Origin: Minisyncoccota bacterium
GTDB taxonomy: Bacteria; Patescibacteriota; Minisyncoccia; Phycocordibacterales; SBAW01
Direction of reading: 5' to 3'
NCBI GenBank assembly: GCA_035546615.1
Contig: DASZWM010000003.1
Location: 1 to 64,000 of the forward strand
DNA: 64,000 nt
Part shown: piece by piece, positions 1-64,000 of the stretch
Layout of the letters: every line of letters begins with the position of its first letter
Numbering within the stretch: position 1 is the first letter of the stretch
Notes under the pieces: model-generated
Seen by the model: the letters and a program-made list of their open reading frames with translations, nothing else
What the model was told of the DNA's origin: nothing
Databases searched by the model: none
Position numbers and translations under genes: made by a program

Positions 1-7762: not shown

Positions 7763-8848
7763 ATGAAAATCCTCGCCATAGAAACCTCCTGCGACGAAAC
7801 GGGCATCGCGCTCGTCGATGGCCAAAAGACCGATAGCGGTTTTTCTTTTTCGGTGCTCAAGAATATCCTCCTTTCGCAAGCACAGCTCCATGCCGAGTAC
7901 GGCGGCGTCTACCCCAACCTCGCCAAGCGCGAACATCAGAAGAATCTGCCTGTGCTTTTTTCAGAATTTGAAAACGAATCATATGACGCCATTGCGGTAA
8001 CGCAAGGCCCGGGGCTCGAGCCGGCGCTGTGGACCGGCATCGAATTTGCTAAGAAGCTCGCAACCGAGAAAAATCTGCCGCTCCTCCCCACCAACCACAT
8101 GGAAGGCCATCTTATTTCTTCCCTGATAAAGCATTCTGGTATTCTGCAGAATACCAGAATAAGCGAGGGGGTACTTTCCGACATCAAACTGCCAGTGCTT
8201 GGGCTACTCATTTCGGGCGGGCACACCGAATTCGTCCTCATGAAGGATTGGTTCAAATACGAAATAGTCGGCGAAACCCTCGATGACGCTGTAGGCGAGG
8301 CGTTCGACAAAGTAGCCCGCATGCTGGGGCTCGCGTACCCCGGCGGGCCGGAAGTCTCCAAGCTTGCCAAACGCGCGCGCGAAGAAGGCATTACTAGGCA
8401 GGCAAAACTCCCCCGCCCCATGCTCCAGGCAGATACGTGCGACGTATCATTCTCCGGCCTCAAGACCGCAGCACTCTATGCGCTGCGCGACAGGGGCGGC
8501 ATCCAGACGCTTTCAGGCGAACAAGTGGCCGACTTCGCTCGCGAGTTCGAGGACGCCGTGGCAGAAATTCTTCTTAAAAAGACGGCCCGTGCAATGGAGC
8601 AGACCGGCGCCAAGACCTTCGTCATCGGCGGCGGCGTGGCTGCAAACTCGCACCTGCGGGCACAGCTGCAAGCACTTATAGAAAAAGATTTCTCATACGC
8701 CGAATTCCGGCTGCCGGAGCTTTCCATAACCGGCGACAACGCGATAATGATAGCCGAAGCAGCGCTCACCCGCGCGCTTTCCGGCCTCGATGACGCGACA
8801 AAAGAAGACTTCCGAGCGATCGGGAACCTTTCTATAGAAACGAAGTGA
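7763..8848 (+). CDS. tsaD: tRNA N6-adenosine threonylcarbamoyltransferase TsaD (Kae1/YgjD family)
   Basis: 'MKILAIETSCDETGIALVDG', 'HMEGHL' and 'GGGVAAN' motifs. The track ORF starting at 7235 runs through the tRNA genes, so I take the start at ATG 7763. Confidence 0.9.
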   Translation: MKILAIETSCDETGIALVDGQKTDSGFSFSVLKNILLSQAQLHAEYGGVYPNLAKREHQKNLPVLFSEFENESYDAIAVTQGPGLEPALWTGIEFAKKLATEKNLPLLPTNHMEGHLISSLIKHSGILQNTRISEGVLSDIKLPVLGLLISGGHTEFVLMKDWFKYEIVGETLDDAVGEAFDKVARMLGLAYPGGPEVSKLAKRAREEGITRQAKLPRPMLQADTCDVSFSGLKTAALYALRDRGGIQTLSGEQVADFAREFEDAVAEILLKKTARAMEQTGAKTFVIGGGVAANSHLRAQLQALIEKDFSYAEFRLPELSITGDNAIMIAEAALTRALSGLDDATKEDFRAIGNLSIETK

Positions 8849-8886
8849 CCCCGGCGATTGCTCGCCGGGGCCAAAACTTGGGGGGT

Positions 8887-9222
8887 CTACTTGATGACCC
8901 AGGTACATGGAGAGACGTCCCAACCGACGAAGTCGTTACCGAACATCCGCTTCAGCTGGTCAGTCATCTTGTGGAAGAACTTCTTATACTCACGCTCCAC
9001 GAACCGCGGATCACTACCGGCACCAGGAATAACGTACTTGAAGCCGATGCCGTGCTGATCTTTTGAGCACTGGCGAATGTGGATATCGGTGTAGTTCTCA
9101 CCGTTCTCACCAATACACCAAGCCCGGGCGGTTGCCTGCAGCCGGTACAGAGGAACGGAGTCCGAAAACTTCCACATCCCCGAAATAATCGGCTGGGCGA
9201 CGTAAGCGTCTTGCTGTGTCAT
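8887..9222 (-). CDS. hypothetical protein (lower-GC patch)
   Basis: A 111-aa ORF in an AT-richer stretch. No recognisable motif. Confidence 0.35.
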   Translation of the reverse strand: MTQQDAYVAQPIISGMWKFSDSVPLYRLQATARAWCIGENGENYTDIHIRQCSKDQHGIGFKYVIPGAGSDPRFVEREYKKFFHKMTDQLKRMFGNDFVGWDVSPCTWVIK

Positions 9223-9351
9223 CTAAGACCTCTATGGAAAGGAACAGTACGCGACATTGCGTACGTATTAAGCATATCATACTTTGTATAAAAAAGCAAG
9301 TACCTTCTTGACCCTTCTAAAAAAGCCTTATTTGGCGTAGTATTTGCGCAT

Positions 9352-11418
9352 ATGCCCGAAGGGACCGTGCCCGAGAAATTCCTCAAGCCCTATGACCATA
9401 AGGCGGTCGAGGGAGACACCTACAAAAAGTGGGAAGATTCCGGCTATTTCAACCCGGATAATCTGCCGGGCGATCGGACCGAGCCCTTCACCATCATCAT
9501 GCCGCCGCCCAATGCCAACGGCTCTCTCCATGCCGGGCACGCGCTCTTCGTGACGCTCGAGGACATCATGACCCGCTTCGCGCGCATGCGCGGCAAGAAA
9601 GCGCTCTGGCTCCCCGGCGCCGACCACGCTGGCTTCGAGACGCAGGTGGTGTACGAGAAGAAGCTCGAGAAAGAGGGCCGCTCGCGCTTCGAGATGCCGC
9701 AAGAGCAGCTCTATAAGGAAATTATGGAGTTCACGCTGGCAAACAAATCGTTCATGGAAGGCCAGATCCGTCAGCTCGGCGCTTCGTGCGACTGGTCGCG
9801 CGAGCTCTTCACGCTCGACGAACGGGTTATCAAGACCGTGTACGGCACCTTCAAGAAGCTCGACGAAGACGGCCTGCTCTACCGCGGCAGCCGCATCGTC
9901 AACTGGTGCCCCAAGCACCAGACGTCGCTCTCGAACCTCGAGACCGATCGCGAGACCCGCACCGAGAATTTCTATTACCTTACATACGGCCCGTTCGTCA
10001 TCGCGACGGCGCGCCCGGAAACGAAGTTCGGCGACAAGTATGTCGTCATGCATCCGAATGACCCGCGCTACGCGCAGTATAAAGACGGCGATACCTTCGA
10101 GCTTGAATGGATAAACGGGCCGATAACCGCCACCGTTGTCAAAGACGAGGCTATCGACATGGAACTCGGCACCGGCGTCATGACGATAACGCCTTGGCAC
10201 GACCCTATCGACTTCGAGATCGCCCAGCGCCACAAGCTCCCGTACGAGCAGGTCATCGACTGGCGCGGCAAGCTGCTCCCCATCGCGGGCGAATTCGCAG
10301 GCATGAACATAAAGGAGGCCCGCGGCAAGATAGTCGAGAAACTGCAAGGGAAGGGCCTCGTGGAAAAGATAGACGCCGCGTACACCCACGAGGTCCCGGT
10401 CTGCTACAAATGCGGACGCGAGATAGAGCCGCAGATCAAGGAGCAGTGGTTCATCAAAATGAAGCCGCTGGCCGAGAAGGCCCTTGAGGCCGTCCGCAGC
10501 CGCCGCGTGCACGTGCTTACCGAGAATCACGAGAAGATACTCATGCATTGGCTTGAGAACATCCAGGACTGGAACGTGTCGCGCCAGATAGTGTGGGGCA
10601 TCCCTATACCGGCCTGGCAGAAGGATGGCGATTGGAAGGTCTCGGTCGAGTCGCCGGGCGAAGGCTGGGTGCGCGATACGGATACGTTCGATACCTGGTT
10701 CTCTTCGGGCCAGTGGCCGTTTGCGACGCTCGGTTACCCCGACGCGCCCGACTTCAAGACCTTCTACCCCACCAGCGTCATGGAGACGGGATCGGACCTC
10801 ATCTTCTTCTGGGTGGCGCGCATGATCATGCTCGGGCTCTACCGCACGGGCGAGGTGCCCTTCAAGAAGGTGTACATGCACGGGCTCGTGCGCGATGCCA
10901 AGGGTATGAAGATGAGCAAGTCCAAGGGCAACGTAATCTCGCCGCTTGAAGTATCAGACCAGTACGGAACGGACGCGCTGCGCATGGGGCTCGTCGTCGG
11001 CAACACGCCCGGCACCGACCTCAACCTCGATCCCAAGAAGATAGAGGCGTATAAGAAGTTTTCCAACAAGCTTTGGAACATCGCGCGCTTCGTCCTGGCG
11101 CACGGGAATCAGGGCGATATCATGCCGGCGCTCAAAGACGAGTTCGACGCCGTGGCCAAGGACGTAACCAGCGATATCGATGCGTTCCGCATCCATCTGG
11201 CTGCCGAGAAGCTCTACCACTACGTCTGGGGCCGCTTCGCTGCGGAAATCATCGAAGAAAGCAAGGGCAAGCCGGAATACGGCGCAACGCTCGAATACAT
11301 CCTCAAGAATTCGCTCAAACTCCTGCATCCGTTCATGCCGTTCATCACCGAAGAGATATGGAGCTCGCTCCCGGACGCGGGCAGCCTGTTGATGGTCGAG
11401 GAGTGGCCGGTTAAATAG
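9352..11418 (+). CDS. valS: valine--tRNA ligase (short form lacking C-terminal coiled coil)
   Basis: 'PPPNANGSLHAGHA' (HIGH), 'KMSKSKGN' and the editing-domain region 'DTFDTWFSS'. At 688 aa it is short for a ValRS. Confidence 0.85.
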   Translation: MPEGTVPEKFLKPYDHKAVEGDTYKKWEDSGYFNPDNLPGDRTEPFTIIMPPPNANGSLHAGHALFVTLEDIMTRFARMRGKKALWLPGADHAGFETQVVYEKKLEKEGRSRFEMPQEQLYKEIMEFTLANKSFMEGQIRQLGASCDWSRELFTLDERVIKTVYGTFKKLDEDGLLYRGSRIVNWCPKHQTSLSNLETDRETRTENFYYLTYGPFVIATARPETKFGDKYVVMHPNDPRYAQYKDGDTFELEWINGPITATVVKDEAIDMELGTGVMTITPWHDPIDFEIAQRHKLPYEQVIDWRGKLLPIAGEFAGMNIKEARGKIVEKLQGKGLVEKIDAAYTHEVPVCYKCGREIEPQIKEQWFIKMKPLAEKALEAVRSRRVHVLTENHEKILMHWLENIQDWNVSRQIVWGIPIPAWQKDGDWKVSVESPGEGWVRDTDTFDTWFSSGQWPFATLGYPDAPDFKTFYPTSVMETGSDLIFFWVARMIMLGLYRTGEVPFKKVYMHGLVRDAKGMKMSKSKGNVISPLEVSDQYGTDALRMGLVVGNTPGTDLNLDPKKIEAYKKFSNKLWNIARFVLAHGNQGDIMPALKDEFDAVAKDVTSDIDAFRIHLAAEKLYHYVWGRFAAEIIEESKGKPEYGATLEYILKNSLKLLHPFMPFITEEIWSSLPDAGSLLMVEEWPVK

Positions 11419-11435
11419 GCGCTATACTTGAGAGT

Positions 11436-12143
11436 ATGCTGTCGCCGGTTCTCTTTATCGCATTCCTGGGCGGCGTTTTGCCCGCGCTCCTGTGGCTCAC
11501 CTTCTGGCTCCTTGAGGACCGCCTCCATCCCGAGCCGAAAAAGTACATATTCTTCTGCTTCCTCGGCGGCATGTGCATGGTGCCGTTCGTGCTGCCGGTC
11601 GAGCGCTTCGCCCTGGCGCAGGCCCTGAGCCTGGGCTATGGCTCGACAAGCCTGCTCGTGCTATTCCTGTGGGCCACGGCCGAAGAGCTGTTTAAATTCG
11701 CCGCTGCGTACCTTGTGGCGCTGCGCGCGAAGGTATTCGACGAGCCGCTTGATGCCGTCGTGTACCTCGTGACTGCCGCGCTCGGCTTTTCTGCCGCAGA
11801 AAACGTGCTCTTCCTGCTCGACCCGCTCATGGACGGCAATGTGCTGCAGACGATAGTCACCGGCGACTTGCGCTTTATCGGTGCCACGCTCTTGCACACG
11901 CTCTCTTCAGCATCTATAGGCATTGCGCTCGCGTTTTCGTTCTATCAGCCGGCCGGGTCGCGCCGTTTGGCGGCTCTGTTCGGGGTTATCCTCGCCGTTT
12001 CATTGCATACGCTCTTTAATTTTTTTATACTAGGAAGCGGCAGTGGCGCGACTTTCTGGATTTTCCTCGTCATCTGGCTCGGCATCATCGCAATCCTGCT
12101 CGGTCTCGAGCGCGTAAAGCGCCCGATGCCCCACTATCCTTAA
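11436..12143 (+). CDS. PrsW-family intramembrane metalloprotease
   Basis: Polytopic membrane protein with 'EELFKF' (E-E-x-x-K) and 'FSAAENVLF' (F-x-x-x-E) motifs. Confidence 0.55.
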   Translation: MLSPVLFIAFLGGVLPALLWLTFWLLEDRLHPEPKKYIFFCFLGGMCMVPFVLPVERFALAQALSLGYGSTSLLVLFLWATAEELFKFAAAYLVALRAKVFDEPLDAVVYLVTAALGFSAAENVLFLLDPLMDGNVLQTIVTGDLRFIGATLLHTLSSASIGIALAFSFYQPAGSRRLAALFGVILAVSLHTLFNFFILGSGSGATFWIFLVIWLGIIAILLGLERVKRPMPHYP

Positions 12144-12153
12144 ACATTTACCT

Positions 12154-12657
12154 ATGGCACGCGACAAGAAATCCCTCTTCGACTGGCTGACCGGCTCCGC
12201 AGGCGCCGATAACGGCTATTCCTTTGATGATCTCGATCAGGGACCGGGGATTCCGGTGGCGCGCGCGCCGGAGCGCCGCCAGAGCGTGCCTATGCGCGAA
12301 GAGCCGGAGATGGCGGAAGAGCCCGCGGACGGCGAGCTTTCGGTGGACGTGCACCAGACCCCTACGCATATCGTCATTAAGGCTATGATCGCCGGTGTCA
12401 GGCCTGAAGACCTCGATGTTTCCATAACGCGCGACATGGTGACCATCCGCGGCAAGCGCGAGCGTGCCAGCGAGGGCCAGACGGGCGAATATTTCTTCCA
12501 GGAGCTCTATTGGGGCTCGTTCTCCCGCACCATAGTGCTCCCGCAGGAAGTTGAGATTGAAGAGGCGGAGGCTACCGAAAAGCACGGCCTTCTGGTGATC
12601 CGCCTCCCCAAAATGGACAAGGGCAGACAGGCCAAGCTCAAAGTAAGGTCAAACTAA
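12154..12657 (+). CDS. Hsp20/alpha-crystallin small heat shock protein
   Basis: Alpha-crystallin domain with 'LSVDVHQTPTHIVIKAMIAGVRPEDLDVSI...LVIRLPK'. Confidence 0.8.
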   Translation: MARDKKSLFDWLTGSAGADNGYSFDDLDQGPGIPVARAPERRQSVPMREEPEMAEEPADGELSVDVHQTPTHIVIKAMIAGVRPEDLDVSITRDMVTIRGKRERASEGQTGEYFFQELYWGSFSRTIVLPQEVEIEEAEATEKHGLLVIRLPKMDKGRQAKLKVRSN

Positions 12658-12686
12658 AAAAATCCCCTTCGGGGGATTTTTTTAGT
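12656..12686. terminator. bidirectional intrinsic terminator
   Basis: 'AAAAAAATCCCCTTCGGGGGATTTTTTTAG' is a GC hairpin flanked by an A-run and a T-run. It sits between convergent genes. Confidence 0.75.
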
Positions 12687-13076
12687 TCATTTGGTTTCAA
12701 AGTCTAGTCCGTCTATAAAATTACGGTAATCGAAGGTCAATTCTTCGCCCTTTTTAATATCGCGGGCCGCCGCATTAGGCGGCTCTTGTTCGTTTTCATC
12801 TTGCACTTCTATGACATTCGGTTCGGCGGCGTGATTGAAAAACCGTGCATCATCCGAACATAAAATATAATTACCCGTCTTCTTGCTTATATATGCATAG
12901 TGCTTCATCTGATCCTTGGCAGCCTCAGACAAAGTCTCAAATCCGCCGAGCGTTAGCTCTAGATCGAAGCCTGGCACAAAACGCCACACAAGAGTTCCCT
13001 TCGGTATATCTTCTGCCGCAAAGAGACCAATGCCTTCAATGGCACTTGGGCCAATGAGTGTTTTTACCAGAAGCAT
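12687..13076 (-). CDS. SET-domain protein (putative lysine methyltransferase)
   Basis: 'FFNHAAEPN' matches the SET N-H-S-C-x-P-N motif, followed by 'EELTFDYRNF'. The gene is AT-richer than its surroundings. Confidence 0.65.
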   Translation of the reverse strand: MLLVKTLIGPSAIEGIGLFAAEDIPKGTLVWRFVPGFDLELTLGGFETLSEAAKDQMKHYAYISKKTGNYILCSDDARFFNHAAEPNVIEVQDENEQEPPNAAARDIKKGEELTFDYRNFIDGLDFETK

Positions 13077-13341
13077 CCAAAAATTTTAGCATGCTTGGGG
13101 CCTAGGTCATGGGAAACACCCCAGGAGTACTTGGATTTTGATAAACAAAATCCTGGCGCCCACGGTTTTCCCAATCCTTCCTCCACGGGGAAACCCTAGC
13201 GCTTTTCCCCGACCCCCTTTCGGTTCGATCCTGGCCTCCAGCTGCGCGTCAGACGCGCAGGCATAGTCCCCCGTGTCAGGAGAATAGGAGCGCAAGCGAC
13301 GAAAGGAACCTTTGGTTCCTTTAGCGGGGGTCGGGGGACTA

Positions 13342-13417
13342 TGGTGCTTGGGGCCAGGATCGAACTGGCGACCCCCTCCTCTTCAGGGAGATGCTCTACC
13401 AACTGAGCTACCCAAGC
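13342..13417 (-). tRNA. tRNA-Phe (anticodon GAA), CCA encoded
   Basis: The reverse complement 'GCTTGGGTAGCTCAGTTGGTAGAGCATCTCCCTGAAGAGGAGGGGGTCGCCAGTTCGATCCTGGCCCCAAGCACCA' has anticodon loop CTGAAGA. Confidence 0.85.
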
Positions 13418-13464
13418 AGTACAGAAGGATTCTAGCAAAAAATCGCTTATTTAGAAACCCCTAT

Positions 13465-13755
13465 TTAGTGGCCCTGAAGAGTGGTGGTGCCGTTGTCGAA
13501 TTTCGAGAATATGTCGGCGGCTTTGTCCTGGAGGTTCTGGAAGCTGCCATATGCGTCGAGTATCTGCGTGATGTATGGCTGCACGTACCAGTATGCGTAT
13601 ACGGAAGATGCAATGATGAGCGCGATCCAGAGAAAGCGCATGCCGTACGAGACCCACGTGCTGCGGCGCATGGAGCGCAGCAGGTTGTTGTTTTCCTGCG
13701 AAAGCGCGATGGACTGGCGGACCAATTGCTTAAGTTCCTCTATCTCCGGATTCAT
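13465..13755 (-). CDS. small membrane protein, hypothetical
   Basis: 'MNPEIEELKQLVRQSIALSQENNNLLRSMRRSTWVSYGMRFLWIALIIASSVYAYWY' has one TM segment. Start placed so the gene does not overlap tRNA-Arg. Confidence 0.4.
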   Translation of the reverse strand: MNPEIEELKQLVRQSIALSQENNNLLRSMRRSTWVSYGMRFLWIALIIASSVYAYWYVQPYITQILDAYGSFQNLQDKAADIFSKFDNGTTTLQGH

Positions 13756-13770
13756 ACAAAAATAATACCA

Positions 13771-13842
13771 TGCCCCCACCAAGAATCGAACTCAGATCGT
13801 TCCCTTAGGACGGGACTGCTCTATCCATTGAGCTATGGGGGC
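13771..13842 (-). tRNA. tRNA-Arg (anticodon CCT)
   Basis: The reverse complement 'GCCCCCATAGCTCAATGGATAGAGCAGTCCCGTCCTAAGGGAACGATCTGAGTTCGATTCTTGGTGGGGGCA' has a perfect acceptor stem. U33-CCT-A37 in the loop; one G.A mismatch closes the anticodon stem. CCA is not encoded. Confidence 0.7.
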
Positions 13843-13887
13843 TCTCAAACCGACAGCCCGTATCTTAGCAGGTTGGGTCCCGGCGAA

Positions 13888-14130
13888 CTAGGCCTCGATA
13901 CCAAGCTTCTGGGCAAGACGCTCGCGAGAGAAACCGATCATGATATCGCCGTTGATGACGATGACCGGCACGCCGAGCTGGCCGGTGAGCTGGATCATCT
14001 CCTGGCGCTTCGCCGCGTCGGAAGCGACGTCATAGGCAGTATATTGCACGCCCTTCTCCGCAAAGAATTCCTTCGCCATCTGGCAGAAGTGGCAGGTCGG
14101 CGTGCTGTAGATGGTTACGTTCTTGTCCAT
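13888..14130 (-). CDS. glutaredoxin-like protein (thioredoxin fold, CxxC)
   Basis: 'VTIYSTPTCHFCQMAKEFF' CxxC motif, and an 80-aa glutaredoxin/NrdH-like size. Confidence 0.8.
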   Translation of the reverse strand: MDKNVTIYSTPTCHFCQMAKEFFAEKGVQYTAYDVASDAAKRQEMIQLTGQLGVPVIVINGDIMIGFSRERLAQKLGIEA

Positions 14131-14193
14131 AGTTTTCTGGTTAGCTTTTCTTCTAGTATATCATGGCTGTCAAGATGGATATTTCTCAACCGG

Positions 14194-14264
14194 TGCGGGA
14201 TGCGAGAATCGGACTCGCGCCTAATGCTTGGGAAGCACTCGTTCTGCCACTGAACTAATCCCGC
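14194..14264 (-). tRNA. tRNA-Gly (anticodon CCC)
   Basis: The reverse complement 'GCGGGATTAGTTCAGTGGCAGAACGAGTGCTTCCCAAGCATTAGGCGCGAGTCCGATTCTCGCATCCCGCA' has loop TTCCCAA. The T-loop sequence is slightly atypical. Confidence 0.7.
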
Positions 14265-14283
14265 TTAGCTAACGGGAACGATT

Positions 14284-14820
14284 CTACCACACAAAGAGCG
14301 AATGGAGCGTGCGGGTGAAAATGTTCTGTTCCTGCCCTTCCGGCGAGGCTTCCGCAGGCGCTTCGCGCACGATGCGTATCTCCCCTTCGCCGGGCTTCGC
14401 CACGCCAAAGCGCTCGCGCACTTCGCGGTCGATACCGGCATCGGTCGTAAATCCTGCCACCGCAGCGCTGATGCGCGTCTGCTCATCCTGAGCGGAGCGG
14501 AGCGCCTGCTCGGCCTCTTCCCTCGCCCCGGCGGCTACGGAAAACGTGCCGTACATGCTCCAGGCGGAGCTCACCGCGACCCCCGCGGTCGCGAACAGGA
14601 CGATGGTTCCCAAAAGCGTCGCCGCAAAGCGCAGCAGATAGTGGGTCTTCGGATGATGCTTTCTGAAATCCTCCATATATGCTATTGTGTGCGCATCATG
14701 ATGGGCATGTTTGGAAAGAACCGCGACAAGTTCACGAAGATATTTTCCTGGGTGGTCGGGATTATTGTCATTGTGAGCATGGTTGGAGCGTACTTCGCTT
14801 CGCTGTTCGCCTAAGGGCAA
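14284..14820 (-). CDS. FtsB/DivIC-like septum formation initiator (His-rich N-terminus)
   Basis: TM segment plus coiled coil 'EEAEQALRSAQDEQTRI' and the C-terminal 'IDREVRERFGVAKPGEGEIRIV' motif typical of DivIC/FtsB. The true start may be the internal Met (MEDFRK). Confidence 0.5.
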   Translation of the reverse strand: MPLGEQRSEVRSNHAHNDNNPDHPGKYLRELVAVLSKHAHHDAHTIAYMEDFRKHHPKTHYLLRFAATLLGTIVLFATAGVAVSSAWSMYGTFSVAAGAREEAEQALRSAQDEQTRISAAVAGFTTDAGIDREVRERFGVAKPGEGEIRIVREAPAEASPEGQEQNIFTRTLHSLFVW

Positions 14821-14959
14821 ACGAAAAAGGCCAAACCGCCTCTGCGGTTTGCCCCGTGCACTAGATACTACACCCGGATTTGTGTATCTGCAAAAGTCCG
14901 TGTCTGTGGATAACCGAACTCACTAGTATTTTCAACCCGGAATCGACCGAATCCTCTCG

Positions 14960-17080
14960 CTAGGCTGCAGGGTTGCCCGCAGGCGGCGGATTCGGGGTCG
15001 ACGGAGCGCCGAGCAAATAGAGCTGGTTCACTTCGCTTGCCGAGAGCGGGCGATTATAGACCCGCACATCGTCGATAGAGCCGTTGAACTCGTTGGTTGC
15101 CCCCAAGTCGGGCCTTTGGGCAAAGGTCATGTTGCCCGCAGTAGTACTGAGCGTACGGGCTGCGCTAGCTACGTTTACCCCGTCTATGTAGTAGATCACG
15201 GTAGCCCCGTCGTAGGTCACGCAGTGGTAATGCCACTTTGTGTCTACAGAGACGTTAGTGTCGAAGTCCACCCCATGCCCGTAAAAACGCCATTGATTGC
15301 CGGTATGGATCATAAACCCGAATGCCTGCCCCGTGGCGGCAGTGCCGTAGTTAACCACGTGGTCCGCATTGCCCTCGAACGTGGTGTCGTCCGACTTCGC
15401 CCACGCGCATAGCGTGCGGGGGTTGGTCCCCGTAGGATAGCTGCCCGAAGCGCTGACATATTGGGCGTTGCCGTTAAAATGCAGCGCCTGGCCGATCTTG
15501 CCCGCCACCGGGGCAGTGGTCGTGCCGAGTGAAACCATAGTGGCCGTATTCCCCTGCCCGGAGCTATCCTGCGTTGTATTTGTTGGCCATCTCGTCTGCG
15601 AGCCGTCAAAAGTCCAGTAGCCTATCAAGCCTCTGGAGATAGGCGCGGCCGCCCCGGAAGGCGAGTGCGCTATGTTTGCCCCAACCCCGCCCATTTTATA
15701 CAGCTGGGCGACTTCGGCGGCCGACAAAGTGCGGCCATATACCCGCACGTCGTCGATGCTGCCGGGAAAGGCAAACGACCCTATAAGGCCCGTATAATCT
15801 CCCACAATAAGCGTATTTGACCCCCTGGAGCTCATTGAGACGGTATTTACCAAAGTGCCGTCCATATAGGCGCTCATGGTGCCCCCGCCCACCGCGGCCA
15901 CCAGATGGTGCCAGGTCGTTGAGCTGCTCACCGTAGAGCTTTTTAAGTCGGTGGACGAATTGCTTATGGCCAGCTTGCCGTCGCTGGCGTAGCCCATCCA
16001 CAGCGTACTTCCCCCAGATCCTGAGCCATAACTCACCGCAACTTTAATCGCCGAAATGGGCGTAGCGCCCTCGTAGCGTATCCAGGCAGACACCGAATAC
16101 GCCGTGGAGGGAGCCGCCGCGCTGGCAGATATATACCCTCCGGCAAACTTCAGCGCCTGCCCCACCTTCCCCGCAACCGGCGACGTGGAAGTGCTCATGG
16201 AAACCAAACTGGAAGCGGTGCCCGCAATAACATCGGTCGTCTTATTCGTCCTCCAGTTGGTGGTGGCGCCGTCGAGCGGCCAATATCCGACCAAGCCATT
16301 TGAGAGCGGCGCGTTTGCGGCTGTTCCGGAGGTAGTACGGCCGAGGTAGGAAGTGCCCCCATAGAGCGCTCGCACGTCGCTCGGGGAAAGCGCGCGGCTG
16401 AATACTTTTACATCGTCGATCGTACCGTTAAAGAATGCGGCATTGTCGTTACATGCGTCGTTGAAGCTGCAGCTCTGCTGCCGCTGCGCCAGATAGAAAT
16501 ACAGAGTACCCGGACCGCTCCAGGTGCCGGAAGTGCTGGATTGCAGGACGCCATTGAGATACAGGTTCTGGACATGCGCCGTGTTGTCGTAGGTCAGGAC
16601 CGCGTGGTACCACTGCCCCGCCGAGATCGCGGCGCTCGTTATGTTTGAGATGCCCCAATATGATGCATAGAGCGCGTTGTTCTTTATGCCCAGCACGGTC
16701 ATGTGATAGCTCGAAATAGGCGTAGCGCTGTCCTGAAAGTCGACAATTGCTTGTTCGGCCGTGGAGTTTGCCTTGAACCACAGCGAGACGGATATCGACG
16801 TAGGCTGCGTACCTAGGTTGGCAATGCCGTAATCGCTGGAGCCGTTGTAGCTGCGCGCCTGTCCTGTTTTGCCGCTGGTGGCGCTGGTGCCAGTAAGCGT
16901 CATGGTTTTGCCATTTCCCGAAGTGTCAGTGACGCTCGAGCCGGAGACGGTAGCCGTATCAAACGACCAGGCGGCGAGTAGGCCCAAGAGGTTGGCTGGC
17001 TTGCCCAACACAGTCGAAGCGTCCGTGTGGAGCGGCAGGAGGGCGACAATGACCAATGTTATACATGCGATCTTTTTCAT
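14960..17080 (-). CDS. secreted protein with three LamG/concanavalin-A-like lectin repeats
   Basis: Signal peptide 'MKKIACITLVIVALLPLHTDAS'. Three repeats each end in 'IDDVKVF/ IDDVRVYGR/ IDDVRVYNRPLSASEVNQLY'. Confidence 0.7.
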   Translation of the reverse strand: MKKIACITLVIVALLPLHTDASTVLGKPANLLGLLAAWSFDTATVSGSSVTDTSGNGKTMTLTGTSATSGKTGQARSYNGSSDYGIANLGTQPTSISVSLWFKANSTAEQAIVDFQDSATPISSYHMTVLGIKNNALYASYWGISNITSAAISAGQWYHAVLTYDNTAHVQNLYLNGVLQSSTSGTWSGPGTLYFYLAQRQQSCSFNDACNDNAAFFNGTIDDVKVFSRALSPSDVRALYGGTSYLGRTTSGTAANAPLSNGLVGYWPLDGATTNWRTNKTTDVIAGTASSLVSMSTSTSPVAGKVGQALKFAGGYISASAAAPSTAYSVSAWIRYEGATPISAIKVAVSYGSGSGGSTLWMGYASDGKLAISNSSTDLKSSTVSSSTTWHHLVAAVGGGTMSAYMDGTLVNTVSMSSRGSNTLIVGDYTGLIGSFAFPGSIDDVRVYGRTLSAAEVAQLYKMGGVGANIAHSPSGAAAPISRGLIGYWTFDGSQTRWPTNTTQDSSGQGNTATMVSLGTTTAPVAGKIGQALHFNGNAQYVSASGSYPTGTNPRTLCAWAKSDDTTFEGNADHVVNYGTAATGQAFGFMIHTGNQWRFYGHGVDFDTNVSVDTKWHYHCVTYDGATVIYYIDGVNVASAARTLSTTAGNMTFAQRPDLGATNEFNGSIDDVRVYNRPLSASEVNQLYLLGAPSTPNPPPAGNPAA

Positions 17081-19254
17081 TTCCCGAGTTGATAGAGCTG
17101 CAGCACCTCCGACGCAGACAACGCCCGGTTGTATATGCGCACTTCGTCCATGGAACCATTGAAGTACCAGGTCGAAGCGGGAATATGCTGCCCTATGGCG
17201 AGCGGCTGGCTAGTTGTCATGTCGCCTGTCTTCGCAGCAATAGCAACCTGCGCACCATCTACATAGAGCACCATATTGCCCGTTCCAGAGCCGTCGCGTG
17301 TAGCGGCGACTAGATGCCACTTGCCGTCGTTGTAGGAAGCCGAACTGTCCGCACATGCGATCGAGCTGCTTACCGACACATCAAAGCGGATCTTTCCGCT
17401 CGCGCTCGCATTGCCGCACGTGCCGCCACCAACCAGAAGGAGCATCTCGGTACCGCCGGACGCCTTGGAGACGATACCGCCAAGCTGGCTGCTCGTATAT
17501 TTTATCCAGGCAGAAACTGTGAAGGCGTTATTGTCTATCGCGGATGCGTCCGGAACGCGTACATATGCGTTGGTTCCATTAAACCGCAGTCCCTGCCCCA
17601 ATTTGCCTTGGACCTTCGCCGACGATGTGGCCGCATTGTAGAAGTAGCCGTTGTTGGTGCCGGCGCGGTCATACACCTTGTCGGTTACATCAGCGCCATT
17701 AAAGCTCCAGTAGCCGACCAGGCCGCTCCCCAGCGTCGTGCCATTTTGCAAAGCGGCGCCTGAAGAGGCCTTGCCTCCTCCAAGCTGATAGAGCTGGCGT
17801 ACCTCTGTTGCCGAAAGCGCGCGATTATATACACGCACATCATCGAGCGAACCCGCTAGTGTCTGCCAATATGGATCAGCGCTCTTGCCTAATCGCAGCG
17901 GCTGATTGGTCATGGTAAATACCGGCGCGGTCCCGCTCTCCGCGACCGCGCCGTCGACATACAGTGAAGAAGAGCCTCCCGAAACATACGTAAGGACGAC
18001 ATGGTGCCACAAGCCGCCGACTCGGATGGTCGCGTCGCTGAGGCCGAGCGTCGTACTATTATTTTTGATCTGTACGCCTACCAGGCCGTTGTATGAAAAG
18101 ATGCTGTAGCCGTTGAGGGAGCTCGAAGAGTCCGCTTTGCCCGCCAAAAAGTATCCATTGCCCCCAGAGGCAGTGGGGATTTTATACCAGAAGCTTACTG
18201 TTCCCGTGCCTCCGTCCAAAGAAGAAGCATCGGAAACGTTCACATAGCTGGTATTTCCGTTAAAGGTGAGCGCCTGGCCGAGCTTGCCTGTAACTTTCAT
18301 CGAGCTGGTTGCAACACCGCCACCGATGTATCCATTATTCCCTTGCACGCTACTGTCTCCAATTGTTGTGCCAACGGTCGAGCCGTCAAAAGTCCACCAG
18401 CCTACGAGCCCGTTTTGTAGTGTAGAACCGTTGCCTAACGTGGCCGAAGATGCGTTGTATCGCGTGCCTGCGGTCCGGCTGTAGAGCACCGTTATTTCCG
18501 CCTGCGGAAGCGCCCGGTTGTATATGCGCACATCGTCTACCTTGCCTTTGAAGTAGTTGTCCGGATAATCTCCCGAGTTGCCGAAATGGAAGTTGCCCAT
18601 GCCGCCCGCCCCCGGCGTGCCCGTCCACGTGTTGCTGCCCTGGAGAACGCCGTTCACGTACAGGCGAATCGTGTACGTCGTGCCTGAGAGCGACCAGGTC
18701 GCCACAAGATGGGTCCAGGTGTTTTGTACGATATTTCCGGAAGCGGTCACTCCGGCCTCGACGCCGCTTGCTATGTTGGGGGACGTTACGAAGCGCCAGC
18801 GGCCCGGGCTGCCATTGCCGCCTTCGTCTATGAGCATGTAGCCGTTATTGGAAGTACCGAGCTTCCAGCCCGCCGGGCTTATCCAGTCGGCATACGCGGT
18901 CGGATACGCCCATACCGAGATGCTGCCGGAGGACGTCCACGGCGCTCCGGTGGAGACGTAGTTATTAGTCGCCCCGAACGTAAGCGCCTTTCCAAGCTTT
19001 CCGGTTGTCCAAGCCGGACTGCTCGTGAGCGTGCCGTTATGCGGGGTCGCGCTATGGTCATATGCGGTCGTTCCCCTGCCCTCCTCAAGATTCCAGTAGC
19101 CTACGAGGCCGAGGCTGTTAGCAGGCTTGATGATAGCCGCGTGCCCGACCGCAGGCAATGCGAACAGCGCTATGCCGCACAGCAAGATAATTTTGGACTT
19201 ACGAAGTCCAAAATATGAAGCGGCGTTTTGCTGCGGCTCTAGAGGAATTGCCAT
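17077..19254 (-). CDS. secreted protein with four LamG-like lectin repeats (paralog of previous gene)
   Basis: Four 'xDDVRxYNRALSxxEVxQLY' repeat ends and an N-terminal hydrophobic signal. A 4-bp overlap with the downstream paralog suggests an operon. Confidence 0.7.
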   Translation of the reverse strand: MAIPLEPQQNAASYFGLRKSKIILLCGIALFALPAVGHAAIIKPANSLGLVGYWNLEEGRGTTAYDHSATPHNGTLTSSPAWTTGKLGKALTFGATNNYVSTGAPWTSSGSISVWAYPTAYADWISPAGWKLGTSNNGYMLIDEGGNGSPGRWRFVTSPNIASGVEAGVTASGNIVQNTWTHLVATWSLSGTTYTIRLYVNGVLQGSNTWTGTPGAGGMGNFHFGNSGDYPDNYFKGKVDDVRIYNRALPQAEITVLYSRTAGTRYNASSATLGNGSTLQNGLVGWWTFDGSTVGTTIGDSSVQGNNGYIGGGVATSSMKVTGKLGQALTFNGNTSYVNVSDASSLDGGTGTVSFWYKIPTASGGNGYFLAGKADSSSSLNGYSIFSYNGLVGVQIKNNSTTLGLSDATIRVGGLWHHVVLTYVSGGSSSLYVDGAVAESGTAPVFTMTNQPLRLGKSADPYWQTLAGSLDDVRVYNRALSATEVRQLYQLGGGKASSGAALQNGTTLGSGLVGYWSFNGADVTDKVYDRAGTNNGYFYNAATSSAKVQGKLGQGLRFNGTNAYVRVPDASAIDNNAFTVSAWIKYTSSQLGGIVSKASGGTEMLLLVGGGTCGNASASGKIRFDVSVSSSIACADSSASYNDGKWHLVAATRDGSGTGNMVLYVDGAQVAIAAKTGDMTTSQPLAIGQHIPASTWYFNGSMDEVRIYNRALSASEVLQLYQLGK

Positions 19255-19781
19255 GTTTGGAATATCTGCTTGAGCAGGCCGTCGAGGCGGTCGTACGTCG
19301 ATATCTGGTACAGGTTGCCCCGGAAGACGAACCAGACTTCCCGGCTGGCGCCGCCGAATGCTTCGTTATCGCTCTTGAATGCAAGTCCATTATAGTTATT
19401 CCCAACCTCCAGCACCTGCGGGTCCAGTATCGTGAGGTCCGGCACGTCCGTCTGGATGCGTTCCTGCGTGAGCGTGTAGCCGCTTCCTGTATCCTCGTCG
19501 AAGGGGCTAACGGTTATTTGTATCCCGTTCCCCTGCTTGTCCTGAAGCACGATGGTGTTGGGCGTGCCGTCCGGGTCGCCGGGAATGTCGGTCGCGTCGA
19601 AGTCGGCCGGCATTTTGAGGGAAAAATTATACGTGCTGTTTTTGTAGTCTTTTGAAAGCGCGGGTACGGTATACGGCGGCAATTGCGGCTCCGGCGAGGC
19701 GGGCGCCGCGCGGAAGAACACGAAGTACGCGCACGCGGCGGCGGCGAGAACTAACACGGCTGCAATGAGTAGTTTTTTCAT
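19239..19781 (-). CDS. secreted/lipoprotein-like hypothetical protein
   Basis: 'MKKLLIAAVLVLAAAACAYF' signal peptide. It lies between the giant protein and the LamG genes in the same operon. Confidence 0.5.
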   Translation of the reverse strand: MKKLLIAAVLVLAAAACAYFVFFRAAPASPEPQLPPYTVPALSKDYKNSTYNFSLKMPADFDATDIPGDPDGTPNTIVLQDKQGNGIQITVSPFDEDTGSGYTLTQERIQTDVPDLTILDPQVLEVGNNYNGLAFKSDNEAFGGASREVWFVFRGNLYQISTYDRLDGLLKQIFQTWQFL

Positions 19782-19784
19782 AGA

Positions 19785-22700
19785 TTATTCTTGCTGATCT
19801 GTCGGCTGGGAATCTGCGGGGGGCTGTTCATCAGACGGTGCGGGGTCCTGCGGCGCCGGGTCGGCTGGCGCGGGCGGCGTGCTGGAAGCCTGGCTGCCGT
19901 TATCTTCAGGCGGGGTAGGAGGCGTCGAGCTGGCCGTATCATCGTCGCCGGACGGAGGAGCATCTCCTCCGTTTTGGCCCGGAGTCACGCCCGACGCCTG
20001 CACTATCGCCAGGAACTGGTCCTGCGTTACGCACACGTCGCCCACGCACAGCATGTCCGTGTGCACTTCCTTGGCGAAGAGCTTGGTAATGCCGTTAGCC
20101 GCGTTGGCGAGCCAGCCGATCAGGTTATCCCTGAATACGCCCGTTATCGAGGCCATTTCCTGTATCGCTACGACGATGGGCGAGATGAGCCCTTCGTAGT
20201 TGAAAAGGTATGTGCCGCCGGGAGTGAGCGGCGTCGCCACGTCGCGCGTCACGAGATTCGGGAATGTAACCTGCGCCTCCTGCGCGATGAAGCCGTACTG
20301 CGTGGTAGAGGTCGAGAGGTCGACGCCGAACACAGGCCCAGCCCAGCGGAACGAAACCGGCCTAAGCGCAAGCAGCTTCTCGAGCATGGTCTGCGGCAGC
20401 GTCTCGATATCCTTCTTGAGACGCTGGTCGGACGAGCAGCCGCTGCAGGAGGCCACCGTAAGCGCGCCCCCGGTTGTGAGCGTGAGCTTGGGCGACGAAG
20501 CGAGGTTGCTGCTGGTATTGAGGCTGAAGTTGTTATTGGAATCCTTGCCCGCAAACCACGAGTTCGCGGCGTCGCGGAACTCGATGCCCACGTTGGCAGT
20601 GGCAGTACGGCGCTCGAGCGTCAACGGAATGGCGTTGGTGCCGGAGAAGATGCCCTGGTCGGTGCCTAATTCCGTGGAGAATGCGCGCCATGGCGTCGTA
20701 GTGCCGATGCCGATGCGCAGGTTCTGGGCGCCGCCGCTTCCGTCCGCTTCGCCGTAGACCGTTAGCACACCCTGGCCGCCTACGTTTGCTGTATAACTTT
20801 CTACGGTTCCTGCCGAAGCGTTCGAGGAAATAGGCAGATCAGCCCAGGAAACGATGCCTGCATCCGTGTCGAAGTTGAACGCGCCGACCGCAAGATTGTT
20901 GATAGAGGTAATGCCGGAGGAGAAATCATAGGTAAGCTGGCCCGAGCCGACATTAAGCCCTCCCGCAATCGTCGAGGTTGCCGTGGTTGATGTTGCGGTA
21001 AAGAAAGTTGAGACAGTCTCCCCCACTACTGAGAGCTTCGCATAAGGCGAGGTGGTACCGATACCCACATTGCCGGAATTGGTAACAGTAAACAGCGTCG
21101 TAGTCGCTCCTGCTTGAGTGGAAGATGCGATAAGGAAAAGATTTACGAGAGAACCCGTCGCGCCGTTTGGCGTGGCAACGGTAAGAAGCGCCAGAGGTGA
21201 GGTCGTCCCGATGCCGACGTTGCCAGTTGTATCAACAGTAAAATTGCTCGTGGAATTGTTGTTAGTAAATGTGAACTTTGAACCGTAGAGGTAGAATGGT
21301 TTTGTCGATAGGACAACGCTGCCCGTAGTGTTGCCCGAGAAAAGATATGAGCGATCATTCGAGCTGTCATAGGCGGCGGTGAGACCTGTTCCGCTCGTAT
21401 AGGAGAACGTGCCGCTGCGCGCAAAGATGCCGTTAGTAAACGCTCCTGTACCTGATACATCGAGGGCAACGGTGGGGCTTGCCACACCAATGCCAACAGT
21501 GCCGGCAAAGTATGCATTGCCCGTCGTCGTTGCGCCTCCGGAAATCGTAAGGCCTGTCGCCTGTGTAGCGTTGCCGATCGTGGTCGAGGCTGCGAGTACG
21601 GAAAAAAGAGATTTTGCATAAAAACTGATACCGACGTTTGTTGAGGTGGCAATGAGTATGTCGCCGCTTTGCGCGGCAACACTGCCCGAGGCGTCGCGAT
21701 ATTGCGGGAAGAGGTTCGCATAGGTCGAGCCGTCTTTAAGGCGCAATCCTTGCTGGTTGTACTGATTGGTAATATTTTGCAGCTGTGTCGCGCCGTTGTA
21801 GAACGACAACTGGTTTACATTGCTGATATTGCTATTACTCATGTCGATCCCTCCCGAAAACGTGAGCGCAGTAGAAGTTGCATTGCTCGGGAATAGATAA
21901 CTAAAACTTGCCCCTCCCCCGCTGAGCGGCGTCGTGGTAGCAATTAATTTGCCGAACGGATCGACCGCAAGAAACGCCCCGGCCGGGGCCGCAAGCCCGG
22001 TGATGTACTGGCTCGTCGTGGTCGCGCCGGTAGAAAGAAGCCACGGGAACGTGTTTGTCGCGTTCGTAACCGCGGTAAAGTAGCTCGCCACCGCGCGCCC
22101 GACCACGGACAGCGCCGCGTAGGGCGATGTAGTGCCGATGCCGACCCGCAGGTTCTGCACTCCCCCGCTGCCGTCGCTCTCGCCGTACGCGGTAAGCACG
22201 CTCGTGTCTCCGATATTTATCGACTGCGACTGGATAACGCCCGCGGCGGCGTTTGAATCGACCGGGATATTGGAAAGCGCGACGACGCCGGCGTTCGTGT
22301 CGAAGTTGAGGTTGCCTATGCTGAGGTTCGCTATCGTGGTGGAACCTGTTGCCGCGTCGACTGTGAAGGCATTGCTTCCGTTCGTCCCAACGGATAGCAC
22401 GCCGGCGTTCGAAAGGGTGAGAAGCGACGTGGATGCGCTATTGGCAATCTCAAGCGCATTGCCGGAGGAAGACGAGGCCCCCCAGACGGTGAGCCGCGCG
22501 TACGGCGAGGTGGTGCCCACAGCAAGGTTGCCGTCGGCGGTAAGGCGCATCTTCTCCGTGTTATTGGTAAAGAAGCCTATCGGATGGTTGGTAAAGTTGC
22601 CCAGATAGAATCCCGGCGTACCCAGCGGTCCGGTGCCGAGGCCGTCGGCATAGAACTGCGAGGCAACTGCGCTGTTGTTGGCATACAGTATGGCGCCCGC

Positions 22701-25259
22701 ATACGACTGCCCGCTCGTATTCGTGTTCGAGATCGTATAGCGCACGCCGCGGGAATTATTGATGCTCTTCTGCACGAAGATCGATTCAAGCGAATCATAG
22801 CCGCCCACGTAGAGGTTGCCGCCGAAGTATGCGTTGCCGGTCGTGGTCGCCGCGCCGTTTACGGTCAGCCCGAGCGCGCCGCCCCCGATAGTCGTTGACG
22901 CGTAGATGCCGAGGCCGGTCGTGGTCGCGTTGGCCGGGAAGAGGTAGCTGAACGAGCTTCCCGTGCCGCCGGAGATGCCAAGGCTCGAGGTTGCGACGTT
23001 CGCCCACTTGGAGCCGTTATACACGAGCACATTGCCCACGGCAGGGGCAGAGACGAGGGTGTCCGATAGCGCGGCGAGCGCGCCCCCGCCGGCAATGCCC
23101 AGGCTCGAGGTCGCTACCAGGCTGTAGCCGCCGGAGGAATTGCCCATCAGCACCTGGCCGTAGCTTGGCGCGCTTGAAAGCCCGGTGCCACCCTGTGCTA
23201 CCCCCAGCAGTCCGCTGAGGTCCGAGAGCGGCGGAATGGAGGTGATGCCGCCGCCTCCTCCCCCGCGGCTTGAGAACTTCGGCGAGAGCGCAGCCGCCTC
23301 TATCTTGGGAAGCAGGTAGTTCGTGAGGGTTACCAGCCGCGCGGTCAGATACGCTTCTGTAACGCCGGAATTTACATTCTGCACGATGGAGTAGGTCGGA
23401 TACGACGCCTGCATGGAAATCGGCACTGAAGGAATGATGTACGCTCCAGGCGCAGAGGTAATGGGCGCGGCCGGGGCGACAGCGATGTCAGGAACGGGGG
23501 CAGGATATATGACGAACGTATTACTCTGAGTCGCTACCGCGGGCTCCTTGGGCCAGAAGAACGCCAATATGCTGTTAAAGAAACCGCCTGCAGCCGAAAG
23601 GGAGACCGAGGCGGCGTTCGCGGGCGAGGCCGGATGTCGGTCTACAGCGCCTGTAGCCGCCACATACGCGGAAGCCGTAGCGTCCGCTCCACGCGCGAGC
23701 GTCTTGCCTATCCCGCCGACCGCGGCTGCATATCCGCCTGCGGCGGTATCGGCGCCCCGTACAAAAGCTACACCTGCGGAACCTACGGCGGCGGCATAGG
23801 CATCGGCGGCCGCCTCCGCTTCGGCGACGAACCCGCGGCCTATGTCCCCTACGAGGGCCGCGTAGATGTCGGGCATTTCCTGGGCCGTCGCGACGAACTG
23901 TGCGCTAAACGCGCCGACCGCCGCCGCATACGCGTCGGACGCGGCGTTCGCTCCATTTACAAACGCCTTCCCTATACCGCCCACGGCAGACGCGTAGGCA
24001 TCCGTAACGGATCCTTCAACGGATCTGGCCATTGCATCAACCCGTAGGGCGAATGCGGGAGTAGTATTGAGCGTTTCGGCAATAAGCTGTACCCCGCCGA
24101 GGACCGTGCGCCGGTATGCGACCGACTCGCCGCCGAGGGTGGCCGCGGCTGAGGCAAGCTTCATGTACGCCTGGGCCTGGGACGCGGCCGTGTCATCAGC
24201 GCCCCGCACAAAGGCCACGCTTGCCCGGCCGTATGCTGTCGCGGCGGCATCCGCGAGCGAAAGCGACTGCCTGCTGAACCGCGAAAGCGAGGCGACATAC
24301 GCGTCCCGCGCGGCCTCCGCAGAGGCGACGAATGTAACGTACCCGGCGTTCTGCCACTCCGCGAGCGCGTCCGCAGCGTATGCGATGCCGCGGTGGACAG
24401 CGGCGACCTCGCTTGCGAAGCGGGTGAGATTTTCGGTTATGAAAAGATACGGAAGCGAAGCGACAGCCAAAACAGGCGATATGACCTTATCTGTCGCGAT
24501 AGTTTGCACAATGCCGGAGCGGCTTCCGCCGGACGCGTACGACGGCGCTTCAGGAACGGCGATAACCGGAATGGGCCGCGCCGAAGCGACAGCCGCCGCC
24601 ATGAAGAGCGTATTCCCAAGCGCGGCGGTGTGGGAGCCCGCACCACCAAGAACGTCGGTCCCCTTTTCCTGCTTTTTAAAACCGTCTTTCTCAGCGGCTG
24701 CCGGCATCAGCGGCTCCCATGCTGACGGGGATGACTTTTGCGGATACAGCTCCGCTACCGCAACTATGCCTGATGCGACATTGCGCTGCAGTGACGCGGC
24801 CCTCTCCCCAGCTAGCTGAAGCGCGGCCCCGCCCCAAGCCCCCGACGCGTACCCGGCGCCCACGAAAAAGAGCCCGAGCGCGAATGCGAGCCCGTATACA
24901 TGCGGCTCGTGGGCGACGAACGGGCTCTTTACCGGCTGCGGCTCGGCCGGAGCTTCTTCGGGAGCTTGTGAAAAAACAGGCGCGCGCTCATGATACTCGC
25001 GCTTAAGCTTATTCGAAAGCGCAGCCTTGCGCGTCGTACGCTCTTCATCCGCGCTGCGTATGTACGCTTCCAGGGATTCAATGCTCACATAGCGCGAGCG
25101 GCCTACCAACGTGCCCGCTATCTTGCCCTTGCGGCACAGGGACGCAATATGGTCGTTGGTCAGGTTAAAGCGCGCCGCGGCCTCTACAGCGGAAATATAC
25201 CCGCCGGGAACGGCAGGCGGCGTTTGTGCTGATTGTGATACGGGGTTAGGGTCTTGCAT
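19785..25259 (-). CDS. giant (1824 aa) membrane-anchored surface protein: N-terminal HTH, TM, Ala-rich repeats, tail-fibre-like GTTSPY repeats, C-terminal intramolecular chaperone (S74-like) domain and Pro-rich tail
   Basis: HTH 'ISAVEAAARFNLTNDHIASLCRKGKIAGTLVGRSRYVSIESLEAY'. TM segment 'YGLAFALGLFFVGAGYASGA'. Repeated 'AYAAAVG..FVRGAD' units. Motifs 'GIGTTSPYAxLSVVG' x5. Near the C-terminus 'CSGCSSDQRLKKDIETLP..VSFRW', resembling the Ser-Lys dyad region of endosialidase/tail-spike chaperone domains. Confidence 0.8.
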   Translation of the reverse strand: MQDPNPVSQSAQTPPAVPGGYISAVEAAARFNLTNDHIASLCRKGKIAGTLVGRSRYVSIESLEAYIRSADEERTTRKAALSNKLKREYHERAPVFSQAPEEAPAEPQPVKSPFVAHEPHVYGLAFALGLFFVGAGYASGAWGGAALQLAGERAASLQRNVASGIVAVAELYPQKSSPSAWEPLMPAAAEKDGFKKQEKGTDVLGGAGSHTAALGNTLFMAAAVASARPIPVIAVPEAPSYASGGSRSGIVQTIATDKVISPVLAVASLPYLFITENLTRFASEVAAVHRGIAYAADALAEWQNAGYVTFVASAEAARDAYVASLSRFSRQSLSLADAAATAYGRASVAFVRGADDTAASQAQAYMKLASAAATLGGESVAYRRTVLGGVQLIAETLNTTPAFALRVDAMARSVEGSVTDAYASAVGGIGKAFVNGANAASDAYAAAVGAFSAQFVATAQEMPDIYAALVGDIGRGFVAEAEAAADAYAAAVGSAGVAFVRGADTAAGGYAAAVGGIGKTLARGADATASAYVAATGAVDRHPASPANAASVSLSAAGGFFNSILAFFWPKEPAVATQSNTFVIYPAPVPDIAVAPAAPITSAPGAYIIPSVPISMQASYPTYSIVQNVNSGVTEAYLTARLVTLTNYLLPKIEAAALSPKFSSRGGGGGGITSIPPLSDLSGLLGVAQGGTGLSSAPSYGQVLMGNSSGGYSLVATSSLGIAGGGALAALSDTLVSAPAVGNVLVYNGSKWANVATSSLGISGGTGSSFSYLFPANATTTGLGIYASTTIGGGALGLTVNGAATTTGNAYFGGNLYVGGYDSLESIFVQKSINNSRGVRYTISNTNTSGQSYAGAILYANNSAVASQFYADGLGTGPLGTPGFYLGNFTNHPIGFFTNNTEKMRLTADGNLAVGTTSPYARLTVWGASSSSGNALEIANSASTSLLTLSNAGVLSVGTNGSNAFTVDAATGSTTIANLSIGNLNFDTNAGVVALSNIPVDSNAAAGVIQSQSINIGDTSVLTAYGESDGSGGVQNLRVGIGTTSPYAALSVVGRAVASYFTAVTNATNTFPWLLSTGATTTSQYITGLAAPAGAFLAVDPFGKLIATTTPLSGGGASFSYLFPSNATSTALTFSGGIDMSNSNISNVNQLSFYNGATQLQNITNQYNQQGLRLKDGSTYANLFPQYRDASGSVAAQSGDILIATSTNVGISFYAKSLFSVLAASTTIGNATQATGLTISGGATTTGNAYFAGTVGIGVASPTVALDVSGTGAFTNGIFARSGTFSYTSGTGLTAAYDSSNDRSYLFSGNTTGSVVLSTKPFYLYGSKFTFTNNNSTSNFTVDTTGNVGIGTTSPLALLTVATPNGATGSLVNLFLIASSTQAGATTTLFTVTNSGNVGIGTTSPYAKLSVVGETVSTFFTATSTTATSTIAGGLNVGSGQLTYDFSSGITSINNLAVGAFNFDTDAGIVSWADLPISSNASAGTVESYTANVGGQGVLTVYGEADGSGGAQNLRIGIGTTTPWRAFSTELGTDQGIFSGTNAIPLTLERRTATANVGIEFRDAANSWFAGKDSNNNFSLNTSSNLASSPKLTLTTGGALTVASCSGCSSDQRLKKDIETLPQTMLEKLLALRPVSFRWAGPVFGVDLSTSTTQYGFIAQEAQVTFPNLVTRDVATPLTPGGTYLFNYEGLISPIVVAIQEMASITGVFRDNLIGWLANAANGITKLFAKEVHTDMLCVGDVCVTQDQFLAIVQASGVTPGQNGGDAPPSGDDDTASSTPPTPPEDNGSQASSTPPAPADPAPQDPAPSDEQPPADSQPTDQQE

Positions 25260-25558
25260 CGCGGTGAGACTTCATCTCGCCTGGCGATATGACCAAAAAA
25301 AGAAGGCCAAATCGCCGTTCGGCGGTTTGCCCTGTTAGTCATCACTATACGGCCAACCCTGTTTTCAGTAAAAGACTGAGCCTGTGGATAAGGGGCCGCT
25401 CGCTTGCGCAGTGGAGGAGCCGGATATTTTCCTGGTGGAAAATTCCTTAGCCTCGAGCCGTCGCTCTGCGGAACTCCTCAACTGCGCAAACTCGCTTTCG
25501 ATGTTCGAACCCTTCACTGCCGAGATTCGTTGCAAATACTAGATATATCGGATACAGG

Positions 25559-27343
25559 CTATTCGCTTTTGACCATCTTGAGGAAGACCTCCTCCGGGAT
25601 ATTGACCGTGCCCCGCTCCTTCATTTTCGCCTTCCCTTTCTTCTGCTTCTCCCACAGCTTCATCTTGCGGGTGCGGTCGCCGCCGTACATATGCTGGGTG
25701 ACGTTCTTGCTCATTGCCGGAAGCGTCCGGGAGGAAATGATGCGCCCGAGCGCCACGCCCTGGATTTTGGCGGCGAACATCTGGCGCGGAAGGATGCCGT
25801 ACAGCTTCTCTACCGCGGCAATAGCCTCGGCTTCCACGCGATGCCTGGCGACGATGCGGGAGAATGCCGGGACTATCTCCTCGGCGACAAAGATATCCAG
25901 GCGCGCGACATCCGCCACGCGCAGCTCTTTCATCTCGTACGAGATGGAGGCGTAGCCGGCGGATATGCTTTTCATCTTGTCGAAGAAGTTCCGCATGAGC
26001 TCGCGCAGGGGCATCACGACTCGCACCATCATGCGCTCTTCCGAAAATACTTCCGTCGATTCAACGACCGCCTCGTGCTCGAAGAGAAGCGGCGTGATGC
26101 TCCCCACTTGGTCGGCGGGCAGGATTATTTCCGCCGATACGAACGGCTCCCATACTTGTTTGATGTCGCCGTATGCGGGAAACGCCGAAGGCGAGTATAT
26201 GGTGCGGCGCTTGCCGTCCGAAGTCTCAACCTCGTACGTTATGGTCGGCGTCGTCACGACAAGAGAAAGATTGAACTCGCGGCGCAGGCGCTCGGTAATT
26301 ATTTCAAGGTGGAGCATGCCGAGGAGCCCGCAGCGGAATCCCCTGCCGAGCATGCCGCTTGCCTCTTCCTCGAAGGACAGCGACGAATCCGAAAGGCGCA
26401 GGCGTGAGAGCGACTGCTTGAGCTGGGTAAAGTCGTCCTGCGACTCCGGATACACGCTCGCCCACACAACAGGCTTCGGCTCCGCGTAGCCGGAGAGCGG
26501 CGGCGTCTGCGACGCGCGCTCGCGGATGGTGTCGCCCACGCGCGCCACGCCCGGCTCCTTGATGCCGGTCACGATGTAGCCGATCGAGCCCGCGCCAAGG
26601 CTATCGCTCGCCACGGGCTTGGGCGAGAACGTTCCGACCTCAAGCGCCTGGAACCGCTTGCCGCTTATCGCGAATTCAAGCGCATCTCCTTTTTTTATAA
26701 TTCCGCCGAACATCCGCAGATACACGATGACGCCCTGATGGTCGGAGTATTGGAAATCAAAGATGAGCGCCTGCGGCTGCCTGATGTCCGCGTCTTTGGG
26801 AGGCGGCACACGCTTGATGATGGCGCGCAGAAGCTTTTCCACCCCCTCTCCCGTTCTGCCTGAGCAGAGCAATATGTCGTCCTCGGCTATTTCAAGCAGC
26901 TTCGCTACCTGCGCCTTTACCGCCGTAACATCCGAAAGCGGCGAATCTATCTTGGAGAGGGCCGGAATGATGACCAGCCCGAGGTCGCGCGCGGCCCGCA
27001 GGGTCGTCAGCGTCTGAGCCTGCACGCCCTGCGTGGCGTCCACCAGGAGTATTGCGCCTTCGACCGCCGTAAGCGCGCGGGAAACTTCGTAGGAAAAGTC
27101 GATATGCCCCGGCGTATCTATGAGGTTGAGCTCGTACTGTGTGCCCTCAAGCGCGTACTGCATCCGGACAGGCTGCATCTTTATAGTGATGCCGCGCTCG
27201 CGCTCGAGGTCCATGGAATCGAGCACCTGATCGCGCATCTGGCGGGCCTCTATCGTATGGGTAACCTCAAGAAACCGGTCGGCAAGCGTGGACTTGCCGT
27301 GGTCGATGTGCGCGATTATGGAGAAGTTGCGTATGTGTTCCAT
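25559..27343 (-). CDS. lepA: elongation factor 4 (LepA)
   Basis: 'MEHIRNFSIIAHIDHGKSTLADRFL' G1 motif, G domains and the LepA-specific C-terminal region. Confidence 0.95.
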   Translation of the reverse strand: MEHIRNFSIIAHIDHGKSTLADRFLEVTHTIEARQMRDQVLDSMDLERERGITIKMQPVRMQYALEGTQYELNLIDTPGHIDFSYEVSRALTAVEGAILLVDATQGVQAQTLTTLRAARDLGLVIIPALSKIDSPLSDVTAVKAQVAKLLEIAEDDILLCSGRTGEGVEKLLRAIIKRVPPPKDADIRQPQALIFDFQYSDHQGVIVYLRMFGGIIKKGDALEFAISGKRFQALEVGTFSPKPVASDSLGAGSIGYIVTGIKEPGVARVGDTIRERASQTPPLSGYAEPKPVVWASVYPESQDDFTQLKQSLSRLRLSDSSLSFEEEASGMLGRGFRCGLLGMLHLEIITERLRREFNLSLVVTTPTITYEVETSDGKRRTIYSPSAFPAYGDIKQVWEPFVSAEIILPADQVGSITPLLFEHEAVVESTEVFSEERMMVRVVMPLRELMRNFFDKMKSISAGYASISYEMKELRVADVARLDIFVAEEIVPAFSRIVARHRVEAEAIAAVEKLYGILPRQMFAAKIQGVALGRIISSRTLPAMSKNVTQHMYGGDRTRKMKLWEKQKKGKAKMKERGTVNIPEEVFLKMVKSE

Positions 27344-27396
27344 ATATATAGTATGCCCGACTTCGGTCGGGCGCGGGGTCGTGCGGGCCGGGCGGC

Positions 27397-29079
27397 CTAC
27401 GCGACGTCGCTGGGCTCGACCGCGATGGTCTGCGAGCCCTTGAGCTTCCTGCCGAAGGCGCCCGCTATCTCGGAAAGCTCGCGGCTCTTCAGGAGGCGCA
27501 GTATGCCCGCGGCGGCTATAAGGCCGACGCAGCCCGAAACGGCGCCTTGGAAGACGATACCTAACAGGGTCTGGGTGTCAACCACGGGCTCGAAGAACTG
27601 GAGCATGGCATACGCGCACGCTCCCCCGATAACGGCCGCCGAAAAGCTCTGGAAAAAGAGCCTTCCCACCCCGGCAAGCGGAAGCCTGAAGTCGCGCCTG
27701 AGCAGGAAGAGCCCCAGGCCGCACTGCACAAGGGAGCCGACGGTAACGCCGAGCGCAAGCATGAGCACCGCGGTGCCGGGCACGTTGGCCACGCGCAGCA
27801 TGGCTTCCACGAAGGCCCTGAAGAATCCGCTTCCCTCAAATACGGACAGGAAGAAAAGCGCCGCCGAAACGGATACGACTATGTTGACGACGCCGAGCAC
27901 CAGCGGCTTCACCGTATTGCCCGCCGCGTAGTATGCGCGCGCGACCAGCAGATATAGGGACTGCGCCAGAAGCGATACGACGAAAAGCGCGAGCGCGGCG
28001 GCGGTGAGCCTGGTCGCCGACCAGTCGAACGCTCCCCCGCCGAGCACCGCGCGCACCAGGTGCGCGCGCAGGACGATGATGAGCACGGTCGCCGGAAGCG
28101 ACCAGAATATCATATGCCGGAGCGCCGCCTCTACGTGGCGAACGAACTCTTCCTTGTGGCCCGCCGCGAAGAAGCGCGAGAGCGTCGGGAACGCGGCGAC
28201 CGAGTACGAGACGCCGATGATGGTGAGCGGCACGGCCTGGAGGTTGGACGCGAACGTGAAGACGGCGATGGAGCCCACCGACAGGAGCGAGGCGATAGCT
28301 ACGATGCACAGGAGGGCGAGCTGCCCGGCCGCCAGCGAGAACGTGCGCGGTATCGAGAGCGCCAGCACCTCGCGCAGTATCTTCAGGGTCTCGCGCAGGG
28401 GCAGCGTCTGCTCGGCCTTTTCGCCGAAGAAGAACGGCGCCTGCACCAGGGCGTGCAGGAACGCGCCGATAACGACCCCCCACCCGAGGCCCGTGAGGCC
28501 GAGCGTCGGGTACAGGAATATGATGCCGAATATGATGCCGAGGTTGTATAAGAGCGGGCTTATGGAGTACAGCAGGAAGCGGTGCCTCATCTGCGTGAGG
28601 TTGGCGAAGAGATTCGATATCCCGAGCAGTATCGGCTGGAGCAGGAGGATGCGCGTAAGAGCTACAAGGGCCGCGCCGCCCTCCCCGTGCGCCACGCCCG
28701 GAACCACGAGCGCCACGAGCTGGGGGGCGAATAACCATACGACGCCGGCGATGACGGCCATCGCCAGGAAGAATAGCAGCAATGTGTTGCGCAGGAACGC
28801 GATGACGAGGCTCGGATGCCGTGCCTCAAGCCGCGACAGGACCGGCAGGAGCGCGTAGAGCGACAGGAGCGAGGCGACGGTCGCGAAGAGGAAGTCCGGG
28901 ATGCGGAACGCCGCGTAATAGAGGTCGAGCGTGTGGCCGGCGCCGAAGGCGCTGGCGAGCAGGCGGTCGCGCAGGAGCGCGAGCAGCTGGGAGCCCAGCG
29001 CGAACCCGGCCAGCACGTATGCGGCCTGATGCATGCCTCGCGCCTCCTGATTGACTACCGATAGGAAGGAGCGAACCAT
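27397..29079 (-). CDS. murJ: lipid II flippase MurJ (MviN family)
   Basis: 'AAYVLAGFALGSQLLALLRDRLLASAFGAGHTLDLYYAAFRIPDFLF' N-terminus and about 14 TM segments. Confidence 0.85.
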   Translation of the reverse strand: MVRSFLSVVNQEARGMHQAAYVLAGFALGSQLLALLRDRLLASAFGAGHTLDLYYAAFRIPDFLFATVASLLSLYALLPVLSRLEARHPSLVIAFLRNTLLLFFLAMAVIAGVVWLFAPQLVALVVPGVAHGEGGAALVALTRILLLQPILLGISNLFANLTQMRHRFLLYSISPLLYNLGIIFGIIFLYPTLGLTGLGWGVVIGAFLHALVQAPFFFGEKAEQTLPLRETLKILREVLALSIPRTFSLAAGQLALLCIVAIASLLSVGSIAVFTFASNLQAVPLTIIGVSYSVAAFPTLSRFFAAGHKEEFVRHVEAALRHMIFWSLPATVLIIVLRAHLVRAVLGGGAFDWSATRLTAAALALFVVSLLAQSLYLLVARAYYAAGNTVKPLVLGVVNIVVSVSAALFFLSVFEGSGFFRAFVEAMLRVANVPGTAVLMLALGVTVGSLVQCGLGLFLLRRDFRLPLAGVGRLFFQSFSAAVIGGACAYAMLQFFEPVVDTQTLLGIVFQGAVSGCVGLIAAAGILRLLKSRELSEIAGAFGRKLKGSQTIAVEPSDVA

Positions 29080-29086
29080 CTCGTTG

Positions 29087-31468
29087 TTACTCGGCTATCG
29101 GCGCGGTAGCGCGGTCTTCGGGAGGAGTGGTAGCCGGCGGCACAGCGGATTCAAACGGCGGCTTGCCCGCGCGAAGGTTGCCCAGTATCAGCTGCACCTC
29201 GGCGCTGTCCGGATTGCTGCGAGCAAGGTCCTCGAACTGCTTGATGGCGTCAGCGGTGCGCTTCTGCGCGTAATACGAGAGGCCGAGGAAGTATTTGGCG
29301 TTCGCGTATTCCGGCACGAGAGTGATAGCCTGCTCGAGCGGCGCTATCGCGTGCGCGGTATCCGATGCCGAGTAATACAGGAGGCCGAGCTCGAACCAGA
29401 TGCTTGCCACTCCGGGCGCCGATTGCGCTGCGGCGGTCGCGGCCTGAATGGCGCTCGGCAGGTCGTTCTGCGCGACATTAAGCTGCACCAGGAAGAGGAT
29501 GGCATCCGTGTAGTTGGGCTTCAGCGTAAGCGCCTTGCCTAGGAATTCCTGCACGCCGGCTACGTTGTTCTGGCCCACTTCCAGCCGCGCGATGAGGAGC
29601 GGTATCTGCGGGTTGTTCGGATTGTACTTCGCGGCGTTGAGATACGACTCCTTCGCCTTCTCGTAGGCGCCCTGCACCTTGAGCGACGCGAAGAGCTCGT
29701 ACAGCTGGCCGAGCAGCAGGTGCGAGCGGTAATCGGCGGGGTCCTTTTCTATGAGCGCCTGGCCGCTCGTAACCGCCTGCTGTGCGAGCGTGGCAAACTG
29801 CGCCTGCACGTCGGCGATGTTAGGCGCCTTCGAATCCGTAGAAGCCAGCTGCTGGAGCTTGTTTATGTCGGCGGTTACCGCAAGCCTGAGCGGGTTGGCG
29901 TTGCTCTTTTCAATGCCGCCGGCGCTTGAGGCCTTCGCGAGCGCGCCGTCGAAGTCCCCCGCCTGGAGCGCAACCGAACCCTGGCCAACCATCGTTTCCG
30001 CAACGAGATGGCGCACGGACATGAAGCTCGCCCACAAGGCGACGAGAAGGAGAAGCGGCATGGCAAGCAGCATGGCAATGCGGTGCAGGCGGGACGGCTC
30101 CGCGGCCTCCTCCTCTTCCGCGCGGGCGCGGCCTTGCCGCCAGAGGAATCCGAACGCCGCGCCCGAAAGCGCGAGCCCGAGGATAATGGCGTTCTGGCTC
30201 GGGATATAGAATATGAGCGACGCATAGAAGAACAGGGTTGCGAGGCTTATCGTCGTTGCCACTACCTTTTCCTCGCGGCTTAAGACCCGCAGGCGCACGG
30301 CGCGCATCAGCCCCGCCAGCACCAGGCCGAGCGGTATGAGCCAGGCGAGCACGCCCAGGAAGCCGACGGTGCCGAGCACGGTCAGGAGCATTGAGAATCC
30401 GACGTTGAAGTCCAGGCTCCAGAAGGCGGACTGGTTCACCTCAGCCGGCTTATGCGCAAGCCACGAGTCGCCGAAGGTGTTGGGGCCGGTACCCGCTATC
30501 AGGCGCTTGAACGAGCCGCCGCGGGCATCGTCGACTATCTGCAGGGTCGATTGATACGACGGGCGCACCTCAAGGGATGACACCGGAAATATGCGGGTAA
30601 GCTGGGTATTGACGAGCGGCCCCGCGAACAGGAATACAACGGCCGCTACGGCGCCGCCGACTGACCACCACGGAACGCGTTCGAGCATGGCCTGCGCAGC
30701 GGGCCCGGATGCGCCTATTTCCGCGTACATGGGCTCTTCGGCCTTTTGCGTAAGGAATTTGACGATGGCGAGCGCGATGGAGCCGGCCAGGATGAACGCC
30801 CACACGACACTGAAGTTAACGACCGCCAAAAGGAGCGCGAGCGCGGCGATGCCCGCCCCTATAAGAATGCGGCGCGCGAGCGCCTTGGGGAGCGCCAGCT
30901 CCGCACGCACGAGCAGGAACAGGAGCGCCAGCCCCGCCAAAAGCCCGAGATCGTTCCATTTGCCCAGCACGTTCACCGAGCGGTCCGCGAAGACCGAGAA
31001 CGGAATAACGGTAGCGCCGAAGAGTATGACTATCCATTGGAACAGGCTTGCGGCCACAAGCGCGCCAAGCGCCACTCCCAGAAGGAGCTTTGCCGTGCGC
31101 AGCGTGCGGAACATGAGGAATGCAGACAGAAACGCGATGAAGCCCAGCACGGTAAACAGGATGGTGTCGGCCTCTATCCCCGACCCGATGAGCGCAAGCG
31201 CCTGATTGGTCGAGAAATACGCCGATACTATATATGAGAGCGGGAGCAGGCCCACCAGCAAGGCGAGCTTCAGGCCGTGCGCGCGCAGCATGTCGCGAGA
31301 GCCGCCGCTGAGGCCGTACATGAACAGCGCCGCGAACGCCAACACGGCGAACAGCGCGAGCTTTGCAACCTGGAACGGGAACCAGGCCGTTGGGATAAGG
31401 AAAACCAGCACAAGCACCAGCGCCGCGAGATACACGTACCGCGACCACTCCATGAGTCGTGAATGCAT
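29087..31468 (-). CDS. polytopic membrane protein (O-antigen-ligase-like) with C-terminal TPR repeats
   Basis: The N-terminal ~400 aa has many TM helices. The C-terminal half carries multiple TPR-like 'A..Y.LG..Y' repeats. The O-antigen-ligase-like call is tentative. Confidence 0.55.
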   Translation of the reverse strand: MHSRLMEWSRYVYLAALVLVLVFLIPTAWFPFQVAKLALFAVLAFAALFMYGLSGGSRDMLRAHGLKLALLVGLLPLSYIVSAYFSTNQALALIGSGIEADTILFTVLGFIAFLSAFLMFRTLRTAKLLLGVALGALVAASLFQWIVILFGATVIPFSVFADRSVNVLGKWNDLGLLAGLALLFLLVRAELALPKALARRILIGAGIAALALLLAVVNFSVVWAFILAGSIALAIVKFLTQKAEEPMYAEIGASGPAAQAMLERVPWWSVGGAVAAVVFLFAGPLVNTQLTRIFPVSSLEVRPSYQSTLQIVDDARGGSFKRLIAGTGPNTFGDSWLAHKPAEVNQSAFWSLDFNVGFSMLLTVLGTVGFLGVLAWLIPLGLVLAGLMRAVRLRVLSREEKVVATTISLATLFFYASLIFYIPSQNAIILGLALSGAAFGFLWRQGRARAEEEEAAEPSRLHRIAMLLAMPLLLLVALWASFMSVRHLVAETMVGQGSVALQAGDFDGALAKASSAGGIEKSNANPLRLAVTADINKLQQLASTDSKAPNIADVQAQFATLAQQAVTSGQALIEKDPADYRSHLLLGQLYELFASLKVQGAYEKAKESYLNAAKYNPNNPQIPLLIARLEVGQNNVAGVQEFLGKALTLKPNYTDAILFLVQLNVAQNDLPSAIQAATAAAQSAPGVASIWFELGLLYYSASDTAHAIAPLEQAITLVPEYANAKYFLGLSYYAQKRTADAIKQFEDLARSNPDSAEVQLILGNLRAGKPPFESAVPPATTPPEDRATAPIAE

Positions 31469-31591
31469 ATACGATAATGTTACGAGGGGAACGATACCCC
31501 TCTCTTCTATTAATACTGCCTATTCCAGTATACCCCCTCCGCAGGGTGTCCAGCTGAATTACGCACAGGCAAAAAGTGTGGTATAATGAAA

Positions 31592-31892
31592 CCTAGCGCA
31601 TTGAGCAGCAGCTCCGGCCGCAAGGCGGGAGAGGAAAGTCCGAACACTTCGCGCGGCAGCGATGCCGCGCAACGGTAGCAGGTAACGCCTGTCGTTTGCT
31701 TCTGGCGGGCAAAAGGGGTGCGAACAGTGACGAACCGGTTAAGTCCGGGTGAAACGGCTAAATCCCTATCGGAGTGCAAGGCCGTGCCTGAGGGGCAACC
31801 CTTGGGAGTGCCGCTTGAGGCCGCGGGCGACCGCGGTCCCAGATAAATTGCCGCTCAAGACAGAATTCGGCTTACAGATGCGCGCGCTAGAT
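31592..31892 (+). ncRNA. rnpB: RNase P RNA (bacterial type, compact)
   Basis: P4 strands 'GAGAGGAAAGTCCGAACAC' and 'ACAGAATTCGGCTTAC'. Also 'GCAGGTAACGCCTG' and 'GGGTGAAACGGCTAAATCCC'. Ends 'CTAGCGCA..TGCGCGCGCTAG' form P1. A 'TATAAT' at 31582-31587 lies just upstream. Confidence 0.8.
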
Positions 31893-31895
31893 GTG

Positions 31896-31920
31896 AATCC
31901 CGCCCTACAGGGCGGGATTT
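31896..31920 (+). terminator. intrinsic terminator after rnpB
   Basis: 'AATCCCGCCCTACAGGGCGGGATTT' is a perfect GC stem followed by a T-run. Confidence 0.7.
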
Positions 31921-31933
31921 GCGGTTCCAAAAT

Positions 31934-32413
31934 CTACAGGCCGAGAAAAACGCTGTCCGGAGCGATGCCGTGGGCGGCCGCGAAGCCCGCCGGAAGCTCC
32001 AGCACATAGCGCACCGCAAGCGGCGGGTAAAATACCTGCGGGTACGTATCGGGAGATACGTTCTCGTTTATAGAAACCACGTTTCCCGTCTCGGAAATAA
32101 AAAGTATGTCTATGGGGAACCGCATGTCCTTCATCCATATTCCCCAATCGCCGTTGTGCTCGAATGCCAAAAGCATTCCCCTGCCCTCAGGTAAAGAAGT
32201 GCGGCCCGACAGCCCCTGCTCCTCCTGAGCTTGGTCGCTGGCTACTTCCACGACAATTGTGGTCGTGCCGACGGATATTTCTTTCGTTGGGAGCATAGTC
32301 GGAACGGCAGGCATAGGATTGAAAGAATAATACAGCAAGAAAACTGCTACAGCAGCTGCGCCTATGCCGATGGCAACAAATGCCGATTTCATATCGATAC
32401 TATAACCCTTCAA
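31934..32413 (-). CDS. DUF192-family protein (secreted/anchored)
   Basis: 'GRGMLLAFEHNGDWGIWMKDMRFPIDILFISETGNVVSI' matches the DUF192 pattern. N-terminal hydrophobic segment. Confidence 0.55.
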   Translation of the reverse strand: MKGYSIDMKSAFVAIGIGAAAVAVFLLYYSFNPMPAVPTMLPTKEISVGTTTIVVEVASDQAQEEQGLSGRTSLPEGRGMLLAFEHNGDWGIWMKDMRFPIDILFISETGNVVSINENVSPDTYPQVFYPPLAVRYVLELPAGFAAAHGIAPDSVFLGL

Positions 32414-32438
32414 GTGTTGAGTTTTGCGTTAAGAGCTT

Positions 32439-32864
32439 TTACCGCCACGCGGCGATAATCGCTCCCATCGCCGCCATCGAAGCAGCCGAGCACGCGCATT
32501 CAAACAGCCACAGCTTTGCCGACCGTCCCATCCAAATGACTTCTATGGAAGAAGAGGTCACTAGGAATCCGAGCCAGACCAAGAGAGCGCAAGCGACGCC
32601 GCCCCATATTCCGGCAATGCCGAAGATCGGAGATGAAGACACAAGCAGGTAGACCACCGCAAGAACGTATGCGGTAGCCAAATTCGCCGCAAGATTCCAC
32701 GACATCTGCGGAACCATGTCGGAAAGCTTTTCCTTTCCGGTCGGATGGATATTGGCCAATTTCATCCACACCTTGCCGAAGAGGGGGCCGTGGAATAAAA
32801 AGCCCAGAACGAAAGAAGCGACTGCCGCCGCGAGCACTGCCAGATAATTTATCGGGAGGTCCAT
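32439..32864 (-). CDS. DUF1761-like membrane protein
   Basis: 'MDLPINYLAVLAAAVASFVLGFLFHGPLFGKVWMKLANI..'. Start moved to ATG 32864 so the gene does not run through tRNA-Ser. Confidence 0.5.
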   Translation of the reverse strand: MDLPINYLAVLAAAVASFVLGFLFHGPLFGKVWMKLANIHPTGKEKLSDMVPQMSWNLAANLATAYVLAVVYLLVSSSPIFGIAGIWGGVACALLVWLGFLVTSSSIEVIWMGRSAKLWLFECACSAASMAAMGAIIAAWR

Positions 32865-32911
32865 ATATAAAAGCCTAGTGATTAAGACTATACACTTAAG
32901 TATACACTCGG

Positions 32912-32996
32912 CGGAGGGTAGGAGATTCGAACTCCTGGTGGGTTGCCCCACACACGCTTTCCAAGCGTGCGCACTAGACCGCTATGCGAACCCTCC
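32912..32996 (-). tRNA. tRNA-Ser (anticodon GGA), type II
   Basis: The reverse complement 'GGAGGGTTCGCATAGCGGTCTAGTGCGCACGCTTGGAAAGCGTGTGTGGGGCAACCCACCAGGAGTTCGAATCTCCTACCCTCCG' has loop TTGGAAA and a long variable arm. Confidence 0.85.
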
Positions 32997-33028
32997 TATG
33001 CGAAGAAAATATAGCACAAAAAACGGTT

Positions 33029-33919
33029 TTATTCCCTCCCCACCAAGGCCGCGATGCGCTCCTCAATTGGTGGATGCGTCAGGAATAGTTTTGATACCGC
33101 GCTTGCAGCGGCGCGCGGGCCGAACGGATTCGATATGTACAAATGCGCAATCGCATTATTGGCGCGCTTCATGGGCGCCTGGTAGCTCCCAATCTTGCGC
33201 AGCGCGGACGCCAAGCCTTCTGGATAGCGTGTCAGCAAAGCGCCGGATGCGTCAGCGAGGAACTCGCGCTTGCGCGAGATCGCAAGCTGCAAAAGCGTTG
33301 CCATAATGGGCGCCAGCACGATAAGAGCGATGGCGACAACGGCAAGCAGCGGATTCTTGTTATCACGGTCGCCTCCCCCGCCGAGGATGCTGGAGCGCAG
33401 GAAGAAATCGGAAATAAGCGTGATGAATCCGACAAGCACCACCGCAACGGTTGAGACGAGCATGTCGCGATTGCCTACATGGGAAAGCTCGTGCGCTATA
33501 ACGCCCTCAAGCTCGGTTCGGCTCATCATGCCGAGCAACCCGGTCGTAACGGCGATGACCGCGTGCTTGGCATCGCGGCCGGTCGCGAAGGCGTTTGGCG
33601 CCGGGTCGTTGATGATGAAAATCCGCGGCTTCGGAAGCCCCGCGGTGATGGCGAGGTTCTCCACGACATTGTGGAGGTCCGGAAACTCCGCCTCGGCCGC
33701 CTCGCGCGCTCCTGCCATCGATACCACTATCTTGTCGGAGAACCAGTAGCTCGTGATATTCATGGCTACGGCAAAAATGACCGCGAATATGAGCAGTCCG
33801 GGGTTATTGAAATACCATGACACCGCCCAGCCTATCGCGATAACGACGCCGAAGAACAAAGTCATAAGGACCCAGGTTTTCGCGATGTTCTCGTCCTTAT
33901 GGGTGTAGAGAGTGGCCAT
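33029..33919 (-). CDS. htpX: M48 zinc metalloprotease HtpX
   Basis: 'AHELSHVGNRD' HExxH motif, N-terminal TM helices and a Gly-rich C-terminal tail. Confidence 0.85.
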   Translation of the reverse strand: MATLYTHKDENIAKTWVLMTLFFGVVIAIGWAVSWYFNNPGLLIFAVIFAVAMNITSYWFSDKIVVSMAGAREAAEAEFPDLHNVVENLAITAGLPKPRIFIINDPAPNAFATGRDAKHAVIAVTTGLLGMMSRTELEGVIAHELSHVGNRDMLVSTVAVVLVGFITLISDFFLRSSILGGGGDRDNKNPLLAVVAIALIVLAPIMATLLQLAISRKREFLADASGALLTRYPEGLASALRKIGSYQAPMKRANNAIAHLYISNPFGPRAAASAVSKLFLTHPPIEERIAALVGRE

Positions 33920-33974
33920 ATGGGTACACTATACCAAACCGGCGGCCATATAAAGAGAAAGGGCAGCCCGCGGG

Positions 33975-34472
33975 CTACCCAGTTGAAATAAGCAGTATTT
34001 TCTTTTCGAATCCGCCGACCCGTAAGCGCTTTTCTTGCCGGGCGCTTTCTATCTGCGCGAAGGAAAGTCCTTCCGCTCTCGCCAGGCTGATAAGCGCCCA
34101 GTAGAAGCCCGTGAGAAGCTCCGCGTAGCGGGCTCGCTCGCTGCCCGCAATGCCGGTAGCGCGGACGAAGATACGCCGCCTGAGATGCGAGCTATCGGCA
34201 TCGTACAGCTCCGGCGTGTGGACGCTCGCGTCGGGATATATGACGCATCGGCGCTCAAGCTCACGCCAGACCTCAAGGACGTCCGCGCACTCCGAAAGAA
34301 CATCCTTAGGCTCCTGGGCTTTTTCCAGCTCCTCGCTTTCTTCGGCAAGCTTCTCAACAAGCCGGGGCAGGAATTCGTCGGCGGAAAGGGGCCTCCAATC
34401 CGCCGTTTCGCCGCCACGAAGGATCTTGTCGATTATTCCGTCGCGCACGAGTTTATTGTGGTACGTCGTCAT
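33975..34472 (-). CDS. MazG-like all-alpha NTP pyrophosphohydrolase (predicted)
   Basis: An N-terminal 'YHNKLVRDGIIDKI..EEL.KA' pattern resembles house-cleaning NTP-PPase. The C-terminal half is unassigned. Confidence 0.4.
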   Translation of the reverse strand: MTTYHNKLVRDGIIDKILRGGETADWRPLSADEFLPRLVEKLAEESEELEKAQEPKDVLSECADVLEVWRELERRCVIYPDASVHTPELYDADSSHLRRRIFVRATGIAGSERARYAELLTGFYWALISLARAEGLSFAQIESARQEKRLRVGGFEKKILLISTG

Positions 34473-34516
34473 GACGATCCCCTTTCCTTTTCCGAAGGCA
34501 CTCTACCAGAAACGGC

Positions 34517-35077
34517 TTAGAACTGCACCTTCACCGGCTCGCGGGCGGCGGCCTCGTCGGCGCTCAGCTCGAAATATTCTTTTTGCTCGAAATGGAAGAC
34601 GCCGGCTATCACGTTGCCGGGGAACGACTGAAGGCCGGTGTTGAGGTCGCGCACGTTGCCGTTGTAGAAGCGGCGGGCCGCCTGGATCTTGTTCTCGGTG
34701 TCGGAAAGCTCTGTCTGGAGGCCGAGGAAATTCTGGTTCGCCTTGAGGTCCGGATACGCTTCCGCGACCGCAAAGAGCGACTTCAAAGCGCCGGACAGCA
34801 TATTCTCCGCCTGGCCCTTTTCCTCGGGCCCTTGCGCGCCCATCGCGGCAGCGCGCGCCTTCGTTACGTTCTCGAACGCCTCGCGCTCGTGCGTCGCGTA
34901 TCCTTTGACGGTCTCGACAAGATTCGGGATAAGGTCGTAGCGGCGCTTGAGCTGCACATCGATATCCGCCCATGCTTCCTTAACGCGCTGCACGAGCGTG
35001 ACGAAATGGTTGTACGAGACGATAACCCAGAACACGAGCACCGCAGCAGCTGCCAGCACTATATAGAGAGGTGTCAT
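34517..35077 (-). CDS. lemA: LemA family protein
   Basis: 'YNHFVTLVQRVKEAWADIDVQLKRRYDLIPNLVETVKGYATHEREAFENVTKAR..AEAYPDLKANQNFLGLQTEL' is the canonical LemA pattern. Confidence 0.8.
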   Translation of the reverse strand: MTPLYIVLAAAAVLVFWVIVSYNHFVTLVQRVKEAWADIDVQLKRRYDLIPNLVETVKGYATHEREAFENVTKARAAAMGAQGPEEKGQAENMLSGALKSLFAVAEAYPDLKANQNFLGLQTELSDTENKIQAARRFYNGNVRDLNTGLQSFPGNVIAGVFHFEQKEYFELSADEAAAREPVKVQF

Positions 35078-35116
35078 ATGTATATGGTATCTCAAAAAGT
35101 ATGGATGTAAAGCATC

Positions 35117-35144
35117 AAAAAACCCCGCTGATGCGGGGTTTTTT
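35117..35144 (-). terminator. intrinsic terminator after groEL
   Basis: 'AAAAAACCCCGCTGATGCGGGGTTTTTT', a perfect stem with flanking A-run and T-run. Confidence 0.75.
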
Positions 35145-35146
35145 GA

Positions 35147-36850
35147 TTAGTAGTCCATGTCGTCTCCGCCCATTCCTCCCATGCCTCCCTGCATGCCGGG
35201 GCTTCCCTTTTCTTCCTTCGGCTCCTCCGCTATCACCGCTTCGGTCGTCAACAGCATTGCCGCCGCGGATGCCGCGCGCTCCAGGCCCGTGCGCGCCACC
35301 TTGACCGGGTCAATGATGCCGGCCGCTATCATATCGGGCACCACTTCGTTCTTGACCGCGTCGTAGCCGGCGTTCCCGCTTGCCTCGCGCACCTTCTCCA
35401 CGACCACGCCCGGGTCCACGCCCGCGTTCATGGCTATCTGGCGGAGCGGCTGCTCAAGCGCCTTGATGATTATTTCGTAGCCCACGCGCTCTTCGTGGCT
35501 CATACTCGTGAGCGAAGACTCCACGACCGGCGCGATGGAGCCGCGGCGCGGCTTTATCTTGGCGAACCCTTCCACTACCTTTTGTGCCGCCTTCACGAGC
35601 GACGTGCCGCCGCCCGGAACGATACCCTCCTCAATGGCTGCCTTGGTCGCATTGACCGCGTCCTCGATCTTCAGCTTCAAATACTTCATTTCGGTCTCGG
35701 TCGCCGCGCCCACGCGGATGACAGCAACGCCGCCGGACAACTTTGCCAGGCGCTCGTTGAACTTCTCCTTGTCGAACTTGGAGTCGGTCGATTCTACCTG
35801 CGCGCGTATTTGCGCAATGCGCGCATCGATGTCTTTCTTGGCGCCCTTGCCGCCGACTATCACCGTCGAGTCCTTTGTTGCAATAACCTTGCCGGCCTTG
35901 CCAAGCATGCCAAGCGTCGCATTCTCGAACTTGACGCCGGTCTTCTCTGAAATCAGCTCGCCGCCGGTCATGATGGCGATGTCTTCGAGCATTTCCTGCT
36001 TGCGGTCGCCGTAGCCCGGCGCCTTTATCGCCAGCACGTTGAACGAGCCGCGCAGCTTGTTGAGGATAAATGTGGAGAGCGCTTCGCCGTCCACGTCGTC
36101 GGCCACGATGACCAAGTCCTTCTTGCCGGACTCCGCTACCTTCTGGAGTATCGGGAGCACTTCCTGCACGCTCGATATCTTTTTGTCGGTAATCAGTATC
36201 GGCGCGTCCTTATATACGGCTTCCATGCGGCTGGCGTCGGTCACCATGTAGGCGGACACGTAGCCGCGGTCGAACTCGAGGCCCTCTACGACCTCCTTTT
36301 CGATGCCGAGGCTCTGCGACTCTTCCACCGTCACTACGCCGTCCTTCCCCACTTCTTTAATAGTGTCGGCAATTATTGCGCCGATTTCCGCGGACTCCGC
36401 GGAAATGGTCGCGACCTGGCGTATCTCGTCGTCGTTTTGGATCTTCTTGGCAAGGCCGCGCAACGCGGCAACGGCATCGGCGGCAGCCTTCTCGATGCCG
36501 GCGCGCACGCCCATGGCATTCAGGCCCGCTTCCGTGTGCTTCATGCCTTCCTCGACTATCGCCTGAAGGAGCACGACGGAGGTCGTAGTGCCGTCGCCCG
36601 CGATGTCGTTGGTGCGGCTTGCCACTTCCTTCACTATCTCGGCGCCCATATTCTCGAACTTGTTGCTGAAAGATATCTCCTTGGCGATGGAAACGCCGTC
36701 GTTGGTGATGGTGGGGCTTCCGTAGCCCTTGTCCAGGGCGACGTTGCGGCCGCGGGGGCCGAGCGTTATCTTCACCGCGTTCGCGGCCTTGTCGATGCCT
36801 GCCTTCAGCGTCCGGCGCGCGCGCTCGTTAAAAAGGATTTGCTTTGCCAT
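35147..36850 (-). CDS. groL: chaperonin GroEL (Cpn60)
   Basis: '[37 protein letters not shown]' and the C-terminal '[13 protein letters not shown]'. Confidence 0.97.
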
Positions 36851-36881
36851 AGGTAAGGTAAAGAATTACGGGATAATCTGG

Positions 36882-37265
36882 TTATTTAAGTATTGCGAGG
36901 ATCTCGGATTCGGACACGAAGTAATATTCCACGCCGTTTATCTTCTCCGGCTCGCTCCACGGCTTCGTGAAGTACACGCGGTCGCCGACTTTTACGTCGA
37001 ACTGTAGCCGTTCGCCGTTCTCCCCCCGCTTGCCGGTACCGACCGCCACCACAATGCCGCGGTTGGGCTTGGTCTTGTCGACGGTCTCGGGAATAATGAT
37101 GCCGAAGGAGGTCGTGGTGCCCATTTCCTCCTCGGAGAGCGGCCGCACGAGCACTTTGTCGCCCAGCGGCATGATGCCGCTCTTGTTGACGGGCTCTGAA
37201 GCGCGCGCGGGCTTGGCTCCGGTTTTCTTAGCAGTCTTAGCCGCCTTTTTTGCCTTCTTTTTCAT
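36882..37265 (-). CDS. groS: co-chaperonin GroES with Lys-rich N-terminal extension (alternative start at MPLGDK, 37172)
   Basis: 'MPLGDKVLVRPLSEEE..GIVVAVGTG..GDRVYF' is the GroES core. The open frame continues 31 codons upstream as 'MKKKAKKAAKTAKKTGAKPARA'. Confidence 0.85.
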   Translation of the reverse strand: MKKKAKKAAKTAKKTGAKPARASEPVNKSGIMPLGDKVLVRPLSEEEMGTTTSFGIIIPETVDKTKPNRGIVVAVGTGKRGENGERLQFDVKVGDRVYFTKPWSEPEKINGVEYYFVSESEILAILK

Positions 37266-37364
37266 ATGAAATAAGGTGGTTAAAAACGTATAAAGTCGGC
37301 AGAAGTATAGATAAAATCCGCCCTATTTGTCAAACAGAAAACGTGTTGCGCTCTAGGGGAGCCC

Positions 37365-37616
37365 GTGATAACCTTGTGGGCAATGGCAGCAATAAGCGGG
37401 ATACTCCCGTACATACAGGTAGTGGTTTCCGTGCTTCTTATCGCATGCATCCTCTTGCAGCAGACGGGGGCAAGCATGGGCGGCGCGTTCGGCGGCGACA
37501 ATTTCAGCGCCGGATACCACACGCGCCGCGGTTCCGAAAAGACGTTCTTCTACGCGACGATGGTCCTCGCCGCGGTTCTTGCGGCGTTGTCATTGGCAAC
37601 CCTCTTGCTACAATAG
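37365..37616 (+). CDS. secG: preprotein translocase subunit SecG
   Basis: Two TM helices around 'LLQQTGASMGGAFGGDNFSAGYHTRRGSEKTFF', which is the SecG pattern. Confidence 0.65.
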   Translation: MITLWAMAAISGILPYIQVVVSVLLIACILLQQTGASMGGAFGGDNFSAGYHTRRGSEKTFFYATMVLAAVLAALSLATLLLQ

Positions 37617-37774
37617 AGGTTCATCGGGGCAGGCCCCGAAACTGAGTAGGACGAGCTTCGCTCGCACTCCATAATATTGAACCCATATTCACGTCGCTCG
37701 CTCGGAAATAAAAATGAGGACATTCTTATTTCTCTCACTCGCTAGCGAATAGTCAGCAAATCTAATTTATATCT

Positions 37775-39547
37775 ATGCGTTCACTTTGGCGTACTCTCTC
37801 GAGACCCGTATATATCCCGCTTGCCGACAGGGCGGAGGACACCTATCGCGCCCTTTCCCGCACCGGGCGGGCCCTTTTCATACTCCTGGCCGGCGTCATG
37901 ATAGCCAGCTGCGCGGGGCTCCTGTATCTCCTTAACGACTCGCTCATTAGGCCCGTGCCGGCGTACGGCGGCAGCGTATCGGAAGGCATCGTCGGCAGCC
38001 CGCGCTTCGTAAACCCCGTGCTCGCCGTGTCCGACGCCGACCGCGACCTTTCCATACTCATCTATTCCGGCCTCCTGCGCGCAACGCCCGAAGGCCGGTA
38101 CGTGCCCGACCTTGCCGAAAGCTATACGCTGTCCGACGACGGCCTCACGTACACGTTCGCGCTGCGCGGCAATGCCACCTTCCACGACCGCACGCCGGTC
38201 ACCGCCGACGATGTCGTATTTACCGTCGGGAAGGCGCAGAACGCGGCGATAAAAAGCCCGCTTCGCGCCAATTGGAACGGCGTCACGGTGGAGGCCGTGG
38301 ACCCGCGCACCGTGCGCTTCACCCTGCGCCAGCGCTACGCGCCGTTCATCCACAACCTCACGCTCGGCATCCTCCCGAAGCACTTGTGGCAGAACGTGAG
38401 CGACGAGGAATTCCCCTTCAGCGACCTCAATACCAGCCCCGTAGGCTCGGGGCCTTTCATGGTCGGGAACATCTCGCGCACGCCTTCCGGCATTCCCTCA
38501 AGCTACGAGCTTGACTCGTTCAGGGGCTACGCGCTCGGCGCCCCGTTCCTTTCCTCCATCGTGCTCTCTTTCTATCAAAGCGAAAGCGCGCTCGCCGACG
38601 CGCTCAAGCAGGGCGACGTGGAGGCCGGCAGCGGCCTCTCCCCCGCCATGCTCTCCGACATCCCGGGAGCCAACATAGAGCGCTCCGCGCTTAACCGCGT
38701 GTTCGGCGTCTTCTTCAACCAGAACCAGTCGGAGGTGCTGCGCGATATCGACGTCCGCCGCGCGCTTGCCGACTCCGTCGACCAGGACCGCCTGGTGAAA
38801 GAGGTGCTGGACGGCTACGGCACACCGCTCAAGGGCCCCATACCGCCCGACATTCTCCCCGGCTCGGCCCCCGCAGCTACGGAAAGCCCGGCGACCACGA
38901 GCGCCGACGCGCCGGTTATTGCGGCGCAAGACAGGCTCACGGCCAAAGGCTGGGTCAAGAACGACGCCGGAATACTCCAGAAAACCGTCGGCAAGGGAAA
39001 GGACGCCAAGACGACCGCGCTCGCCTTCTCGCTTTCGACCGGCAACGTGCCGGAACTGCGCGCCGCCGCCGAGTACCTGCGCCGCCAGTGGGGGGCTCTC
39101 GGCGCGGACGTAGACGTGAAAGTGTTCGACCAGGGCGACCTGTCGCAGAACGTCATCCGCCCCCGCAAGTACGACGCGCTCCTCTTCGGCGAGGTCGTCG
39201 GCCGCGAGCTCGACCTGTTCGCGTTCTGGCACTCGAGCCAGCGCAACGACCCGGGCCTCAACGTGGCGGCGTACGCCAACTCGACCGCGGACAAGATACT
39301 TGAGGACCTGCGCCAGACGAGCAATGACCAGGAGCGCGAAAGCCTGTACGAAAAGTTCCTGGCCGAGCTCAACCGCGACGTTCCGGCGGTATTTCTCTAT
39401 GCGCCCGATTTCGTGTATAGTATCCCTAAAGACGTGCAAGGCCTTGATCTCGGCTTTATCGAGACTCCAAGCGACCGTTTCCTCTCCGCGCCCTACTGGC
39501 ACCGGGAAGTAGACTACGTGTGGCCGCTATTCAGCCGGGGCAAATAG
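37775..39547 (+). CDS. ABC transporter substrate-binding protein, family 5 (oligopeptide/nickel type)
   Basis: 590 aa with an N-terminal TM anchor. 'YVPDLAESYTLSDDGLTYTFALRGNATFHDRTPVTADDVVFT' is typical of SBP_bac_5. Confidence 0.7.
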   Translation: MRSLWRTLSRPVYIPLADRAEDTYRALSRTGRALFILLAGVMIASCAGLLYLLNDSLIRPVPAYGGSVSEGIVGSPRFVNPVLAVSDADRDLSILIYSGLLRATPEGRYVPDLAESYTLSDDGLTYTFALRGNATFHDRTPVTADDVVFTVGKAQNAAIKSPLRANWNGVTVEAVDPRTVRFTLRQRYAPFIHNLTLGILPKHLWQNVSDEEFPFSDLNTSPVGSGPFMVGNISRTPSGIPSSYELDSFRGYALGAPFLSSIVLSFYQSESALADALKQGDVEAGSGLSPAMLSDIPGANIERSALNRVFGVFFNQNQSEVLRDIDVRRALADSVDQDRLVKEVLDGYGTPLKGPIPPDILPGSAPAATESPATTSADAPVIAAQDRLTAKGWVKNDAGILQKTVGKGKDAKTTALAFSLSTGNVPELRAAAEYLRRQWGALGADVDVKVFDQGDLSQNVIRPRKYDALLFGEVVGRELDLFAFWHSSQRNDPGLNVAAYANSTADKILEDLRQTSNDQERESLYEKFLAELNRDVPAVFLYAPDFVYSIPKDVQGLDLGFIETPSDRFLSAPYWHREVDYVWPLFSRGK

Positions 39548-39575
39548 TTTTAATAACAGAGTTAACAGACAGTAT

Positions 39576-41459
39576 ATGGAAGAAAGAAAGAAATCGTTTC
39601 CCCCGCGAAGCGGCGCGGGTGCAGCAGGCGGCGGCAGGCGCTCCGGCGGAGGCCGCCGCGGCTTCGGCGGCAAAGGCGGGCGTCCCCGCCAGGGCGGCCC
39701 CCGCCCGCACCAGGTGCATCCCCCGCGCGAGATAAAAGAAAGCTTCGCGTCCGGCAATCCGGCCGACCCGGTCATTCCGCCGCTTGAAGCCGGAAATATC
39801 CGCATCATTCCCCTGGGCGGCGTGGAGGAAATCGGCAAGAACATGACGGCGGTCGAATTCGGCGACGATATCCTTATCATCGACGCCGGCTTCCAGTTCC
39901 GCGAGGCCGACACCCCGGGCATCGACTATATCCTTCCCAACACCAAGTACCTGGAGGAGCGCAAGGACAAGATCCGCGGGCTTTTCATCACGCACGGCCA
40001 CCTCGACCACATCGGCGCCATCCCCTACATCATCGACCGCATCGGCTATCCGGAGATCTACACCCGCCGGCTCACCGCCATCATGATAAAGAAGCGCCAG
40101 GAGGAATTCCCCAACCTGAAGCCGGTCACCATACACGAGGTTGAAAAGGACGACACCGTAAAGGTCGGCGGCCTGCGCGTGCGCTTCTTCTCCGTCTATC
40201 ACACCATCCCCGACTCGATGGGCATCATCGTCGAGACGCCGTACGGCGACCTGGTCTTCACCGGCGACCTGCGCCTGGACCACGTCGACGGCGTGCCGAC
40301 CGAGACCGAAGAGAAGGAGTTCTCCTGGTTCGCCGACCGCAAGGTCCTCTTCCTCGCCGCAGACTCGACCAACTGCGAGCGCCCCGGCTTCTCGCTCCCC
40401 GAGCGCATCGTCAAGAAGAACCTCGACGAGATAATAGCCACCACCCCCGGCCGCCTCATCATCGGCACGTTCTCCAGCCAGCTCGAGCGCCTCATGCGCA
40501 TGATAGAGCAGGCCGAGAAGGTGGGCCGCAAGATACTGGTCGAGGGCCGCTCCATGAAGGTCAACATCGAGATTGTGAAGCACCTCGGCCTTCTTAAGGT
40601 GAACGAAAAGACGTTCATCGACGCCGCCCAGCTCGAAAGCCTCCCCGACAGCAAGGTGGCCATTCTCGCCACGGGCGCCCAGGGCGACGAGTTCGCCGCG
40701 CTCATGCGCATCGCTATGAAGACGCACAAGTACGTCAAGATAAAGAAGGGCGACACTGTCGTGCTCTCCTCCTCCATCGTGCCGGGCAACGAGCGAAGCG
40801 TGCAGAAGCTCAAGGACAATCTTTCCCGCCAGGGCGCGCGCATCATCCATCGCGACACCATGGACGTTCACGCCTCGGGCCACGCCAACCGCGACGAGAC
40901 CTTCTGGATACATCAGAAGATAAACCCGCGCTTCTTCATGCCCATGCACGGCTACCACTACATGCTGCGCGTCCATGCCGACATCGCCAAGGCCTGCGGC
41001 CGCAGCGAGGACGAGGTGGTCATCCCCGACAACGGCTCCGTCATCGAGATCCGCGATGAAGGCCAGAGGATAGTCCGCCTCAAGGAGAGCGCGCCCAATT
41101 CCCTGCGCCTCGTGGACGGCTTCGCGATCGGCGACATCCAGGAAGTCGTTATCCGCGACCGCAACGTCTTGGCGGCCGAAGGCATGTTCGTCATCATCGC
41201 CACGGTCAACCCCAAGAACGGCCGCCTGCGCAAATCGCCCGACATCATCTCCCGCGGCTTCGTGTACCTGCGCGAATCGCAGGAACTGCTCCAGCAGGCG
41301 CGCATCATCGTTAAAAAGACGATCGAGGACACGGCAGCCGGCCAGCAGCCCGTCAACTTCGACATGGTCAAGAACAACGTTACCGACGCGGTAGCGAAGT
41401 TCCTCTTCGAAAAAACAAACAAGCGCCCCATCGTCATCCCCGTAGTGCTGGGAGTATAA
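39576..41459 (+). CDS. rnj: ribonuclease J (metallo-beta-lactamase/beta-CASP) with RGG-rich N-terminal tail
   Basis: 'IIPLGGVEEIGKNMTAVEF..ILIIDAGFQF' and 'ITHGHLDHIGAIPY' (HxHxDH), followed by beta-CASP and C-terminal domains. The first ~60 aa are Arg/Gly-rich. Confidence 0.9.
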   Translation: MEERKKSFPPRSGAGAAGGGRRSGGGRRGFGGKGGRPRQGGPRPHQVHPPREIKESFASGNPADPVIPPLEAGNIRIIPLGGVEEIGKNMTAVEFGDDILIIDAGFQFREADTPGIDYILPNTKYLEERKDKIRGLFITHGHLDHIGAIPYIIDRIGYPEIYTRRLTAIMIKKRQEEFPNLKPVTIHEVEKDDTVKVGGLRVRFFSVYHTIPDSMGIIVETPYGDLVFTGDLRLDHVDGVPTETEEKEFSWFADRKVLFLAADSTNCERPGFSLPERIVKKNLDEIIATTPGRLIIGTFSSQLERLMRMIEQAEKVGRKILVEGRSMKVNIEIVKHLGLLKVNEKTFIDAAQLESLPDSKVAILATGAQGDEFAALMRIAMKTHKYVKIKKGDTVVLSSSIVPGNERSVQKLKDNLSRQGARIIHRDTMDVHASGHANRDETFWIHQKINPRFFMPMHGYHYMLRVHADIAKACGRSEDEVVIPDNGSVIEIRDEGQRIVRLKESAPNSLRLVDGFAIGDIQEVVIRDRNVLAAEGMFVIIATVNPKNGRLRKSPDIISRGFVYLRESQELLQQARIIVKKTIEDTAAGQQPVNFDMVKNNVTDAVAKFLFEKTNKRPIVIPVVLGV

Positions 41460-41467
41460 AATCCTAC

Positions 41468-41496
41468 TTGACTTTTTAGTCGAATAGGTATATAAT
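41468..41496 (+). promoter_or_regulatory. consensus sigma70-type promoter (TTGACT-17-TATAAT)
   Basis: TTGACT at 41468-41473, a 17-nt spacer and TATAAT at 41491-41496. No plus-strand CDS follows it. Confidence 0.5.
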
Positions 41497-41502
41497 AGAT
41501 TA

Positions 41503-41608
41503 AGTACGTGCGGGTGCCTGACAGCCCTGCACGAGGACTGGGGCCTTCCAGTGGCTCCTCCAGTCCGAAAAGGCGTACGCGGGTAACTCTGCGTACGTCT
41601 TTTTCTTT
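41503..41608 (+). ncRNA. candidate small RNA (~105 nt) of unknown family, promoter plus intrinsic terminator
   Basis: Transcript predicted from the promoter above. It ends at hairpin 'GGCGTACGCGGGTAACTCTGCGTACGTC' plus 'TTTTTCTTTT'. Internal stems 'GGACTGG..CCAGTCC' and 'GTGC..GCAC'. Confidence 0.35.
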
Positions 41609-41609
41609 T

Positions 41610-42398
41610 CTAATCCAAAATCCTGAAGCGGCGGTTTTTCGCGGCTATCAGCCCTTCCTTCGCCAAGACCGCGACTATCGGAGCCAGGTCCTTGGAGCTG
41701 CGGCCGGTTGCGTCTATCAGCTCGTCGAATGTTTTGGGCATTTTGAGTAGCTCGCGCAGTATCAGGCCGCGTACCTGGCGGTAGGAGCCCTCGAATTTGC
41801 TCTGCTTCGTATAGTGCTTGCTTCTGCTGTTGAGCTTAATTCCCTTCTGCTTCAGGTACGAGCCGTAGTCCATGAGCGCGGCGTAGAAGTCGCGGGGCTC
41901 CATGCCCGACTTCGTGAGCGCCTCTTTCACTTTCGGGAGTATTTCGATATCGGGAATAAGAGAGTCGCTTCGGCGCCTGAAAAGATAGTGGATGAACACG
42001 GTGCGGATGTTCGTCTCTATAAATACGCTTGGCTTGTTATGGGCGAACGCCTCCACCGCGGCGGCGGTGTACGAACCGACGCCCGGAAGCTTGCCGCCGG
42101 TCCAGCCTTCCCGGGCGATTATCTTCGCGGCCTCGTGGAGATACTTCGCGCGGCGGTTGTAGCCCAGCCCCTGCCAAAGCGCCAGCACTTCGGAGAGCTT
42201 TGCTTTTGCGAGCCTCTGCGCGGTCGGGAACTTCCGTATGAACGTCTCGTACTTCGGCACTACCCTATCCACCTGCGTCTGCTGGAGCATCACTTCCGAC
42301 ACCAGTACTCCATACGGGTCATGCGTGTGGCGCCACGGCAGGTGTCCCCTTCCTCGGGTTTTATAAAAGCTTTTGAGGTCGCGCAGCAGCTTCGGCAT
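41610..42398 (-). CDS. HhH-GPD base-excision DNA glycosylase (MutY/Nth-like, no obvious Fe-S Cys cluster)
   Basis: 'VSEVMLQQTQVDRVVPKYETFIRKFPT' and the helix-hairpin-helix 'LPGVGSYTAAAVEAFAH'. The C-terminus lacks a C-x6-C-x2-C-x5-C motif. Confidence 0.6.
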   Translation of the reverse strand: MPKLLRDLKSFYKTRGRGHLPWRHTHDPYGVLVSEVMLQQTQVDRVVPKYETFIRKFPTAQRLAKAKLSEVLALWQGLGYNRRAKYLHEAAKIIAREGWTGGKLPGVGSYTAAAVEAFAHNKPSVFIETNIRTVFIHYLFRRRSDSLIPDIEILPKVKEALTKSGMEPRDFYAALMDYGSYLKQKGIKLNSRSKHYTKQSKFEGSYRQVRGLILRELLKMPKTFDELIDATGRSSKDLAPIVAVLAKEGLIAAKNRRFRILD

Positions 42399-42413
42399 GC
42401 CTGCTATGGTAAC

Positions 42414-42439
42414 AAAAAATCCCCCGAAGGGGATCTTTT
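42414..42439 (-). terminator. intrinsic terminator after RRM gene
   Basis: 'AAAAAATCCCCCGAAGGGGATCTTTT'. Confidence 0.7.
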
Positions 42440-42458
42440 GAGTGAGCCGTCGGAAGGC

Positions 42459-42710
42459 TTAGGCCTTCGGGCGGGCATCGGAGACCGTGAGCGTGCGGCC
42501 GTCGAAGTCCTTGCCATTCCACATGGAAATGGCGGCATCGGCGCCTGCATCATCGGCCATCTCCACGAAGCCGAAGCCACGAGAGCGACCGGTCTCACGA
42601 TCGGTGACGATGGACGCGGTGGCTACCTCTCCCGCCTTGGCGAACGCGTCTTTCAACTCGTCGCCCGTAGTGCGGTACGGAAGGCCTCCCACGAACAGTT
42701 TGCGTACCAT
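42459..42710 (-). CDS. RRM-domain RNA-binding protein
   Basis: 'KLFVGGLPYRTTGDELKDAFAKAGEV..RGFGFVEM' carries the RNP2 and RNP1 motifs. Confidence 0.8.
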   Translation of the reverse strand: MVRKLFVGGLPYRTTGDELKDAFAKAGEVATASIVTDRETGRSRGFGFVEMADDAGADAAISMWNGKDFDGRTLTVSDARPKA

Positions 42711-42851
42711 ATTCGCGAAATACAATGAAGTTTACTAAGTTCCTTGTAAGACGACCCTCCGATACCGCAAAACGGCACACTGGAGAACTTACTGTAGAAC
42801 GCCCTCAAAGTAGCATAGGGCGGAGAGCGGCGCAATGCCGCCTGAAAGCCG

Positions 42852-43571
42852 CTAGATAAGCCTTGCCACGACCACCAAACGCTTGTCAAAAGAGTGCGCC
42901 ACGGAGTCCCAATCGCCGTCGCAGGTGATAAGGATTATCTGGGACGGGCCTTCGGTCGAAAATACCGCATCCGCAGGCGCGGCCTCGGCCGGATATTCCT
43001 CGATGCTTGTTACCTCATATGACAGGCTCCGGCCGTCTTTATCGAGAACCTGAATAGTCGCCCCCTCTTTGATCTGCGACAGGTGCGAAAAGACCCCCGC
43101 AGTCGTGAGCGCGTTATTGACATGCCCCGCGAAGACCGCGTTGCCCGGGCCGCCGGGCTTGGAGCCGGGCGCGTACCACGCCACGCTGCCGAAGGTACTC
43201 GGCGTGCCCATGGCGCCGTCGGCCTTCTTCCCCACATTCTCAACGGGCGCGTCTACGCCGAGCGAAGCTATCTTGAGCCGCGCGGGAGAAATCGGCTGCG
43301 TCGTGGTTGCGGCAGGTGCAGCGGGCGTTGCAAGCCTGTTGGCAACAGCAGGGTCCCCAAGCGCCGCGGCGGGCGCGAATGCAAGGAACGATGCCTTGGA
43401 GTCGAGCCCCGGAAGCTGCAGGCGCCTGAGCACGTCGACGCCGCCCACCAGTATAGCAAAGGCGCCGAGCGCGAGCGCGAGCTTGCGCAGCCAATGCGAA
43501 GGATGTCGGCGCTCTGTTGTCACGAGTACTCCCGACCTAGCGGACGATAGCAGCAAGGGTCTTTCTGACAT
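42852..43571 (-). CDS. sortase family transpeptidase
   Basis: N-terminal TM anchor, active-site His 'FAGHV' and Cys 'IILITCDG', with a C-terminal Arg. Confidence 0.8.
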   Translation of the reverse strand: MSERPLLLSSARSGVLVTTERRHPSHWLRKLALALGAFAILVGGVDVLRRLQLPGLDSKASFLAFAPAAALGDPAVANRLATPAAPAATTTQPISPARLKIASLGVDAPVENVGKKADGAMGTPSTFGSVAWYAPGSKPGGPGNAVFAGHVNNALTTAGVFSHLSQIKEGATIQVLDKDGRSLSYEVTSIEEYPAEAAPADAVFSTEGPSQIILITCDGDWDSVAHSFDKRLVVVARLI

Positions 43572-44190
43572 ACGGGATGGTAAGCGAAGCCAGAATCGCG
43601 AGCGCCGCGAGGACGAGCGACAGCAGAGCGACGTTCATGGGCTCGAAGCCGGTGTTCGGGAATGCGGGAACGTACTTGGAGACGACGGCCGGCTGTACCT
43701 GGCAGCCGCAGTTTTGGGCGCTGTAGGCATACGTCACCGGCTGCGCGTATTGGGAGCATCCGCAAGGCGTCTGGTAGGTGTAATTCTGGTACGGGTAGTA
43801 ATCGTTGTAGCCGCCGTAATAATCGTCGGTCTCGCGCATGGTAATGCGGCACGTTTCGGTGTCATTGCGGTCAAGATCGCCCCGGCAGCCGCTTGAGTAT
43901 GAAGGCGTGTAGCCGCTCCGGTTGCGGACGGAAACCGAGTACCAGCCGTCGACATACACCGTCGTGCCGTTGTCCGAACCCTTAAAGGATTCTTTTGAAA
44001 CATCGTCGCCGTCCACGCGCACGGTAAAGTCGGACGGGTCGTCGTTGCTGTAGCGGTCGTCCACGTCGACATAGACCTTGAGGCGGCCGTCGCTGCTGCT
44101 GGCGGCTGAGGAAACGGCGGGCGCGAGGGCGCCGGCCAAGAGAGCGACCGAGACAAGGGACAGCACGAGGGAGCGTTTAAAGTGGGTCAT
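43537..44190 (-). CDS. secreted Asp/Tyr/Cys-rich surface protein with sortase-type C-terminal sorting signal (FPNTG + TM + RK)
   Basis: Signal peptide 'MTHFKRSLVLSLVSVALLAGALA'. C-terminus 'VPAFPNTGFEPMNVALLSLVLAALAILASLTIPYVRK'. The gene overlaps the sortase gene. Confidence 0.55.
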   Translation of the reverse strand: MTHFKRSLVLSLVSVALLAGALAPAVSSAASSSDGRLKVYVDVDDRYSNDDPSDFTVRVDGDDVSKESFKGSDNGTTVYVDGWYSVSVRNRSGYTPSYSSGCRGDLDRNDTETCRITMRETDDYYGGYNDYYPYQNYTYQTPCGCSQYAQPVTYAYSAQNCGCQVQPAVVSKYVPAFPNTGFEPMNVALLSLVLAALAILASLTIPYVRKTLAAIVR

Positions 44191-44279
44191 ACGTTAGGAA
44201 ATTTAGTAGTAAAGCCGAGCGGGACCAGACCTGCTCCCATACTACGACATCGGCAATACCGCGCAAGGCGACCTGTTTT

Positions 44280-44486
44280 CTAGAACCCGGCCGGAAGGGC
44301 GAGGCTGCTTAGGAACGCCGGGATGACCAAAGGGAGCAAGACAAGCGGAACGGCGATAGCGCCCACCGTTATCCAAAAGCCCCAGAGCATGTACTTGCGC
44401 TGCTTTTCCGAGGAGGCGTACAGGGCGTCCACCTTCCCCTCAAGCTCGCGCAGCTTCATCTCCATCCGGTCGAGCTGTTCGTTCAT
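44280..44486 (-). CDS. small membrane protein, hypothetical
   Basis: Coiled-coil N-terminus followed by one TM segment. 68 aa. Confidence 0.3.
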   Translation of the reverse strand: MNEQLDRMEMKLRELEGKVDALYASSEKQRKYMLWGFWITVGAIAVPLVLLPLVIPAFLSSLALPAGF

Positions 44487-44493
44487 CAGCCTA

Positions 44494-45219
44494 TTATACC
44501 CCCGCCAAGCGGATGGCGATAAAGAGCACCGCCGCGCCCAGAACGGTCATCCCTGTGGTCCATAAGGTCGGGTGCTTGTGGTGGCTCTCCGGCACGAGGT
44601 CGCTTGCCCCGATGTAGAGGAAGAACCCGGCGAAGAGCGCCAGCAGAAGGCCCAAATGCTCGTCTGACACGCCGAAAAGAAGCGTCGCCAGGATGCCGAC
44701 GACCGGCGCCAGCGCGTCCACGGCAAGCCACTTCAGCGCCCGGCCGCGCGCTCCCCCGTTCTTAATGATCATGTTGACGGTATTGATGCCGTCGGAGAAA
44801 TCGTGCGTCAGGACGGCCGCGGCAACGACGATGCCGACCGCGGGCGATACCTGGAACGCCAGCCCGATGCCGATGCCGTCCAGAAAGCTGTGGAAGGAAA
44901 GCGACGAGGCCCCCACGATGCCGCGCTGCGCGTGATGATGCTCTTCGTCATGGTCGCCGTGGCCGTGAAGGATTATCAGGCGGTCGAGCCCGAGGTAGAC
45001 CAGAAACCCGAGCGCCGTCACGGCAAGCAGCGTGGATGCCTCGTAGGACGCGCTTCCCAATTCAAGCGCCTCCGGAAGCAGGTCGAAGAACGCGACGCCG
45101 ATGATGGCTCCGGCGCTGAAGCCGAGTATCAGGTGCAGGCGGTCGCGCAAGCGGAGCGCGAACAGGCCTCCGAGCATGGTAGAGACAAATGCGGCTATTG
45201 CGATAAGTGCGAGCGTCAT
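44494..45219 (-). CDS. zupT: ZIP family zinc/metal transporter
   Basis: His-rich loop 'HGHGDHDEEHHHA' and 'HSFLDGIGIG..HDFSDG', the ZIP signature. Confidence 0.85.
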   Translation of the reverse strand: MTLALIAIAAFVSTMLGGLFALRLRDRLHLILGFSAGAIIGVAFFDLLPEALELGSASYEASTLLAVTALGFLVYLGLDRLIILHGHGDHDEEHHHAQRGIVGASSLSFHSFLDGIGIGLAFQVSPAVGIVVAAAVLTHDFSDGINTVNMIIKNGGARGRALKWLAVDALAPVVGILATLLFGVSDEHLGLLLALFAGFFLYIGASDLVPESHHKHPTLWTTGMTVLGAAVLFIAIRLAGV

Positions 45220-45230
45220 GGTATGCGAAA

Positions 45231-45647
45231 TTAGCTAGTACACGTCTTGCACGTCCCGAAGAACTCCAGGTCGTGGCTCATAATGCTTGCGAACGTGCGG
45301 GAGCCGCGCAGGGCGACCTTCTCCATGGGCTCCACCGCGCAGGCGGCGACATCCTCCACCGCGCCGCAATTGGTGCAGACAAGATGGTGATGATGCGTCT
45401 TCTGAAGCTCATAGTGCGCGTGGCTGTGATGCAAGTCCACCCGGCGGACAATGCCCGCCTGCGCGAACGCTTCAAGCGCCCGGTAGAGCGTTGTCTCGTT
45501 AAGTTTGCCTTTCGTACCCTTCGCCACTTCCCCAACGGTCATGGGCTTCTCGCGTGCCCCAAGCGCTTCAATTATCCTGATGCGCCCGGGCGTGGCCTTG
45601 AATCCCGCTTCCCGGAGGCGCCGGGCGATGTCTGCATTTTTCTCCAT
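45231..45647 (-). CDS. Fur-family metalloregulator (Zur-like given adjacent ZIP transporter)
   Basis: 'ATPGRIRIIEAL' DNA-binding helix, 'HHSHAHYEL..HHHHLVCTNCG' and a C-terminal 'CKTC'. Confidence 0.85.
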   Translation of the reverse strand: MEKNADIARRLREAGFKATPGRIRIIEALGAREKPMTVGEVAKGTKGKLNETTLYRALEAFAQAGIVRRVDLHHSHAHYELQKTHHHHLVCTNCGAVEDVAACAVEPMEKVALRGSRTFASIMSHDLEFFGTCKTCTS

Positions 45648-45682
45648 TGCCCCACCATATCATAAATGCAAAAAACTTGCAA

Positions 45683-46828
45683 TTACTTATGCACATGCCC
45701 GTGCGGGCGCTCTGAGGGCGGCAGTTCCCTGCCATGGAGCATCCAGACCGCCACGGCGGTGGTTATCGGAACCGTAAGGATGATGCCGATGGAGCCCAGC
45801 ATCGTGCGCAGTATCTCGGTGGCGAACAGTTCCTGGTTGAGCGTCACCTCAAGGCTCTGCGTGTAGGAGGCCTGGAAGAGCAGGAGAAGCGGCAATGCGG
45901 CGCCGACGTACGCTATCGCGAGCATATTCACGAGCGCGCCGATATGCTCGCGGCCGATGCGCAGCGCGCGGCGGTATATCTCGCGCGCGCTCAGGTGCCC
46001 GCCGGCGCTGATGAGCTCCTCGACCGCGATAGACTGCCCTATCGCCGCGTCATAGAGCACGCCGAGGATGCCTATCAGTATGCTGCCCAGAAGCAGGCCC
46101 ACGAGGTCTATGGAGCCGCGCGTGTCGAAATTAAGGTACACCGCCTCCTCGTTCGTGAAGCCGGTCAGATGCGACAGGTGTATGGCGGCGTACGCCAGCG
46201 CGCCGGTTATGGCGATGGTCGCGAGCATCCCGAGCACCGCGGTCGTCGTCGTGCGGTTGAACCCGTGCGTGACATAGGAGCCCAGCACGATGATAAGCGC
46301 CGACACCCCGAGCGCCACCAGGACCGGCGGATAGCCCGCCAGTATCCCGGGCAAAAGCAGGTACCCGATGAAGAAAAAGCTCATACAGAGCGCAACGAGC
46401 CCCCGCACGCCCTGGATGCCGCCGAAGAAGAAGAGGCACGCGAGGAAGAGCCCCACGAAGAACGCGATGACCGGCAGGCGGTACGGGGCCGAGACGCTGT
46501 ATGCGTCCACGCCGTCCAGCCGGTTTACGCGGTGCATGAGATACAGCACGTCCCCCGGCTTGGCCAGGAGAAAATCATTGTCTATGGTCAGGACGCTCCC
46601 CTCGCTCGGGCCGTCGAGCATCTTGACTTTTATCGTCTGAAAATTCGATTTGGTATCGGTGCCCGGCACCAGCTTTTCCTCGGAGCTCACCACCTCCGCT
46701 ACCCGCCCCTTTTCATACGTTACCGTATCGGGCACCACTTCCTGCGCGCGCGCAGGCGCGGCCGGCGCGAACGCCGCCGCTATAAGGAGCGCCGGAAGAA
46801 AGAGCCGCGCAAAAGCCGTACGTTTCAT
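45683..46828 (-). CDS. YibE/F-family polytopic membrane protein
   Basis: Signal peptide plus periplasmic domain, then about 8 TM helices with a YibE/F-like pattern. Confidence 0.65.
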   Translation of the reverse strand: MKRTAFARLFLPALLIAAAFAPAAPARAQEVVPDTVTYEKGRVAEVVSSEEKLVPGTDTKSNFQTIKVKMLDGPSEGSVLTIDNDFLLAKPGDVLYLMHRVNRLDGVDAYSVSAPYRLPVIAFFVGLFLACLFFFGGIQGVRGLVALCMSFFFIGYLLLPGILAGYPPVLVALGVSALIIVLGSYVTHGFNRTTTTAVLGMLATIAITGALAYAAIHLSHLTGFTNEEAVYLNFDTRGSIDLVGLLLGSILIGILGVLYDAAIGQSIAVEELISAGGHLSAREIYRRALRIGREHIGALVNMLAIAYVGAALPLLLLFQASYTQSLEVTLNQELFATEILRTMLGSIGIILTVPITTAVAVWMLHGRELPPSERPHGHVHK

Positions 46829-47241
46829 TACTCGCGGTCGTGCTCGAAGATGTGCGTCAGGCGCAGGCGGCCGGCGCCGATGAGCGCGAGCCCGAAGGAA
46901 GTGGCGGCGAGCAGTATCTCGAACTCCCCGCCCGAGAATCCGCGCTTGGGGAGCACCGCAAGCGCAAGCGCCACCAGCATGGCAATGCCGGTCGCCACGG
47001 CCGCGGCGCGCACGGCTATGCCGAGCGCGAGCATCGCTCCGCCGACTATCTCAACGAAGGTGATGGCATACGCCATGAATCCCGGAAGCCCGATGGCCAT
47101 CATGAATCCGGCGGTGCCGCCCAGGTTCTCGAACTTCATCAGTCCGTGGTGGATGAATATGGCGCCCAGCGTGACGCGGATAAGCAGAAGTCCGAGCGAG
47201 GGGCGGTACCAGAAGCGGCTGACGCGATTAAGCAGTTCCAT
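46828..47241 (-). CDS. DoxX family membrane protein
   Basis: 'LLLIRVTLGAIFIHHGLMKF' and four TM segments. Confidence 0.75.
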   Translation of the reverse strand: MELLNRVSRFWYRPSLGLLLIRVTLGAIFIHHGLMKFENLGGTAGFMMAIGLPGFMAYAITFVEIVGGAMLALGIAVRAAAVATGIAMLVALALAVLPKRGFSGGEFEILLAATSFGLALIGAGRLRLTHIFEHDRE

Positions 47242-47269
47242 GATCCTTGGATTGGTTTAAGAATTGATA

Positions 47270-48037
47270 TTATTGCGCCTGTCCCGACGCCGACGCGGCC
47301 GCCGCGGGAGCCAGCGCGTGCAGGCTCTTGAGTATCGTGTCCACCGACTTCCGAGCCGCTGCAAGATCGGCATGCGCCGCGCCGACTTCCTTGCGCGCGC
47401 TTACGAGCGCGTCGGTGTTCGCCTTCATCTTGTCCTTGTCTCCCCCGTCCGGCACCAGCACCGCCGAAGAAGCCACGGCAGCCTGCGCGTGGGCCTGCGC
47501 GCTCCCGAGCGACTCTCCCATCCGGGTCAGCTCCGCGGTAACGTCCGTGACATTGCCGCCCGCGGCGCCTGCCGCCTGCACGCGCGCCTGGAGCTTGGCC
47601 CCGATGCCCGCGAGCATGTTGATTATCGTCGCCTCGCGGTCGGCGGCCGCGGCAATGCGCGCCTGCGGCACCACGAGCGCGAATATGCGGTAGGCCTGCG
47701 TGATGGAAGATATATCCGCGCGCAAGGTCGGGCCGTCCTGGTCGGCGGCAATCTTGGTCTTCAGCGCGGCAAGGCCGCTTATCTGCGTCTGCACGTTGGT
47801 GTTGAGATTGGCCTTGAAGTCGGCGGTTACCTTGGTCATCGCTCCCACGCGCACCGCCAGGTCCTGCAATACCTTAACGCGGCGGTCTATTTCCGTATTC
47901 GCCTTTTCCTTGGCGCGGGTCATGACCGCGGCGGAAACGGTAGTGGAAGCGGTCTGCGCGAGCGCGAAGGCCGGCGCCACAAGCGCCAGTCCGAGCGCTG
48001 CGGTGATAACTGCCTGCTTATAGATGGAGTGTGTCAT
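47270..48037 (-). CDS. secreted alpha-helical Ala-rich protein, hypothetical
   Basis: Signal peptide 'MTHSIYKQAVITAALGLALVAPAFALAQ'. The track ORF extends to 48097; I prefer the internal start. Confidence 0.45.
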   Translation of the reverse strand: MTHSIYKQAVITAALGLALVAPAFALAQTASTTVSAAVMTRAKEKANTEIDRRVKVLQDLAVRVGAMTKVTADFKANLNTNVQTQISGLAALKTKIAADQDGPTLRADISSITQAYRIFALVVPQARIAAAADREATIINMLAGIGAKLQARVQAAGAAGGNVTDVTAELTRMGESLGSAQAHAQAAVASSAVLVPDGGDKDKMKANTDALVSARKEVGAAHADLAAARKSVDTILKSLHALAPAAAASASGQAQ

Positions 48038-48038
48038 A

Positions 48039-48365
48039 TTAGAATTCCTGCGCGGTTGGCTTGTCATTAATGCCCTGGTCGGCGCTCGTTTCGTCACTGC
48101 CGAGCCCCTGCAGCTGCAGGTCTACCGCCGCGCTGTCCTGCGCTATCGCCGCGTCCGAAACGTCGTCGCTTGCGGTCGGCAAGTCGGTAACGGGCGGCTG
48201 CGCCGCCGGCTGCTGCGGAGTCTCCGGCGTCGTGGTCGCCTGCTGAGCGGCCGTACCGCCCATAGTCGGCGGCAGGTAATCCTTAAGGAGCCCGCTCCAC
48301 CAGAGGCCTCCGGCGGCGACGGCGAGCAGCACGATACCGATAAGCGCTTTCATTATCATAAGCAA
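48039..48365 (-). CDS. membrane-anchored low-complexity protein, hypothetical
   Basis: An N-terminal TM segment followed by a Thr/Pro/Gln/Asp-rich region. Confidence 0.35.
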   Translation of the reverse strand: MLMIMKALIGIVLLAVAAGGLWWSGLLKDYLPPTMGGTAAQQATTTPETPQQPAAQPPVTDLPTASDDVSDAAIAQDSAAVDLQLQGLGSDETSADQGINDKPTAQEF

Positions 48366-48465
48366 GGGAAATTAACGTATAGTAGGACCTCGGTCCAGTA
48401 TACTCTCCCCGGCTTGGGTGTACACGATTTTATTCACCGCCCGGGCCGTCGCGCGGCTTGGGATG

Positions 48466-48966
48466 CTAGCGCTGGTTCTCCTCCAGCAGGCGCTTGTCCT
48501 CTTCGGTCGGCTCCAAATCCAGGCATACCGAGTTCAGGCAATAGCGCTTGCCGGTCGCGGTAGGGCCGTCGTCAAACACGTGGCCCAGATGGCTGCCGCA
48601 GTTGGCGCACAATACCTCCGTGCGGTGCATGCCGTAGGCGTTATCGGCCTTAAACTCCACCGCGCCCGGAAGCGCCTGGTCGAACGACGGCCAGCCGGTG
48701 CCGGAGTCGAATTTCGCGCTGGAGGCGAAAAGCGGATTGTTGCACGCCGCGCAGCGGTACACGCCGTCGCGATCTTCGTGCAGGAGCTTGCCGGAGAACG
48801 GCGCCTCCGTCCCGCGCTCGCGCAATATCGCGTACTGCTCGGGCGTGAGCTTCTGCTTCCAGCCCTCCTCGTCGCGCGGCATGTCGTCGTGGTCGTGATG
48901 TGTATTGGAATTAGTCATAGGTTTTCTGTCGAATCGATAGGTATAAGTATACAAACTCCTACTCAT
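48466..48966 (-). CDS. msrB: peptide-methionine (R)-S-oxide reductase MsrB
   Basis: 'CAACNNPLF', 'GWPSF', '[21 protein letters not shown]'. Two CxxC pairs and the catalytic Cys. Confidence 0.9.
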
Positions 48967-49657
48967 AGACTACTTCTGTTATCTCCGCGTGCGGGTTCGG
49001 TATGACGCACAGGACCTTTCCGGCTATCTTAAAGTCCTCGCGGAGCACTATCGGGCGGTACTTGGGGTTCTTGGATTCCGGATACAGTATCGTGACGCCG
49101 TTCTTCTTTTCGTAGCGCTTCACCGTCACCATATCGCCCACTATCGCCGCCACCCGGTCGCCGTTCTGCGCCTCGTCGGTAAAGCGGATAAGCACGTAGT
49201 CGCCCGGATTGATGCCCGCGTCCTGCATGGAGTCGCCTACCGCGCGCACCGCCACGATGCCGCCCTCTTCCCCCGCGCCGCGCGGAGCAACCTCCTCGCC
49301 GCGGTACGGCCCGTCGGCTATGGTCTTGTCCACTTCAAGGAATTCGTCGTACTGCTCCTGCGCAAAAAGGCTCAGGTCGTCGCAGCCGACGTTCGCCACC
49401 ACCGGCACGCTGACCGTCCGGTTGGGCATGCCGTCGGAATCGGCATTGCGCAGCTCTATGTTGCGGCGCGCGTGCTTGCGGCGGTAGATGTAGCCTTTTT
49501 CCTCCAGCGCCTCCAGATACTGCGTCACGGTGCGCAGCGACTTGAGTTTGAGGCTCGCCTTGAGCTCCTCCAGGGTCGGCGGCTCCTTGTGCTTGAGCAT
49601 GTAGGCCTCAAGCGTATCGAGCACGTGCTGCTGTTTAATTGTGAGTGCGTGCTGCAT
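48959..49657 (-). CDS. lexA: LexA repressor (S24 peptidase)
   Basis: N-terminal winged HTH, 'AVRAVGDSM' (Ser nucleophile) and '..VTVKRY' (Lys). Confidence 0.9.
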
Positions 49658-49690
49658 ACCTACATACTAAACCAGGTCTTTTTTGTGTGC

Positions 49691-49722
49691 AATACACAAC
49701 ATACACAAGTTGGGGATAACCG
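49691..49722. promoter_or_regulatory. tandem ATACACAA repeat + TTGGGGATAAC element in lexA/alkB-like divergent promoter (candidate operator)
   Basis: 'AATACACAACATACACAAGTTGGGGATAAC'. Nearly the same 30 bp recurs at 56691-56722, in the same minus-strand orientation, upstream of another minus-strand operon. Confidence 0.4.
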
Positions 49723-49760
49723 GCGCGACAAGCGTGCACACAAGTCTTTAGGCTACAGAG

Positions 49761-50381
49761 ATGGCTATCGCCCGCACCGCAGACCAGGGGAAACTATTTG
49801 ACTTGCCGCTGTCGCTCCCCAACGGATTGGTCTACCGGCCGGATTTCCTGACGCCCGAGGAAGAAGAACTGTTGCTGGCGTACGTAGAGAATCTGCCGAT
49901 GGTGCACCCCACATTCGAAGAGCACGAGGCAAAACGGCGGCTTGCCGCGTTCGGCTGGAGCTACGACTTTGAGCGCGAAAAGCTTATCGAGGGCCCGCCG
50001 CTTCCGAAATTCCTGCATCCGGCGCAAAGGAAGATCGCCAAATGGCTCGGTATCTCCCCCGCCCGGGTGGTTGAGGCGCTGGTGCAGGAGTACACGCCGG
50101 GCTCGGCCATAGGCTGGCACCGCGACAACGAAAAGTTCGAATCTATCATCGGCATTTCGCTCGCGGGCTGGTGCAGGATGCGTTTCAGGCCCTTGGGCCT
50201 GAAACAATCAAGAAGTAGGCCGCTCGCAGCGAAAGATGTTGTGGCTCTGGAGCTCGAACCCCGCTCCTGCTACATCATGCAGAAGGACGTGCGGTGGAAG
50301 TGGCAGCATTCGGTGGCGCCCGTCAAAACCCTGCGCTATTCGATAACGTTCCGGACCCTGCCGGAGGGGTTTCGGCCCTAA
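49761..50381 (+). CDS. AlkB-like 2OG-Fe(II) dioxygenase (alkylation damage repair)
   Basis: 'GWHRDNE' (HxD), 'WQHSV' (His) and 'RYSITFR' (Arg-x-Ser) motifs. Divergent from lexA. Confidence 0.7.
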   Translation: MAIARTADQGKLFDLPLSLPNGLVYRPDFLTPEEEELLLAYVENLPMVHPTFEEHEAKRRLAAFGWSYDFEREKLIEGPPLPKFLHPAQRKIAKWLGISPARVVEALVQEYTPGSAIGWHRDNEKFESIIGISLAGWCRMRFRPLGLKQSRSRPLAAKDVVALELEPRSCYIMQKDVRWKWQHSVAPVKTLRYSITFRTLPEGFRP

Positions 50382-50482
50382 GCCCGGTTCATGCAGATAT
50401 CAGGCGGCTCTGTATATAGTTGCATGTGTGCCCAGGGTTCGGCGGCGTGCGGCGGCTATTACAAAAGTATTTACACTTTTAT

Positions 50483-50686
50483 ATGAAAGTCATACTTTCC
50501 TGCAGCGAGTGCGACTTCCAGGCGTGGGGTTCGGCCGAAGGGCGGCTCATGAACAAGATAGTCATGTGGAACCATGCCAAGCGCGCGCACGCCGACCAAG
50601 CCGACCTCGTGATGCAGACCTACGAAGAGCAGGCGCAGCCCAGCGACATCTACGAAACGCGCCGGATAATCCCTATTACCGCGTAA
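50483..50686 (+). CDS. small Cys-containing protein (DUF1059-like?), hypothetical
   Basis: 'MKVILSCSECDFQAWGSAEGRLMNKIVMWNHAKRAH'. Start taken at the internal Met of track ORF 50420..50686. Confidence 0.3.
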   Translation: MKVILSCSECDFQAWGSAEGRLMNKIVMWNHAKRAHADQADLVMQTYEEQAQPSDIYETRRIIPITA

Positions 50687-50695
50687 TTTTTCCTG

Positions 50696-51403
50696 CTACT
50701 CGAGCGTTATCGAGTTTATGACCATCGGCTCGACCGGACGGTCGCCCGGGCCCGTCGGCGCGCTTTCTATGGCCTTAACCACGTCCATGCCCGCGGTCAC
50801 CTTGCCGAAGGTGGTGTGCTTGTCGTCCAGGAAGTTGTTGGCCGCGGTATTGATGAAGAATTGCGAGCCGTTTGTATTAGGGCCGGCGTTGGCCATGGAG
50901 ATGGTGCCGATGTCGTTATGGTTGTTCGCGCGTATCTCATCGGCAAACTGGTAACCCGGGCCGCCGGTGCCCCAGCGCGCCGCCTGGCTGTCGTCCTTGG
51001 AAAGCGGGTCGCCGCCCTGGATCATAAAGCCCGGAATGACGCGGTGGAACTTGGTGCCGTTGTAAAAGCCCTCCCCCGCGAGCTTCGTGAAGTTGGCGAC
51101 GGTGTTGGGCGCGTCGGCGCTGAAGAACTCTATCGTAATGTCCCCCTTATTGGTGTGGAGTAGCGCGTGCATGACTGTGTGTGGATTAGCGCTGCTGGTA
51201 ACGTCTTGTGTCTGCTGTATCGCCTCGGGCGAGAGCTCCTGCGGCACTCCGCCCTGTCCGGTAGGCGGGGCGCTCGGGGCGCCTGTTGTCGAGTACGCGT
51301 CGGCCGCGGATGCGGGGGGCGCGGGCGGCCGGTTCATAAAGTACCAGCCCCCGAGGGCCATGACTAGCAGGAGCGGAAAAATGGTCAGTACCGTCTTATC
51401 CAT
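50696..51403 (-). CDS. cyclophilin-type peptidyl-prolyl cis-trans isomerase, membrane-anchored
   Basis: 'HTNKGDITIEFFSADAPNTVANFTKLAGEGFYNGTKFHRVIPGFMIQGGDP' after an N-terminal TM segment and a Pro/Ala linker. Confidence 0.85.
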   Translation of the reverse strand: MDKTVLTIFPLLLVMALGGWYFMNRPPAPPASAADAYSTTGAPSAPPTGQGGVPQELSPEAIQQTQDVTSSANPHTVMHALLHTNKGDITIEFFSADAPNTVANFTKLAGEGFYNGTKFHRVIPGFMIQGGDPLSKDDSQAARWGTGGPGYQFADEIRANNHNDIGTISMANAGPNTNGSQFFINTAANNFLDDKHTTFGKVTAGMDVVKAIESAPTGPGDRPVEPMVINSITLE

Positions 51404-51656
51404 GCTTCTTCTTTCCCTTCTTTACTAACGCGAGCTTCTCCGTGCGGGAAAGCTGCTTGAGCCGGTACTCCTCGCGGGAGGCCACTGAGCGGTCGGCGAA
51501 CGGCTCGCTGTAGGACAGCCTGACCGGCCGGCGCGTGCGCGTGTATTTTGCGCCGAGGTCCGAGGAGTTGTGCTCGCTCATGCGGCGCTCAAGATCGGTC
51601 GCGATGCCGGTGTAGAGCGTGCCGTCAGCGCAGGTGACTATATACACGTGGTACAT
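51396..51656 (-). CDS. GIY-YIG nuclease family protein
   Basis: 'MYHVYIVTCADGTLYTGIATDLERRMSEHN' GIY-YIG motif. Confidence 0.75.
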   Translation of the reverse strand: MYHVYIVTCADGTLYTGIATDLERRMSEHNSSDLGAKYTRTRRPVRLSYSEPFADRSVASREEYRLKQLSRTEKLALVKKGKKKHG

Positions 51657-51661
51657 GGCGC

Positions 51662-51988
51662 CTAGGCGTGGTGGTGGTCGTGGCCGTGATTATGGTCATG
51701 CCCGTGCCCTCCGGAATTCTTGGAGAACAGGTCGCGCCAGTGGAGTTTCGCCACGAAGAAGAGGTAGATAAGCTCGAGGATGCCGAGCGTGTTGATGACG
51801 AGAAGGATGATAAACCACCAGTACTCGCCGCGCCGCGCCGAATGCCACAAGGCGAGCCCCTTGCCGATAATAGACCAGACGACGAACAAAAGCGCGAACG
51901 GCGCGAGCACCAGGAGCACGGCCGGAACCCAAAACGGCATATTGATAAACCAAGCGTTGTCCATACCCGCCCAATGATTCATATACAT
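51662..51988 (-). CDS. membrane protein with His-rich C-terminus, hypothetical
   Basis: Two TM segments and the tail 'GGHGHDHNHGHDHHHA'. Confidence 0.4.
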   Translation of the reverse strand: MYMNHWAGMDNAWFINMPFWVPAVLLVLAPFALLFVVWSIIGKGLALWHSARRGEYWWFIILLVINTLGILELIYLFFVAKLHWRDLFSKNSGGHGHDHNHGHDHHHA

Positions 51989-52054
51989 GCCCTAAGTATA
52001 CTCCAAACGGCTGTATACTTAATAGTGGGCGATATATCAGTAACCTAAGGCAAT

Positions 52055-52213
52055 ATGAACAATTCAAGCAACGTAAATACGATCCTCATAGTGGTGGTGC
52101 TGGTGCTCTTGGTGGGCGGCGGCGTGTGGTGGTACAAGACCTACGGCCCGGGTGCCGCGCCCAAGGACGGCGGAGGCCTTAACATCCAGATAGGCGGCGA
52201 CAGCAGCCAGTAA
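52055..52213 (+). CDS. 53-aa single-TM peptide (not in ORF track, <60 aa)
   Basis: ATG at 52055 and TAA at 52211. 'MNNSSNVNTILIVVVLVLLVGGGVWWYKTYGPGAAPKDGGGLNIQIGGDSSQ'. A strong terminator follows. Confidence 0.3.
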   Translation: MNNSSNVNTILIVVVLVLLVGGGVWWYKTYGPGAAPKDGGGLNIQIGGDSSQ

Positions 52214-52228
52214 TTTTTTGGTACAGCG

Positions 52229-52264
52229 CAAAACCGCGCGGCCTTTGAGGCCGCGCGGTTTTTG
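52229..52264. terminator. bidirectional intrinsic terminator
   Basis: 'CAAAACCGCGCGGCCTTTGAGGCCGCGCGGTTTTTG' is a 14-bp GC stem with an A-run on one side and a T-run on the other. Confidence 0.8.
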
Positions 52265-52288
52265 CTTTGCTTTCCTGTGCCGCTTGGA

Positions 52289-52828
52289 TTACGGCTTGAT
52301 GACGAACCACACGCCTCCGTTGCCCTGGCCCGAAGCCTTTCCGGCTACGGTGTCCTTGGAGTAGAAGTACAAGGGCTTGCCATTGTACGTCACCTGGAGC
52401 GAGTTATCCGCGCGGCGGATAGTGCCTACGGTGCCGCTTACGTTGTCCGGAGCCTTGATGCTCGCGGAAGAGGAAACGGTGAACGGCGGCCACGTGTCTG
52501 CGCACGAGCCGGTGCAGTTGGAGACGCCGGTCGCGTCGCCGTCGTAGGTGTAGACGGCCATGCCGTTGTTGGCGGTCAGGAACTGGCCGAGCGTCGCGTC
52601 CGCGGTAATGGCCAGGACGTTCGTCTGGGTCGGGTTAGTGTTGCCCGCCGGAACGGTGCCGCCGGTATTCGGCTGGCCCGCTACGCCCTGATCATTGGTG
52701 CCGTTGTCGCCGGCCGTATCGGCAGCCGGAGTGCCCGGAAGCGCCATTTGTCCTGACGACCAGTACCAGTACGCTCCGCCGACCACGAGAAGCGCGGCGA
52801 CGACTGCGATAACAGTAGATGTTTTCAT
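52289..52828 (-). CDS. secreted lipoprotein-like protein with Yx(FWY)xxD motifs (COG4315-like)
   Basis: 'GMAVYTYDGD..SNCTGSCADTWPPF' and 'GKPLYFYSKDT'. N-terminal signal/TM. Confidence 0.55.
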   Translation of the reverse strand: MKTSTVIAVVAALLVVGGAYWYWSSGQMALPGTPAADTAGDNGTNDQGVAGQPNTGGTVPAGNTNPTQTNVLAITADATLGQFLTANNGMAVYTYDGDATGVSNCTGSCADTWPPFTVSSSASIKAPDNVSGTVGTIRRADNSLQVTYNGKPLYFYSKDTVAGKASGQGNGGVWFVIKP

Positions 52829-52902
52829 AGAGTTAGTTATGAGTATGAAGCATTAATATTAATACTTCATTAGTATAGCAAATTAAGGCCTTTTTAGGGC
52901 GC

Positions 52903-53193
52903 CTACATCAGCTTCTTCACCTGGGACGCTATCTCGGACTCGATGCGGCCCTCGAATATCCGCCACATGAGCGGGAGCTTGGCGTCGAGCACGTAATCGG
53001 CATCGGTCACTTCCAGCTTGCCTGATATAGGTTTTCCCTGGAGCTCGACCCCGAAATGGAGCGTGTTCCCCTCCCACCGTTCTTCGGTTATTTTTGCCTG
53101 GCCGGCGATCTTCGAGCGGCCCTGCTCGATTCCGTCCTTCACCTTTTCTACAGCTTTGGACTGCGTCGTCTTGTGCGGAATGACTATATGCAT
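52903..53193 (-). CDS. PHA-granule-region (polyhydroxyalkanoic acid system) family small protein
   Basis: 'MHIVIPHKTTQSKAVEKVKDGIEQ..WEGNTLHFGVELQGKPISGKLEVTDADYVLDAKLPLMWRIFEGRIESEI' matches the family pattern as I remember it. Confidence 0.45.
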   Translation of the reverse strand: MHIVIPHKTTQSKAVEKVKDGIEQGRSKIAGQAKITEERWEGNTLHFGVELQGKPISGKLEVTDADYVLDAKLPLMWRIFEGRIESEIASQVKKLM

Positions 53194-53242
53194 AGGCTCC
53201 TATTATACATATCCGGTACTTTCGAAACTAGAAGCCTGGCTC

Positions 53243-53524
53243 TTATTTTAGCTTTTTGCAAAAAGCTAAAATACTTTCGGCGCGGGGCGTGAGGGTATGG
53301 CGTACGTTCATCCCGTCGCTGCGCTTGTAGAGGAGCCCGGCGATAGCCATCTTGCGCAGATGGTCGGAAGCGTTCATATATCCCATCCCCAGCTTTTCCG
53401 CTATCCCCTCGATCGAGAGGCCCGGGGTCTGCTTGAGCAGATCCAATACCTGAAGGCGCCTATAGCTGGCAAAGCCTTTCACTATCCGCTCAAGCCGGCG
53501 ATATTCGCCCTGGTCTTTCGGCAT
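53243..53524 (-). CDS. ArsR/SmtB family transcriptional regulator
   Basis: 'YRRLQVLDLLKQTPGLSIEGIAEKLGMGYMNASDHLRKMAIAGLL' winged HTH. Start taken at MPKDQ. Confidence 0.75.
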   Translation of the reverse strand: MPKDQGEYRRLERIVKGFASYRRLQVLDLLKQTPGLSIEGIAEKLGMGYMNASDHLRKMAIAGLLYKRSDGMNVRHTLTPRAESILAFCKKLK

Positions 53525-53548
53525 GGCGAAGACTATATACGGTGTTTT

Positions 53549-53625
53549 ACGTTTTTGCAAAAAGCTTTGATAAAAGGGCGGGGCGGGCGGGAACGAAAGG
53601 CTTTATCACGGCTTTTTGCAAAAAG
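53549..53625. promoter_or_regulatory. two GCTTTTTGCAAAAAGC palindromes upstream of arsR (candidate operators); third copy at 53249-53268
   Basis: 'CGTTTTTGCAAAAAGC' at 53549-53564 and 'GCTTTTTGCAAAAAGC' at 53610-53625. A perfect 20-bp copy 'TAGCTTTTTGCAAAAAGCTA' lies at the arsR 3' end. Confidence 0.45.
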
Positions 53626-53647
53626 CTAAAATAAAAGAAATACATAA

Positions 53648-53672
53648 GGGAGGGAGGGAGGGAGGGAGGGAG
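53648..53672 (+). repeat. (GGGA)6 simple-sequence tract / G-quadruplex-forming motif
   Basis: 'GGGAGGGAGGGAGGGAGGGAGGGAG' lies in the intergenic region between arsR and the YgjP-like gene. Confidence 0.8.
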
Positions 53673-53694
53673 CCTTTACCTTTTTGCTTTTATT

Positions 53695-54105
53695 TTATCT
53701 GATGCGGATCCGGCGGAGGGCTTTGCGGGCTTTTTTGTAGTCCGGAATGGTCTCTTCGACCAGGGCCCAGAAGGCGGGGCTGTGGTTCATTTCCTTCAGG
53801 TGGCACAGCTCGTGGGTTACGACATATTCGGCCAGGCGCGGCGGCAAGAAAAGGAGGCGGTAGTTGAAGTTGAGGTTGCCGTGCTCCGAGCAGCTCCCCC
53901 ACCGCGAACGGCTGTTCTTTATGAATACCCGGCGCACGGCGTAGTCGTAGTGCGCGTTGAGGCGCGCGATGAGCGCATGGACAAGCGCGCGAGCCTCTTC
54001 CTTATACAGCTGGAACTTCCGCGAACTAGCCGCCGAAGCCGGGCGTCGTCTCCGTACCCGCCGCCGATATACGATTTTGTATCCAAACACCGAGGTATTG
54101 TACAA
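53695..54105 (-). CDS. YgjP/DUF45-family metal-dependent hydrolase (short)
   Basis: 'SRWGSCSEHGNLNFNYRLLFLPPRLAEYVVTHELCHLKEMNHSPAFWALVEETIPDYKKARKAL' carries an HExxH-like motif. Confidence 0.5.
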   Translation of the reverse strand: MYNTSVFGYKIVYRRRVRRRRPASAASSRKFQLYKEEARALVHALIARLNAHYDYAVRRVFIKNSRSRWGSCSEHGNLNFNYRLLFLPPRLAEYVVTHELCHLKEMNHSPAFWALVEETIPDYKKARKALRRIRIR

Positions 54106-54141
54106 CCTTACTTAATGGCAGGCTCAGATATAGATTTATAA

Positions 54142-54540
54142 CTACAAAATTGAGATAACTTTCTTAACGACGGAGTCTGAAGCACTCTTGAGTCGATGTT
54201 CCCATATTCTTAATACCTTCCAATTCATACTTTTTAATTGTTTATTAACCAATCTATCTCTTTTCTTATTTCTTTCTATTTTGTTAGTCCAATATGCGCG
54301 ATTTGTCTTTGGAACTCTACAGTGAGTCTTACATCCGTGCCAAAAACAAGAGTCAATGAAAATTGCTGTCTTAGAAACAGAAAAAACAATATCAGGTCTG
54401 CCTGGCAATTTTGCCACATGAGTTGTAAACTTTAGTTTACTTTTTTTCAGTTGCTTCTGAAAAGATTTTTCTATACCTGAATTTCTACTCTTAATGAGAC
54501 GCATTATTTCGCTGCGTCTTCCAGAAGATACATTGTCCAT
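54142..54540 (-). CDS. vsr: very-short-patch-repair endonuclease Vsr
   Basis: 'IVFSVSKTAIFIDSCFWHGC..PKTNRAYWTNKIERNKKRD' is the Vsr signature. Confidence 0.85.
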   Translation of the reverse strand: MDNVSSGRRSEIMRLIKSRNSGIEKSFQKQLKKSKLKFTTHVAKLPGRPDIVFSVSKTAIFIDSCFWHGCKTHCRVPKTNRAYWTNKIERNKKRDRLVNKQLKSMNWKVLRIWEHRLKSASDSVVKKVISIL

Positions 54541-54544
54541 GCCT

Positions 54545-55612
54545 TTATTCTTCTATATCCCAACCTGTTGGAAGTGTGATTTTGGTATAGGCTCTTTCTT
54601 TGATAAAAGGGACAATCTCTGCGCTCGAAGGAAACTCTGCGTCAAATTCTCTCGTTAAATCACTTAACAAAGTGCCAGCAAGTCGTTCTCTATATTCTTT
54701 ACTGAGGCAAAGAGTATACCAGTCATGCAAATCTTTAAGAGTAATTATTCCTTGCACACGCTCAATAATCCCGAGCTGTTGTAGCAGGGCCTCAATAGGT
54801 TTCTTTTCTGCGTCTCGACAAACAATTACAATCCTGTCCGCTTCGATTCCCTCGACAATTCCTTCGGTTACTTCAGGAGTAAGTGTAAGGTGTTTTACCT
54901 GGATAGCTGTTCCAAAATTTGCCCACATATCTAATCCCCTATCCGCCGCATTCGTTACGCCAACTCTAAAAAGGGCTGCGGGCATAGCTACTTGAGTCTT
55001 TCTGGCATCTATGCCTAAAACCATTTTTATAAAACCTTCAAAATCAGTAAGTATTTCTTTGTCTTCATTTTTAATCGAAAGGGTGATTTCCGCTTTTAAT
55101 GCTCGTACAATAGCGGAAAAAAGAGCATGCACTGCTATTTCATATATTTTATCTGTGCTTCGTCTCAAGCCAGGACTTGATGTAAAAAGTTCCACTAATT
55201 CCATTATGGAAAAAGTGTCCACTGTTGACTGTTCGATATAGTCTCTTACCCGATGAACAGATAGTAACTTATTTTGTAAAGCTTTATAAATATAAGCCTC
55301 TACTCCGCCCTTACTTGTTGTATTTATTTTTCCTAACACTGCCAATAGTTGGGGCGGCATAGCATTAGGCTCAAAGATATTATCTTGGTACTTTGCGCTA
55401 GAAGTACTGCTCCTCCCAACAAGTAAGGTGGAGACTTCATCTCTCCAACGTTTAGAGACAGAGCGATAACTTTCTAGATCAGTTAGTTCTAGCTTTTTCT
55501 TAGTTCTATGATAGAAAAGTATCTCCGCTATCTGTATAGGTTTATAGAAGTGCACTCTGGCCTTCTTTATAACTGAATCCAGAGCCGCTTTTGCTTCTTC
55601 AGCCATTGACAT
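54545..55612 (-). CDS. putative type II restriction endonuclease (partner of adjacent C5-MTase)
   Basis: 355 aa, AT-rich. It overlaps the methyltransferase gene by 14 bp and sits upstream of vsr. No family assignment possible by eye. Confidence 0.4.
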   Translation of the reverse strand: MSMAEEAKAALDSVIKKARVHFYKPIQIAEILFYHRTKKKLELTDLESYRSVSKRWRDEVSTLLVGRSSTSSAKYQDNIFEPNAMPPQLLAVLGKINTTSKGGVEAYIYKALQNKLLSVHRVRDYIEQSTVDTFSIMELVELFTSSPGLRRSTDKIYEIAVHALFSAIVRALKAEITLSIKNEDKEILTDFEGFIKMVLGIDARKTQVAMPAALFRVGVTNAADRGLDMWANFGTAIQVKHLTLTPEVTEGIVEGIEADRIVIVCRDAEKKPIEALLQQLGIIERVQGIITLKDLHDWYTLCLSKEYRERLAGTLLSDLTREFDAEFPSSAEIVPFIKERAYTKITLPTGWDIEE

Positions 55613-56621
55613 ACGCCCGTTCTACCATATTTATGTCTTTTCCGCTAAACAATTCAGTTTGTTCAATAAAAGGAACCGGGTCTTTCGACATTGCTTCAAC
55701 CATTGCGTGGGCCACTGCTTCCATCTGAGGAACCACTACAGCATTACCAGCTTGCTTCCGGATTTGCTGGTCAGCAACAACAAATTTATATGAATCGGGA
55801 AAACCCTGTAATCTAAACATCTCTCTAGGAGTCAGTCTTCTTTCTCCATTTACAATAAGATAGTTATATGAACCATTAGCCCTAAGAGCGCATGAATAAG
55901 CATTCACGCCTAGGTTTCCAGACTTATTTTCGTGCAAGATTAACGGACGAGAATGAAGTTCTTTGTGTTGTTCTTTTAATTGTCTCTGGACTTTCTGCAA
56001 CATATAATCGCTAAGAAAGTGTTTTTTATCGACCTCATTATCAGGCTCAAGGATGTCTTCAAGAGTTTTCTTTTTTCCCCTCCCTTTGGTAGGAAATTCA
56101 AAAGGGTAGTTTTCTCTAAAACCTACAATCATTATTCGCTCTCTCTTTTGCGGAACGCCAAAATCTAGACCATTTAAAACTTTAAAGTGCACAAAATAAC
56201 CTAGTTTTCTTAAACTATTTAGAATTACTGAAAACGTCCTTCCTTGATCATGATTGGTAAGTTGTTTTACATTTTCCAAAAATAGAGCTTTTGGTTTCTT
56301 TGCCTTTAGAATTCTCTCAACATCAAAAAACAACGTGCCTCTTGTTTCAGAGAAACCTTTCATATTCCCCATGATGCTAAAAGCTTGGCATGGAAAACCG
56401 CCTGTCAAAATATCATGGTCAGGCACATCTTTTGCAACTATTTTCGTTATATCTCCATCTGGCTGGTCGCCGAAATGATTCTTATACATCTTCTGCGCAG
56501 CTTCATCCCATTCTGATGTAAAAACACATTTACCTCCTGCCGCTTCAAAACCAAGTCTAATGCCTCCAATTCCTGCAAAGAGATCGATAAAAGTAAATTT
56601 ATTCTTATTCGTTGGAGCCAT
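55599..56621 (-). CDS. DNA (cytosine-5)-methyltransferase
   Basis: Motif I 'FIDLFAGIGGIRLGFE', motif IV 'GGFPCQAFS', motif VI 'ENVKQL'. C-terminal target-recognition region. Confidence 0.9.
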   Translation of the reverse strand: MAPTNKNKFTFIDLFAGIGGIRLGFEAAGGKCVFTSEWDEAAQKMYKNHFGDQPDGDITKIVAKDVPDHDILTGGFPCQAFSIMGNMKGFSETRGTLFFDVERILKAKKPKALFLENVKQLTNHDQGRTFSVILNSLRKLGYFVHFKVLNGLDFGVPQKRERIMIVGFRENYPFEFPTKGRGKKKTLEDILEPDNEVDKKHFLSDYMLQKVQRQLKEQHKELHSRPLILHENKSGNLGVNAYSCALRANGSYNYLIVNGERRLTPREMFRLQGFPDSYKFVVADQQIRKQAGNAVVVPQMEAVAHAMVEAMSKDPVPFIEQTELFSGKDINMVERAYVNG

Positions 56622-56690
56622 AGAGCAATATATTTTAACACCTATTTTAAGCTTGCTATATTTTTAATAATAGCACTGAAATCTATATTT

Positions 56691-56722
56691 ATACACAATA
56701 TACACAAGTCTTGGGGATAACT
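56691..56722. promoter_or_regulatory. second copy of the ATACACAA-tandem / TTGGGGATAAC element, upstream of the methyltransferase-RE-vsr operon
   Basis: 'ATACACAATATACACAAGTCTTGGGGATAAC', to compare with 49691-49722. Confidence 0.4.
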
Positions 56723-56851
56723 TTAGTGAGGGCCGTTTTTGGTCCAGGATAGCCGTATCCGCCAGCCGATAAAAATAGAGTAAGGGGGTAAAGATCAGCA
56801 ATCGTGGGATGAGCGTGTCTAATAGTCACCTAAGGATTTATAGCCATAAGG

Positions 56852-57193
56852 CTATTGTGGCAAACCCTTAATTTTGTTTCTGAAGAAATTAAATCGCATC
56901 TTAGCATAGTCCCAAAGAAAAGAGCAGAACGACTTATTTGGATGTCTTTTTATTTCACGCAAGTTCTCGAAAGCATAATTAAGTATATCTATAAATAATA
57001 ACCCTGGTACAACACCCAATGCGAATATATACCAATCAGAAAAACGTGTTTTTAACAAACTGTAAGTCGCATTTACTGCAATTCCAAGAACTACCGCAAG
57101 CGTCGCACCGAGTATCACAAATGCCCACTGTATTTGTAGACTTCTTTCCTCTTGTAAATCACCCTTGTTCATGGCGAATATATCTAATAACAA
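56852..57193 (-). CDS. 2-TM membrane protein (last gene of Ubl/E1 operon; candidate effector)
   Basis: '..IQWAFVILGATLAVVLGIAVNATY..WYIFALGVVPGLLFIDIL..'. AT-rich. Confidence 0.4.
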   Translation of the reverse strand: MLLDIFAMNKGDLQEERSLQIQWAFVILGATLAVVLGIAVNATYSLLKTRFSDWYIFALGVVPGLLFIDILNYAFENLREIKRHPNKSFCSFLWDYAKMRFNFFRNKIKGLPQ

Positions 57194-57201
57194 GTAAAAA
57201 A

Positions 57202-57618
57202 TTATTCGAAGAAGCTACGCAATTGGACTAATATCCAGTTTCCAAATCGTCGCCACCATGACAGGGAGGAATGAATAAAGTATGCATCCTTGATGGTATC
57301 GTCATATTCTCGCCCGTGGCGTATCTGTTCTCGAGTCATCTTCGACGCCCAAATCACTTGATTTTCAATAATCCAATAATGTGACTGACAAGGATGATTC
57401 CAGTTTCCTATTGAAGGACGTAGCGAGACCACCCCCTGCCAATCAACTAGCGTATATTCGGTCTTACGGAGAGGGGTAACGATTTTAGTGCCACAACTGC
57501 AACAGCACAAATGGCTCGCGGTTCCGAAACGTCGTGAGATATATAGAACACCACTCTCAAGCTCTCTTGGTATGAACTCAACATATTCAGGACGCACCAA
57601 CTCTGTCTTCATATACAA
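57202..57618 (-). CDS. Cys/His-rich 138-aa protein of unknown function (Ubl/E1 operon)
   Basis: 'ASHLCCCSCGTKIV', 'NHPCQSHYW'. No JAMM HxH motif. Overlaps the E1 gene by 10 bp. Confidence 0.4.
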   Translation of the reverse strand: MYMKTELVRPEYVEFIPRELESGVLYISRRFGTASHLCCCSCGTKIVTPLRKTEYTLVDWQGVVSLRPSIGNWNHPCQSHYWIIENQVIWASKMTREQIRHGREYDDTIKDAYFIHSSLSWWRRFGNWILVQLRSFFE

Positions 57619-58808
57619 TCCTCTTTTGTAAGGGCGTGGGTCGCAATCGTGTACAGCGAATGACGTTCTCGCACATCATCAGCATAAAAACCACACAATT
57701 GCTTCCATTTTCCCACAGCCATGGCAGCATTTAGCATATTTAGGTCCGCAACCTGCATATTACGGTACACCGCCTCGGCCGGCACTTTTGCAAATGAAAC
57801 AACTTCCGCAATATGTCCATGATGGTCGGGTGTTCCAACTGTAAAGCGACACTGTCCGCGCAGAGACGCCTGATTATCGAGTGCCAAGTCTATTCCAACG
57901 TCTATGAACGGCACACCAAGAGCAATAAGGCCATTAAGTATGTTCTTCCGGCTCTCTCCGTCGTCGATAGCAACAAACACGAAGTCGAACCCGGACAGCT
58001 CGTGGAGATGCGCGTCCTGGACATAGTAGGGATGACGCTTCAAGCCCTTGTGTATACGTTCGTATATACCACTGAACCAATCCACTTTTAGTGGATTGTT
58101 AAGCTCCTGCTTCATCGGAGCACCCGGTGCTCTAAACGCGTTGTGGAGTTCGAACGTATCCCCATCGAAAATGTGGATTTCTTTCACCGGCGTCTTAGCA
58201 ACAAGGTCGAGAATATACGAACCAGTACCACCTAGTCCTATAATCGCCACCCGACTTGCAAGGAGTTTCGCCGTGGCCGCTCCAATACCAGCACGGGTTG
58301 TTGCCATATCAGGATAATGGAATGCGAGTTCCTGAGCTTCGACTACCGCCGGTACTGGTTTTTCACTTCGTGGATCGCAAGTCCGATCAATTGCTTGAGC
58401 TTCGTGCCAAATCAGACGAACATATGTCCAGATTTTTTCGTAGTAGTCGGCATACTTGCGCTTATCAGCGTGCACACGCGAGAAGGCGACAGTCGTCTTA
58501 ATCCCATCGCCCTTATCCTCCTCAGCGTTGTTCGAAATCATCTCCGTCATTAGTTGACCATCCGCGTTGTGCGGGGGTTCTCCAATCCACCAACACTGAT
58601 GGTTGGAACATGGATTCACTGTCTTTCCGGCCGCATCAATTTCAAGTGGGCAATAGAGAATTCCAGGCACTATTTTGCCTTCAGAGGTAACAGCAGGAAT
58701 TCCCTCAATTAAAAGATGAGAGGCAGTCCCTTGAATGACCCGGAGACGAAAACCTTCCGCCTCCAACTTTGCCAAATCGGCATTATGACTTATCCGTATT
58801 TCTGACAT
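57609..58808 (-). CDS. E1-like (ThiF/MoeB family) adenylyltransferase with ~170-aa N-terminal extra domain (possible E2-like)
   Basis: Rossmann 'VAIIGLGGTGSYILDLVAKTPVKEIHIFDGDTFELHNAFR', a C-terminal Cys/His region 'GTPDHHGH', and an N-terminal Cys-containing domain of unknown fold. Confidence 0.65.
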   Translation of the reverse strand: MSEIRISHNADLAKLEAEGFRLRVIQGTASHLLIEGIPAVTSEGKIVPGILYCPLEIDAAGKTVNPCSNHQCWWIGEPPHNADGQLMTEMISNNAEEDKGDGIKTTVAFSRVHADKRKYADYYEKIWTYVRLIWHEAQAIDRTCDPRSEKPVPAVVEAQELAFHYPDMATTRAGIGAATAKLLASRVAIIGLGGTGSYILDLVAKTPVKEIHIFDGDTFELHNAFRAPGAPMKQELNNPLKVDWFSGIYERIHKGLKRHPYYVQDAHLHELSGFDFVFVAIDDGESRKNILNGLIALGVPFIDVGIDLALDNQASLRGQCRFTVGTPDHHGHIAEVVSFAKVPAEAVYRNMQVADLNMLNAAMAVGKWKQLCGFYADDVRERHSLYTIATHALTKEDCI

Positions 58809-59040
58809 CGAAGTTCATATGATCGACCACATCTACACTTTGGCCCCGGCGAAGCGATCCTTCGTGTCCACCTGGCTTAGTCCATGAAACGCTGTAGCGA
58901 ACATCGCCTCCGAACGGACCAGTTGGGAATGCGAGCTTGATGACTTGCTCGTAGCTAATATCGTGTTCACCCCACTTCTCTTGAATACCGTTCACAACAA
59001 TGCTTATGGTGTGTCCATGCCCTTTATTATCGTCTGCCAT
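58783..59040 (-). CDS. ubiquitin-like beta-grasp protein (multiubiquitin-domain-like), first gene of operon
   Basis: An 85-aa protein with 'HTISIVVNGIQEKWGEHDISYEQVIKLAF..YSVSWTKPGGHEGSLRRGQSVDVVDHMNFDV'. It is translationally coupled to the E1 gene. There is no C-terminal GG. Confidence 0.4.
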   Translation of the reverse strand: MADDNKGHGHTISIVVNGIQEKWGEHDISYEQVIKLAFPTGPFGGDVRYSVSWTKPGGHEGSLRRGQSVDVVDHMNFDVRNTDKS

Positions 59041-59224
59041 ATAATTTTAATTGTCGGCTTTTTAATTTAAGTGCGGCACCGGTCGACCGCACTTGTATCG
59101 TACACCCATTTCTGATACCCTTGCAAGGTAACTAGATGTATCAAATGTTACCTAAAGTACCATATTTGTTATATCTGATACCTGTTGTTACAACCTATAA
59201 CAAGTTACGCACAGATTTCAAATC

Positions 59225-59584
59225 ATGAGAAAATCATCCGCTACAATAAACAATGAAAGCAGATCCACAGAGCTTGAAATCCGGAAAGAGATTGGCAGAC
59301 GTATCGCTGAAATGCGTAGCAAACTGGGGCTTACAGCTCGCCTTGTTGCCAAAGAACTTCATGTCTCACGCGAAGCCATTACTCACATTGAAACAGGGCG
59401 AAACAATATATCTGCCGTATCGCTGTGGGAATTGGCGACTCTCTTCCATTGTGATATTGCTGATTTTTTCCCTGATATTCCTAATGGATATTCTTTAACT
59501 AGGGTCGATATTAATAAAGTAGCACAAATGAGTGGAAAGACAGGGGCGGCATGGGCTGAAAAGATTTTTGGGAAAAAGAAATAA
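59225..59584 (+). CDS. XRE-family HTH transcriptional regulator
   Basis: 'IGRRIAEMRSKLGLTARLVAKELHVSREAITHIETGRNNISAVSLWELATLF'. Confidence 0.8.
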   Translation: MRKSSATINNESRSTELEIRKEIGRRIAEMRSKLGLTARLVAKELHVSREAITHIETGRNNISAVSLWELATLFHCDIADFFPDIPNGYSLTRVDINKVAQMSGKTGAAWAEKIFGKKK

Positions 59585-59588
59585 ATAT

Positions 59589-60083
59589 ATGATGTCAGAA
59601 AGAATTGAGAAAAAAGCGGAGGAAGTCTTAAGCGCACTGAATGTTAAGTCAATACCTATCTCTGTTGAAGAAATCGCGAATCAATTAAAGATCAAGATAG
59701 GAAGAGCACCTAGTAGTGAATTTTCTGGAATGTTGATTCGAAAAGATGGTCGAGCACTTATGGGTATAAATAACAGTGAAGGCACTGCGAGACAACGATT
59801 CACTATTGCGCATGAACTTGGGCATTATTTCTTACATCCACAAAATGATACTTTTGTAGACTATAGGCAGAACGAAAAAGAACCAAGAAATCATAGAGAA
59901 CGAGAGGCTGATATGTTTGCAGCAGCACTCTTAATGCCTAGGAAAGAAGTAACAAAAGACTTTCAGAAAATTGTTAGGAAAGGATTTTCAGAAATTGAAC
60001 TTCACAAACTGGCAGGAAAATATGAAGTGAGCGACAAAGCAATGAGATTTAGGTTAGTAAACTTAAATATGCTATTAGGTTAA
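59589..60083 (+). CDS. ImmA/IrrE-family zinc metallopeptidase
   Basis: 'FTIAHELGHYFLH' (HExxH) and 'EREADMFAAALLMP' downstream. Starts 5 nt after the XRE stop. Confidence 0.8.
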   Translation: MMSERIEKKAEEVLSALNVKSIPISVEEIANQLKIKIGRAPSSEFSGMLIRKDGRALMGINNSEGTARQRFTIAHELGHYFLHPQNDTFVDYRQNEKEPRNHREREADMFAAALLMPRKEVTKDFQKIVRKGFSEIELHKLAGKYEVSDKAMRFRLVNLNMLLG

Positions 60084-60087
60084 GATT

Positions 60088-60348
60088 TTATTGTCTACTC
60101 CCTTGTGATCCTAATCTATCCGTAAAAGGTCCCTCACGATGGGCCGCCGGATCTACATCCTTTTTTGTAATAACCTGGGGAAAGCGGGTATTTTCTTCAA
60201 TCTGCTCTAGTAACGTGACTATTCTGTTCAATTTCCAGTACCAGGTAAGGATTTCCCTGATCAGGAGGAATATCAGAGCGCCCACGCATAGGACAAAAAC
60301 GATATTTGGTAGCTGGGACCAGTAATATTGAAATAAGGGTTGAAGCAT
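60088..60348 (-). CDS. small TM protein, hypothetical (downstream of AbrB-like gene)
   Basis: 'WSQLPNIVFVLCVGALIFLLIREILTWYW' is a single TM segment. Confidence 0.3.
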   Translation of the reverse strand: MLQPLFQYYWSQLPNIVFVLCVGALIFLLIREILTWYWKLNRIVTLLEQIEENTRFPQVITKKDVDPAAHREGPFTDRLGSQGSRQ

Positions 60349-60351
60349 ATA

Positions 60352-60540
60352 TTACTTCTTCCAGTCGCGGATTATCAGCTTCTTTCTCTTCAGATCCACC
60401 TCTACGGTGAGCTTTTGGCGCTCTTTCCACTTGAACTTGCGGATAGCCTCCACCGGAAGCGCGACCGTATAGGTACTTCCCCGCCCCGTCTTGGTGAGCT
60501 TGCGGACCTGCTTTTTCTGCCCCGCCTTCGGCCGTGCCAT
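60352..60540 (-). CDS. AbrB/MazE/SpoVT-like DNA-binding protein
   Basis: 62 aa with 'KLTKTGRGSTYTVALPVEAIRKFKWKERQKLTVEV', a swapped-hairpin-like pattern. A 36-bp palindrome lies just upstream. Confidence 0.45.
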   Translation of the reverse strand: MARPKAGQKKQVRKLTKTGRGSTYTVALPVEAIRKFKWKERQKLTVEVDLKRKKLIIRDWKK

Positions 60541-60642
60541 GCGGATATGATACCACCGAACTCCTGAGCTAACTCAAGAGTTAGCTCAGGAGTTAATTAA
60601 AAACCGGCGCCTGGGGCGCCGGTTTGGCCAAGGTTGGCCGGA

Positions 60643-60918
60643 TTACTGAAGCGTGGGGCTGGAGCGGGTCTCGCTTATAGCCCAGTTGCCGTACAGGGTA
60701 TCGAGCTCGAGCTTGAGCTGCACGACCCGCTCGACCATCCCGACGTCTACGACGCGGAGATTAATCATAAAGGCCTCGGCATTGCGTATCGCCGCTTTGA
60801 TCTCCTTCTTCTTCGCGATGATCTCGGGCGGGAGCCGCCGCTTCCCGCTGTGGAAATCTCCGGCAAGCCGGATCATTGTCCGCGCCTCGTCGGGAGTAAG
60901 TACCCGATACTGATCCAA
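60643..60918 (-). CDS. hypothetical protein
   Basis: 91-aa ORF with no recognisable motif. Confidence 0.3.
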   Translation of the reverse strand: MDQYRVLTPDEARTMIRLAGDFHSGKRRLPPEIIAKKKEIKAAIRNAEAFMINLRVVDVGMVERVVQLKLELDTLYGNWAISETRSSPTLQ

Positions 60919-61039
60919 AGCCTCTCTCCTGTCTTATAAGCGGCCACCCGCTTTCGGGTACGATACTAGCATCGAAAAAAGAAATAAAACAGGCCCGCGG
61001 CTTGCGCCGCGGGCCTCTTGTCTGCCTAACTCCGTGGAG

Positions 61040-61465
61040 TTAGGACCTCTTCCCTGCCGGCTCCATGTAGAAGATCCAGAACTCCAGCGACGAATTGCCG
61101 ACATCCACCATCCAGCCGTGGGCGTACTCGTCGCCGTTATTCACCACGCCGTAGTCGATGTTTACTTTCCCGACCTGGACCGGACCGACCTGGTTGAGGC
61201 CGCAGCGGGGATAGCCGCGAGCGTCGACCTCCTGGTGATACACGGTGTATAGCGCCGTGCTTTCGGCCGGATCCCGATAGCGGGCGTCCAGGAGGGTCTT
61301 CAGATCTTCCTGAGATTTGCACCACAGGACCGGCTGGCGGAACCAACCGTAAAATTCCTCGCCCGGCGGCTGCGCCGAGACGGGAGCTACGAGGCACGCC
61401 ATGCACGCGAGAGCAATCAAAGAACGGTTGAACATCTTGGACCTCGTTGGTTGGTCCTTGGACAT
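61040..61465 (-). CDS. secreted hypothetical protein
   Basis: Signal peptide 'MFNRSLIALACMACLVAPVSAQ'. Confidence 0.4.
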   Translation of the reverse strand: MSKDQPTRSKMFNRSLIALACMACLVAPVSAQPPGEEFYGWFRQPVLWCKSQEDLKTLLDARYRDPAESTALYTVYHQEVDARGYPRCGLNQVGPVQVGKVNIDYGVVNNGDEYAHGWMVDVGNSSLEFWIFYMEPAGKRS

Positions 61466-61589
61466 CCTCTCTGCCTACACCTTTTTTCGTCCTTGGGAGG
61501 ACATACCGATTGTATGACGTCTTGTGCCGATGGCAAATAGTCCGCGCTTTTGCTAGAGTACTGGCTGGCACGAACAACAGGAGACGCGG

Positions 61590-61961
61590 ATGATCAATTG
61601 CCTTATGGTCCGGGGCACCGGCATCACGAACAGCATGTCGAGCCTTCTCTACCGGACCGCCATGCAGATGGTGCAGGAAAAGAAAAGCTCGAAGAAGTTC
61701 AAGGGCGGCGACTGCCAGGGCGTCCTTTCGACAGAATGGAAGTACGCCGGCATGGGCACGATATCGGGCCTGCAGTTCAGCGCGAAGGTGGAGAGCGCGG
61801 CGGGTACGACCGAGGTTACGTTCATCATCCGCTCGCTGGACCTGGACGAACCGGATGACGACTCGTGGGAAGCGGTACCCGACCAGGAGACGTTCGACCG
61901 CTACGCGGTTGCGGACGCGCTCGAAGAGCGGGACGCGATTCCCAGATCCAGGCTCAACTGA
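61590..61961 (+). CDS. hypothetical protein
   Basis: 123-aa ORF followed by terminator 'AAAAAGCCCCGCGCGCCCCACGGCGCGCGGGGCTTTCTG' at ~61979-62017. Confidence 0.35.
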   Translation: MINCLMVRGTGITNSMSSLLYRTAMQMVQEKKSSKKFKGGDCQGVLSTEWKYAGMGTISGLQFSAKVESAAGTTEVTFIIRSLDLDEPDDDSWEAVPDQETFDRYAVADALEERDAIPRSRLN

Positions 61962-62072
61962 TGCGGATTGCTCCCGCCGAAAAAGCCCCGCGCGCCCCAC
62001 GGCGCGCGGGGCTTTCTGCATGGCAAACGGCCCGCGCTTTTGCTACAGTACGGGCGGATAGAAACTTGAGGA

Positions 62073-62666
62073 GTGCAGCTGATGACACTAAAGAAGATGC
62101 AGATACTGCTTCCCAGGGGCTTTGTCGATCCGACGGGCCCCGGGATGAAAGACGTGCCGCTCTTCTTTTTGGGCGGGCCGGTGCGCGGCGGCGGAGACTG
62201 GCAGTCGAGAATGGCAATCATGCTGGCCGAGATGGTAGATGGCGACTGCCTGATAGCTATCCCTGCGCGGTGGAACGGAGACCATTGCCTGGCGCATCGC
62301 GTTACACCGACGGACAGGAAGTCAGACTTTCCGCGCCAGCTCAACTGGGAGCGATACTACCTGAACCATGCGGGATTCCATCCGCGCCCGGGATGCGTCG
62401 TTTTCTGGCTCGCAGTCCAGCGGGAATCCCGGCCGGCCGAAGACGGGCCGTACGCCCAGGACACCTACGGGGAGGTTGGCGAGTGGCGAGGGCGCATGAT
62501 GTACAACCCGTCGATACGCTTCGTCGCGGGAGCGGAAGCGACGTTCCCCGGCCTGGATGTCATCCAGCGCAACTTCAATATGGCGCTTAACCGCGAGTTC
62601 CCGATCTATAAGACGATGGAGGAAACCGCGGCGGCGGCCGTGAAAGCGGCGCTGGCGCAAGCGTAA
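62073..62666 (+). CDS. hypothetical protein (possible nucleoside deoxyribosyltransferase-like fold)
   Basis: 'VPLFFLGGPVRGGGDWQ' resembles the Rossmann-like start of Ndt-like proteins. This is a weak call. Confidence 0.3.
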   Translation: MQLMTLKKMQILLPRGFVDPTGPGMKDVPLFFLGGPVRGGGDWQSRMAIMLAEMVDGDCLIAIPARWNGDHCLAHRVTPTDRKSDFPRQLNWERYYLNHAGFHPRPGCVVFWLAVQRESRPAEDGPYAQDTYGEVGEWRGRMMYNPSIRFVAGAEATFPGLDVIQRNFNMALNREFPIYKTMEETAAAAVKAALAQA

Positions 62667-62676
62667 GGAGGAAACG

Positions 62677-62865
62677 ATGGAACAATGGATGGCGTACCTG
62701 CAAGAGCAAGAGGCGCAGGCCAAAGCGATGGTCGAGAACGCCGTTCCTGCGAACTGGGAAGATTTCCTGCTCCAGAATAAGCTTCTTATCGCGGCGGCGA
62801 TGTTTGCCGTAGCCTGGTTCCTACTGATGCCTGACTGGCTGAAGGACTGGTTCCGCGGGAAATAG
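62677..62865 (+). CDS. small membrane protein, hypothetical
   Basis: 'LLIAAAMFAVAWFLLMPDWL' TM segment. Followed by terminator 'AAATCGCCGCGGGCTTCCCAGCCCGCGGCGTTCTTTG'. Confidence 0.3.
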   Translation: MEQWMAYLQEQEAQAKAMVENAVPANWEDFLLQNKLLIAAAMFAVAWFLLMPDWLKDWFRGK

Positions 62866-63222
62866 CGCTGTAGAAAAGGAAATCGCCGCGGGCTTCCCAG
62901 CCCGCGGCGTTCTTTGTTTATTTAGTGCACCGTGCCGACGAGCGACTGCGCGAAATGGAGCACGAGCTCAAGCATCGAAATGAGGAAATTTATGAACAGC
63001 GTGAGCAGGCTGAGCAGGAAGCCCAGGATGAGATCAAGGATATGCGTTATGAAATCCATGGAACCAGTATACACCGCTCTTTTCCCTATATCAGGAATGA
63101 GTTTTGCAAAAATCGATGAGATGCAAGGCGCGGGCGAGGCTCGGACCGAGCAATAGGCCGCCTATTGTGAGGGAGACCCGCAGCCCGCAACGCGGCAGGT
63201 CGCGATTTTTGCGAAACGCAAG

Positions 63223-63882
63223 CTACTCCCAGGTGGTGGTACCGGTCCCGCCTATCGGAAACTGCGGCCCCAGATACTTGGGTACGCGATAGAACATGAT
63301 GTCGAGCTGGGCTTTGATGGTTGCAGGGGCTTCGCGCGCGTAGTTGTACAGCGACACGCCGTCGGCTCCCGCCTCAACGCCTATGGCCTGAAGACCCAGG
63401 CGCCGCGCAATGTAGACCGCGCGCGGCAGATGGAACGCCTGCGTCACTACGGTTACCGACGTGATCCCGAACACGTCGCGGGCGCGGTACATGCTCGAGT
63501 AGGTATCGAAGCCCGCATGGTCGAGGAATATGTCCTCCCCCGGCACGCCCGCGGCCAGGAGGTAGCGGCGCACGGGCTCGACCTCGTTGTGACTGAGCGT
63601 GCTGTTGTCGCCGGTCATGAGGATCTTGGCAATCTTCCCCGCCTGATAGAGCTCCACCGCCTTGTCCACGCGCTCGCGCAGGACCGGCGACAGCGTGCCG
63701 TCCCGCATGACCGATGCGCCCAGCACGAGGGCAGCCTGCGTCTGCGGCGCAGAGGAGACGCTCTTGTATATGTACTCGCGCGCGCTCAGCTGAACCGGAA
63801 GGTACAGGGACAGCGCAACGCAAAGCCCGGCAAGGACCGCTCCGGCTATGTAGTGCCACCATCGCATATATCCAGTATACAA
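63223..63882 (-). CDS. DUF218 (SanA/YdcF/ElyC-like) domain protein
   Basis: N-terminal TM segment, 'ALVLGASV..DGTLSPVLRERVDKAVELYQAGKIAKILMTGDN' and a 'GFDTYSS' region. Confidence 0.65.
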   Translation of the reverse strand: MYTGYMRWWHYIAGAVLAGLCVALSLYLPVQLSAREYIYKSVSSAPQTQAALVLGASVMRDGTLSPVLRERVDKAVELYQAGKIAKILMTGDNSTLSHNEVEPVRRYLLAAGVPGEDIFLDHAGFDTYSSMYRARDVFGITSVTVVTQAFHLPRAVYIARRLGLQAIGVEAGADGVSLYNYAREAPATIKAQLDIMFYRVPKYLGPQFPIGGTGTTTWE

Positions 63883-64000
63883 GGTCGGGGTATTTTTACT
63901 TTAAAGCGCGCGCGTGGTATAGAAGAAAGAGACTTGCGTTCGCCCTATATACCCCTACTCACACCGAAAGACGAGGAGGACTTATATTGTTCACCCAAGG

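What the first reader, a model, noticed from the sequence alone, without database searches (positions are those of the whole stretch)
41468..41608. Orphan consensus promoter followed ~105 nt later by an intrinsic terminator: candidate sRNA
A textbook TTGACT-17-TATAAT promoter (41468-41496) on the plus strand is not followed by any plus-strand ORF. Instead a GC-rich, highly self-complementary ~105-nt segment ends in the hairpin GGCGTACGCGGGTAACTCTGCGTACGTC plus TTTTTCTTTT (41571-41608). Downstream genes are all on the minus strand. This is the signature of an independently transcribed small RNA. The hairpin may also double as the terminator of the convergent glycosylase gene.
Basis: seen in the sequence. 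Interest (0 to 1): 0.5.

Follow-up and report, generated by a model that had tools for sequence, protein, structure and literature searches.

The report
Orphan promoter-to-terminator small RNA unit
Between two convergent genes of an uncultivated Paceibacterota (candidate phyla radiation, CPR) bacterium lies a compact unit of a near-perfect promoter, about 105 nt of tightly folded non-coding sequence and a strong terminator; it looks like a small-RNA gene, but it has no relative anywhere and sits in a slot that carries a different small orphan gene in almost every related genome.

Summary
TTGACT-17-TATAAT lies at 41468-41496 (+). It is followed by about 105 nt with no credible ORF, folding into three hairpins (MFE -58.3 kcal/mol, z -6.4).

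An 11/12 promoter match is rare here: 0.2 expected per window, 2 seen. The other one drives groES.

The unit lies between RNase J (+) and an HhH-GPD glycosylase (-) in a Candidatus Paceibacterota/Adlerbacteria-like genome.

No Rfam family matches. I found no homologue in about 90 loci from relatives, two metagenome scans, viral contigs, phages or plasmids.

About 30 relatives keep the flanking synteny. In them the same slot is 0-2231 nt long and usually holds unrelated orphan small protein genes with their own expression signals.

Best reading: a lineage-specific short non-coding transcription unit, that is, a candidate sRNA that shares its terminator with the RNase J mRNA. Function is unproven. 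A leftover from cargo turnover at this slot is a serious rival.

Interest is modest.

The parts
39576..41459 (+). Upstream gene: ribonuclease J (627 aa). There is no terminator between its stop (41457-41459) and the promoter, so its mRNA must read into the unit.
   Evidence: Pfam RNase_J_b_CASP, RNase_J_C and Lactamase_B; 100% identical to a Candidatus Paceibacterota ribonuclease J; terminator scan
41468..41473 (+). -35 hexamer TTGACT
41491..41496 (+). -10 hexamer TATAAT (17-nt spacer, no TG extension)
41503..41608 (+). Predicted transcript of about 102-106 nt. The start is inferred at A41503/G41504, 7-8 nt after the -10; the 3' end is inferred within the U-tract.
   Evidence: Inference from promoter and terminator geometry; fold at -58.3 kcal/mol, z -6.4
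41507..41533 (+). Hairpin 1: 10 bp with one bulged U, loop CUGACA
   Evidence: MFE equals centroid; unpaired probabilities
41535..41566 (+). Hairpin 2: 11 bp, apical loop UUCCAGU within CCUUCC (41544-49), CCU bulge within CUCCUCC (41555-61). Both CU-rich motifs are complementary to GGAGG-type Shine-Dalgarno (SD) sequences.
   Evidence: the complementarity to SD sequences is read from the sequence and its function is inferred
41567..41604 (+). Terminator hairpin: 17 pairs including 4 G.U, loop UAAC. -23.2 kcal/mol on the plus strand against -14.0 on the minus strand.
41600..41609 (+). T-run TTTTTCTTTT; its first 5 T pair with the upstream GAAAA
41610..42398 (-). Convergent gene: HhH-GPD DNA glycosylase (262 aa). 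Its stop codon lies 1 nt after the T-run, and its C-terminus matches that of a relative (L083).
   Evidence: Pfam; alignment A1

Best explanation
This is a lineage-specific, independently transcribed, non-coding unit of about 105 nt, that is, a candidate small RNA gene.

Shown from sequence:
- a near-consensus sigma-70-type promoter 9 nt after the RNase J stop;
- no usable ORF;
- a body of two stable hairpins joined by single nucleotides;
- a strong plus-strand intrinsic terminator ending 1 nt before the stop codon of the convergent glycosylase gene.

Inferred: RNA polymerase starts at about 41503 and stops in the U-tract, giving an abundant, compact, nuclease-resistant RNA. RNase J has no terminator of its own, so the same 3' end also closes the RNase J mRNA. 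The same RNA could therefore also be released from that 3' UTR.

Most likely mode of action (inference only): base-pairing through the few accessible CU-rich segments, namely loop UUCCAGU within CCUUCC and the bulge within CUCCUCC. These are complementary to GGAGG ribosome-binding sites. The RNA could also pair with perfect complementarity to glycosylase transcripts that read past their weak minus-strand terminator.

The unit occupies a hypervariable slot between RNase J and the glycosylase. In relatives this slot holds unrelated orphan small protein genes, so the RNA is evolutionarily young or recently acquired.
For: - Promoter 11/12 with 17-nt spacer. Such matches are rare (0.2 expected per window, 2 observed; 16/20000 local shuffles). 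The only other one drives groES, so near-consensus sites do mark real strong promoters in this genome.
- Fold z -6.4 for the whole RNA and -3.2 for the body.
- The structure favours the plus strand: 6 of 38 pairs are G.U. Whole-RNA z on the minus strand is only -3.5, the body -2.0, and the terminator -14.0 against -23.2 kcal/mol.
- No ORF with an SD sequence.
- No terminator between RNase J and the promoter.
- In relatives the same slot carries expressed-looking units, several with a promoter right after the RNase J stop and most with a small ORF and a terminator. A transcription unit at this place is therefore the rule.
- An independent assembly confirms the sequence.
Against: - No homologue anywhere: Rfam; BLAST and a single-sequence covariance model over about 90 related loci; two exact-pattern metagenome scans; viral contigs (one chance 20-mer); phages and plasmids. 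Nothing therefore shows selection on the RNA.
- Very little of the RNA is single-stranded; the longest stretch is 7 nt.
- No target in the window stands out above shuffled controls.
- Promoters of known RNA genes in this window (RNase P RNA, most tRNAs) are of the extended -10 type TGnTAnAAT. This one is not.
- No expression data exist.
Confidence: 0.4

Rival explanations
1. Leftover of cargo turnover. The slot once held a small protein gene cassette, as in relatives. A deletion or replacement left its promoter and terminator around a short non-coding stretch. The RNA may be made but has no function.
For: Among about 30 relatives with the same flanking synteny the slot is 0-2231 nt long. Its cargo is unrelated small ORFs, and the one tested is an absolute orphan among 5.8 billion protein clusters. 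L013 carries a comparable ORF-poor unit: promoter, SD sequence, a 3-codon ORF and a terminator, which looks like a decayed gene. L089 keeps a duplicated remnant of the RNase J 3' end inside its slot, which shows recombinational replacement there. The window's element is not conserved.
Against: There is no trace of an SD sequence with a start codon, or of a truncated ORF, and blastx against the relatives' slot peptides finds nothing. The 64-nt body is not random spacer. It forms two stable hairpins with 1-nt linkers (z -3.2, better on the plus strand). The promoter is still near-perfect, which would not be expected after long neutral decay.
Confidence: 0.3
2. The region is simply the structured 3' UTR and terminator of RNase J, and a barrier between the convergent genes. 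The promoter-like hexamers are inactive or irrelevant.
For: RNase J has no other terminator, so its mRNA must end at 41604-41609. 3'-terminal hairpins protect mRNAs from exonucleases (general knowledge). The AT-rich 47 nt after the stop codon (26% GC) raise the chance of promoter-like matches somewhat.
Against: Even in shuffles of that AT-rich stretch, only 20/20000 give an 11/12 match. Relatives whose RNase J and glycosylase genes abut or overlap (L083, L087, L008, L012, L020) manage with no such 3' UTR at all. Promoters at the same position are common in relatives.
Confidence: 0.15
3. Dedicated cis-antisense or anti-collision element. The promoter fires towards the glycosylase gene and the strong terminator stops it. 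The RNA pairs with glycosylase transcripts that read through, or the unit limits their extension into RNase J.
For: Convergent arrangement, with the RNA's 3' end 1 nt from the glycosylase stop. The minus-strand version of the hairpin is weak and has only 4 U, so glycosylase read-through is likely.
Against: There is no overlap with the glycosylase coding region. Relatives with directly abutting genes need no such element. Nothing here is testable without transcript maps.
Confidence: 0.1
4. It encodes a peptide: either the 80-aa GTG frame 41508-41750, or an 11-codon GTG mini-ORF (41551-41586, MAPPVRKGVRG) whose stop lies in the terminator loop.
For: Both frames exist (mini-ORF read). GAGGA lies 12 nt upstream of the mini-ORF start.
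Against: The 80-aa frame has no SD sequence, GC3 of 0.53 against 0.87 for RNase J, runs through a strong terminator and antisense to a conserved gene, and has no Pfam hit. The mini-ORF start is buried in hairpin 2 and the SD spacing is poor.
Confidence: 0.03

Closest known systems
RsaE/RoxS-type sRNAs of Firmicutes (about 100 nt, C-rich unpaired motifs that pair with Shine-Dalgarno regions); comparison from my own knowledge
   Same: Size. Own promoter and intrinsic terminator. Multi-hairpin build. Pyrimidine-rich accessible motifs complementary to GGAGG.
   Different: No sequence or structure match (no Rfam hit at E<=10 in the region). Motifs are CCUUCC/CUCCUCC rather than CCCC. Not conserved in any relative, and targets are unknown.
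3'-UTR-embedded sRNAs with their own promoter that share the terminator of the upstream mRNA (DapZ, MicL type); from my own knowledge
   Same: The promoter sits at the very end of the upstream gene's transcription unit, and the terminator is shared with the RNase J mRNA.
   Different: The promoter lies just after the stop codon, not within the coding region. No Hfq context is known for this phylum, and there is no conservation.
GadY-like cis-encoded sRNAs opposite the 3' end of a convergent gene; from my own knowledge
   Same: A ~105-nt RNA encoded antisense to the likely 3' UTR of the convergent glycosylase gene.
   Different: Overlap depends on unproven glycosylase read-through, and there is none with the coding region.
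Orphan small-gene cassettes in the same RNase J-glycosylase slot of related Adlerbacteria/Paceibacterota genomes (L001-L022, L081-L091)
   Same: Same position. A promoter right after the RNase J stop in several of them. Own terminator before the glycosylase stop. Lineage-restricted.
   Different: Those carry an SD sequence plus an ORF of 44-151 aa, many with gene-like GC3. The window's unit has no ORF and is much shorter (150 nt).

Membership tests
Sigma-70-type promoter | -35 and -10 hexamers close to TTGACA/TATAAT with a 16-18 nt spacer, more than chance | tested here: met
   11/12, spacer 17. 0.2 expected against 2 observed per window; 16/20000 local shuffles. The other top site precedes groES.
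Sigma-70-type promoter | Mapped transcription start | not testable with these tools
   No transcript data; the start at 41503/41504 is inferred.
Intrinsic (Rho-independent) terminator | GC-rich stem-loop immediately followed by a U-tract on the transcribed strand | tested here: met
   17-pair stem, 4-nt loop, TTTTTCTTTT; -23.2 kcal/mol.
Bidirectional terminator (also serving the glycosylase) | Comparable hairpin and U-tract on the minus strand | tested here: inconclusive
   Minus-strand hairpin is -14.0 kcal/mol with C.A mismatches and is followed by CUUUUCGG, only 4 U. The scan does not call it.
Any described RNA family (Rfam 15, 4227 models) | Covariance-model score at or near the gathering threshold | tested here: not met
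   No hit at gathering threshold in the window other than RNase P RNA and tRNAs. In 41300-41800 at E<=10 there are only two chance hits, of which the one inside the element (ctRNA_p42d, 17 bits against a gathering score of 50) merely matches the terminator shape.
Conserved trans-acting base-pairing sRNA | Homologues in related genomes with conserved seed or compensatory changes | tested here: not met
   No BLAST or covariance-model match in about 90 related loci or in pattern scans. Caveat: only +/-2.5-4 kb around RNase J was searchable in relatives, and the pattern scans need exact matches.
Conserved trans-acting base-pairing sRNA | Accessible seed with targets better than chance | tested here: inconclusive
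   Unpaired stretches are at most 7 nt. The best complementarity in the 64-kb window (17 nt including G.U) is within the range of shuffled controls, 14-18. Only about 6% of a genome was available.
3'-UTR-embedded sRNA sharing the upstream gene's terminator | No terminator between the upstream stop codon and the sRNA promoter; a common 3' end | tested here: met
   RNase J stop at 41459 and -35 at 41468, with no hairpin or U-tract between them.
Riboswitch or attenuator leader | A co-directional regulated ORF downstream of the terminator | tested here: not met
   The next genes are all on the minus strand.
Small protein gene (as in relatives' slots) | SD sequence, start codon and ORF ending before the terminator | tested here: not met
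   No such ORF. The 80-aa frame has no SD sequence, passes through the terminator and has no Pfam hit.
MITE or small insertion element | Terminal inverted repeats, target-site duplication and multiple copies | tested here: not met
   An 8-bp direct repeat AAAATCCT flanks the unit. Its second copy encodes the conserved C-terminus of the glycosylase. There are no terminal inverted repeats and no other copy in the window.

The most novel reading that the evidence does not exclude
In Adlerbacteria-like CPR bacteria, the RNase J-glycosylase junction is a dedicated expression slot where cargo is replaced or born de novo at species-level rates. It has promoter and terminator signals between two conserved convergent genes. 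The window's ORF-less structured RNA would be one state in that cycle: a newborn sRNA or proto-gene, or a gene just lost. That would make the locus a natural series for studying de novo gene and sRNA birth in minimal genomes.
Probability: 0.2. Interest if true: 0.55.

Novelty: new member of a known kind. Interest (0 to 1): 0.3.

Why it matters
Regulatory RNAs of CPR/Patescibacteria are, as far as I know, essentially uncharted. These are tiny-genome, mostly uncultivated bacteria. A strongly promoted, compact sRNA next to the main RNA-decay enzyme, RNase J, would be a useful first handle.

As it stands, the element is a single-genome orphan. It has no conservation, no targets and no expression data, so its value is as a candidate.

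The more general point is the hypervariable slot around it. Unrelated orphan mini-genes sit between two conserved convergent genes, and one relative shows recombination scars. That bears on how small genes and RNAs turn over in streamlined genomes.

Tried and rejected
- Known RNA family: Rfam at gathering threshold on the whole window, and at E<=10 on 41300-41800. Nothing relevant.
- Syntenic homologues: BLASTN with word size 7 and a single-sequence covariance model (R1) over 80 RNase J loci, plus 10 loci of the closest relatives. Only terminator-shaped hits, best 21.6 bits.
- Homologues elsewhere: two exact-pattern scans of JGI metagenomes gave 0 hits. Two scans of IMG/VR gave one 20-mer inside a 1180-aa phage ORF with unrelated flanks, which I rejected as chance. 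Phage and plasmid blastn gave only a 30-nt AT-rich chance match.
- Strain variants: the identical glycosylase occurs on one short Logan contig that is 100% identical throughout, so it carries no divergence information. The RRM protein is not on record.
- Mobile element with a target-site duplication: rejected, because the second copy of AAAATCCT is conserved coding sequence and there are no terminal inverted repeats and no other copies.
- Remnant of a relative's small ORF: blastx of the slot against all slot peptides gave nothing.
- Units in L013 and L014 as known RNAs: no Rfam hit.
- Trans targets inside the window by duplex energy and longest complementarity: not above shuffled controls.
- Literature search for sRNAs in Patescibacteria: nothing relevant.

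Full report
**What is there**

The window comes from a Candidatus Paceibacterota (Adlerbacteria-like, CPR) genome. Its RNase J is 100% identical to a protein annotated as ribonuclease J of Candidatus Paceibacterota, and the nearest other sequences are only 87-91% identical.

RNase J (39576-41459, +) and an HhH-GPD DNA glycosylase (41610-42398, -) converge on a 150-nt spacer. Reading that spacer directly gives:
- TTGACT at 41468-41473, a 17-nt spacer, TATAAT at 41491-41496;
- a GC-rich stretch;
- the hairpin GGCGTACGCGGGTAACTCTGCGTACGTC at 41572-41599;
- TTTTTCTTTT at 41600-41609.

Everything else is as described. The consensus scan reports the same promoter (11/12) and a 17-pair terminator stem at 41567-41604.

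**Is it more than chance?**

Promoter:
- Across the whole window, both strands, only two sites reach 11/12. Markov-1 simulations of the window give 0.2 on average.
- Shuffling the 150-nt spacer gives such a site 16 times in 20000. Shuffling only its AT-rich first 47 nt gives 20 in 20000.
- The other 11/12 site (TTGACA-18-TATACT) lies about 40 nt upstream of groES. Near-consensus sites therefore do mark strong promoters in this organism.
- One caveat: the promoters in front of RNase P RNA and most tRNAs in the window are of the extended -10 type (TGnTAnAAT), which this one is not.

Structure:
- The predicted RNA (41503-41608) folds into three adjacent hairpins at -58.3 kcal/mol, against -35.6 +/- 3.6 for dinucleotide shuffles (z -6.4).
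- The two body hairpins alone give z -3.2.
- The fold favours the plus strand. Six of 38 pairs are G.U. The minus strand gives z -3.5 overall and -2.0 for the body. The terminator hairpin is -23.2 kcal/mol on the plus strand against -14.0 on the minus strand.

An independently assembled Logan contig (L086) is identical across both gene junctions. The arrangement is therefore not an assembly artefact.

**Coding potential**

The only ORF of >=20 aa touching the spacer is an 80-aa GTG frame. It has no Shine-Dalgarno (SD) ribosome-binding sequence, runs through the terminator and lies antisense to the glycosylase gene. Its GC3 is 0.53 against 0.87 for RNase J, and it has no Pfam hit.

An 11-codon GTG mini-ORF (41551-41586) ends in the terminator loop. 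Its start is buried in hairpin 2 and its SD spacing is poor. I treat the unit as non-coding.

**Known families and relatives**

Rfam finds RNase P RNA and seven tRNAs in the window but nothing here, even at E<=10.

I fetched 80 RNase J loci from species-representative genomes and ten more loci from the closest relatives. Neither BLASTN nor a covariance model built from the single sequence and its structure finds the RNA in any of them. The best hit is 21.6 bits, and the hits only match terminator shape.

The wider searches were also empty:
- two exact-pattern scans of JGI metagenomes returned nothing;
- one 20-mer hit in IMG/VR lies inside a large phage ORF with unrelated flanks and is chance;
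- the phage and plasmid collections hold nothing relevant.

These searches have limits. In relatives only a few kb around RNase J were visible, the pattern scans need exact matches, and no relative with RNase J more than 91% identical exists. Absence at the syntenic site is established. Absence elsewhere in those genomes is not.

**The slot**

The Adlerbacteria-like clade shares this gene order:

groEL/groES <- | -> secG, SBP_bac_5, RNase J -> [slot] <- glycosylase <- RRM protein <- sortase

The slot varies from nothing to 2231 nt. In L083, L087, L008, L012 and L020 the two genes abut or overlap.

Where it is occupied, it usually carries a small ORF of 44-151 aa. Several slots have a recognizable promoter, often starting within a few nucleotides of the RNase J stop. 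Most have an SD sequence and an intrinsic terminator.

These ORFs are unrelated to one another. Many have gene-like codon-position GC. The one from the closest relative has no homologue among 5.8 billion protein clusters.

Signs of turnover:
- L013 holds a promoter, an SD sequence, a three-codon ORF and a terminator, which looks like a decayed gene.
- L089 holds a second, degenerate copy of the RNase J 3' end (…RPIVI-VVLGV*) inside its slot, a recombination scar.

The window's unit is the only clearly ORF-free promoter-to-terminator unit I saw in this slot, and it is the shortest occupied state.

**How it most likely works**

Shown: a strong promoter, no ORF, two stable hairpins, a strong plus-strand terminator, and no separate terminator for RNase J.

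Inferred: a primary transcript of about 102-106 nt starting at A41503/G41504. The same terminator also ends the RNase J mRNA, so the RNA might also arise by processing of that 3' UTR.

Speculative: the accessible bases are few. They are AGUA at the 5' end, loop CUGACA, loop UUCCAGU, bulge CCU and loop UAAC. Two CU-rich motifs, CCUUCC at 41544-49 and CUCCUCC at 41555-61, are complementary to GGAGG-type ribosome-binding sites. That suggests translational repression in the manner of C-rich-loop sRNAs of Firmicutes.

Alternatively, the RNA is perfectly complementary to any glycosylase transcript that reads past its weak minus-strand hairpin.

A search for targets inside the window gave nothing above shuffled controls. 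That covers only a small part of a genome.

**Rivals**

1. The unit is debris of cargo turnover, with promoter and terminator left around a short spacer. This fits the slot's behaviour and the lack of conservation. It does not explain the near-perfect promoter or the compact plus-strand-biased structure.
2. It is merely the RNase J 3' UTR and terminator, with an accidental promoter. This is weakened by the promoter statistics and by relatives that have no such UTR.
3. It is a cis-antisense or anti-collision device for the convergent pair. This cannot be tested without transcript maps.
4. It encodes a peptide. This is unlikely.

**Comparison and novelty**

It works like a stand-alone sRNA, or a 3'-UTR-embedded one. 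It belongs to no described family. I file it as a new, unverified member of a known kind (candidate sRNA), not as something categorically new.

The surrounding slot, which carries a different orphan mini-gene in nearly every species, is arguably the more interesting observation.

**Verdict**

| Item | Result |
|---|---|
| Observation | confirmed |
| Confidence in a discrete, functional non-coding RNA | about 0.4 |
| Interest | 0.3 |

Noticed in passing
L001-L022, L081-L091: region between the RNase J stop and the glycosylase (or RRM gene) 3' end; window 41460-41609: The slot between two conserved convergent genes is hypervariable. It is 0-2231 nt long and holds mutually unrelated small ORFs (44-151 aa), usually with an SD sequence and a terminator and in several cases a recognizable promoter. 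The L081 ORF has no homologue among 5.8 billion protein clusters.
   Followed up: partly
L003, L006, L007, L015 (and probably L004), first ~70 nt after the RNase J stop: These loci appear to share a similar promoter region (GTTGTTAAA ... GGATGCGCTATAGT ... GCGCAGA; read by eye, not aligned). The small ORFs behind it look unrelated in sequence.
   Followed up: no
L089:4440-4475: Inside the slot there is a second, degenerate copy of the RNase J 3' end (…E G R P I V I V V L G V *), followed by its own terminator. This is a scar suggesting that slot cargo is replaced by recombination anchored in the RNase J 3' end.
   Followed up: partly
L013: about 45-195 nt after the RNase J stop (stop ends at 5887): TTGACA-16-TATACT promoter, AAGGAGGG SD sequence, ATG GAG GTG TAG (a 3-codon ORF), then a terminator. 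It looks like a decayed small gene or another ORF-poor RNA unit. No Rfam hit.
   Followed up: partly
window 41458-41465 and 41617-41624: An 8-bp direct repeat AAAATCCT exactly flanks the unit. The second copy encodes the conserved C-terminus (R-I-L) of the glycosylase, so I judge it coincidental rather than a target-site duplication.
   Followed up: yes
window 54142-60556: Low-GC3 island (about 0.3-0.45 against 0.75-0.9 elsewhere). It carries Vsr, a HaeII-type restriction endonuclease with a C5 cytosine methylase, a DUF6791-ThiF protein with DUF6527, and an HTH/IrrE-like M78 peptidase pair. It is probably a horizontally acquired defence island.
   Followed up: partly
window 31593-31890 (+): Shortened RNase P RNA (298 nt against a 367-position model; 105 bits, just above the gathering score of 100), with an extended -10 promoter (TGGTATAAT) and a terminator with a short U-tract. 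Most tRNA genes in the window also use TGnTAnAAT promoters.
   Followed up: partly
window 39576-39760 (RNase J residues 1-60): RNase J carries an N-terminal Arg/Gly-rich, low-complexity extension (…GGGRRSGGGRRGFGGKGGRPRQGG…). It is not covered by the Pfam domain matches and was left unaligned in many of the homologue comparisons.
   Followed up: no
window 41551-41586 (+): An 11-codon GTG mini-ORF (MAPPVRKGVRG) has its stop codon in the loop of the terminator hairpin. If it were translated, the ribosome would open the terminator's 5' arm. Probably coincidental.
   Followed up: no
window 42459-42725 (-): An 88-aa single-RRM RNA-binding protein is encoded two genes downstream and is syntenic in the whole clade. 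No link to the RNA was tested.
   Followed up: no

What the first reader, a model, noticed from the sequence alone, without database searches (positions are those of the whole stretch)
49691..49722. Shared 30-bp tandem-repeat element in the lexA/alkB divergent promoter and again upstream of the MTase-REase-vsr operon: candidate SOS operator
'AATACACAACATACACAAG-TTGGGGATAAC' (49691-49722) and 'ATACACAATATACACAAGTCTTGGGGATAAC' (56691-56722) are near-identical. Both contain a direct tandem ATACACAA and both are oriented the same way relative to a downstream minus-strand operon (lexA; MTase-REase-vsr). A further half-copy 'ACACAAGTCTTTAGG' sits at 49735-49749. lexA is divergent from an AlkB-like repair dioxygenase. 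LexA autoregulates via operators in its own promoter, and some lineages use direct-repeat rather than palindromic LexA boxes. If this is the LexA box of this lineage, the R-M/Vsr cassette would be SOS-controlled. Alternatively the element is a conserved promoter or a short mobile repeat.
Basis: partly seen in the sequence, partly recalled or inferred. Interest (0 to 1): 0.6.

Follow-up and report, generated by a model that had tools for sequence, protein, structure and literature searches.

The report
LexA-type operator upstream of restriction-modification operon
A 31-bp control element found in front of the DNA-damage regulator gene lexA throughout a clade of ultra-small (CPR/Patescibacteria) bacteria is repeated here in front of a foreign restriction-modification operon, and about sixteen other restriction-modification systems elsewhere are tied to the same lexA promoter, which suggests these defence genes are wired to it.

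Summary
Two near-identical 31-bp elements lie at 49691-49721 and 56691-56721, in the same orientation, upstream of lexA and of a C5-methylase/HaeII-endonuclease/Vsr operon.

The window comes from a Candidatus Paceibacterota (Patescibacteria) genome. The element has two parts: a DnaA-box-like 9-mer (TTATCC[A/C]CA), then 2-5 nt, then a strict direct repeat TTGTGTAT-N-TTGTGTAT. It sits upstream of lexA in 74 of 75 related species genomes. It ends a fixed 19-20 nt before an extended -10 promoter element.

Outside lexA promoters, every strong copy in about 1.7 Mb of related DNA precedes a type II restriction-modification operon (10 different types). Seven further restriction-modification systems are inserted directly into the lexA operon. 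umuD/Y-family polymerase and alkB genes share the same control region divergently.

Best reading (about 0.6): the direct repeat is this clade's LexA operator, and restriction-modification genes are repeatedly placed under lexA-promoter (SOS) control. The 9-mer is probably a separate factor's site.

LexA binding is inferred, not shown, and recA/uvrA promoters could not be examined.

Novelty: a direct-repeat LexA motif is reported for Patescibacteria. I found no report of the restriction-modification wiring.

The parts
49692..49708 (-). Direct repeat TTGTGTAT-G-TTGTGTAT of the lexA promoter (unit 2 = 49692-49699, unit 1 = 49701-49708). Candidate LexA operator.
   Evidence: The same repeat is upstream of lexA in 74 of 75 relatives. 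The GTGTAT cores are 94-98% conserved.
49711..49720 (-). DnaA-box-like 9-mer GTTATCCCCA, 2 nt upstream of the repeat.
   Evidence: The core TATCC[A/C]CA is essentially invariant across 114 distinct lexA promoters.
49664..49669 (-). Putative -10 hexamer TAGTAT of lexA, 6 nt before the ATG (49655-49657); probably a leaderless mRNA.
   Evidence: Read directly from the sequence.
48959..49657 (-). lexA (232 aa).
   Evidence: Pfam LexA_DNA_bind + Peptidase_S24. 100% identical to a protein named LexA of Candidatus Paceibacterota. 30% identical to E. coli LexA, with the catalytic Ser and Lys conserved.
48466..48966 (-). msrB (SelR), second gene of the lexA operon.
   Evidence: Pfam. Directly downstream of lexA in 43 loci.
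49738..49744 (+). Single repeat unit (ACACAAG) immediately upstream of the alkB -10 (TAGGCT, 49747-49752).
   Evidence: Conserved in L170.
49761..50381 (+). alkB-like 2OG-Fe(II) dioxygenase, divergent from lexA.
   Evidence: Pfam. Divergent lexA-alkB pairs also occur in L005, L006, L020, L043, L074 and L170.
56691..56707 (-). Direct repeat TTGTGTAT-A-TTGTGTAT upstream of the R-M operon (unit 2 = 56691-56698, unit 1 = 56700-56707).
56712..56721 (-). DnaA-box-like 9-mer GTTATCCCCA, 4 nt upstream of the repeat.
56667..56675 (-). Extended -10 TGCTATTAT; its hexamer starts 18 nt after the repeat. A second -10-like TAAAAT lies at 56632-56637.
   Evidence: Read from the sequence. Register analysis.
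55599..56621 (-). C5 cytosine DNA methyltransferase, first gene of the operon.
   Evidence: Pfam DNA_methylase, E 8e-98. PADLOC MTase_II.
54545..55612 (-). HaeII-family type II restriction endonuclease; overlaps the MTase gene by 14 nt.
   Evidence: Pfam RE_HaeII, E 4e-127. PADLOC REase_II.
54142..54540 (-). Vsr very-short-patch repair endonuclease, last gene of the operon.
   Evidence: Pfam Vsr.
54106..62030 (.). Inserted variable region that carries the R-M operon and other defence genes (GC 36-51% from 54 to 61 kb, about 60% over the last kb). Absent from the closest relative.
   Evidence: Composition. GC3 of 0.30 against about 0.8 in flanking genes. Synteny break against L170, which has a NERD gene there.

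Best explanation
The 31-bp element is the regulatory core of the lexA promoter of a Paceibacterota (Adlerbacteria-like) clade. It has two parts.

(1) A direct repeat, GTGTAT-N3-GTGTAT (9-bp period), occupies about -48 to -32, where a -35 hexamer would be, in front of an extended -10 promoter. I infer that this is the LexA operator of the clade. A LexA dimer bound head-to-tail would block RNA polymerase, giving autoregulation of lexA (with msrB, and often a PIF1 helicase), and release after RecA-stimulated LexA cleavage.

(2) A DnaA-box-like 9-mer, TTATCC[A/C]CA, lies 2-5 bp further upstream. It is probably bound by a different protein, with DnaA the obvious candidate.

The second copy in the window puts a horizontally acquired, low-GC methylase-endonuclease-Vsr operon under the same control. 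This is one case of a general rule in the clade: type II R-M systems either carry a copy of this operator/promoter or are inserted into the lexA operon itself. Their expression is therefore tied to lexA: low and feedback-buffered normally, raised on DNA damage.

Shown: the sequence conservation, the fixed promoter register, the exclusive association with lexA and R-M, and the shared control region with umuD/polY and alkB.
Inferred: that LexA is the protein bound, that it represses, that the 9-mer is a DnaA site, and the physiological rationale.
For: Conservation at lexA:
- The element is upstream of lexA in 74 of 75 species-representative genomes and in 64 of 90 strict-pattern metagenome matches.
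- The GTGTAT cores are 94-98% conserved while the base between the units is free.
- The unit spacing is 1 nt in 72 of 74 sites.
- The repeat ends 19-20 nt before the -10 in 96 of 114 distinct lexA promoters and in most R-M promoters.

Specificity:
- In 1.17 Mb around lexA genes, the only other strong sites precede two R-M operons.
- In metagenomes, 25 of the 26 non-lexA matches precede R-M operons of 10 types and one is at a contig end.
- Seven further R-M systems lie 0-20 nt downstream of lexA, inside its operon.

Link to the SOS response:
- umuD-like + Y-family polymerase operons are divergent from lexA and abut the element in L010, the P0126 contig (gene table only, no DNA) and L294.
- alkB does the same in 7 genomes.
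- An independent umuD-polY operon (L168) has an ATGTAT-N3-ATGTAT repeat with the same 9-bp period abutting its start codon, without the 9-mer.

Motif tracks regulator type: other Parcubacteria that encode a different 187-aa LexA-like protein have a GAAC-N4-GTTC palindrome in that gene's promoter instead.

Precedent:
- Direct-repeat LexA motifs exist, including a TACACA-type repeat validated by EMSA in Balneolaeota. The same paper cites the 2017 Patescibacteria study as another direct-repeat case (PMC7739468).
- The unit differs by one base from the E. coli half-site CTGTAT (my own knowledge).

The protein has LexA domains and the catalytic Ser and Lys.

The neighbouring defence module in the same island carries CapH/CapP-like DNA-damage regulators, so damage-inducible defence is plausible here.
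Against: - No binding or expression data exist.
- recA, uvrA and dnaA are absent from all retrieved DNA, so the classical regulon test was not possible.
- The repeat is centred near -40, which is also a typical activator position.
- In lexA and R-M promoters the repeat never occurs without the 9-mer, so one unknown factor recognising all three units is not excluded.
- The LexA cleavage region reads ANVGCDD, not Ala-Gly.
- Many R-M promoters are very similar to each other and share leader sequence, so some of the recurrence is common descent or cassette exchange rather than independent selection.
- Some MTases near lexA lack the element (L071, L073).
- The sequence of the published Patescibacteria motif could not be read.
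Confidence: 0.6

Rival explanations
1. Same promoter module, different protein. The repeat, alone or together with the 9-mer, is bound by a factor other than LexA: for example DnaA using one strong and two weak boxes, or an unidentified activator at a class-II position. lexA and the R-M operons would then be co-regulated by replication or cell-cycle status rather than by the SOS response.
For: - TTATCCACA is the canonical DnaA box. The reverse complement of each repeat unit (ATACACA) matches 7 of 9 positions of the E. coli R2 box TTATACACA (my own knowledge).
- The repeat and the 9-mer always co-occur at lexA and R-M promoters.
- The repeat is centred near -40, in front of promoters that lack a good -35.
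- The 9-mer alone recurs about 50 nt upstream of other promoters, at window 14905-14913 and 25383-25391 and at wHTH gene promoters in six loci.
Against: - The 9-mer-to-repeat spacing varies from 2 to 5 nt while the unit-to-unit spacing is fixed, which argues for two separate binders.
- The repeat units lack the AA that a DnaA box would require after TGTGTAT; T is preferred there.
- The 9-mer varies at its seventh base (A/C), which is fixed in the TTATNCACA consensus, and is invariant at the base that consensus leaves free.
- L168 has the repeat without the 9-mer at an SOS gene.
- The only regulator gene consistently linked to the element is lexA.
Confidence: 0.2
2. Promoter hitch-hiking without regulatory meaning. 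R-M cassettes are exchanged by recombination at a variable defence locus, and simply carry, or land behind, a copy of a reliable native promoter. The similarity to the lexA promoter reflects one ancient promoter capture that spread with the cassettes.
For: - Different MTases share the leader and even the first codons (MEQLxxM) downstream of the element in L125, L141, L130 and L136.
- 15 of 27 R-M loci have the same conserved 62-aa gene upstream.
- R-M copies are nearly all the consensus version, with a 4-nt spacer in 17 of 21.
- The R-M genes are foreign by composition while the promoter is clade-specific.
Against: - Across 21 distinct R-M promoters the 9-mer and both repeat units are invariant, while the spacer, the inter-unit base and the 19 nt to the -10 diverge freely. 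This is the signature of selection on binding sites.
- A second, independent arrangement, R-M inserted inside the lexA operon in at least 7 types, gives the same coupling without any promoter copy.
- The hits come from at least six unrelated sequencing projects.
Confidence: 0.12
3. Recombination or attachment site. The two copies are att-like direct repeats left by insertion of a mobile element, or sites for a recombinase that shuffles cassettes.
For: - The two copies are in direct orientation, 7.0 kb apart.
- In several contigs the R-M copy lies 4.7-7.5 kb upstream of lexA in the same orientation: L048, L079, L103 and L124.
Against: - The interval 49.7-54.1 kb between the copies is native-GC and syntenic with relative L170. 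L170 lacks the island yet keeps the lexA copy.
- The 56.7-kb copy lies inside the island, not at its edge (the island is about 54.1-62.0 kb).
- No integrase or recombinase was found in the island.
- The element keeps a fixed register to a -10 element.
Confidence: 0.03

Closest known systems
Direct-repeat LexA operators: Alphaproteobacteria/Acidobacteria GTTC-N7-GTTC; Balneolaeota TTACACATATTTTWTACATA (PMC7739468); and the Patescibacteria motif of Sanchez-Osuna, Barbe and Erill 2017 (PMID 28618189, not readable here)
   Same: - Two identical half-sites in tandem, in the promoter of lexA itself and conserved across the clade.
- The unit (TACACA / TGTGTA) resembles the Balneolaeota unit and, with one base changed, the E. 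coli half-site CTGTAT.
   Different: - The period is 9 bp, against 11 in Alphaproteobacteria and about 13 in Balneolaeota.
- At lexA and R-M promoters it is always paired with a DnaA-box-like 9-mer.
- The non-lexA targets recovered are R-M operons rather than recA or translesion polymerases alone.
- Whether it equals the published Parcubacteria motif could not be checked.
E. coli-type palindromic SOS box (CTGT-N8-ACAG) and Gram-positive box (GAAC-N4-GTTC)
   Same: A repressor site in the lexA promoter. Neighbouring Parcubacteria lineages still use the GAAC-N4-GTTC type at LexA-like/polY operons.
   Different: Tandem rather than inverted half-sites. The site sits at the -35 region of an extended -10 promoter.
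DnaA box TTATCCACA
   Same: 66 of 114 lexA promoters and 17 of 21 R-M promoters carry the exact consensus 9-mer, often with the G flank seen at strong E. coli boxes.
   Different: - Both window copies read TTATCCCCA.
- The pattern of variation (seventh base A/C, fifth base fixed) differs from TTATNCACA.
- No origin context.
- DnaA binding is untested.
Controller (C) protein regulation of type II R-M systems
   Same: A dedicated operator in front of an R-M operon that sets the level and timing of methylase and endonuclease expression.
   Different: No C gene in the operon. The operator is shared with a host regulator gene and is identical across at least 10 unrelated R-M families, so the regulator must be host-encoded.
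DNA-damage-responsive regulators of defence operons: CapH/CapP, CapW, CapK/CapS (bioRxiv 10.1101/2022.04.27.489752; PMC11662680; PMC13373217)
   Same: Immune operons are kept repressed and induced by DNA damage. A CapH/CapP-like pair sits 2.5 kb away in the same island.
   Different: Those systems bring their own sensor-repressor pair. Here the proposed regulator is the cell's own LexA, acting through a copy of its autoregulatory operator or through insertion into its operon.
Suspected LexA control of vsrA in Caulobacter (PMC12907096)
   Same: A Vsr-type endonuclease linked to cytosine methylation is proposed to be under a direct-repeat LexA box.
   Different: There the box is a single intragenic site in one species. 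Here the site is a promoter operator for whole M-R-Vsr operons and recurs across many systems.

Membership tests
LexA operator (SOS box) | Lies in the promoter of lexA itself (autoregulation). | tested here: met
   The repeat ends 34 nt before the lexA ATG in the window. It is present upstream of lexA in 74 of 75 relatives.
LexA operator (SOS box) | Two half-sites with fixed spacing, conserved across orthologous promoters while flanks drift. | tested here: met
   GTGTAT-N3-GTGTAT. The spacing is invariant in 72 of 74 sites. Information content is concentrated on the two cores.
LexA operator (SOS box) | Overlaps core promoter elements so that binding blocks RNA polymerase. | tested here: inconclusive
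   Fixed register, about -48 to -32 relative to an inferred extended -10. This is compatible with repression or with class-II activation. No transcription start data.
LexA operator (SOS box) | Also present at other SOS genes (recA, uvrA, umuDC/dinB). | tested here: inconclusive
   - umuD-like/polY shares the region in L010 and L294 (sequence) and in the P0126 contig (gene order only).
- alkB shares it in 7 genomes.
- A repeat-like site is at an independent umuD gene in L168.
- recA and uvrA were not present in any retrieved DNA.
LexA operator (SOS box) | Bound specifically by LexA protein. | not testable with these tools
   Needs EMSA or footprinting.
LexA repressor (protein encoded at 48959-49657) | N-terminal winged-helix LexA DNA-binding domain plus C-terminal S24 peptidase domain. 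| tested here: met
   Pfam PF01726, E 4.7e-13, and PF00717, E 1.3e-18.
LexA repressor (protein encoded at 48959-49657) | Catalytic Ser-Lys dyad. | tested here: met
   GDSM (Ser143) and TVKR (Lys180) align with E. coli Ser119 and Lys156. Both are invariant in 12 clade members.
LexA repressor (protein encoded at 48959-49657) | Ala-Gly self-cleavage site. | tested here: not met
   The aligned segment is the invariant ANVGCDD, with no Ala-Gly; Val90-Gly91 is the nearest equivalent. Cleavage competence is unknown.
DnaA box | 9-mer matching TTATNCACA. | tested here: inconclusive
   The exact TTATCCACA is in 66 of 114 lexA and 17 of 21 R-M promoters. Both window copies are TTATCCCCA, and the variation pattern differs from the consensus.
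DnaA box | Bound by DnaA; clustered at oriC or at DnaA-regulated promoters. | not tested
   No dnaA or oriC region in the retrieved DNA. Isolated boxes lie upstream of two other window promoters.
Type II restriction-modification operon (54142-56621) | Cognate DNA methyltransferase and restriction endonuclease genes in one operon. | tested here: met
   DNA_methylase E 8e-98 and RE_HaeII E 4e-127, with a 14-nt gene overlap and Vsr 4 nt downstream. PADLOC MTase_II and REase_II.
Dispersed mobile repeat (REP/MITE-like) | Many copies scattered in intergenic and genic DNA, usually with inverted termini. | tested here: not met
   Two copies in 64 kb. In 1.7 Mb of related DNA, all strong copies are promoter-proximal to lexA or R-M genes.
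Attachment-site duplication flanking an island | Direct repeats at the two ends of the inserted DNA; a single copy at the empty site. | tested here: not met
   The island is about 54.1-62.0 kb, and the second copy is internal to it. DNA between the copies is native and syntenic with L170.

The most novel reading that the evidence does not exclude
In a whole clade of Patescibacteria, the host SOS repressor LexA is the master regulator of type II restriction-modification. Incoming R-M cassettes persist preferentially when they sit behind a copy of the lexA operator or inside the lexA operon. Restriction, methylation and Vsr repair would then be feedback-buffered in normal growth and induced by DNA damage, for example from phage attack, DNA uptake or self-restriction. 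A second input would come through an adjacent DnaA-type box that couples expression to replication.
Probability: 0.4. Interest if true: 0.8.

Novelty: new variant of a known kind. Interest (0 to 1): 0.66.

Why it matters
R-M systems are toxic if the endonuclease outruns the methylase. Known solutions are system-encoded (C proteins, methylase autoregulation). A host LexA operator reused by many unrelated R-M systems would be a different, host-centred solution. It would also extend the recent theme that bacterial immune operons are switched on by DNA damage.

It would add a functional class to the SOS regulon, in a phylum whose members have tiny genomes and few regulators and cannot be grown easily.

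The prediction is directly testable with one purified protein and two 100-bp fragments. It also gives a simple sequence tag (9-mer plus repeat) for finding active R-M promoters in these genomes.

Tried and rejected
- Att-site or island-boundary idea: rejected by composition and by synteny with L170.
- General promoter motif: rejected. In 1.17 Mb the repeat occurs only at lexA and R-M promoters, and the 9-mer count outside lexA promoters is about 25-29 against 17-23 in shuffles.
- Small AbrB-like gene (60352-60540) as the binder: unlikely. It is conserved upstream of many R-M cassettes, but its own promoters carry a different palindrome family and no copy of the element, and it is absent from close relatives that keep the lexA element. 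It has no Pfam, PADLOC or PDB-sequence match, so the AbrB assignment is by eye only.
- Structured RNA at the island edge: Rfam found only RNase P RNA and tRNAs in the window.
- Viral collections: the strict composite pattern gave 0 hits. The repeat-only pattern gave at least 120 hits, mostly giant-virus or tandem-repeat matches, and was uninformative.
- Published Patescibacteria LexA motif: the paper is not held, and other papers and supplements give only the names of the validated proteins.
- recA, uvrA and dnaA: tblastn searches of all retrieved loci found none.
- Several umuD-like homologues came from other lineages or from samples without retrievable DNA.
- Literature search for LexA-controlled R-M systems: nothing direct.

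Full report
**1. The observation**

On the strand of the downstream genes they read:
- Copy 1 (49720 down to 49692): GTTATCCCCA-AC-TTGTGTAT-G-TTGTGTAT.
- Copy 2 (56721 down to 56691): GTTATCCCCA-AGAC-TTGTGTAT-A-TTGTGTAT.

They differ by one base between the repeat units and by a 2-nt indel. Shuffled sequence gives 0.05 matches to the repeat pattern and none to the longer 22-mer. No further copy exists in the 64 kb.

- lexA, 48959-49657 (-).
- An AlkB-type dioxygenase, 49761-50381 (+).
- A C5 methylase, a HaeII-family endonuclease and Vsr, 56621 down to 54142 (-).

The 'half-copy' is a single unit at 49738-49744, 3 nt from the stated position.

**2. Organism and context**

The LexA protein is identical to one from a Candidatus Paceibacterota MAG (a 156.9-kb contig). 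Its relatives are Adlerbacteria, Parcubacteria and other Patescibacteria.

The R-M operon lies in a low-GC stretch: 36-51% GC from 54 to 61 kb, against about 60% in the flanking DNA. Its GC3 is 0.30, against about 0.8 for native genes.

The closest relative with a long contig is L170 (LexA 90% identical). It is collinear with window 44-54.1 kb and 62.0-63.8 kb. In place of 54.1-62.0 kb it has a single NERD gene. The R-M operon is therefore part of an inserted, variable defence region of about 8 kb. The lexA-alkB region is native.

**3. What the element is**

I fetched lexA loci from 76 species-representative genomes. In 74 of the 75 with usable upstream DNA, the same composite precedes lexA: [G]TTATCC[A/C]CA, then 1-5 nt (3-4 in most), then TTGTGTAT-N-TTGTGTAT.

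- *The repeat.* The GTGTAT cores are 94-98% conserved, the base between the units is free, and the unit spacing is fixed.
- *The 9-mer.* Its core T-A-T-C-C-[A/C]-C-A is essentially invariant. Its distance to the repeat varies: 3 nt in 51 promoters, 4 in 40, 5 in 16 and 2 in 6. That variation suggests two separately bound sites.
- *Register to the promoter.* The repeat ends 19-20 nt before a -10 hexamer in 96 of 114 distinct lexA promoters. The -10 is usually of the extended type, TGTGnTAnnnT. The repeat thus fills about -48 to -32, the place of a -35 element. The -10 is typically 6 nt from the ATG, so the mRNAs look leaderless; this is inferred from sequence only.

**4. Where else it occurs**

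*Near lexA.* In the 1.17 Mb around these lexA genes plus the window, a weight matrix for the repeat finds 74 lexA promoters and just two other strong sites. One is the window's R-M promoter. The other is in L048, in front of an N6/N4 methylase followed by a TdeIII endonuclease.

*In metagenomes.* A strict-pattern scan gave 90 matches:
- 64 are lexA promoters.
- 1 is at a contig end.
- 25 precede DNA methyltransferase genes or, in one case, an endonuclease gene.

By Pfam these 25, together with the window and L048, make 10 different type II R-M operon types:
- C5 methylase + HaeII + Vsr.
- N6/N4 + TdeIII.
- C5 + D12 methylases.
- Two N6/N4 methylases.
- N6/N4 + unknown genes.
- N6/N4 + MvaI/BcnI.
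- D12 alone.
- NgoPII + C5.
- C5 + Vsr + BsaWI-like.
- Another C5.

The contigs come from at least six unrelated projects. No recA, uvr, nrd or other gene class appeared among the matches.

*Conservation within R-M promoters.* Across the 21 distinct R-M promoters the 9-mer and both units are invariant, while the spacers and the 19 nt down to the -10 diverge. A decayed version (the 9-mer plus one unit) precedes another methylase in L090.

**5. A second, independent link**

I looked at the genes directly downstream of lexA on the same strand. They are msrB in 43 loci, a PIF1-type helicase in 17 and a DUF218 protein in 14.

In at least 13 loci, complete R-M systems lie 0-20 nt after lexA, ahead of msrB or PIF1 where those are present:
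- N6/N4 + EcoO109I.
- N6/N4 + DUF6996/6997.
- N6/N4 + a PD-(D/E)XK-like protein.
- N6/N4 + an unknown 202-aa protein.
- C5 + HNH.
- C5 alone.
- A DpnI-family enzyme.

These systems use the lexA promoter itself. Coupling of R-M expression to the lexA promoter has thus arisen in two ways and in about 17 R-M types. It is not universal: three methylase genes near lexA in L071 and L073 have no such element.

**6. Is the repeat a LexA operator?**

Evidence in favour:
- It is the one conserved motif of the lexA promoter across the clade.
- Its units resemble known LexA half-sites. E. coli uses CTGTAT (my own knowledge). The EMSA-validated Balneolaeota direct repeat is TTACACATA...TACATA (PMC7739468).
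- The Patescibacteria study is cited as showing a direct-repeat LexA motif. Its validated proteins are listed in PMC8565304 Table S2. The motif sequence itself was not available to me.
- umuD-like/Y-family polymerase operons start 2-14 nt from the 9-mer, divergent from lexA, in L010 and L294. The P0126 contig has the same gene order, though its DNA could not be retrieved.
- alkB starts 4-11 nt from the 9-mer in L005, L006, L020, L043 and L074. In the window and L170 it starts about 40 nt away.
- An independent umuD/polY operon (L168) has ATGTAT-N3-ATGTAT with the same 9-bp period against its start codon, without the 9-mer. By my rough estimate from the background hit rate, a chance site of that score at that position has a probability of about 1e-4.
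- In other Parcubacteria lineages a different, 187-aa LexA-like protein is encoded behind a GAAC-N4-GTTC palindrome (L164). An umuD-like gene sits behind TGTAC-N4-GTACA (L166). The promoter motif therefore changes with the type of regulator.

Evidence against, or missing:
- There are no binding data.
- recA and uvrA could not be sampled.
- The position near -40 would also suit an activator.
- The LexA cleavage region is ANVGCDD rather than Ala-Gly, although the Ser and Lys are conserved.

**7. The 9-mer**

It equals the DnaA-box consensus in most promoters. The window's CCCCA variant recalls weak DnaA boxes described in Caulobacter; that comparison is from memory and unchecked.

It also occurs alone about 50 nt upstream of other promoter-like sequences: window 14905-14913 and 25383-25391, and wHTH gene promoters in six loci. 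Roughly half of the non-composite copies are intergenic.

Its pattern of variation does not match TTATNCACA. I treat DnaA as the leading candidate, not as a finding.

**8. How it most likely works**

In normal growth LexA occupies the repeat. It holds the lexA operon and the R-M operons at a low, feedback-stabilised level.

DNA damage could come from phage, from imported DNA or from self-restriction of under-methylated sites. It would activate RecA, LexA would be cleaved, and methylase (the first gene), endonuclease and Vsr would all rise together.

The same island also carries a CapH/CapP-like pair (59225-60083) next to a multiubiquitin/E1/DUF6527 operon. CapH/CapP induce immune operons on DNA damage, and Bub-type operons are reported to be under such regulators. 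Damage-inducible defence is therefore a known principle. Using the host's own LexA operator for type II R-M is the new variant.

All of this section is inference from architecture.

**9. Verdict**

The finding is real and its core idea holds up as far as sequence can show. The element is an ancient, clade-wide lexA promoter/operator module, not a mobile repeat or an att site. Its copy at the R-M operon belongs to a systematic pattern.

I put 0.6 on LexA operator with SOS/lexA-coupled R-M, 0.2 on another factor binding the same module, 0.12 on neutral promoter hitch-hiking and 0.03 on a recombination site.

Noticed in passing
window 53240-53640: A small winged-helix (ArsR/MarR-like) regulator gene, 53243-53518 (-), is bracketed by three copies of the palindrome GCTTTTTGCAAAAAGC, probably its own operator. 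The gene and the palindrome are conserved in many relatives, there often preceded by TTATCCCCAC about 25 nt upstream. It forms the lexA-proximal flank of the variable defence region.
   Followed up: partly
window 60352-60540 (-), with its promoter at 60541-60610: A 62-aa basic protein that looks AbrB/SpoVT-like by eye (no Pfam, PADLOC or PDB-sequence hit).
- It is 72-79% conserved.
- It lies upstream, on the same strand and 0-3.6 kb away, of the R-M promoter element in 15 of 27 R-M loci, but in only 5 of 131 lexA-only loci.
- Its own promoter carries a 36-bp perfect palindrome (AACTCCTGAGCTAACTC-TT-GAGTTAGCTCAGGAGTT), and related palindromes occur in other loci.
- It is absent from the closest relatives.
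- It may mark the head of a mobile or variable defence locus.
   Followed up: partly
window 57202-60083: A CapH-like HTH (59225-59584, +) and a CapP-like M78 peptidase (59532-60083, +; PADLOC capP E 4.8e-38) lie divergent from an operon of multiubiquitin (58783-59040), DUF6791-ThiF E1-like (57609-58808) and DUF6527 (57202-57618) genes. This looks like a Bub-type ubiquitin-like defence operon under a DNA-damage-responsive regulator pair, in a CPR genome.
   Followed up: partly
window 48959-49657 (LexA residues 88-94): The LexA of this clade has the invariant ANVGCDD where E. coli has VAAGEP, so there is no Ala-Gly cleavage bond. The catalytic Ser and Lys are kept.
   Followed up: partly
window 14905-14913 and 25383-25391 (both -): Two exact TTATCCACA 9-mers, each about 50 nt upstream of a sigma-70-like promoter (TTGCAG-17-TAGTAT and TTTACT-17-TATAGT). 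The first also has a single inverted ATACACAA unit in the promoter spacer. I estimate about 0.2 exact copies expected by chance in the window.
   Followed up: partly
window 61530-61583 and 62020-62073: A 54-nt direct repeat (76% identity), 490 bp apart. Each copy ends in AGGAG just before an ORF start (61590 and 62073). It is apparently a duplicated promoter/RBS region at the far edge of the inserted region.
   Followed up: no
L164 3960-4000; L166 3960-4000: Other Parcubacteria lineages carry a Gram-positive-type box (TAGAACGAACGTTCTA) between the -35 and -10 of a 187-aa LexA-like/polY operon. Another carries TGTACGAACGTACA before an umuD-like gene. Two LexA families with two operator types therefore coexist in the phylum.
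   Followed up: partly
L002, L003, L007, L129 (upstream of lexA): The SAM synthetase gene metK is divergent from lexA in four loci, 48-247 nt from the element. This is notable given the methyltransferase link, but it was not analysed.
   Followed up: no
L125, L141, L130, L136, L077: Unrelated methylases (C5 and N6/N4) share not only the promoter element but also the leader (TTAAATTTTGTAGACAAGTAATCGTG) and the first codons (MEQLxxM). This indicates recombination breakpoints just inside the coding region and cassette swapping.
   Followed up: no
window 31593-31890 (+): A bacterial RNase P RNA, class A, scoring just above the Rfam threshold (105 bits against 100). Seven tRNA genes lie elsewhere in the window.
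   Followed up: no

What the first reader, a model, noticed from the sequence alone, without database searches (positions are those of the whole stretch)
54110..60640. Low-GC horizontally acquired island: Vsr + restriction enzyme + C5-MTase cassette adjacent to the Ubl/E1 system, bounded by a 36-bp palindrome/terminator
Base composition drops visibly from about 54.1 kb to about 60.6 kb relative to the GC-rich flanks. The island contains vsr (54142..54540), a 355-aa candidate restriction endonuclease (54545..55612) and a cytosine-5 methyltransferase (55599..56621), with overlapping genes as in an operon. Next come the Ubl/E1 operon, the XRE/ImmA pair and an AbrB-like plus small-TM gene pair. 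The right edge carries a perfect 36-bp palindrome (60559..60594) and a GC hairpin (60599..60626). A Vsr beside a Dcm-like MTase is the classic arrangement that repairs T:G mismatches created by 5mC deamination. The clustering of R-M with a second defence module suggests a defence island.
Basis: partly seen in the sequence, partly recalled or inferred. Interest (0 to 1): 0.5.

Follow-up and report, generated by a model that had tools for sequence, protein, structure and literature searches.

The report
Swappable low-GC defence island
A 6.5-kb stretch of foreign, AT-rich DNA in a GC-rich Candidatus Paceibacterota genome carries two known defence modules, a HaeII-type restriction-modification system with a Vsr repair nuclease and a ubiquitin-like "Bub" operon with its stress-sensing regulators. 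It sits at a spot where a related genome carries a different restriction system, so it is a real but fairly ordinary defence island.

Summary
GC falls from 0.595 to 0.416 across 54104-60597, and GC3 falls from about 0.78 to 0.29-0.48.

A related contig (L093, flanks about 85% nt identical) shares both flanks but holds a different low-GC cargo between the same two breakpoints: a fragmented type I R-M. The locus is therefore a variable defence hotspot, and no empty site was found.

Contents:
- An M→R→V operon: an HhaI-like C5-MTase, a HaeII-family REase and Vsr. The same three-gene cassette recurs in other candidate-phyla-radiation (CPR) bacteria.
- A canonical Type II Bub operon (bubA, bubBD, bubE), divergent from a CapH/CapP-like XRE/ImmA pair.
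- Two orphan membrane genes.
- An AbrB/MazE-like gene preceded by a 17+2+17 palindrome.

The GC hairpin is the host terminator and lies just outside the island. No integrase, tRNA or direct repeats are present.

Composition is mosaic, which points to several sources or successive insertions.

Every module belongs to a known family, so this is a new member of a known kind. Interest is modest. The points worth noting are Bub in a CPR genome and a cargo-swapping hotspot in CPR.

The parts
54104..60597 (.). Variable low-GC island (6,494 bp) between conserved host flanks
   Evidence: blastn and MAFFT breakpoints against the related contig L093. GC is 0.416 against 0.595.
53695..54090 (-). Host flank: YgjP-like/DUF45 metallopeptidase. 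The likely true start is the conserved GTG at 54090. The island begins 13 nt upstream of it.
   Evidence: PF01863 E=6.7e-39. 90% aa identity to L093, whose ORF starts at GTG with MFGYRIVY. Alignment A2.
54142..54540 (-). vsr, a very-short-patch T:G mismatch endonuclease. Third gene of the M-R-V operon.
   Evidence: PF03852 E=6.6e-18. TIGR00632 at 118.7 bits (cut-off 97.85). PADLOC Vsr E=1.5e-22.
54545..55612 (-). HaeII-family type II restriction endonuclease (predicted site RGCGC^Y)
   Evidence: PF09554 E=3.7e-127 over 338/338 profile positions. An NCBI source names the identical protein 'HaeII family restriction endonuclease'.
55599..56621 (-). Cytosine-5 DNA methyltransferase. First gene of the operon; overlaps the REase gene by 14 nt.
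   Evidence: PF00145 E=8e-98. TIGR00675 at 343.6 bits. The best solved relative is M.HhaI, E=1.7e-78, with motifs I, IV (PCQ) and VI aligned. The target-recognition region aligns poorly.
56622..56851 (.). AT-rich spacer upstream of the MTase gene. Presumed promoter region of the M-R-V operon (inferred).
   Evidence: Sequence read. No minus-strand promoter match in the simple scan, which found only plus-strand consensus matches here.
56852..57193 (-). Orphan gene for a protein with two predicted membrane helices (113 aa from the TTG start, or 106 aa from the ATG at 57172). It lies 8-29 nt downstream of bubE.
   Evidence: ORF. Called as 106 aa in the Logan assembly. Hydropathy. No Pfam, PADLOC, NCBIfam or PHROG match. 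Absent downstream of bubE in L082, L083 and L105.
57202..57612 (-). bubE (DUF6527), the putative Ser-His deconjugating protease with a Cys4 zinc site
   Evidence: PF20137 E=1.8e-18. C38-x-C40-x-C42, C77, S69 and H80 seen in the sequence. Their spacing resembles Citrobacter C57/C59/C61/C99, S92 and H102 in 10.1101/2024.11.21.623953.
57609..58808 (-). bubBD, an E2-E1 fusion (DUF6791 + ThiF adenylation domain)
   Evidence: PF20590 E=1.1e-30 plus PF00899 E=7.8e-14. NF004804 at 422 bits (cut-off 340). S110, R226 and Y348 are (near-)invariant in 111 sequences. The only PDB matches are Citrobacter BubCD, 9EA4 and others.
58783..59040 (-). bubA, a single beta-grasp ubiquitin-like protein
   Evidence: PF14452 E=4.1e-12. 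The C-terminus ...FDVRNTDKS is shared with BubA of L082, L083 and a Bradyrhizobium plasmid.
59041..59224 (.). Divergent control region between bubA and the capH-like gene. Contains repeated GTAAC/GTTAC and ATxTCTGATACC motifs, which are candidate operators (inferred).
59225..59584 (+). CapH-like XRE-family HTH repressor
   Evidence: PF01381 E=4.2e-10. PADLOC capH E=3.5e-5.
59589..60083 (+). CapP-like ImmA/IrrE (M78) metallopeptidase. The ATG start is as called in the Logan assembly; a GTG at 59532 is also open.
   Evidence: PF06114 E=4.3e-23. PADLOC capP E=4.8e-38. Gene call.
60088..60348 (-). Orphan gene for an 86-aa protein with one predicted membrane helix. It starts 3 nt after the AbrB-like gene.
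   Evidence: No family match. GC3 is 0.45.
60352..60540 (-). AbrB/MazE/SpoVT-like 62-aa DNA-binding protein with host-like composition (GC3 0.78)
   Evidence: No direct Pfam hit. However, 62 of 71 homologues match PF04014. The profile's best PDB hits are AbrB and antidote proteins, E about 0.03. The AF2 model is beta-beta-alpha-beta-beta, pLDDT 73.5. The top Foldseek hits are MazE, AbrB and SpoVT.
60559..60594 (.). Inverted repeat of 17-nt perfect arms with a 2-nt spacer, 18 nt upstream of the AbrB-like ATG. It is the outermost element of the island. Candidate operator or insulator (inferred).
   Evidence: I10. Unique in the window. Forms a 16-bp hairpin in the fold, z=-8.6 for the 111-nt region. 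Absent from L093.
60599..60626 (-). Host flank: GC-rich hairpin plus U-tract, the intrinsic terminator of the upstream host gene
   Evidence: The stem is conserved in L093 while the loop differs. Fold.
60643..60918 (-). Host flank: conserved 91-aa protein of unknown function
   Evidence: 74% identical in L093 and 60% in L094.

Best explanation
Window 54104-60597 is a horizontally acquired, composite defence island. It sits in the intergenic spacer between a host terminator and the start of a YgjP-like gene, in a GC-rich Candidatus Paceibacterota (CPR) chromosome. This spacer is a hotspot whose cargo differs between related genomes.

Module 1, the M→R→V operon (inferred mechanism). The C5-MTase methylates the GCGC-core site, predicted to be RGCGCY. 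The HaeII-family nuclease cuts unmethylated copies in incoming DNA. Vsr nicks next to the T of T:G mismatches left by 5-methylcytosine deamination, so that short-patch repair restores C. That would matter in a host with about one RGCGCY per 285 bp.

Module 2, a Type II Bub operon. By analogy with the published E. coli and Citrobacter systems, the steps are:
- BubBD adenylates the BubA C-terminus.
- BubA passes through a Tyr348 oxyester to a Ser110 oxyester.
- BubA is conjugated to target proteins.
- BubE removes the conjugates.
The divergent CapH-like repressor and CapP-like protease would keep the operon off until DNA damage or infection triggers CapP to cleave CapH.

Remaining genes. These are two orphan membrane proteins and an AbrB/MazE-like regulator with a candidate operator palindrome. 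Their function is unassigned.

What is shown and what is inferred. Shown here: gene content, family membership, composition, breakpoints and the alternative cargo in a relative. Inferred: enzymatic specificities, the regulatory logic, and the route of acquisition. The likely route is recombination in the conserved flanks after DNA uptake, because no integrase or repeats are present.
For: - Composition: GC 0.416 against 0.595, GC3 0.29-0.48 against 0.65-0.84, and tetranucleotide distance two to three times that of any other bin.
- Hotspot: L093 shares the flanks (DUF218 86%, 91-aa protein 74%, YgjP-like 90%, PHA_gran_rgn 93%, lipoprotein 88% aa; about 85% nt). Between breakpoints equivalent to 54103 and 60598 it holds about 7.1 kb of different low-GC DNA. 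That DNA encodes fragmented HsdR, HsdM and HsdS.
- Foreign affinities: BubBD is 70-72% identical to Bradyrhizobium proteins and 81% to a protein in a 61%-GC contig. The M-R-V cassette is 68-69% nt identical over 2.4 kb to cassettes in Kaiserbacteria and another contig, in the same gene order.
- Family assignments.
- Bub residues.
- Same five-gene Bub plus HTH/ImmA layout on an annotated Bradyrhizobium plasmid. The paper 10.1101/2024.11.21.623953 reports this association for 31% of Bub operons.
- Target load: 202 RGCGCY and 868 GCGC sites in 57.7 kb of host DNA, with no avoidance (obs/exp 1.06).
- Assembly: a separate assembly of SRA run SRR12170516 (Logan contig L081) is 100% identical to 53761-60628 and spans both junctions.
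Against: - No empty site was found, so insertion as opposed to replacement is not directly seen.
- Only one informative relative exists.
- No integrase, transposase, tRNA or flanking direct repeat marks a mechanism.
- The AbrB-like gene at the right edge has host-like GC3 (0.78). It may be an old resident of the locus rather than part of the import.
- The MTase target-recognition region aligns poorly with M.HhaI, so specificity is not established.
- Anti-phage activity has not been shown for any Bub operon (paper).
- L081 covers only 31 bp beyond the right junction.
Confidence: 0.85

Rival explanations
1. The island is the decayed remnant of one integrative mobile element (an ICE/IME, prophage or integrated plasmid). 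It entered in a single site-specific event and later lost its integrase and attachment repeats.
For: - The block is compact and all of it is cargo-like.
- The closest M-R-V cassette lies on a contig with a RepL/HTH_36-type gene (L084).
- One close Bub homologue lies next to a serine recombinase (L083).
- A strong palindrome sits exactly at one edge.
Against: - No recombinase, phage structural gene or replication gene is in the island.
- There are no direct repeats at the ends and no tRNA nearby.
- GC3 falls into at least three classes: R-M about 0.30, Bub about 0.46, AbrB-like 0.78. The Bub and CapH/CapP parts also have different closest relatives (BubBD 81% but CapH/CapP only 24-35% to the same locus). 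This argues for assembly from several sources.
- The relative has an unrelated cargo with no shared end sequences.
- There is no near match in plasmid or phage collections.
Confidence: 0.1
2. The low-GC block is an assembly or binning chimera that joins DNA of a different organism into a Paceibacterota contig.
For: - The source is a metagenome-assembled genome.
- Composition changes abruptly at both ends.
- The Logan contig ends only 31 bp beyond the right junction.
Against: - A second assembler produced an identical sequence across both junctions.
- Both flanks continue for tens of kilobases with host composition.
- A related contig has the same two flanks, also separated by low-GC cargo, with breakpoints at the same nucleotides.
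- The GC-rich AbrB-like gene and the terminator bridge the right edge.
Confidence: 0.03
3. The block is native and vertically inherited. Its composition is atypical because of the proteins it encodes.
For: Lys/Glu-rich or membrane proteins can lower local GC. The first 600 bp of the window are also at GC 0.41-0.43.
Against: - The difference is largest at third codon positions (0.30 against 0.78), which amino-acid content does not explain.
- The block is absent from the related contig.
- The nearest relatives of its proteins are in other lineages.
Confidence: 0.02

Closest known systems
HaeII-family type II restriction-modification systems with a linked Vsr, seen here as M-R-V cassettes in Candidatus Kaiserbacteria and other CPR contigs (L084-L088)
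   Same: - Same three genes in the same order, with the same overlaps.
- M is 74-76% identical, R 73-75% and V 59-60%, with 68-69% nt identity over 2.4 kb.
- The REase matches PF09554 over its full length.
   Different: - The genomic site differs.
- GC3 is lower (0.30 against 0.44-0.56).
- The recognition sequence and the methylated base were not determined here.
[quoted passage not shown]
   Same: - bubA, bubBD (E2-E1 fusion) and bubE, with no JAB peptidase.
- Conserved Ser, Arg and Tyr at positions close to S106, R219 and Y342.
- A CapH/CapP-type regulator pair, as in 31% of Bub operons.
- Identical layout on a Bradyrhizobium plasmid.
   Different: - The host is a CPR bacterium.
- BubA has one beta-grasp domain (85 aa), whereas E. 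coli BubA has three.
- BubA ends in ...NTDKS with no C-terminal glycine, like its close homologues.
- An extra two-helix membrane gene follows bubE.
- The residue mapping to the E. coli protein rests on position and invariance, not on a direct alignment.
CapH/CapP DNA-damage-responsive regulators of CBASS and other defence systems
   Same: - An XRE HTH gene followed by an ImmA/IrrE M78 peptidase gene.
- Divergent from the regulated operon.
- PADLOC capP E=4.8e-38 and capH E=3.5e-5.
   Different: - Only 24-35% identical to the regulator pairs beside the closest Bub operons.
- The capH match is weak.
- Cleavage and induction are untested.
Defence islands and integration hotspots, where variable cargo lies between conserved core genes (general knowledge from pan-genome studies of Proteobacteria)
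   Same: The flanks are conserved, two related genomes carry different R-M-bearing cargo at identical breakpoints, and the cargo has atypical composition.
   Different: - Seen here in Patescibacteria, with only two alleles sampled.
- No mobility genes are present.
- No empty allele was found.

Membership tests
Type II R-M, HaeII family | REase homologous to HaeII over its full length | tested here: met
   PF09554 E=3.7e-127, profile positions 1-338 of 338. PADLOC REase_II E=9.5e-115.
Type II R-M, HaeII family | Adjacent cognate C5-MTase with the catalytic motifs | tested here: met
   PF00145 E=8e-98. TIGR00675 at 343.6 bits. Motifs FxGxG, PCQ and ENV align to M.HhaI. The gene overlaps the REase gene by 14 nt.
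Type II R-M, HaeII family | Recognition of RGCGCY and methylation that protects it | not testable with these tools
   REBASE and methylome data were not available. The MTase target-recognition region aligns poorly to M.HhaI. The host shows no site avoidance (obs/exp 1.06), which is uninformative.
Vsr mismatch endonuclease | Match to the Vsr family model above its curated threshold | tested here: met
   TIGR00632 at 118.7 bits against a cut-off of 97.85. PF03852 at 64.8 bits against 27.
Vsr mismatch endonuclease | Nicking of T:G mismatches in the sequence context of the partner MTase | not testable with these tools
   Inferred only from linkage. The M-R-V order is conserved in five other loci.
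Type II Bub operon | Three-gene set: Ubl (BubA), E2-E1 fusion (BubBD) and DUF6527 (BubE), with no JAB peptidase | tested here: met
   PF14452; PF20590 plus PF00899; PF20137. The genes are co-directional and overlapping. There is no JAB domain in the island.
Type II Bub operon | Invariant E2 serine, adenylation arginine and crossover-loop tyrosine, in place of catalytic cysteines | tested here: met
   S110 is present in 110 of 111 sequences, and R226 and Y348 in 111 of 111. R226 aligns to the adenylation-site Arg of Citrobacter BubCD. Equivalence to E. coli S106, R219 and Y342 is inferred from position.
Type II Bub operon | BubE Cys4 zinc site and Ser-His dyad | tested here: inconclusive
   C38/C40/C42/C77, S69 and H80 are present and conserved in three sequences. 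The spacing differs by one residue from Citrobacter. No alignment to the characterised protein was possible.
Type II Bub operon | ATP-dependent conjugation of BubA to proteins | not testable with these tools
   Biochemical. Shown only for the E. coli and Citrobacter systems in 10.1101/2024.11.21.623953.
CapH/CapP regulator pair | XRE HTH gene followed by an M78 (ImmA/IrrE) peptidase gene, divergent from the controlled operon | tested here: met
   PF01381 and PF06114. PADLOC capP E=4.8e-38 and capH E=3.5e-5. Layout.
CapH/CapP regulator pair | Damage-triggered cleavage of the repressor by the peptidase | not testable with these tools
   Inference from the family only.
Horizontally acquired genomic island | Composition deviates from the genome, including at synonymous sites | tested here: met
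Horizontally acquired genomic island | Block absent at the same locus in a related genome | tested here: met
   L093 has the same flanks and a different cargo. This rests on one relative only.
Integrative mobile element (ICE/IME, prophage, transposon) | Recombinase or transposase gene, flanking direct or inverted repeats, or a tRNA target | tested here: not met
   No such Pfam, PHROG or PADLOC hits. No terminal repeats. The nearest tRNA is at 32.9 kb.
AbrB/MazE/SpoVT swapped-hairpin DNA binders | Sequence or fold match to the family | tested here: inconclusive
   The window protein itself has no Pfam hit. However, 62 of 71 homologues match PF04014. The profile against PDB gives E about 0.03. 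The model is beta-beta-alpha-beta-beta, and the top Foldseek hits are MazE and AbrB at weak E-values.
Type II toxin-antitoxin pair | A recognisable toxin encoded next to the AbrB/MazE antitoxin | tested here: not met
   The downstream 86-aa membrane protein matches no family. Conservation of the pairing could not be examined.

The most novel reading that the evidence does not exclude
The two-helix membrane gene lying 8-29 nt downstream of bubE (56852-57193) may be a fourth, operon-encoded Bub component in this CPR variant: a membrane effector or target. The whole island might then act as one damage-sensing unit. Self-restriction or 5mC-related DNA damage would be sensed by CapP, which would switch on Bub. 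If so, it would offer a handle on the still unknown biological role of Bub.
Probability: 0.08. Interest if true: 0.55.

Novelty: new member of a known kind. Interest (0 to 1): 0.3.

Why it matters
The result shows that a CPR (Patescibacteria) chromosome has a defined intergenic hotspot where defence cargo is exchanged between close relatives without any visible recombinase. It also places a Type II Bub operon in a CPR genome; that operon was described in 2024 and its function is still unknown. Its E2-E1 protein is 70-81% identical to proteins found elsewhere, including in Alphaproteobacteria, which indicates wide horizontal spread. The HaeII-type M-R-V cassette appears to circulate as a unit among CPR lineages. 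None of this changes current concepts. It is a clean, well-delimited example that is useful for annotation and for choosing Bub or R-M systems to test.

Tried and rejected
Searches for related genomes:
- A GTDB species-representative scan with the YgjP-like flank protein returned 80 loci. The best was 55% identical and none had the right-flank genes, so it gave no usable synteny.
- A JGI metagenome scan with the 197-aa right-flank protein found only 28-45% relatives and no synteny.
- Exact-sequence look-ups of flank proteins found nothing.

Ideas considered and dropped:
- Insertion might have truncated the YgjP-like gene. This was rejected because L001 and L093 homologues cover the whole protein, and the conserved GTG start lies in the shared flank.
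- I first placed the right edge at about 60350, because the AbrB-like gene has host-like GC3. I revised it to about 60597 from the L093 alignment.
- I looked for target-site duplications, terminal repeats, tRNAs and recombinases. None were found.
- I tested for RGCGCY avoidance in the host. There is none (obs/exp 1.06).

Other negative searches:
- The palindrome arm has no second copy in the window or in the fetched loci other than L081, which is the same sequence. Its 10 single hits in IMG/VR are about the number I estimate by chance for a 17-mer, and none is palindromic.
- Plasmid, phage and E. coli DNA searches and a viral scan with the REase gave no close match.
- Rfam gave nothing above threshold.
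- L084 shows no terminal overlap that would indicate a circular element.
- L094, a more distant relative of the 91-aa flank gene, was too short and divergent to inform.

Full report
**1. Observation**

The compositional drop is real, sharp and unique in the window.
- In 2-kb bins, GC is 0.395-0.442 for 54-60 kb and 0.536-0.647 everywhere else.
- Across 54106-60600 GC is 0.416, against 0.595 for the rest.
- 500-bp windows outside the island average 0.596 (sd 0.042) and never fall below 0.42. That minimum is reached only at the first bases of the window. Windows inside average 0.415.
- Tetranucleotide distance to the window background is 0.55-0.72 for the three island bins and 0.17-0.32 for the other 29.
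- The contrast is strongest at synonymous positions. GC3 is 0.29-0.48 for ten island genes and 0.65-0.84 for fifteen flanking genes. Amino-acid content therefore cannot explain it.

**2. Gene content**

On the minus strand, in order of transcription:
- C5-MTase at 56621-55599: PF00145 E=8e-98; TIGR00675.
- REase at 55612-54545: RE_HaeII PF09554 E=3.7e-127, full length.
- Vsr at 54540-54142: TIGR00632 at 118.7 bits against a cut-off of 97.85.
- The M and R genes overlap by 14 nt, and R and V are 4 nt apart.

Further right, also on the minus strand:
- bubA at 59040-58783 (Multi_ubiq).
- bubBD at 58808-57609 (DUF6791 + ThiF; NCBIfam NF004804 at 422 bits against a cut-off of 340).
- bubE at 57612-57202 (DUF6527).
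- An orphan two-helix membrane gene at 57193-56852.

Divergent, on the plus strand:
- An XRE HTH gene at 59225-59584.
- An ImmA/IrrE M78 peptidase gene at 59589-60083. PADLOC scores it as capP (E=4.8e-38) and the HTH weakly as capH (E=3.5e-5).

Last, on the minus strand:
- A 62-aa gene at 60540-60352.
- An 86-aa single-helix membrane gene at 60348-60088.

**3. Source and a second assembly**

NCBI names the identical REase and E1 proteins as coming from a 'MAG TPA: Candidatus Paceibacterota bacterium' contig of 156,901 bp. A Logan assembly of SRA run SRR12170516 contains a 6,868-bp contig that is 100% identical to window 53761-60628 and spans both island edges.

**4. Is it absent from relatives?**

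The first attempts failed.
- A scan of GTDB species representatives with the left-flank protein found only distant relatives (55% at best) with no synteny.
- A metagenome scan with a right-flank protein likewise failed.

A protein search with the 91-aa host gene next to the right edge then found a 74% identical homologue on NCBI contig JBBCBH010014321.1 (GCA_037975565.1; L093).
- L093 shares both flanks: DUF218 86%, the 91-aa protein 74%, YgjP-like 90%, PHA_gran_rgn 93% and the lipoprotein 88% aa identity, with about 85% nt identity.
- Nucleotide homology runs through the host gene's 3' end and its terminator hairpin and stops at window ~60597/60598. It resumes at window 54103, which is 13 nt upstream of a conserved GTG that is the likely true start of the YgjP-like gene.
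- Between these points L093 carries about 7.1 kb of different DNA, also low in GC (0.40-0.52). This DNA encodes pieces of a type I R-M system (HSDR_N, Helicase_C and EcoEI_R_C fragments; N6_Mtase in three pieces; Methylase_S) plus a UPF0489 protein.

The island is therefore 54104-60597. The locus is a variable hotspot whose cargo is R-M-type in both genomes. An empty site was not found.

**5. Edges**

- The GC hairpin at 60599-60626 has a conserved stem in L093. On the minus strand it is followed by a U-tract, so it is the host terminator and lies outside the island.
- The palindrome at 60559-60594 consists of two perfect 17-nt arms around AA. It is unique in the window and absent from L093.
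- It is the first element inside the island and lies 18 nt upstream of the AbrB-like ATG.
- I read it as a candidate operator or insulator. That is an inference.
- There are no terminal direct or inverted repeats, no tRNA nearer than 32.9 kb, and no recombinase.

**6. Mosaic make-up**

GC3 falls into classes:

| Part | GC3 |
|---|---|
| M-R-V | 0.30-0.31 |
| 113-aa membrane gene | 0.34 |
| bub genes | 0.45-0.48 |
| capH/capP-like pair | 0.29-0.35 |
| 86-aa membrane gene | 0.45 |
| AbrB-like gene | 0.78 (host-like) |

The parts also have different closest relatives.
- The M-R-V cassette has 68-69% nt identity over 2.4 kb to cassettes with the same order and overlaps in Candidatus Kaiserbacteria contigs and in a contig carrying a RepL/HTH_36-type gene. 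Protein identities are M 74-76%, R 73-75% and V 59-60%.
- BubBD is 81% and 78% identical to proteins in two contigs of about 61% GC. One lies beside an Abi_C gene and the other beside a serine recombinase. BubBD is also 70-72% identical to Bradyrhizobium proteins.
- The regulator pairs beside those Bub operons are only 24-35% identical to the window's pair.
- The membrane gene after bubE is missing from all three comparison loci.

The island therefore looks assembled from several sources, or by successive insertions at one hotspot.

**7. The Bub module**

The operon fits the Type II Bub architecture described in bioRxiv 10.1101/2024.11.21.623953. That architecture is a Ubl, an E2-E1 fusion and a DUF6527 protease, with no JAB peptidase, and it is frequently paired with CapH+CapP (31% of 544 operons).
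- In an alignment of 111 sequences, S110 is present in 110, and R226 and Y348 in all. These lie close to the published E. coli residues S106, R219 and Y342.
- The only PDB matches are Citrobacter BubCD structures, and R226 aligns to their adenylation arginine.
- BubE has the CxCxC...C cluster and a Ser/His pair at similar spacing.
- An annotated Bradyrhizobium plasmid has the identical five-gene layout.
- BubA ends in ...FDVRNTDKS, as do its homologues, and has no C-terminal glycine.
- The paper reports that no Bub operon has yet been shown to protect against phage, so 'defence' is an inference from context.

**8. The R-M module**

- The MTase's best solved relative is M.HhaI (GCGC), E=1.7e-78. 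The catalytic motifs align well, but the target-recognition region aligns poorly. RGCGCY specificity therefore rests on the REase family alone.
- The host part of the window has 202 RGCGCY and 868 GCGC sites in 57.7 kb, with no avoidance (obs/exp 1.06). The island has one RGCGCY.
- Such a dense target load makes loss of the MTase hazardous. If all sites are methylated, it also creates many deamination-prone 5mC positions, which gives a rationale for the linked Vsr. This is an inference from established Dcm/Vsr biology.

**9. The AbrB-like call**

- The 62-aa protein has no direct Pfam hit.
- It belongs to a family of about 60-aa proteins, and 62 of 71 members match PF04014, MazE/SpoVT-AbrB.
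- A family profile finds AbrB and antidote structures at E about 0.03.
- An AlphaFold model (pLDDT 73.5) is beta-beta-alpha-beta-beta, and its top Foldseek matches are MazE, AbrB and SpoVT at weak E-values.
- The call is reasonable but not firm. The downstream membrane protein matches nothing.

**10. Verdict**

The block is a horizontally acquired, composite defence island at a cargo-swapping hotspot, built from known families. Its novelty is limited to its host (CPR), its combination of modules and the documented hotspot. Its route of acquisition and enzymatic specificities remain inferred.

Noticed in passing
window 53213-53692: An ArsR/MarR-like HTH gene (53243-53560, minus strand; GC3 0.65) is bracketed by three copies of a roughly 30-bp palindromic repeat centred on GCTTTTTGCAAAAAGC (53244-53273, 53545-53574, 53608-53637). 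This 480-bp segment has no blastn or tblastn counterpart in the related contig L093, although the genes on either side do.
   Followed up: partly
window 60975-62902 vs L093 8395-9943: A second non-homologous stretch separates the same two genomes. The window has four genes of host-like GC with no Pfam match (141, 123, 197 and 62 aa). L093 has different small genes there. So the neighbourhood varies beyond the low-GC island.
   Followed up: partly
window 58783-59040; L082 9760-10026; L083 2234-2497; L105 5419-5874: BubA proteins of this Type II Bub clade all end in ...FDVRNTDKS and have no glycine near the C-terminus. The characterised Type I BubA is activated at a C-terminal Gly.
   Followed up: partly
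window 53650-53672: A short GGGA tandem run (gagggagggagggagggagggag) lies just downstream of the YgjP-like gene's stop codon.
   Followed up: no
window 1-600: The first ~600 bp are also low in GC (0.41-0.43). They encode the C-terminal part of a Lys/Glu-rich protein whose ORF runs off the window start. This could be amino-acid bias or the edge of another foreign segment.
   Followed up: partly
L093 11692-16600: The type I R-M genes in the relative's cargo are broken into several ORFs (hsdR in at least three pieces, hsdM in three, hsdS in two). This suggests either decay of the system or frameshift errors in that assembly.
   Followed up: no
window 57609-58808 (BubBD residues 70-74): An HQCWW motif (H70, Q71, C72, W73, W74) is invariant in all 111 aligned BubBD sequences. 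C72 is thus a fully conserved cysteine in the E2-like domain of a pathway described as cysteine-independent.
   Followed up: no

Follow-up and report, generated by a model that had tools for sequence, protein, structure and literature searches.

The locus at positions 56852-60083 of the window (the whole stretch of DNA analysed, 64,000 nucleotides long) is very probably an ordinary Type II Bub operon for ubiquitin-like protein tagging, accompanied by the usual repressor/protease switch, in the genome of a member of the Paceibacterota (CPR). It does not represent a novel type of system. Type II Bub, formerly termed the 6E.2 or DUF6527 operon, was described in 2024 as BubA/BubBD/BubE, and is defined by a ubiquitin-like protein (Ubl), an E2-E1 fusion and a DUF6527 protein, without a JAB (Ye, Gong, Chambers, Corbett, doi 10.1101/2024.11.21.623953). 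A sequence-only reading of the same DNA had recognised a ubiquitin-like protein and a ThiF-type E1, both of which are borne out by Pfam (Multi_ubiq, ThiF), and had raised the possibility of a novel variant; the layout proves to be that of Type II Bub, already catalogued in CPR Yanofskybacteria. The occurrence of Bub in CPR was also considered as a host-range novelty and rejected, since the published catalogue (Table S1) has three Yanofskybacteria entries for Type II Bub + CapHP. A novel E1/Ubl system without an E2 and a deubiquitinase was likewise ruled out, by Pfam DUF6791 and DUF6527 and by the Bub papers.

The six open reading frames of 56852-60083 exist at the coordinates proposed for them, although the TTG starts at 57618 and 57193 are probably not used. 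Together with the neighbouring restriction-modification (R-M) cargo, the features of the region are as follows.

54142-54540, minus strand: Vsr, cargo of the low-GC island (Pfam Vsr, 7e-18)
54545-55612, minus strand: HaeII-family restriction endonuclease (Pfam RE_HaeII, 4e-127; PADLOC REase_II)
55599-56621, minus strand: C5 cytosine methyltransferase (Pfam DNA_methylase, 8e-98; PADLOC MTase_II)
56852-57172, minus strand: 2-TM protein, 106 aa from M8, ATG 57172 (113 aa from the TTG at 57193)
57202-57612, minus strand: bubE, 136 aa from the ATG at 57612, predicted DUF6527 serine protease
57609-58808, minus strand: bubBD, 399 aa, E2-E1 fusion, overlapping bubA by 26 nt
58783-59040, minus strand: bubA, 85 aa, single beta-grasp domain, C-terminus ...NTDKS-COOH
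59041-59224, no strand assigned: stretch separating bubA from the HTH gene, putative divergent promoter/operator
59225-59584, plus strand: putative XRE-family HTH repressor, 119 aa, in the CapH/ImmR position
59589-60083, plus strand: short M78 (ImmA/IrrE-type) Zn-metallopeptidase, 164 aa, HExxH H75/E76/H79

BubA, encoded first in the operon, matches Pfam Multi_ubiq (PF14452, E 4e-12) and PDB 9cd2, the crystallised E. coli BubA. It has one beta-grasp domain, whereas the BubA of the E. coli ZDHYS365 Type II Bub has three; 40% of Bub Ubls are single-domain. The C-terminal TDKS is invariant, occurring in every relative and in E. coli BubA. ThiS and MoaD carriers, by contrast, end in Gly-Gly, and this difference bears on whether the proteins might instead perform housekeeping sulfur-carrier activation of the ThiF/MoeB type, for thiamine or molybdopterin biosynthesis. 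NCBIfam ThiF and MoeB models reach 20-30 bits where the cut-offs are 159-275, the carrier is a Multi_ubiq protein, the E1 carries a fused E2 domain and BubE is linked, and the neighbourhood consists of R-M genes and regulators and contains nothing biosynthetic. Domain architecture and gene context thus refute the housekeeping role, the probability of which is negligible, as the sequence-only reading had already held.

According to Pfam, BubBD comprises an E2 domain (approximately aa 10-167, DUF6791) with Ser110, and an E1 adenylation domain (approximately aa 178-399, ThiF) with Arg226 and a crossover-loop Tyr348. The E2, which had not been recognised as a separate gene, is this N-terminal DUF6791 domain of the 399-aa protein. 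The domain had been described as Cys-containing; Cys is indeed present, but the catalytic position is Ser110, and serine is found there in 113 of the 114 aligned BubBD sequences. As the pathway is expected to use oxyesters (Tyr, Ser) and not Cys thioesters, the emphasis placed on Cys residues was misdirected. Arg226 occurs in all 114 sequences, as does His70 of the E2 domain (the published invariant His is given without a residue number), and Tyr348 in 113, the sole exception being the machine-read E. coli sequence. S110, R226 and Y348 lie in the invariant columns that correspond to S106, R219 and Y342 of E. coli, a mapping that rests on a consistent +2 offset, the E. coli reference from the paper's supplement being machine-read and containing transpositions. 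Mutation of S106, R219 or Y342 abolishes conjugation by the E. coli system (doi 10.1101/2024.11.21.623953).

Two residues past the E2 serine, Val112 replaces a Lys that has been called invariant (E. coli K108), giving FSRVH in place of FSRK. Together with a reduced host genome and a cassette GC content far from that of the host, this might suggest a decaying or inactive relic, that is, an acquired cassette that no longer conjugates. However, mutation of K108 leaves conjugation unabolished in vitro (doi 10.1101/2024.11.21.623953), so that a Lys in this column is not functionally defining. Of the 114 aligned sequences, 11 carry the Val variant: the window protein plus the 10 relatives nearest to it, together a single clade. 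The variant has therefore been inherited and maintained. Moreover, every ORF is intact, the overlaps are preserved and all of the experimentally essential residues are present. Between the Bub cassette and its relatives dN is 0.12-0.39, far below dS, which is saturated, so that the dN/dS ratio is not quantifiable. The cassette is under purifying selection, and a relic is extremely unlikely. Val112 is naturally occurring evidence that the E2 lysine called 'invariant' can be dispensed with.

A deubiquitinase had also been reported as missing. The Cys/His-rich protein, then read as 138 aa, is BubE (Pfam PF20137, DUF6527/BubE, 1.8e-18), which its sequence predicts to be a serine protease acting against BubA conjugates. 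In the 138-aa numbering it has a C4 zinc site (C38/C40/C42/C77) and a Ser69/His80 dyad, and these six residues are invariant when compared with four relatives and with Citrobacter BubE. The C-terminal tail is hydrophobic (...SWWRRFGNWILVQLRSFFE); the Bub authors have proposed that BubE associates with the membrane via this tail. The start is probably not the TTG at 57618 that had been chosen: the ATG at 57612 forms an ATGA stop-start overlap between bubBD and bubE, is preceded by GAGGA and gives a 136-aa form as in relatives. None of the island proteins has a Pfam match to a JAB/JAMM family, and neither JAB nor CD-NTase was matched in Pfam and PADLOC.

The sequence-only reading had placed four genes in one translationally coupled operon. 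Coupling holds for bubA/bubBD (26 nt) and bubBD/bubE (ATGA), but not for the 2-TM gene, which begins 29 nt past the bubE stop and is adjacent only. Its start is most likely M8, in agreement with the NCBI call and the family alignment. The product has two hydrophobic helices and no match in Pfam, PADLOC, NCBIfam or PHROGs. A word-indexed search returned only the protein itself; its status as an orphan was rejected when an index-free HMMER search yielded a family of 26 representatives. In four context look-ups, these homologues adjoin MazG-like, HTH+RT, TfoX_N or Type I HsdR genes, and no Bub genes.

The position of this gene, on the same strand as bubE with no terminator between them in the scan, would fit a new defence variant of Ubl conjugation built from four genes, of which the 2-TM protein would be an integral part, for example as a membrane effector or an anchor for BubE, the hydrophobic tail of which offers further support for a membrane partner. 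In five related loci (L001-L005), however, the conserved unit is three genes; whatever follows bubE differs from locus to locus, and in none of the five is it the 2-TM gene. The GC content of the gene (35.7%) fits that of the R-M cargo (34-40%) and not that of the Bub genes (45-49%), the homologues lie in four distinct non-Bub contexts, and translational coupling to bubE is absent. A four-gene variant is very unlikely on these grounds. The 2-TM protein was dropped as a fourth Bub component because of the lack of Bub linkage in the four homologue contexts; its gene is unrelated island cargo and not a conserved part of the Bub operon.

Genes within 54142-60348 have a GC content of 34-49%, against 59.5% outside, so that the block is AT-richer, as had been noticed. 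This low-GC island of approximately 6.2 kb is a horizontally acquired defence island, and the defence or stress context proposed earlier is still the most plausible setting. At its borders, direct repeats of convincing length, an adjacent tRNA and an integrase were looked for and none was found. Relatives whose flanks differ have the same cassette, complete with its 26-nt overlap, the two regulators and a promoter region that can be aligned, and 125 plasmids carry relatives. A scan of genome contigs gave four loci, all Proteobacterial; as it relies on exact peptide patterns, it is a poor guide to distribution. What the analysis shows for the window cassette is its family membership, its folds and catalytic residues, its conserved synteny and the purifying selection on it.

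Upstream of the operon, the divergent XRE-HTH and M78 peptidase pair of CapH/CapP type that had been pointed out earlier is supported by Pfam and PADLOC. The two genes are adjacent to each other, divergent from the bub operon and separated by 4 nt, rather than 5 nt as first reported; the pair is kept in L002-L004. The intervening region at 59041-59224 holds imperfect inverted repeats with GTAAC/GTTAC half-sites (59128-59151 and 59168-59191) and an 8-bp perfect hairpin (59069-59094), both located by repeat search, and aligns block by block with the counterpart intergenic region of L003/L004. It has no strong sigma-70 consensus: the promoter scan gave no hit in this region, and fewer hits altogether than shuffled sequence; the scan is uninformative, possibly on account of non-canonical promoters.

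The HTH protein matches Pfam HTH_3 (4e-10) and PADLOC capH (3.5e-5), the latter in its HTH part only (positions 5-65 of 103). CapH carries a C-terminal dimerisation domain with the site cut by CapP; in the window protein the C-terminal half does not match the capH profile, and a C-terminal segment of approximately 40 aa is conserved with L003. The protein and its positional counterpart in L003/L004 share 65% identity. The peptidase is 64% identical to its L003/L004 partner and matches Pfam Peptidase_M78 (3e-23) and PADLOC capP (3e-38), although over profile positions 3-153 of 242 only. Its best PDB match is the 291-aa Thauera CapP (7t5t), to residues 57-155 of which it aligns.

CapP consists of a peptidase, an HTH-like linker and a C-terminal GAF, which together form an ssDNA groove, and it has an optional cysteine switch present in approximately 33% of CapPs (doi 10.1101/2022.04.27.489752; PMC13228613). 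The window peptidase, at 164 aa as opposed to approximately 290, has neither a GAF domain nor a cysteine, and at the switch position it reads V-D-Y in place of Q-C-S. As the C-terminal GAF forms half of the groove, the groove cannot exist here as described, and since a canonical CapP has a GAF domain and a cysteine switch, both absent here, ssDNA sensing cannot simply be assumed. The window peptidase would be a minimal regulator, unable to sense ssDNA in the way described for CapP. The bub operon may be under damage- or phage-inducible control, as the sequence-only reading suggested, although the case for this is weaker here because the peptidase has no GAF domain.

A short, GAF-less and Cys-free peptidase resembles ImmA more than CapP. 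ImmA is approximately 169 aa long, and by size comparison the single-domain window peptidase is nearer to it than to IrrE or CapP. The best PHROGs matches of the HTH + M78 pair are to phage regulator and metalloprotease families, and serine recombinases lie near the relatives L003 and L005. It could be argued from this that the pair is a mobile-element immunity module of the ImmR/ImmA type, governing functions of the element and adjacent to Bub incidentally. Yet in L002, L003 and L004 both the regulator pair and the region between it and bubA are conserved along with bubA-BD-E, and L001 has an M78 gene at the same position, while the flanks are unrelated. The Bub island of the window yielded no integrase, no recombinase and no att-like repeat, and CapH+CapP adjoin 168 of 544 Bub operons, or 31% (doi 10.1101/2024.11.21.623953). 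An incidental adjacency is consequently improbable. By analogy, the window pair may share the repressor-cleaving M78 logic of ImmR/ImmA (ICEBs1) and IrrE/DdrO (Deinococcus), but unlike these it is co-inherited with Bub and does not govern excision or a DNA-repair regulon.

Among known systems, the Type II Bub of E. coli ZDHYS365 is the closest in layout, with the same gene order, the same three proteins and no JAB peptidase. Further shared features of Type II Bub are an E2-E1 fusion with Ser, Arg and Tyr, a BubE with a C4 site and a Ser/His dyad, the TDKS end, a mobile/defence island and an upstream HTH + M78 pair. The window operon differs from that of E. coli in the Val for Lys after the E2 serine, the Paceibacterota MAG host and the unrelated 2-TM gene past bubE. 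Type I Bub (BubAB/BubCD/BubE; Citrobacter sp. RHBSTW-00271; PDB 9ea4/9ea5/9eav) has Ubl-E2 and JAB-E1 fusions, whereas the window operon joins its E2 to the E1 and lacks a JAB domain. With CapH+CapP, which regulate CBASS and other defence operons (Lau et al. 2022, doi 10.1101/2022.04.27.489752; Calloji et al. 2026, PMC13228613), the window locus shares a divergent XRE-HTH and HExxH M78 lying immediately before an operon of defence type. Bil (BilABCD) and Type II CBASS Cap2/Cap3 are likewise bacterial E1/E2-based conjugation systems in defence islands, but they use Cys thioesters and JAB peptidases, and CBASS also a CD-NTase; the window operon has Ser at the E2 catalytic position and Tyr on the crossover loop, with neither a JAB nor a CD-NTase match. 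PADLOC E1-E2 (Cap2) models cover only the nucleotide-binding part of the E1 domain, with E 4e-9 at best.

We infer how the window proteins act, which sequence is the operator, what signal induces the operon and what biological role it has. The E. coli ZDHYS365 and Citrobacter systems have been characterised, and homology to them suggests a mechanism: ATP-dependent BubA conjugation via oxyester intermediates, which BubE would reverse. In this scheme, the E1 domain of a BubBD dimer would adenylate the C-terminal carboxylate of BubA (...TDKS) via Arg226. BubA would then move to the crossover-loop Tyr348 as an oxyester, and be passed next to Ser110 of the E2 domain and thence to a lysine of the target protein. 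Conjugates would be removed by BubE, acting as a zinc-stabilised Ser69/His80 protease with a hydrophobic tail. The HTH protein may repress the divergent promoter through the GTAAC/GTTAC repeats, and would be cleaved by the peptidase upon a stress signal. The role of Bub is likely antiphage or stress-related; phage protection has so far been reported by its authors for no Bub operon.

The architecture, the enzymology and the HTH/M78 pairing are all published, and CPR equivalents are catalogued, so the locus carries little weight as a discovery. The targets of Bub and its part in phage defence are a question for the whole family, which this locus makes no more tractable. Its value lies in being a clean, compact, single-beta-grasp Type II Bub in a reduced-genome organism, beside a classical R-M system. 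There is a slim chance that the Bub cassette of this clade, given its minimal, GAF-less and Cys-free peptidase, is turned on by something other than ssDNA, and that in this genome the 2-TM protein may also have been recruited as a membrane partner or effector of BubE. If true, either the non-ssDNA trigger or the recruitment of the 2-TM protein would add a regulatory or effector layer to the Bub pathway.

All six open reading frames proposed in the sequence-only reading are present where it had placed them; for bubE and the 2-TM gene the coordinates below run from the more probable start codons:

58783..59040, minus strand: bubA, 85-aa ubiquitin-like protein (Ubl; Pfam Multi_ubiq)
57609..58808, minus strand: bubBD, 399-aa protein (Pfam DUF6791 and ThiF)
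57202..57612, minus strand: bubE (Pfam DUF6527, PF20137, now labelled BubE in precomputed annotations)
56852..57172, minus strand: two-transmembrane (2-TM) protein
59225..59584, plus strand: helix-turn-helix (HTH) protein (Pfam HTH_3)
59589..60083, plus strand: 164-aa peptidase (Pfam Peptidase_M78)

In the DUF6527 literature, two preprints of 2024 by the Corbett laboratory define 'Bub' operons, earlier named 6E/DUF6527. Type II Bub operons comprise BubA (Ubl), BubBD (an E2-E1 fusion) and BubE (DUF6527), the JAB peptidase being typically absent (Ye, Gong, Chambers and Corbett 2024, doi 10.1101/2024.11.21.623953). The sequence-only reading had found neither an E2 nor a deconjugating peptidase, had joined the four minus-strand genes into one operon, and had suggested a novel variant. 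Its observations largely hold, as does the general direction of its interpretation, but the claim of novelty fails because it rests on three misassignments. The E2 is present in the 399-aa protein, which with DUF6791 and ThiF is a Type II Bub E2-E1 fusion; the deconjugating peptidase is the protein taken to be 138 aa long, which is DUF6527/BubE; and the conserved block is Ubl-BubBD-BubE, Bub genes never being found beside 2-TM relatives in the contexts looked up.

According to the 2024 preprints, the Bub E1 uses a crossover-loop tyrosine and the Bub E2 a serine, so that the pathway involves oxyester intermediates, while conjugates are taken off by BubE, a Ser/His protease that has a C4 zinc site. 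In an alignment of 114 sequences (window BubBD, 112 relatives from the database and, from Table S2 of Ye et al., the E. coli ZDHYS365 reference), Ser110, Arg226 and Tyr348 occupy invariant or near-invariant columns equivalent to E. coli S106, R219 and Y342; the reference was machine-read with transpositions, and its numbering is offset by +2 after S106, consistently at both R219 and Y342. Mutating any of these three residues abolishes conjugation (Ye et al. 2024). BubE retains C38/C40/C42/C77 and S69/H80, all invariant with respect to Citrobacter BubE, and the BubA C-terminus, TDKS, is invariant across all relatives and crystallised E. coli BubA. An ordinary MoeB/ThiF identity for BubBD, which the sequence-only reading had named as the alternative, was rejected using NCBIfam, in which neither the ThiF nor the MoeB model comes near its cut-off; BubBD does exceed the cut-off for the equivalog PRK06153.1-3, an old 'hypothetical protein' model. 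One defining Type II feature is lacking: FSRK, with a lysine two residues past the E2 serine (E. coli K108), occurs in 100 of the 114 BubBD sequences, but valine takes its place in the window protein and the ten relatives closest to it (FSRVH). Since mutation of K108 leaves product formation intact (Ye et al. 2024, Figure S5h legend), the valine is read as a tolerated clade variant.

bubA and bubBD share 26 nt (58783-58808), read in different frames, and every relative keeps this arrangement; one DNA segment thus encodes both the invariant C-terminal end of BubA and the conserved N-terminal end of BubBD. If bubE starts at the ATG at 57612, which is preceded by GAGGA, it shares an ATGA stop-start with bubBD and its product has 136 aa, the length found in relatives. 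The 2-TM frame most likely starts at M8 (ATG 57172), 29 nt past the bubE stop.

The cassette was compared with loci from Bradyrhizobium erythrophlei (70% identity) and four metagenomic relatives (75-81%). Ubl-BubBD-BubE, with the 26-nt overlap, forms a block conserved across all five, and the genes 3' of bubE differ from locus to locus (SIR2-nSTAND, Abi_C, ICMT/PEMT, or unrelated). In two loci (L003, 7662-8234; L004, 6438-7010) the gene 57 nt beyond bubE, on the same strand, encodes an ICMT/PEMT-family membrane methyltransferase; like the window's 2-TM protein it is a membrane protein directly after bubE, but the two are unrelated. Relatives are carried by 125 plasmids, and none was found in phage records. 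Between the window and its relatives synonymous sites are saturated whilst dN is 0.12-0.39, which indicates long-term purifying selection.

The 2-TM protein matches no Pfam, NCBIfam, PADLOC or PHROGs model, and a word-indexed search returned only itself. An exhaustive HMMER search recovered a small family of 26 representatives of about 100 aa (identity up to 49%) with two hydrophobic helices and a conserved LQxQW...NAxYxLL...FENL pattern, and on this ground the frame is a real gene. Two of these, P0129 and P0130, are fusions with longer C-terminal regions. The relatives adjoin a MazG-like gene, an HTH and reverse transcriptase pair, a TfoX_N gene or a Type I HsdR, in variable regions. As these are non-Bub contexts, we conclude that the gene is independent variable-region cargo, placed here by chance between the Bub and restriction-modification (R-M) modules.

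CapH and CapP adjoin 168 of 544 Bub operons (31%), and Table S1 of the same paper lists three Type II Bub operons with CapP and CapH in Candidatus Yanofskybacteria (CPR/Parcubacteria) (Ye et al. 2024). In the window the HTH and peptidase genes are adjacent, as had been proposed, with a spacing of 4 nt rather than 5. A divergent upstream M78 peptidase gene is found in four of the five compared loci, with an adjacent HTH or HTH-sized partner in L002-L004; in L003 and L004 both genes have exactly the window sizes (65% and 64% identity, respectively) and the intergenic region is alignable. PADLOC matches the pair to capP (3e-38) and, weakly, to capH. Canonical CapP consists of a peptidase domain, an HTH-like linker and a GAF domain, with ssDNA bound in the groove between peptidase and GAF domains and a cysteine switch in a third of CapPs (Lau et al. 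2022, doi 10.1101/2022.04.27.489752; Calloji et al. 2026, PMC13228613). The window protein does not have this architecture: it contains no cysteine, and it aligns to the capP profile (242 positions) only over 3-153 and to Thauera CapP (291 aa) only over residues 57-155. Because it keeps HExxH (H75/E76/H79) and the conserved downstream Glu, yet is short, cysteine-free and only a partial profile match, it would work like the ImmA/IrrE/CapP class of repressor-cleaving peptidases without being CapP proper. The 184-bp divergent region contains imperfect inverted repeats of GTAAC/GTTAC half-sites, partly conserved in L003 and L004, which are candidate operators.

The AT-rich block described earlier is borne out as a low-GC island (~54,100-60,400; GC 0.34-0.49 against about 0.60 in the flanks), mosaic in composition: Vsr, R-M and 2-TM genes 34-40%, the three Bub genes 45-49%, the HTH/peptidase pair 36-42%. 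No integrase, tRNA or att-like repeat marks it. Its remaining genes and left-hand neighbours are:

53243-53560: MarR/ArsR-type HTH gene
53695-54105: YgjP-like metallopeptidase gene
54142-54540, minus strand: Vsr very-short-patch repair endonuclease
54545-55612, minus strand: HaeII-family Type II R-M REase
55599-56621, minus strand: HaeII-family R-M C5 methyltransferase (14-nt overlap with the REase gene)

The complete R-M system with Vsr (54142-56621) directly adjoins the Bub cassette. Beside the first two genes, intergenic inverted and direct repeats of 21-30 nt cluster around TTTTTGCAAAAAGC (53545-53637) in what looks like an operator array. At the right edge, where GC regains the host level, a perfect 17-bp inverted repeat with a 2-nt loop (AACTCCTGAGCTAACTC / GAGTTAGCTCAGGAGTT; 60559-60594) could be a terminator or recombination site.

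Outside the island the window is ordinary chromosome, with a class I aminoacyl-tRNA synthetase, LepA, GroEL, RNase J, FtsA, RNase P RNA and seven tRNAs. With 105 bits, the RNase P RNA (bacterial class A; 31593-31890, plus strand) only just passes the gathering threshold (100), and it is 298 nt long where the model has 367 positions; the low score and short span are consistent with a reduced RNA. Three very large genes in succession (14960-25259, minus strand) may encode episymbiont cell-surface or attachment proteins:

within 14960-25259, minus strand: two ~700-aa proteins with triple LamG/ConA-like domains
within 14960-25259, minus strand: 1824-aa protein with a Peptidase_S74 (endosialidase chaperone, tail-fibre-like) domain

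The GC content of the Bub genes (57609-59040) is below that of both the host and all related Bub loci examined (52-59%; L001-L005, L013-L015), which suggests that the cassette was long resident in a lower-GC lineage before reaching its present host. Within the published Type II Bub family this locus is a routine case; it has an ImmA-like regulator pair and sits in a small defence island that also holds a HaeII-type R-M system and Vsr.
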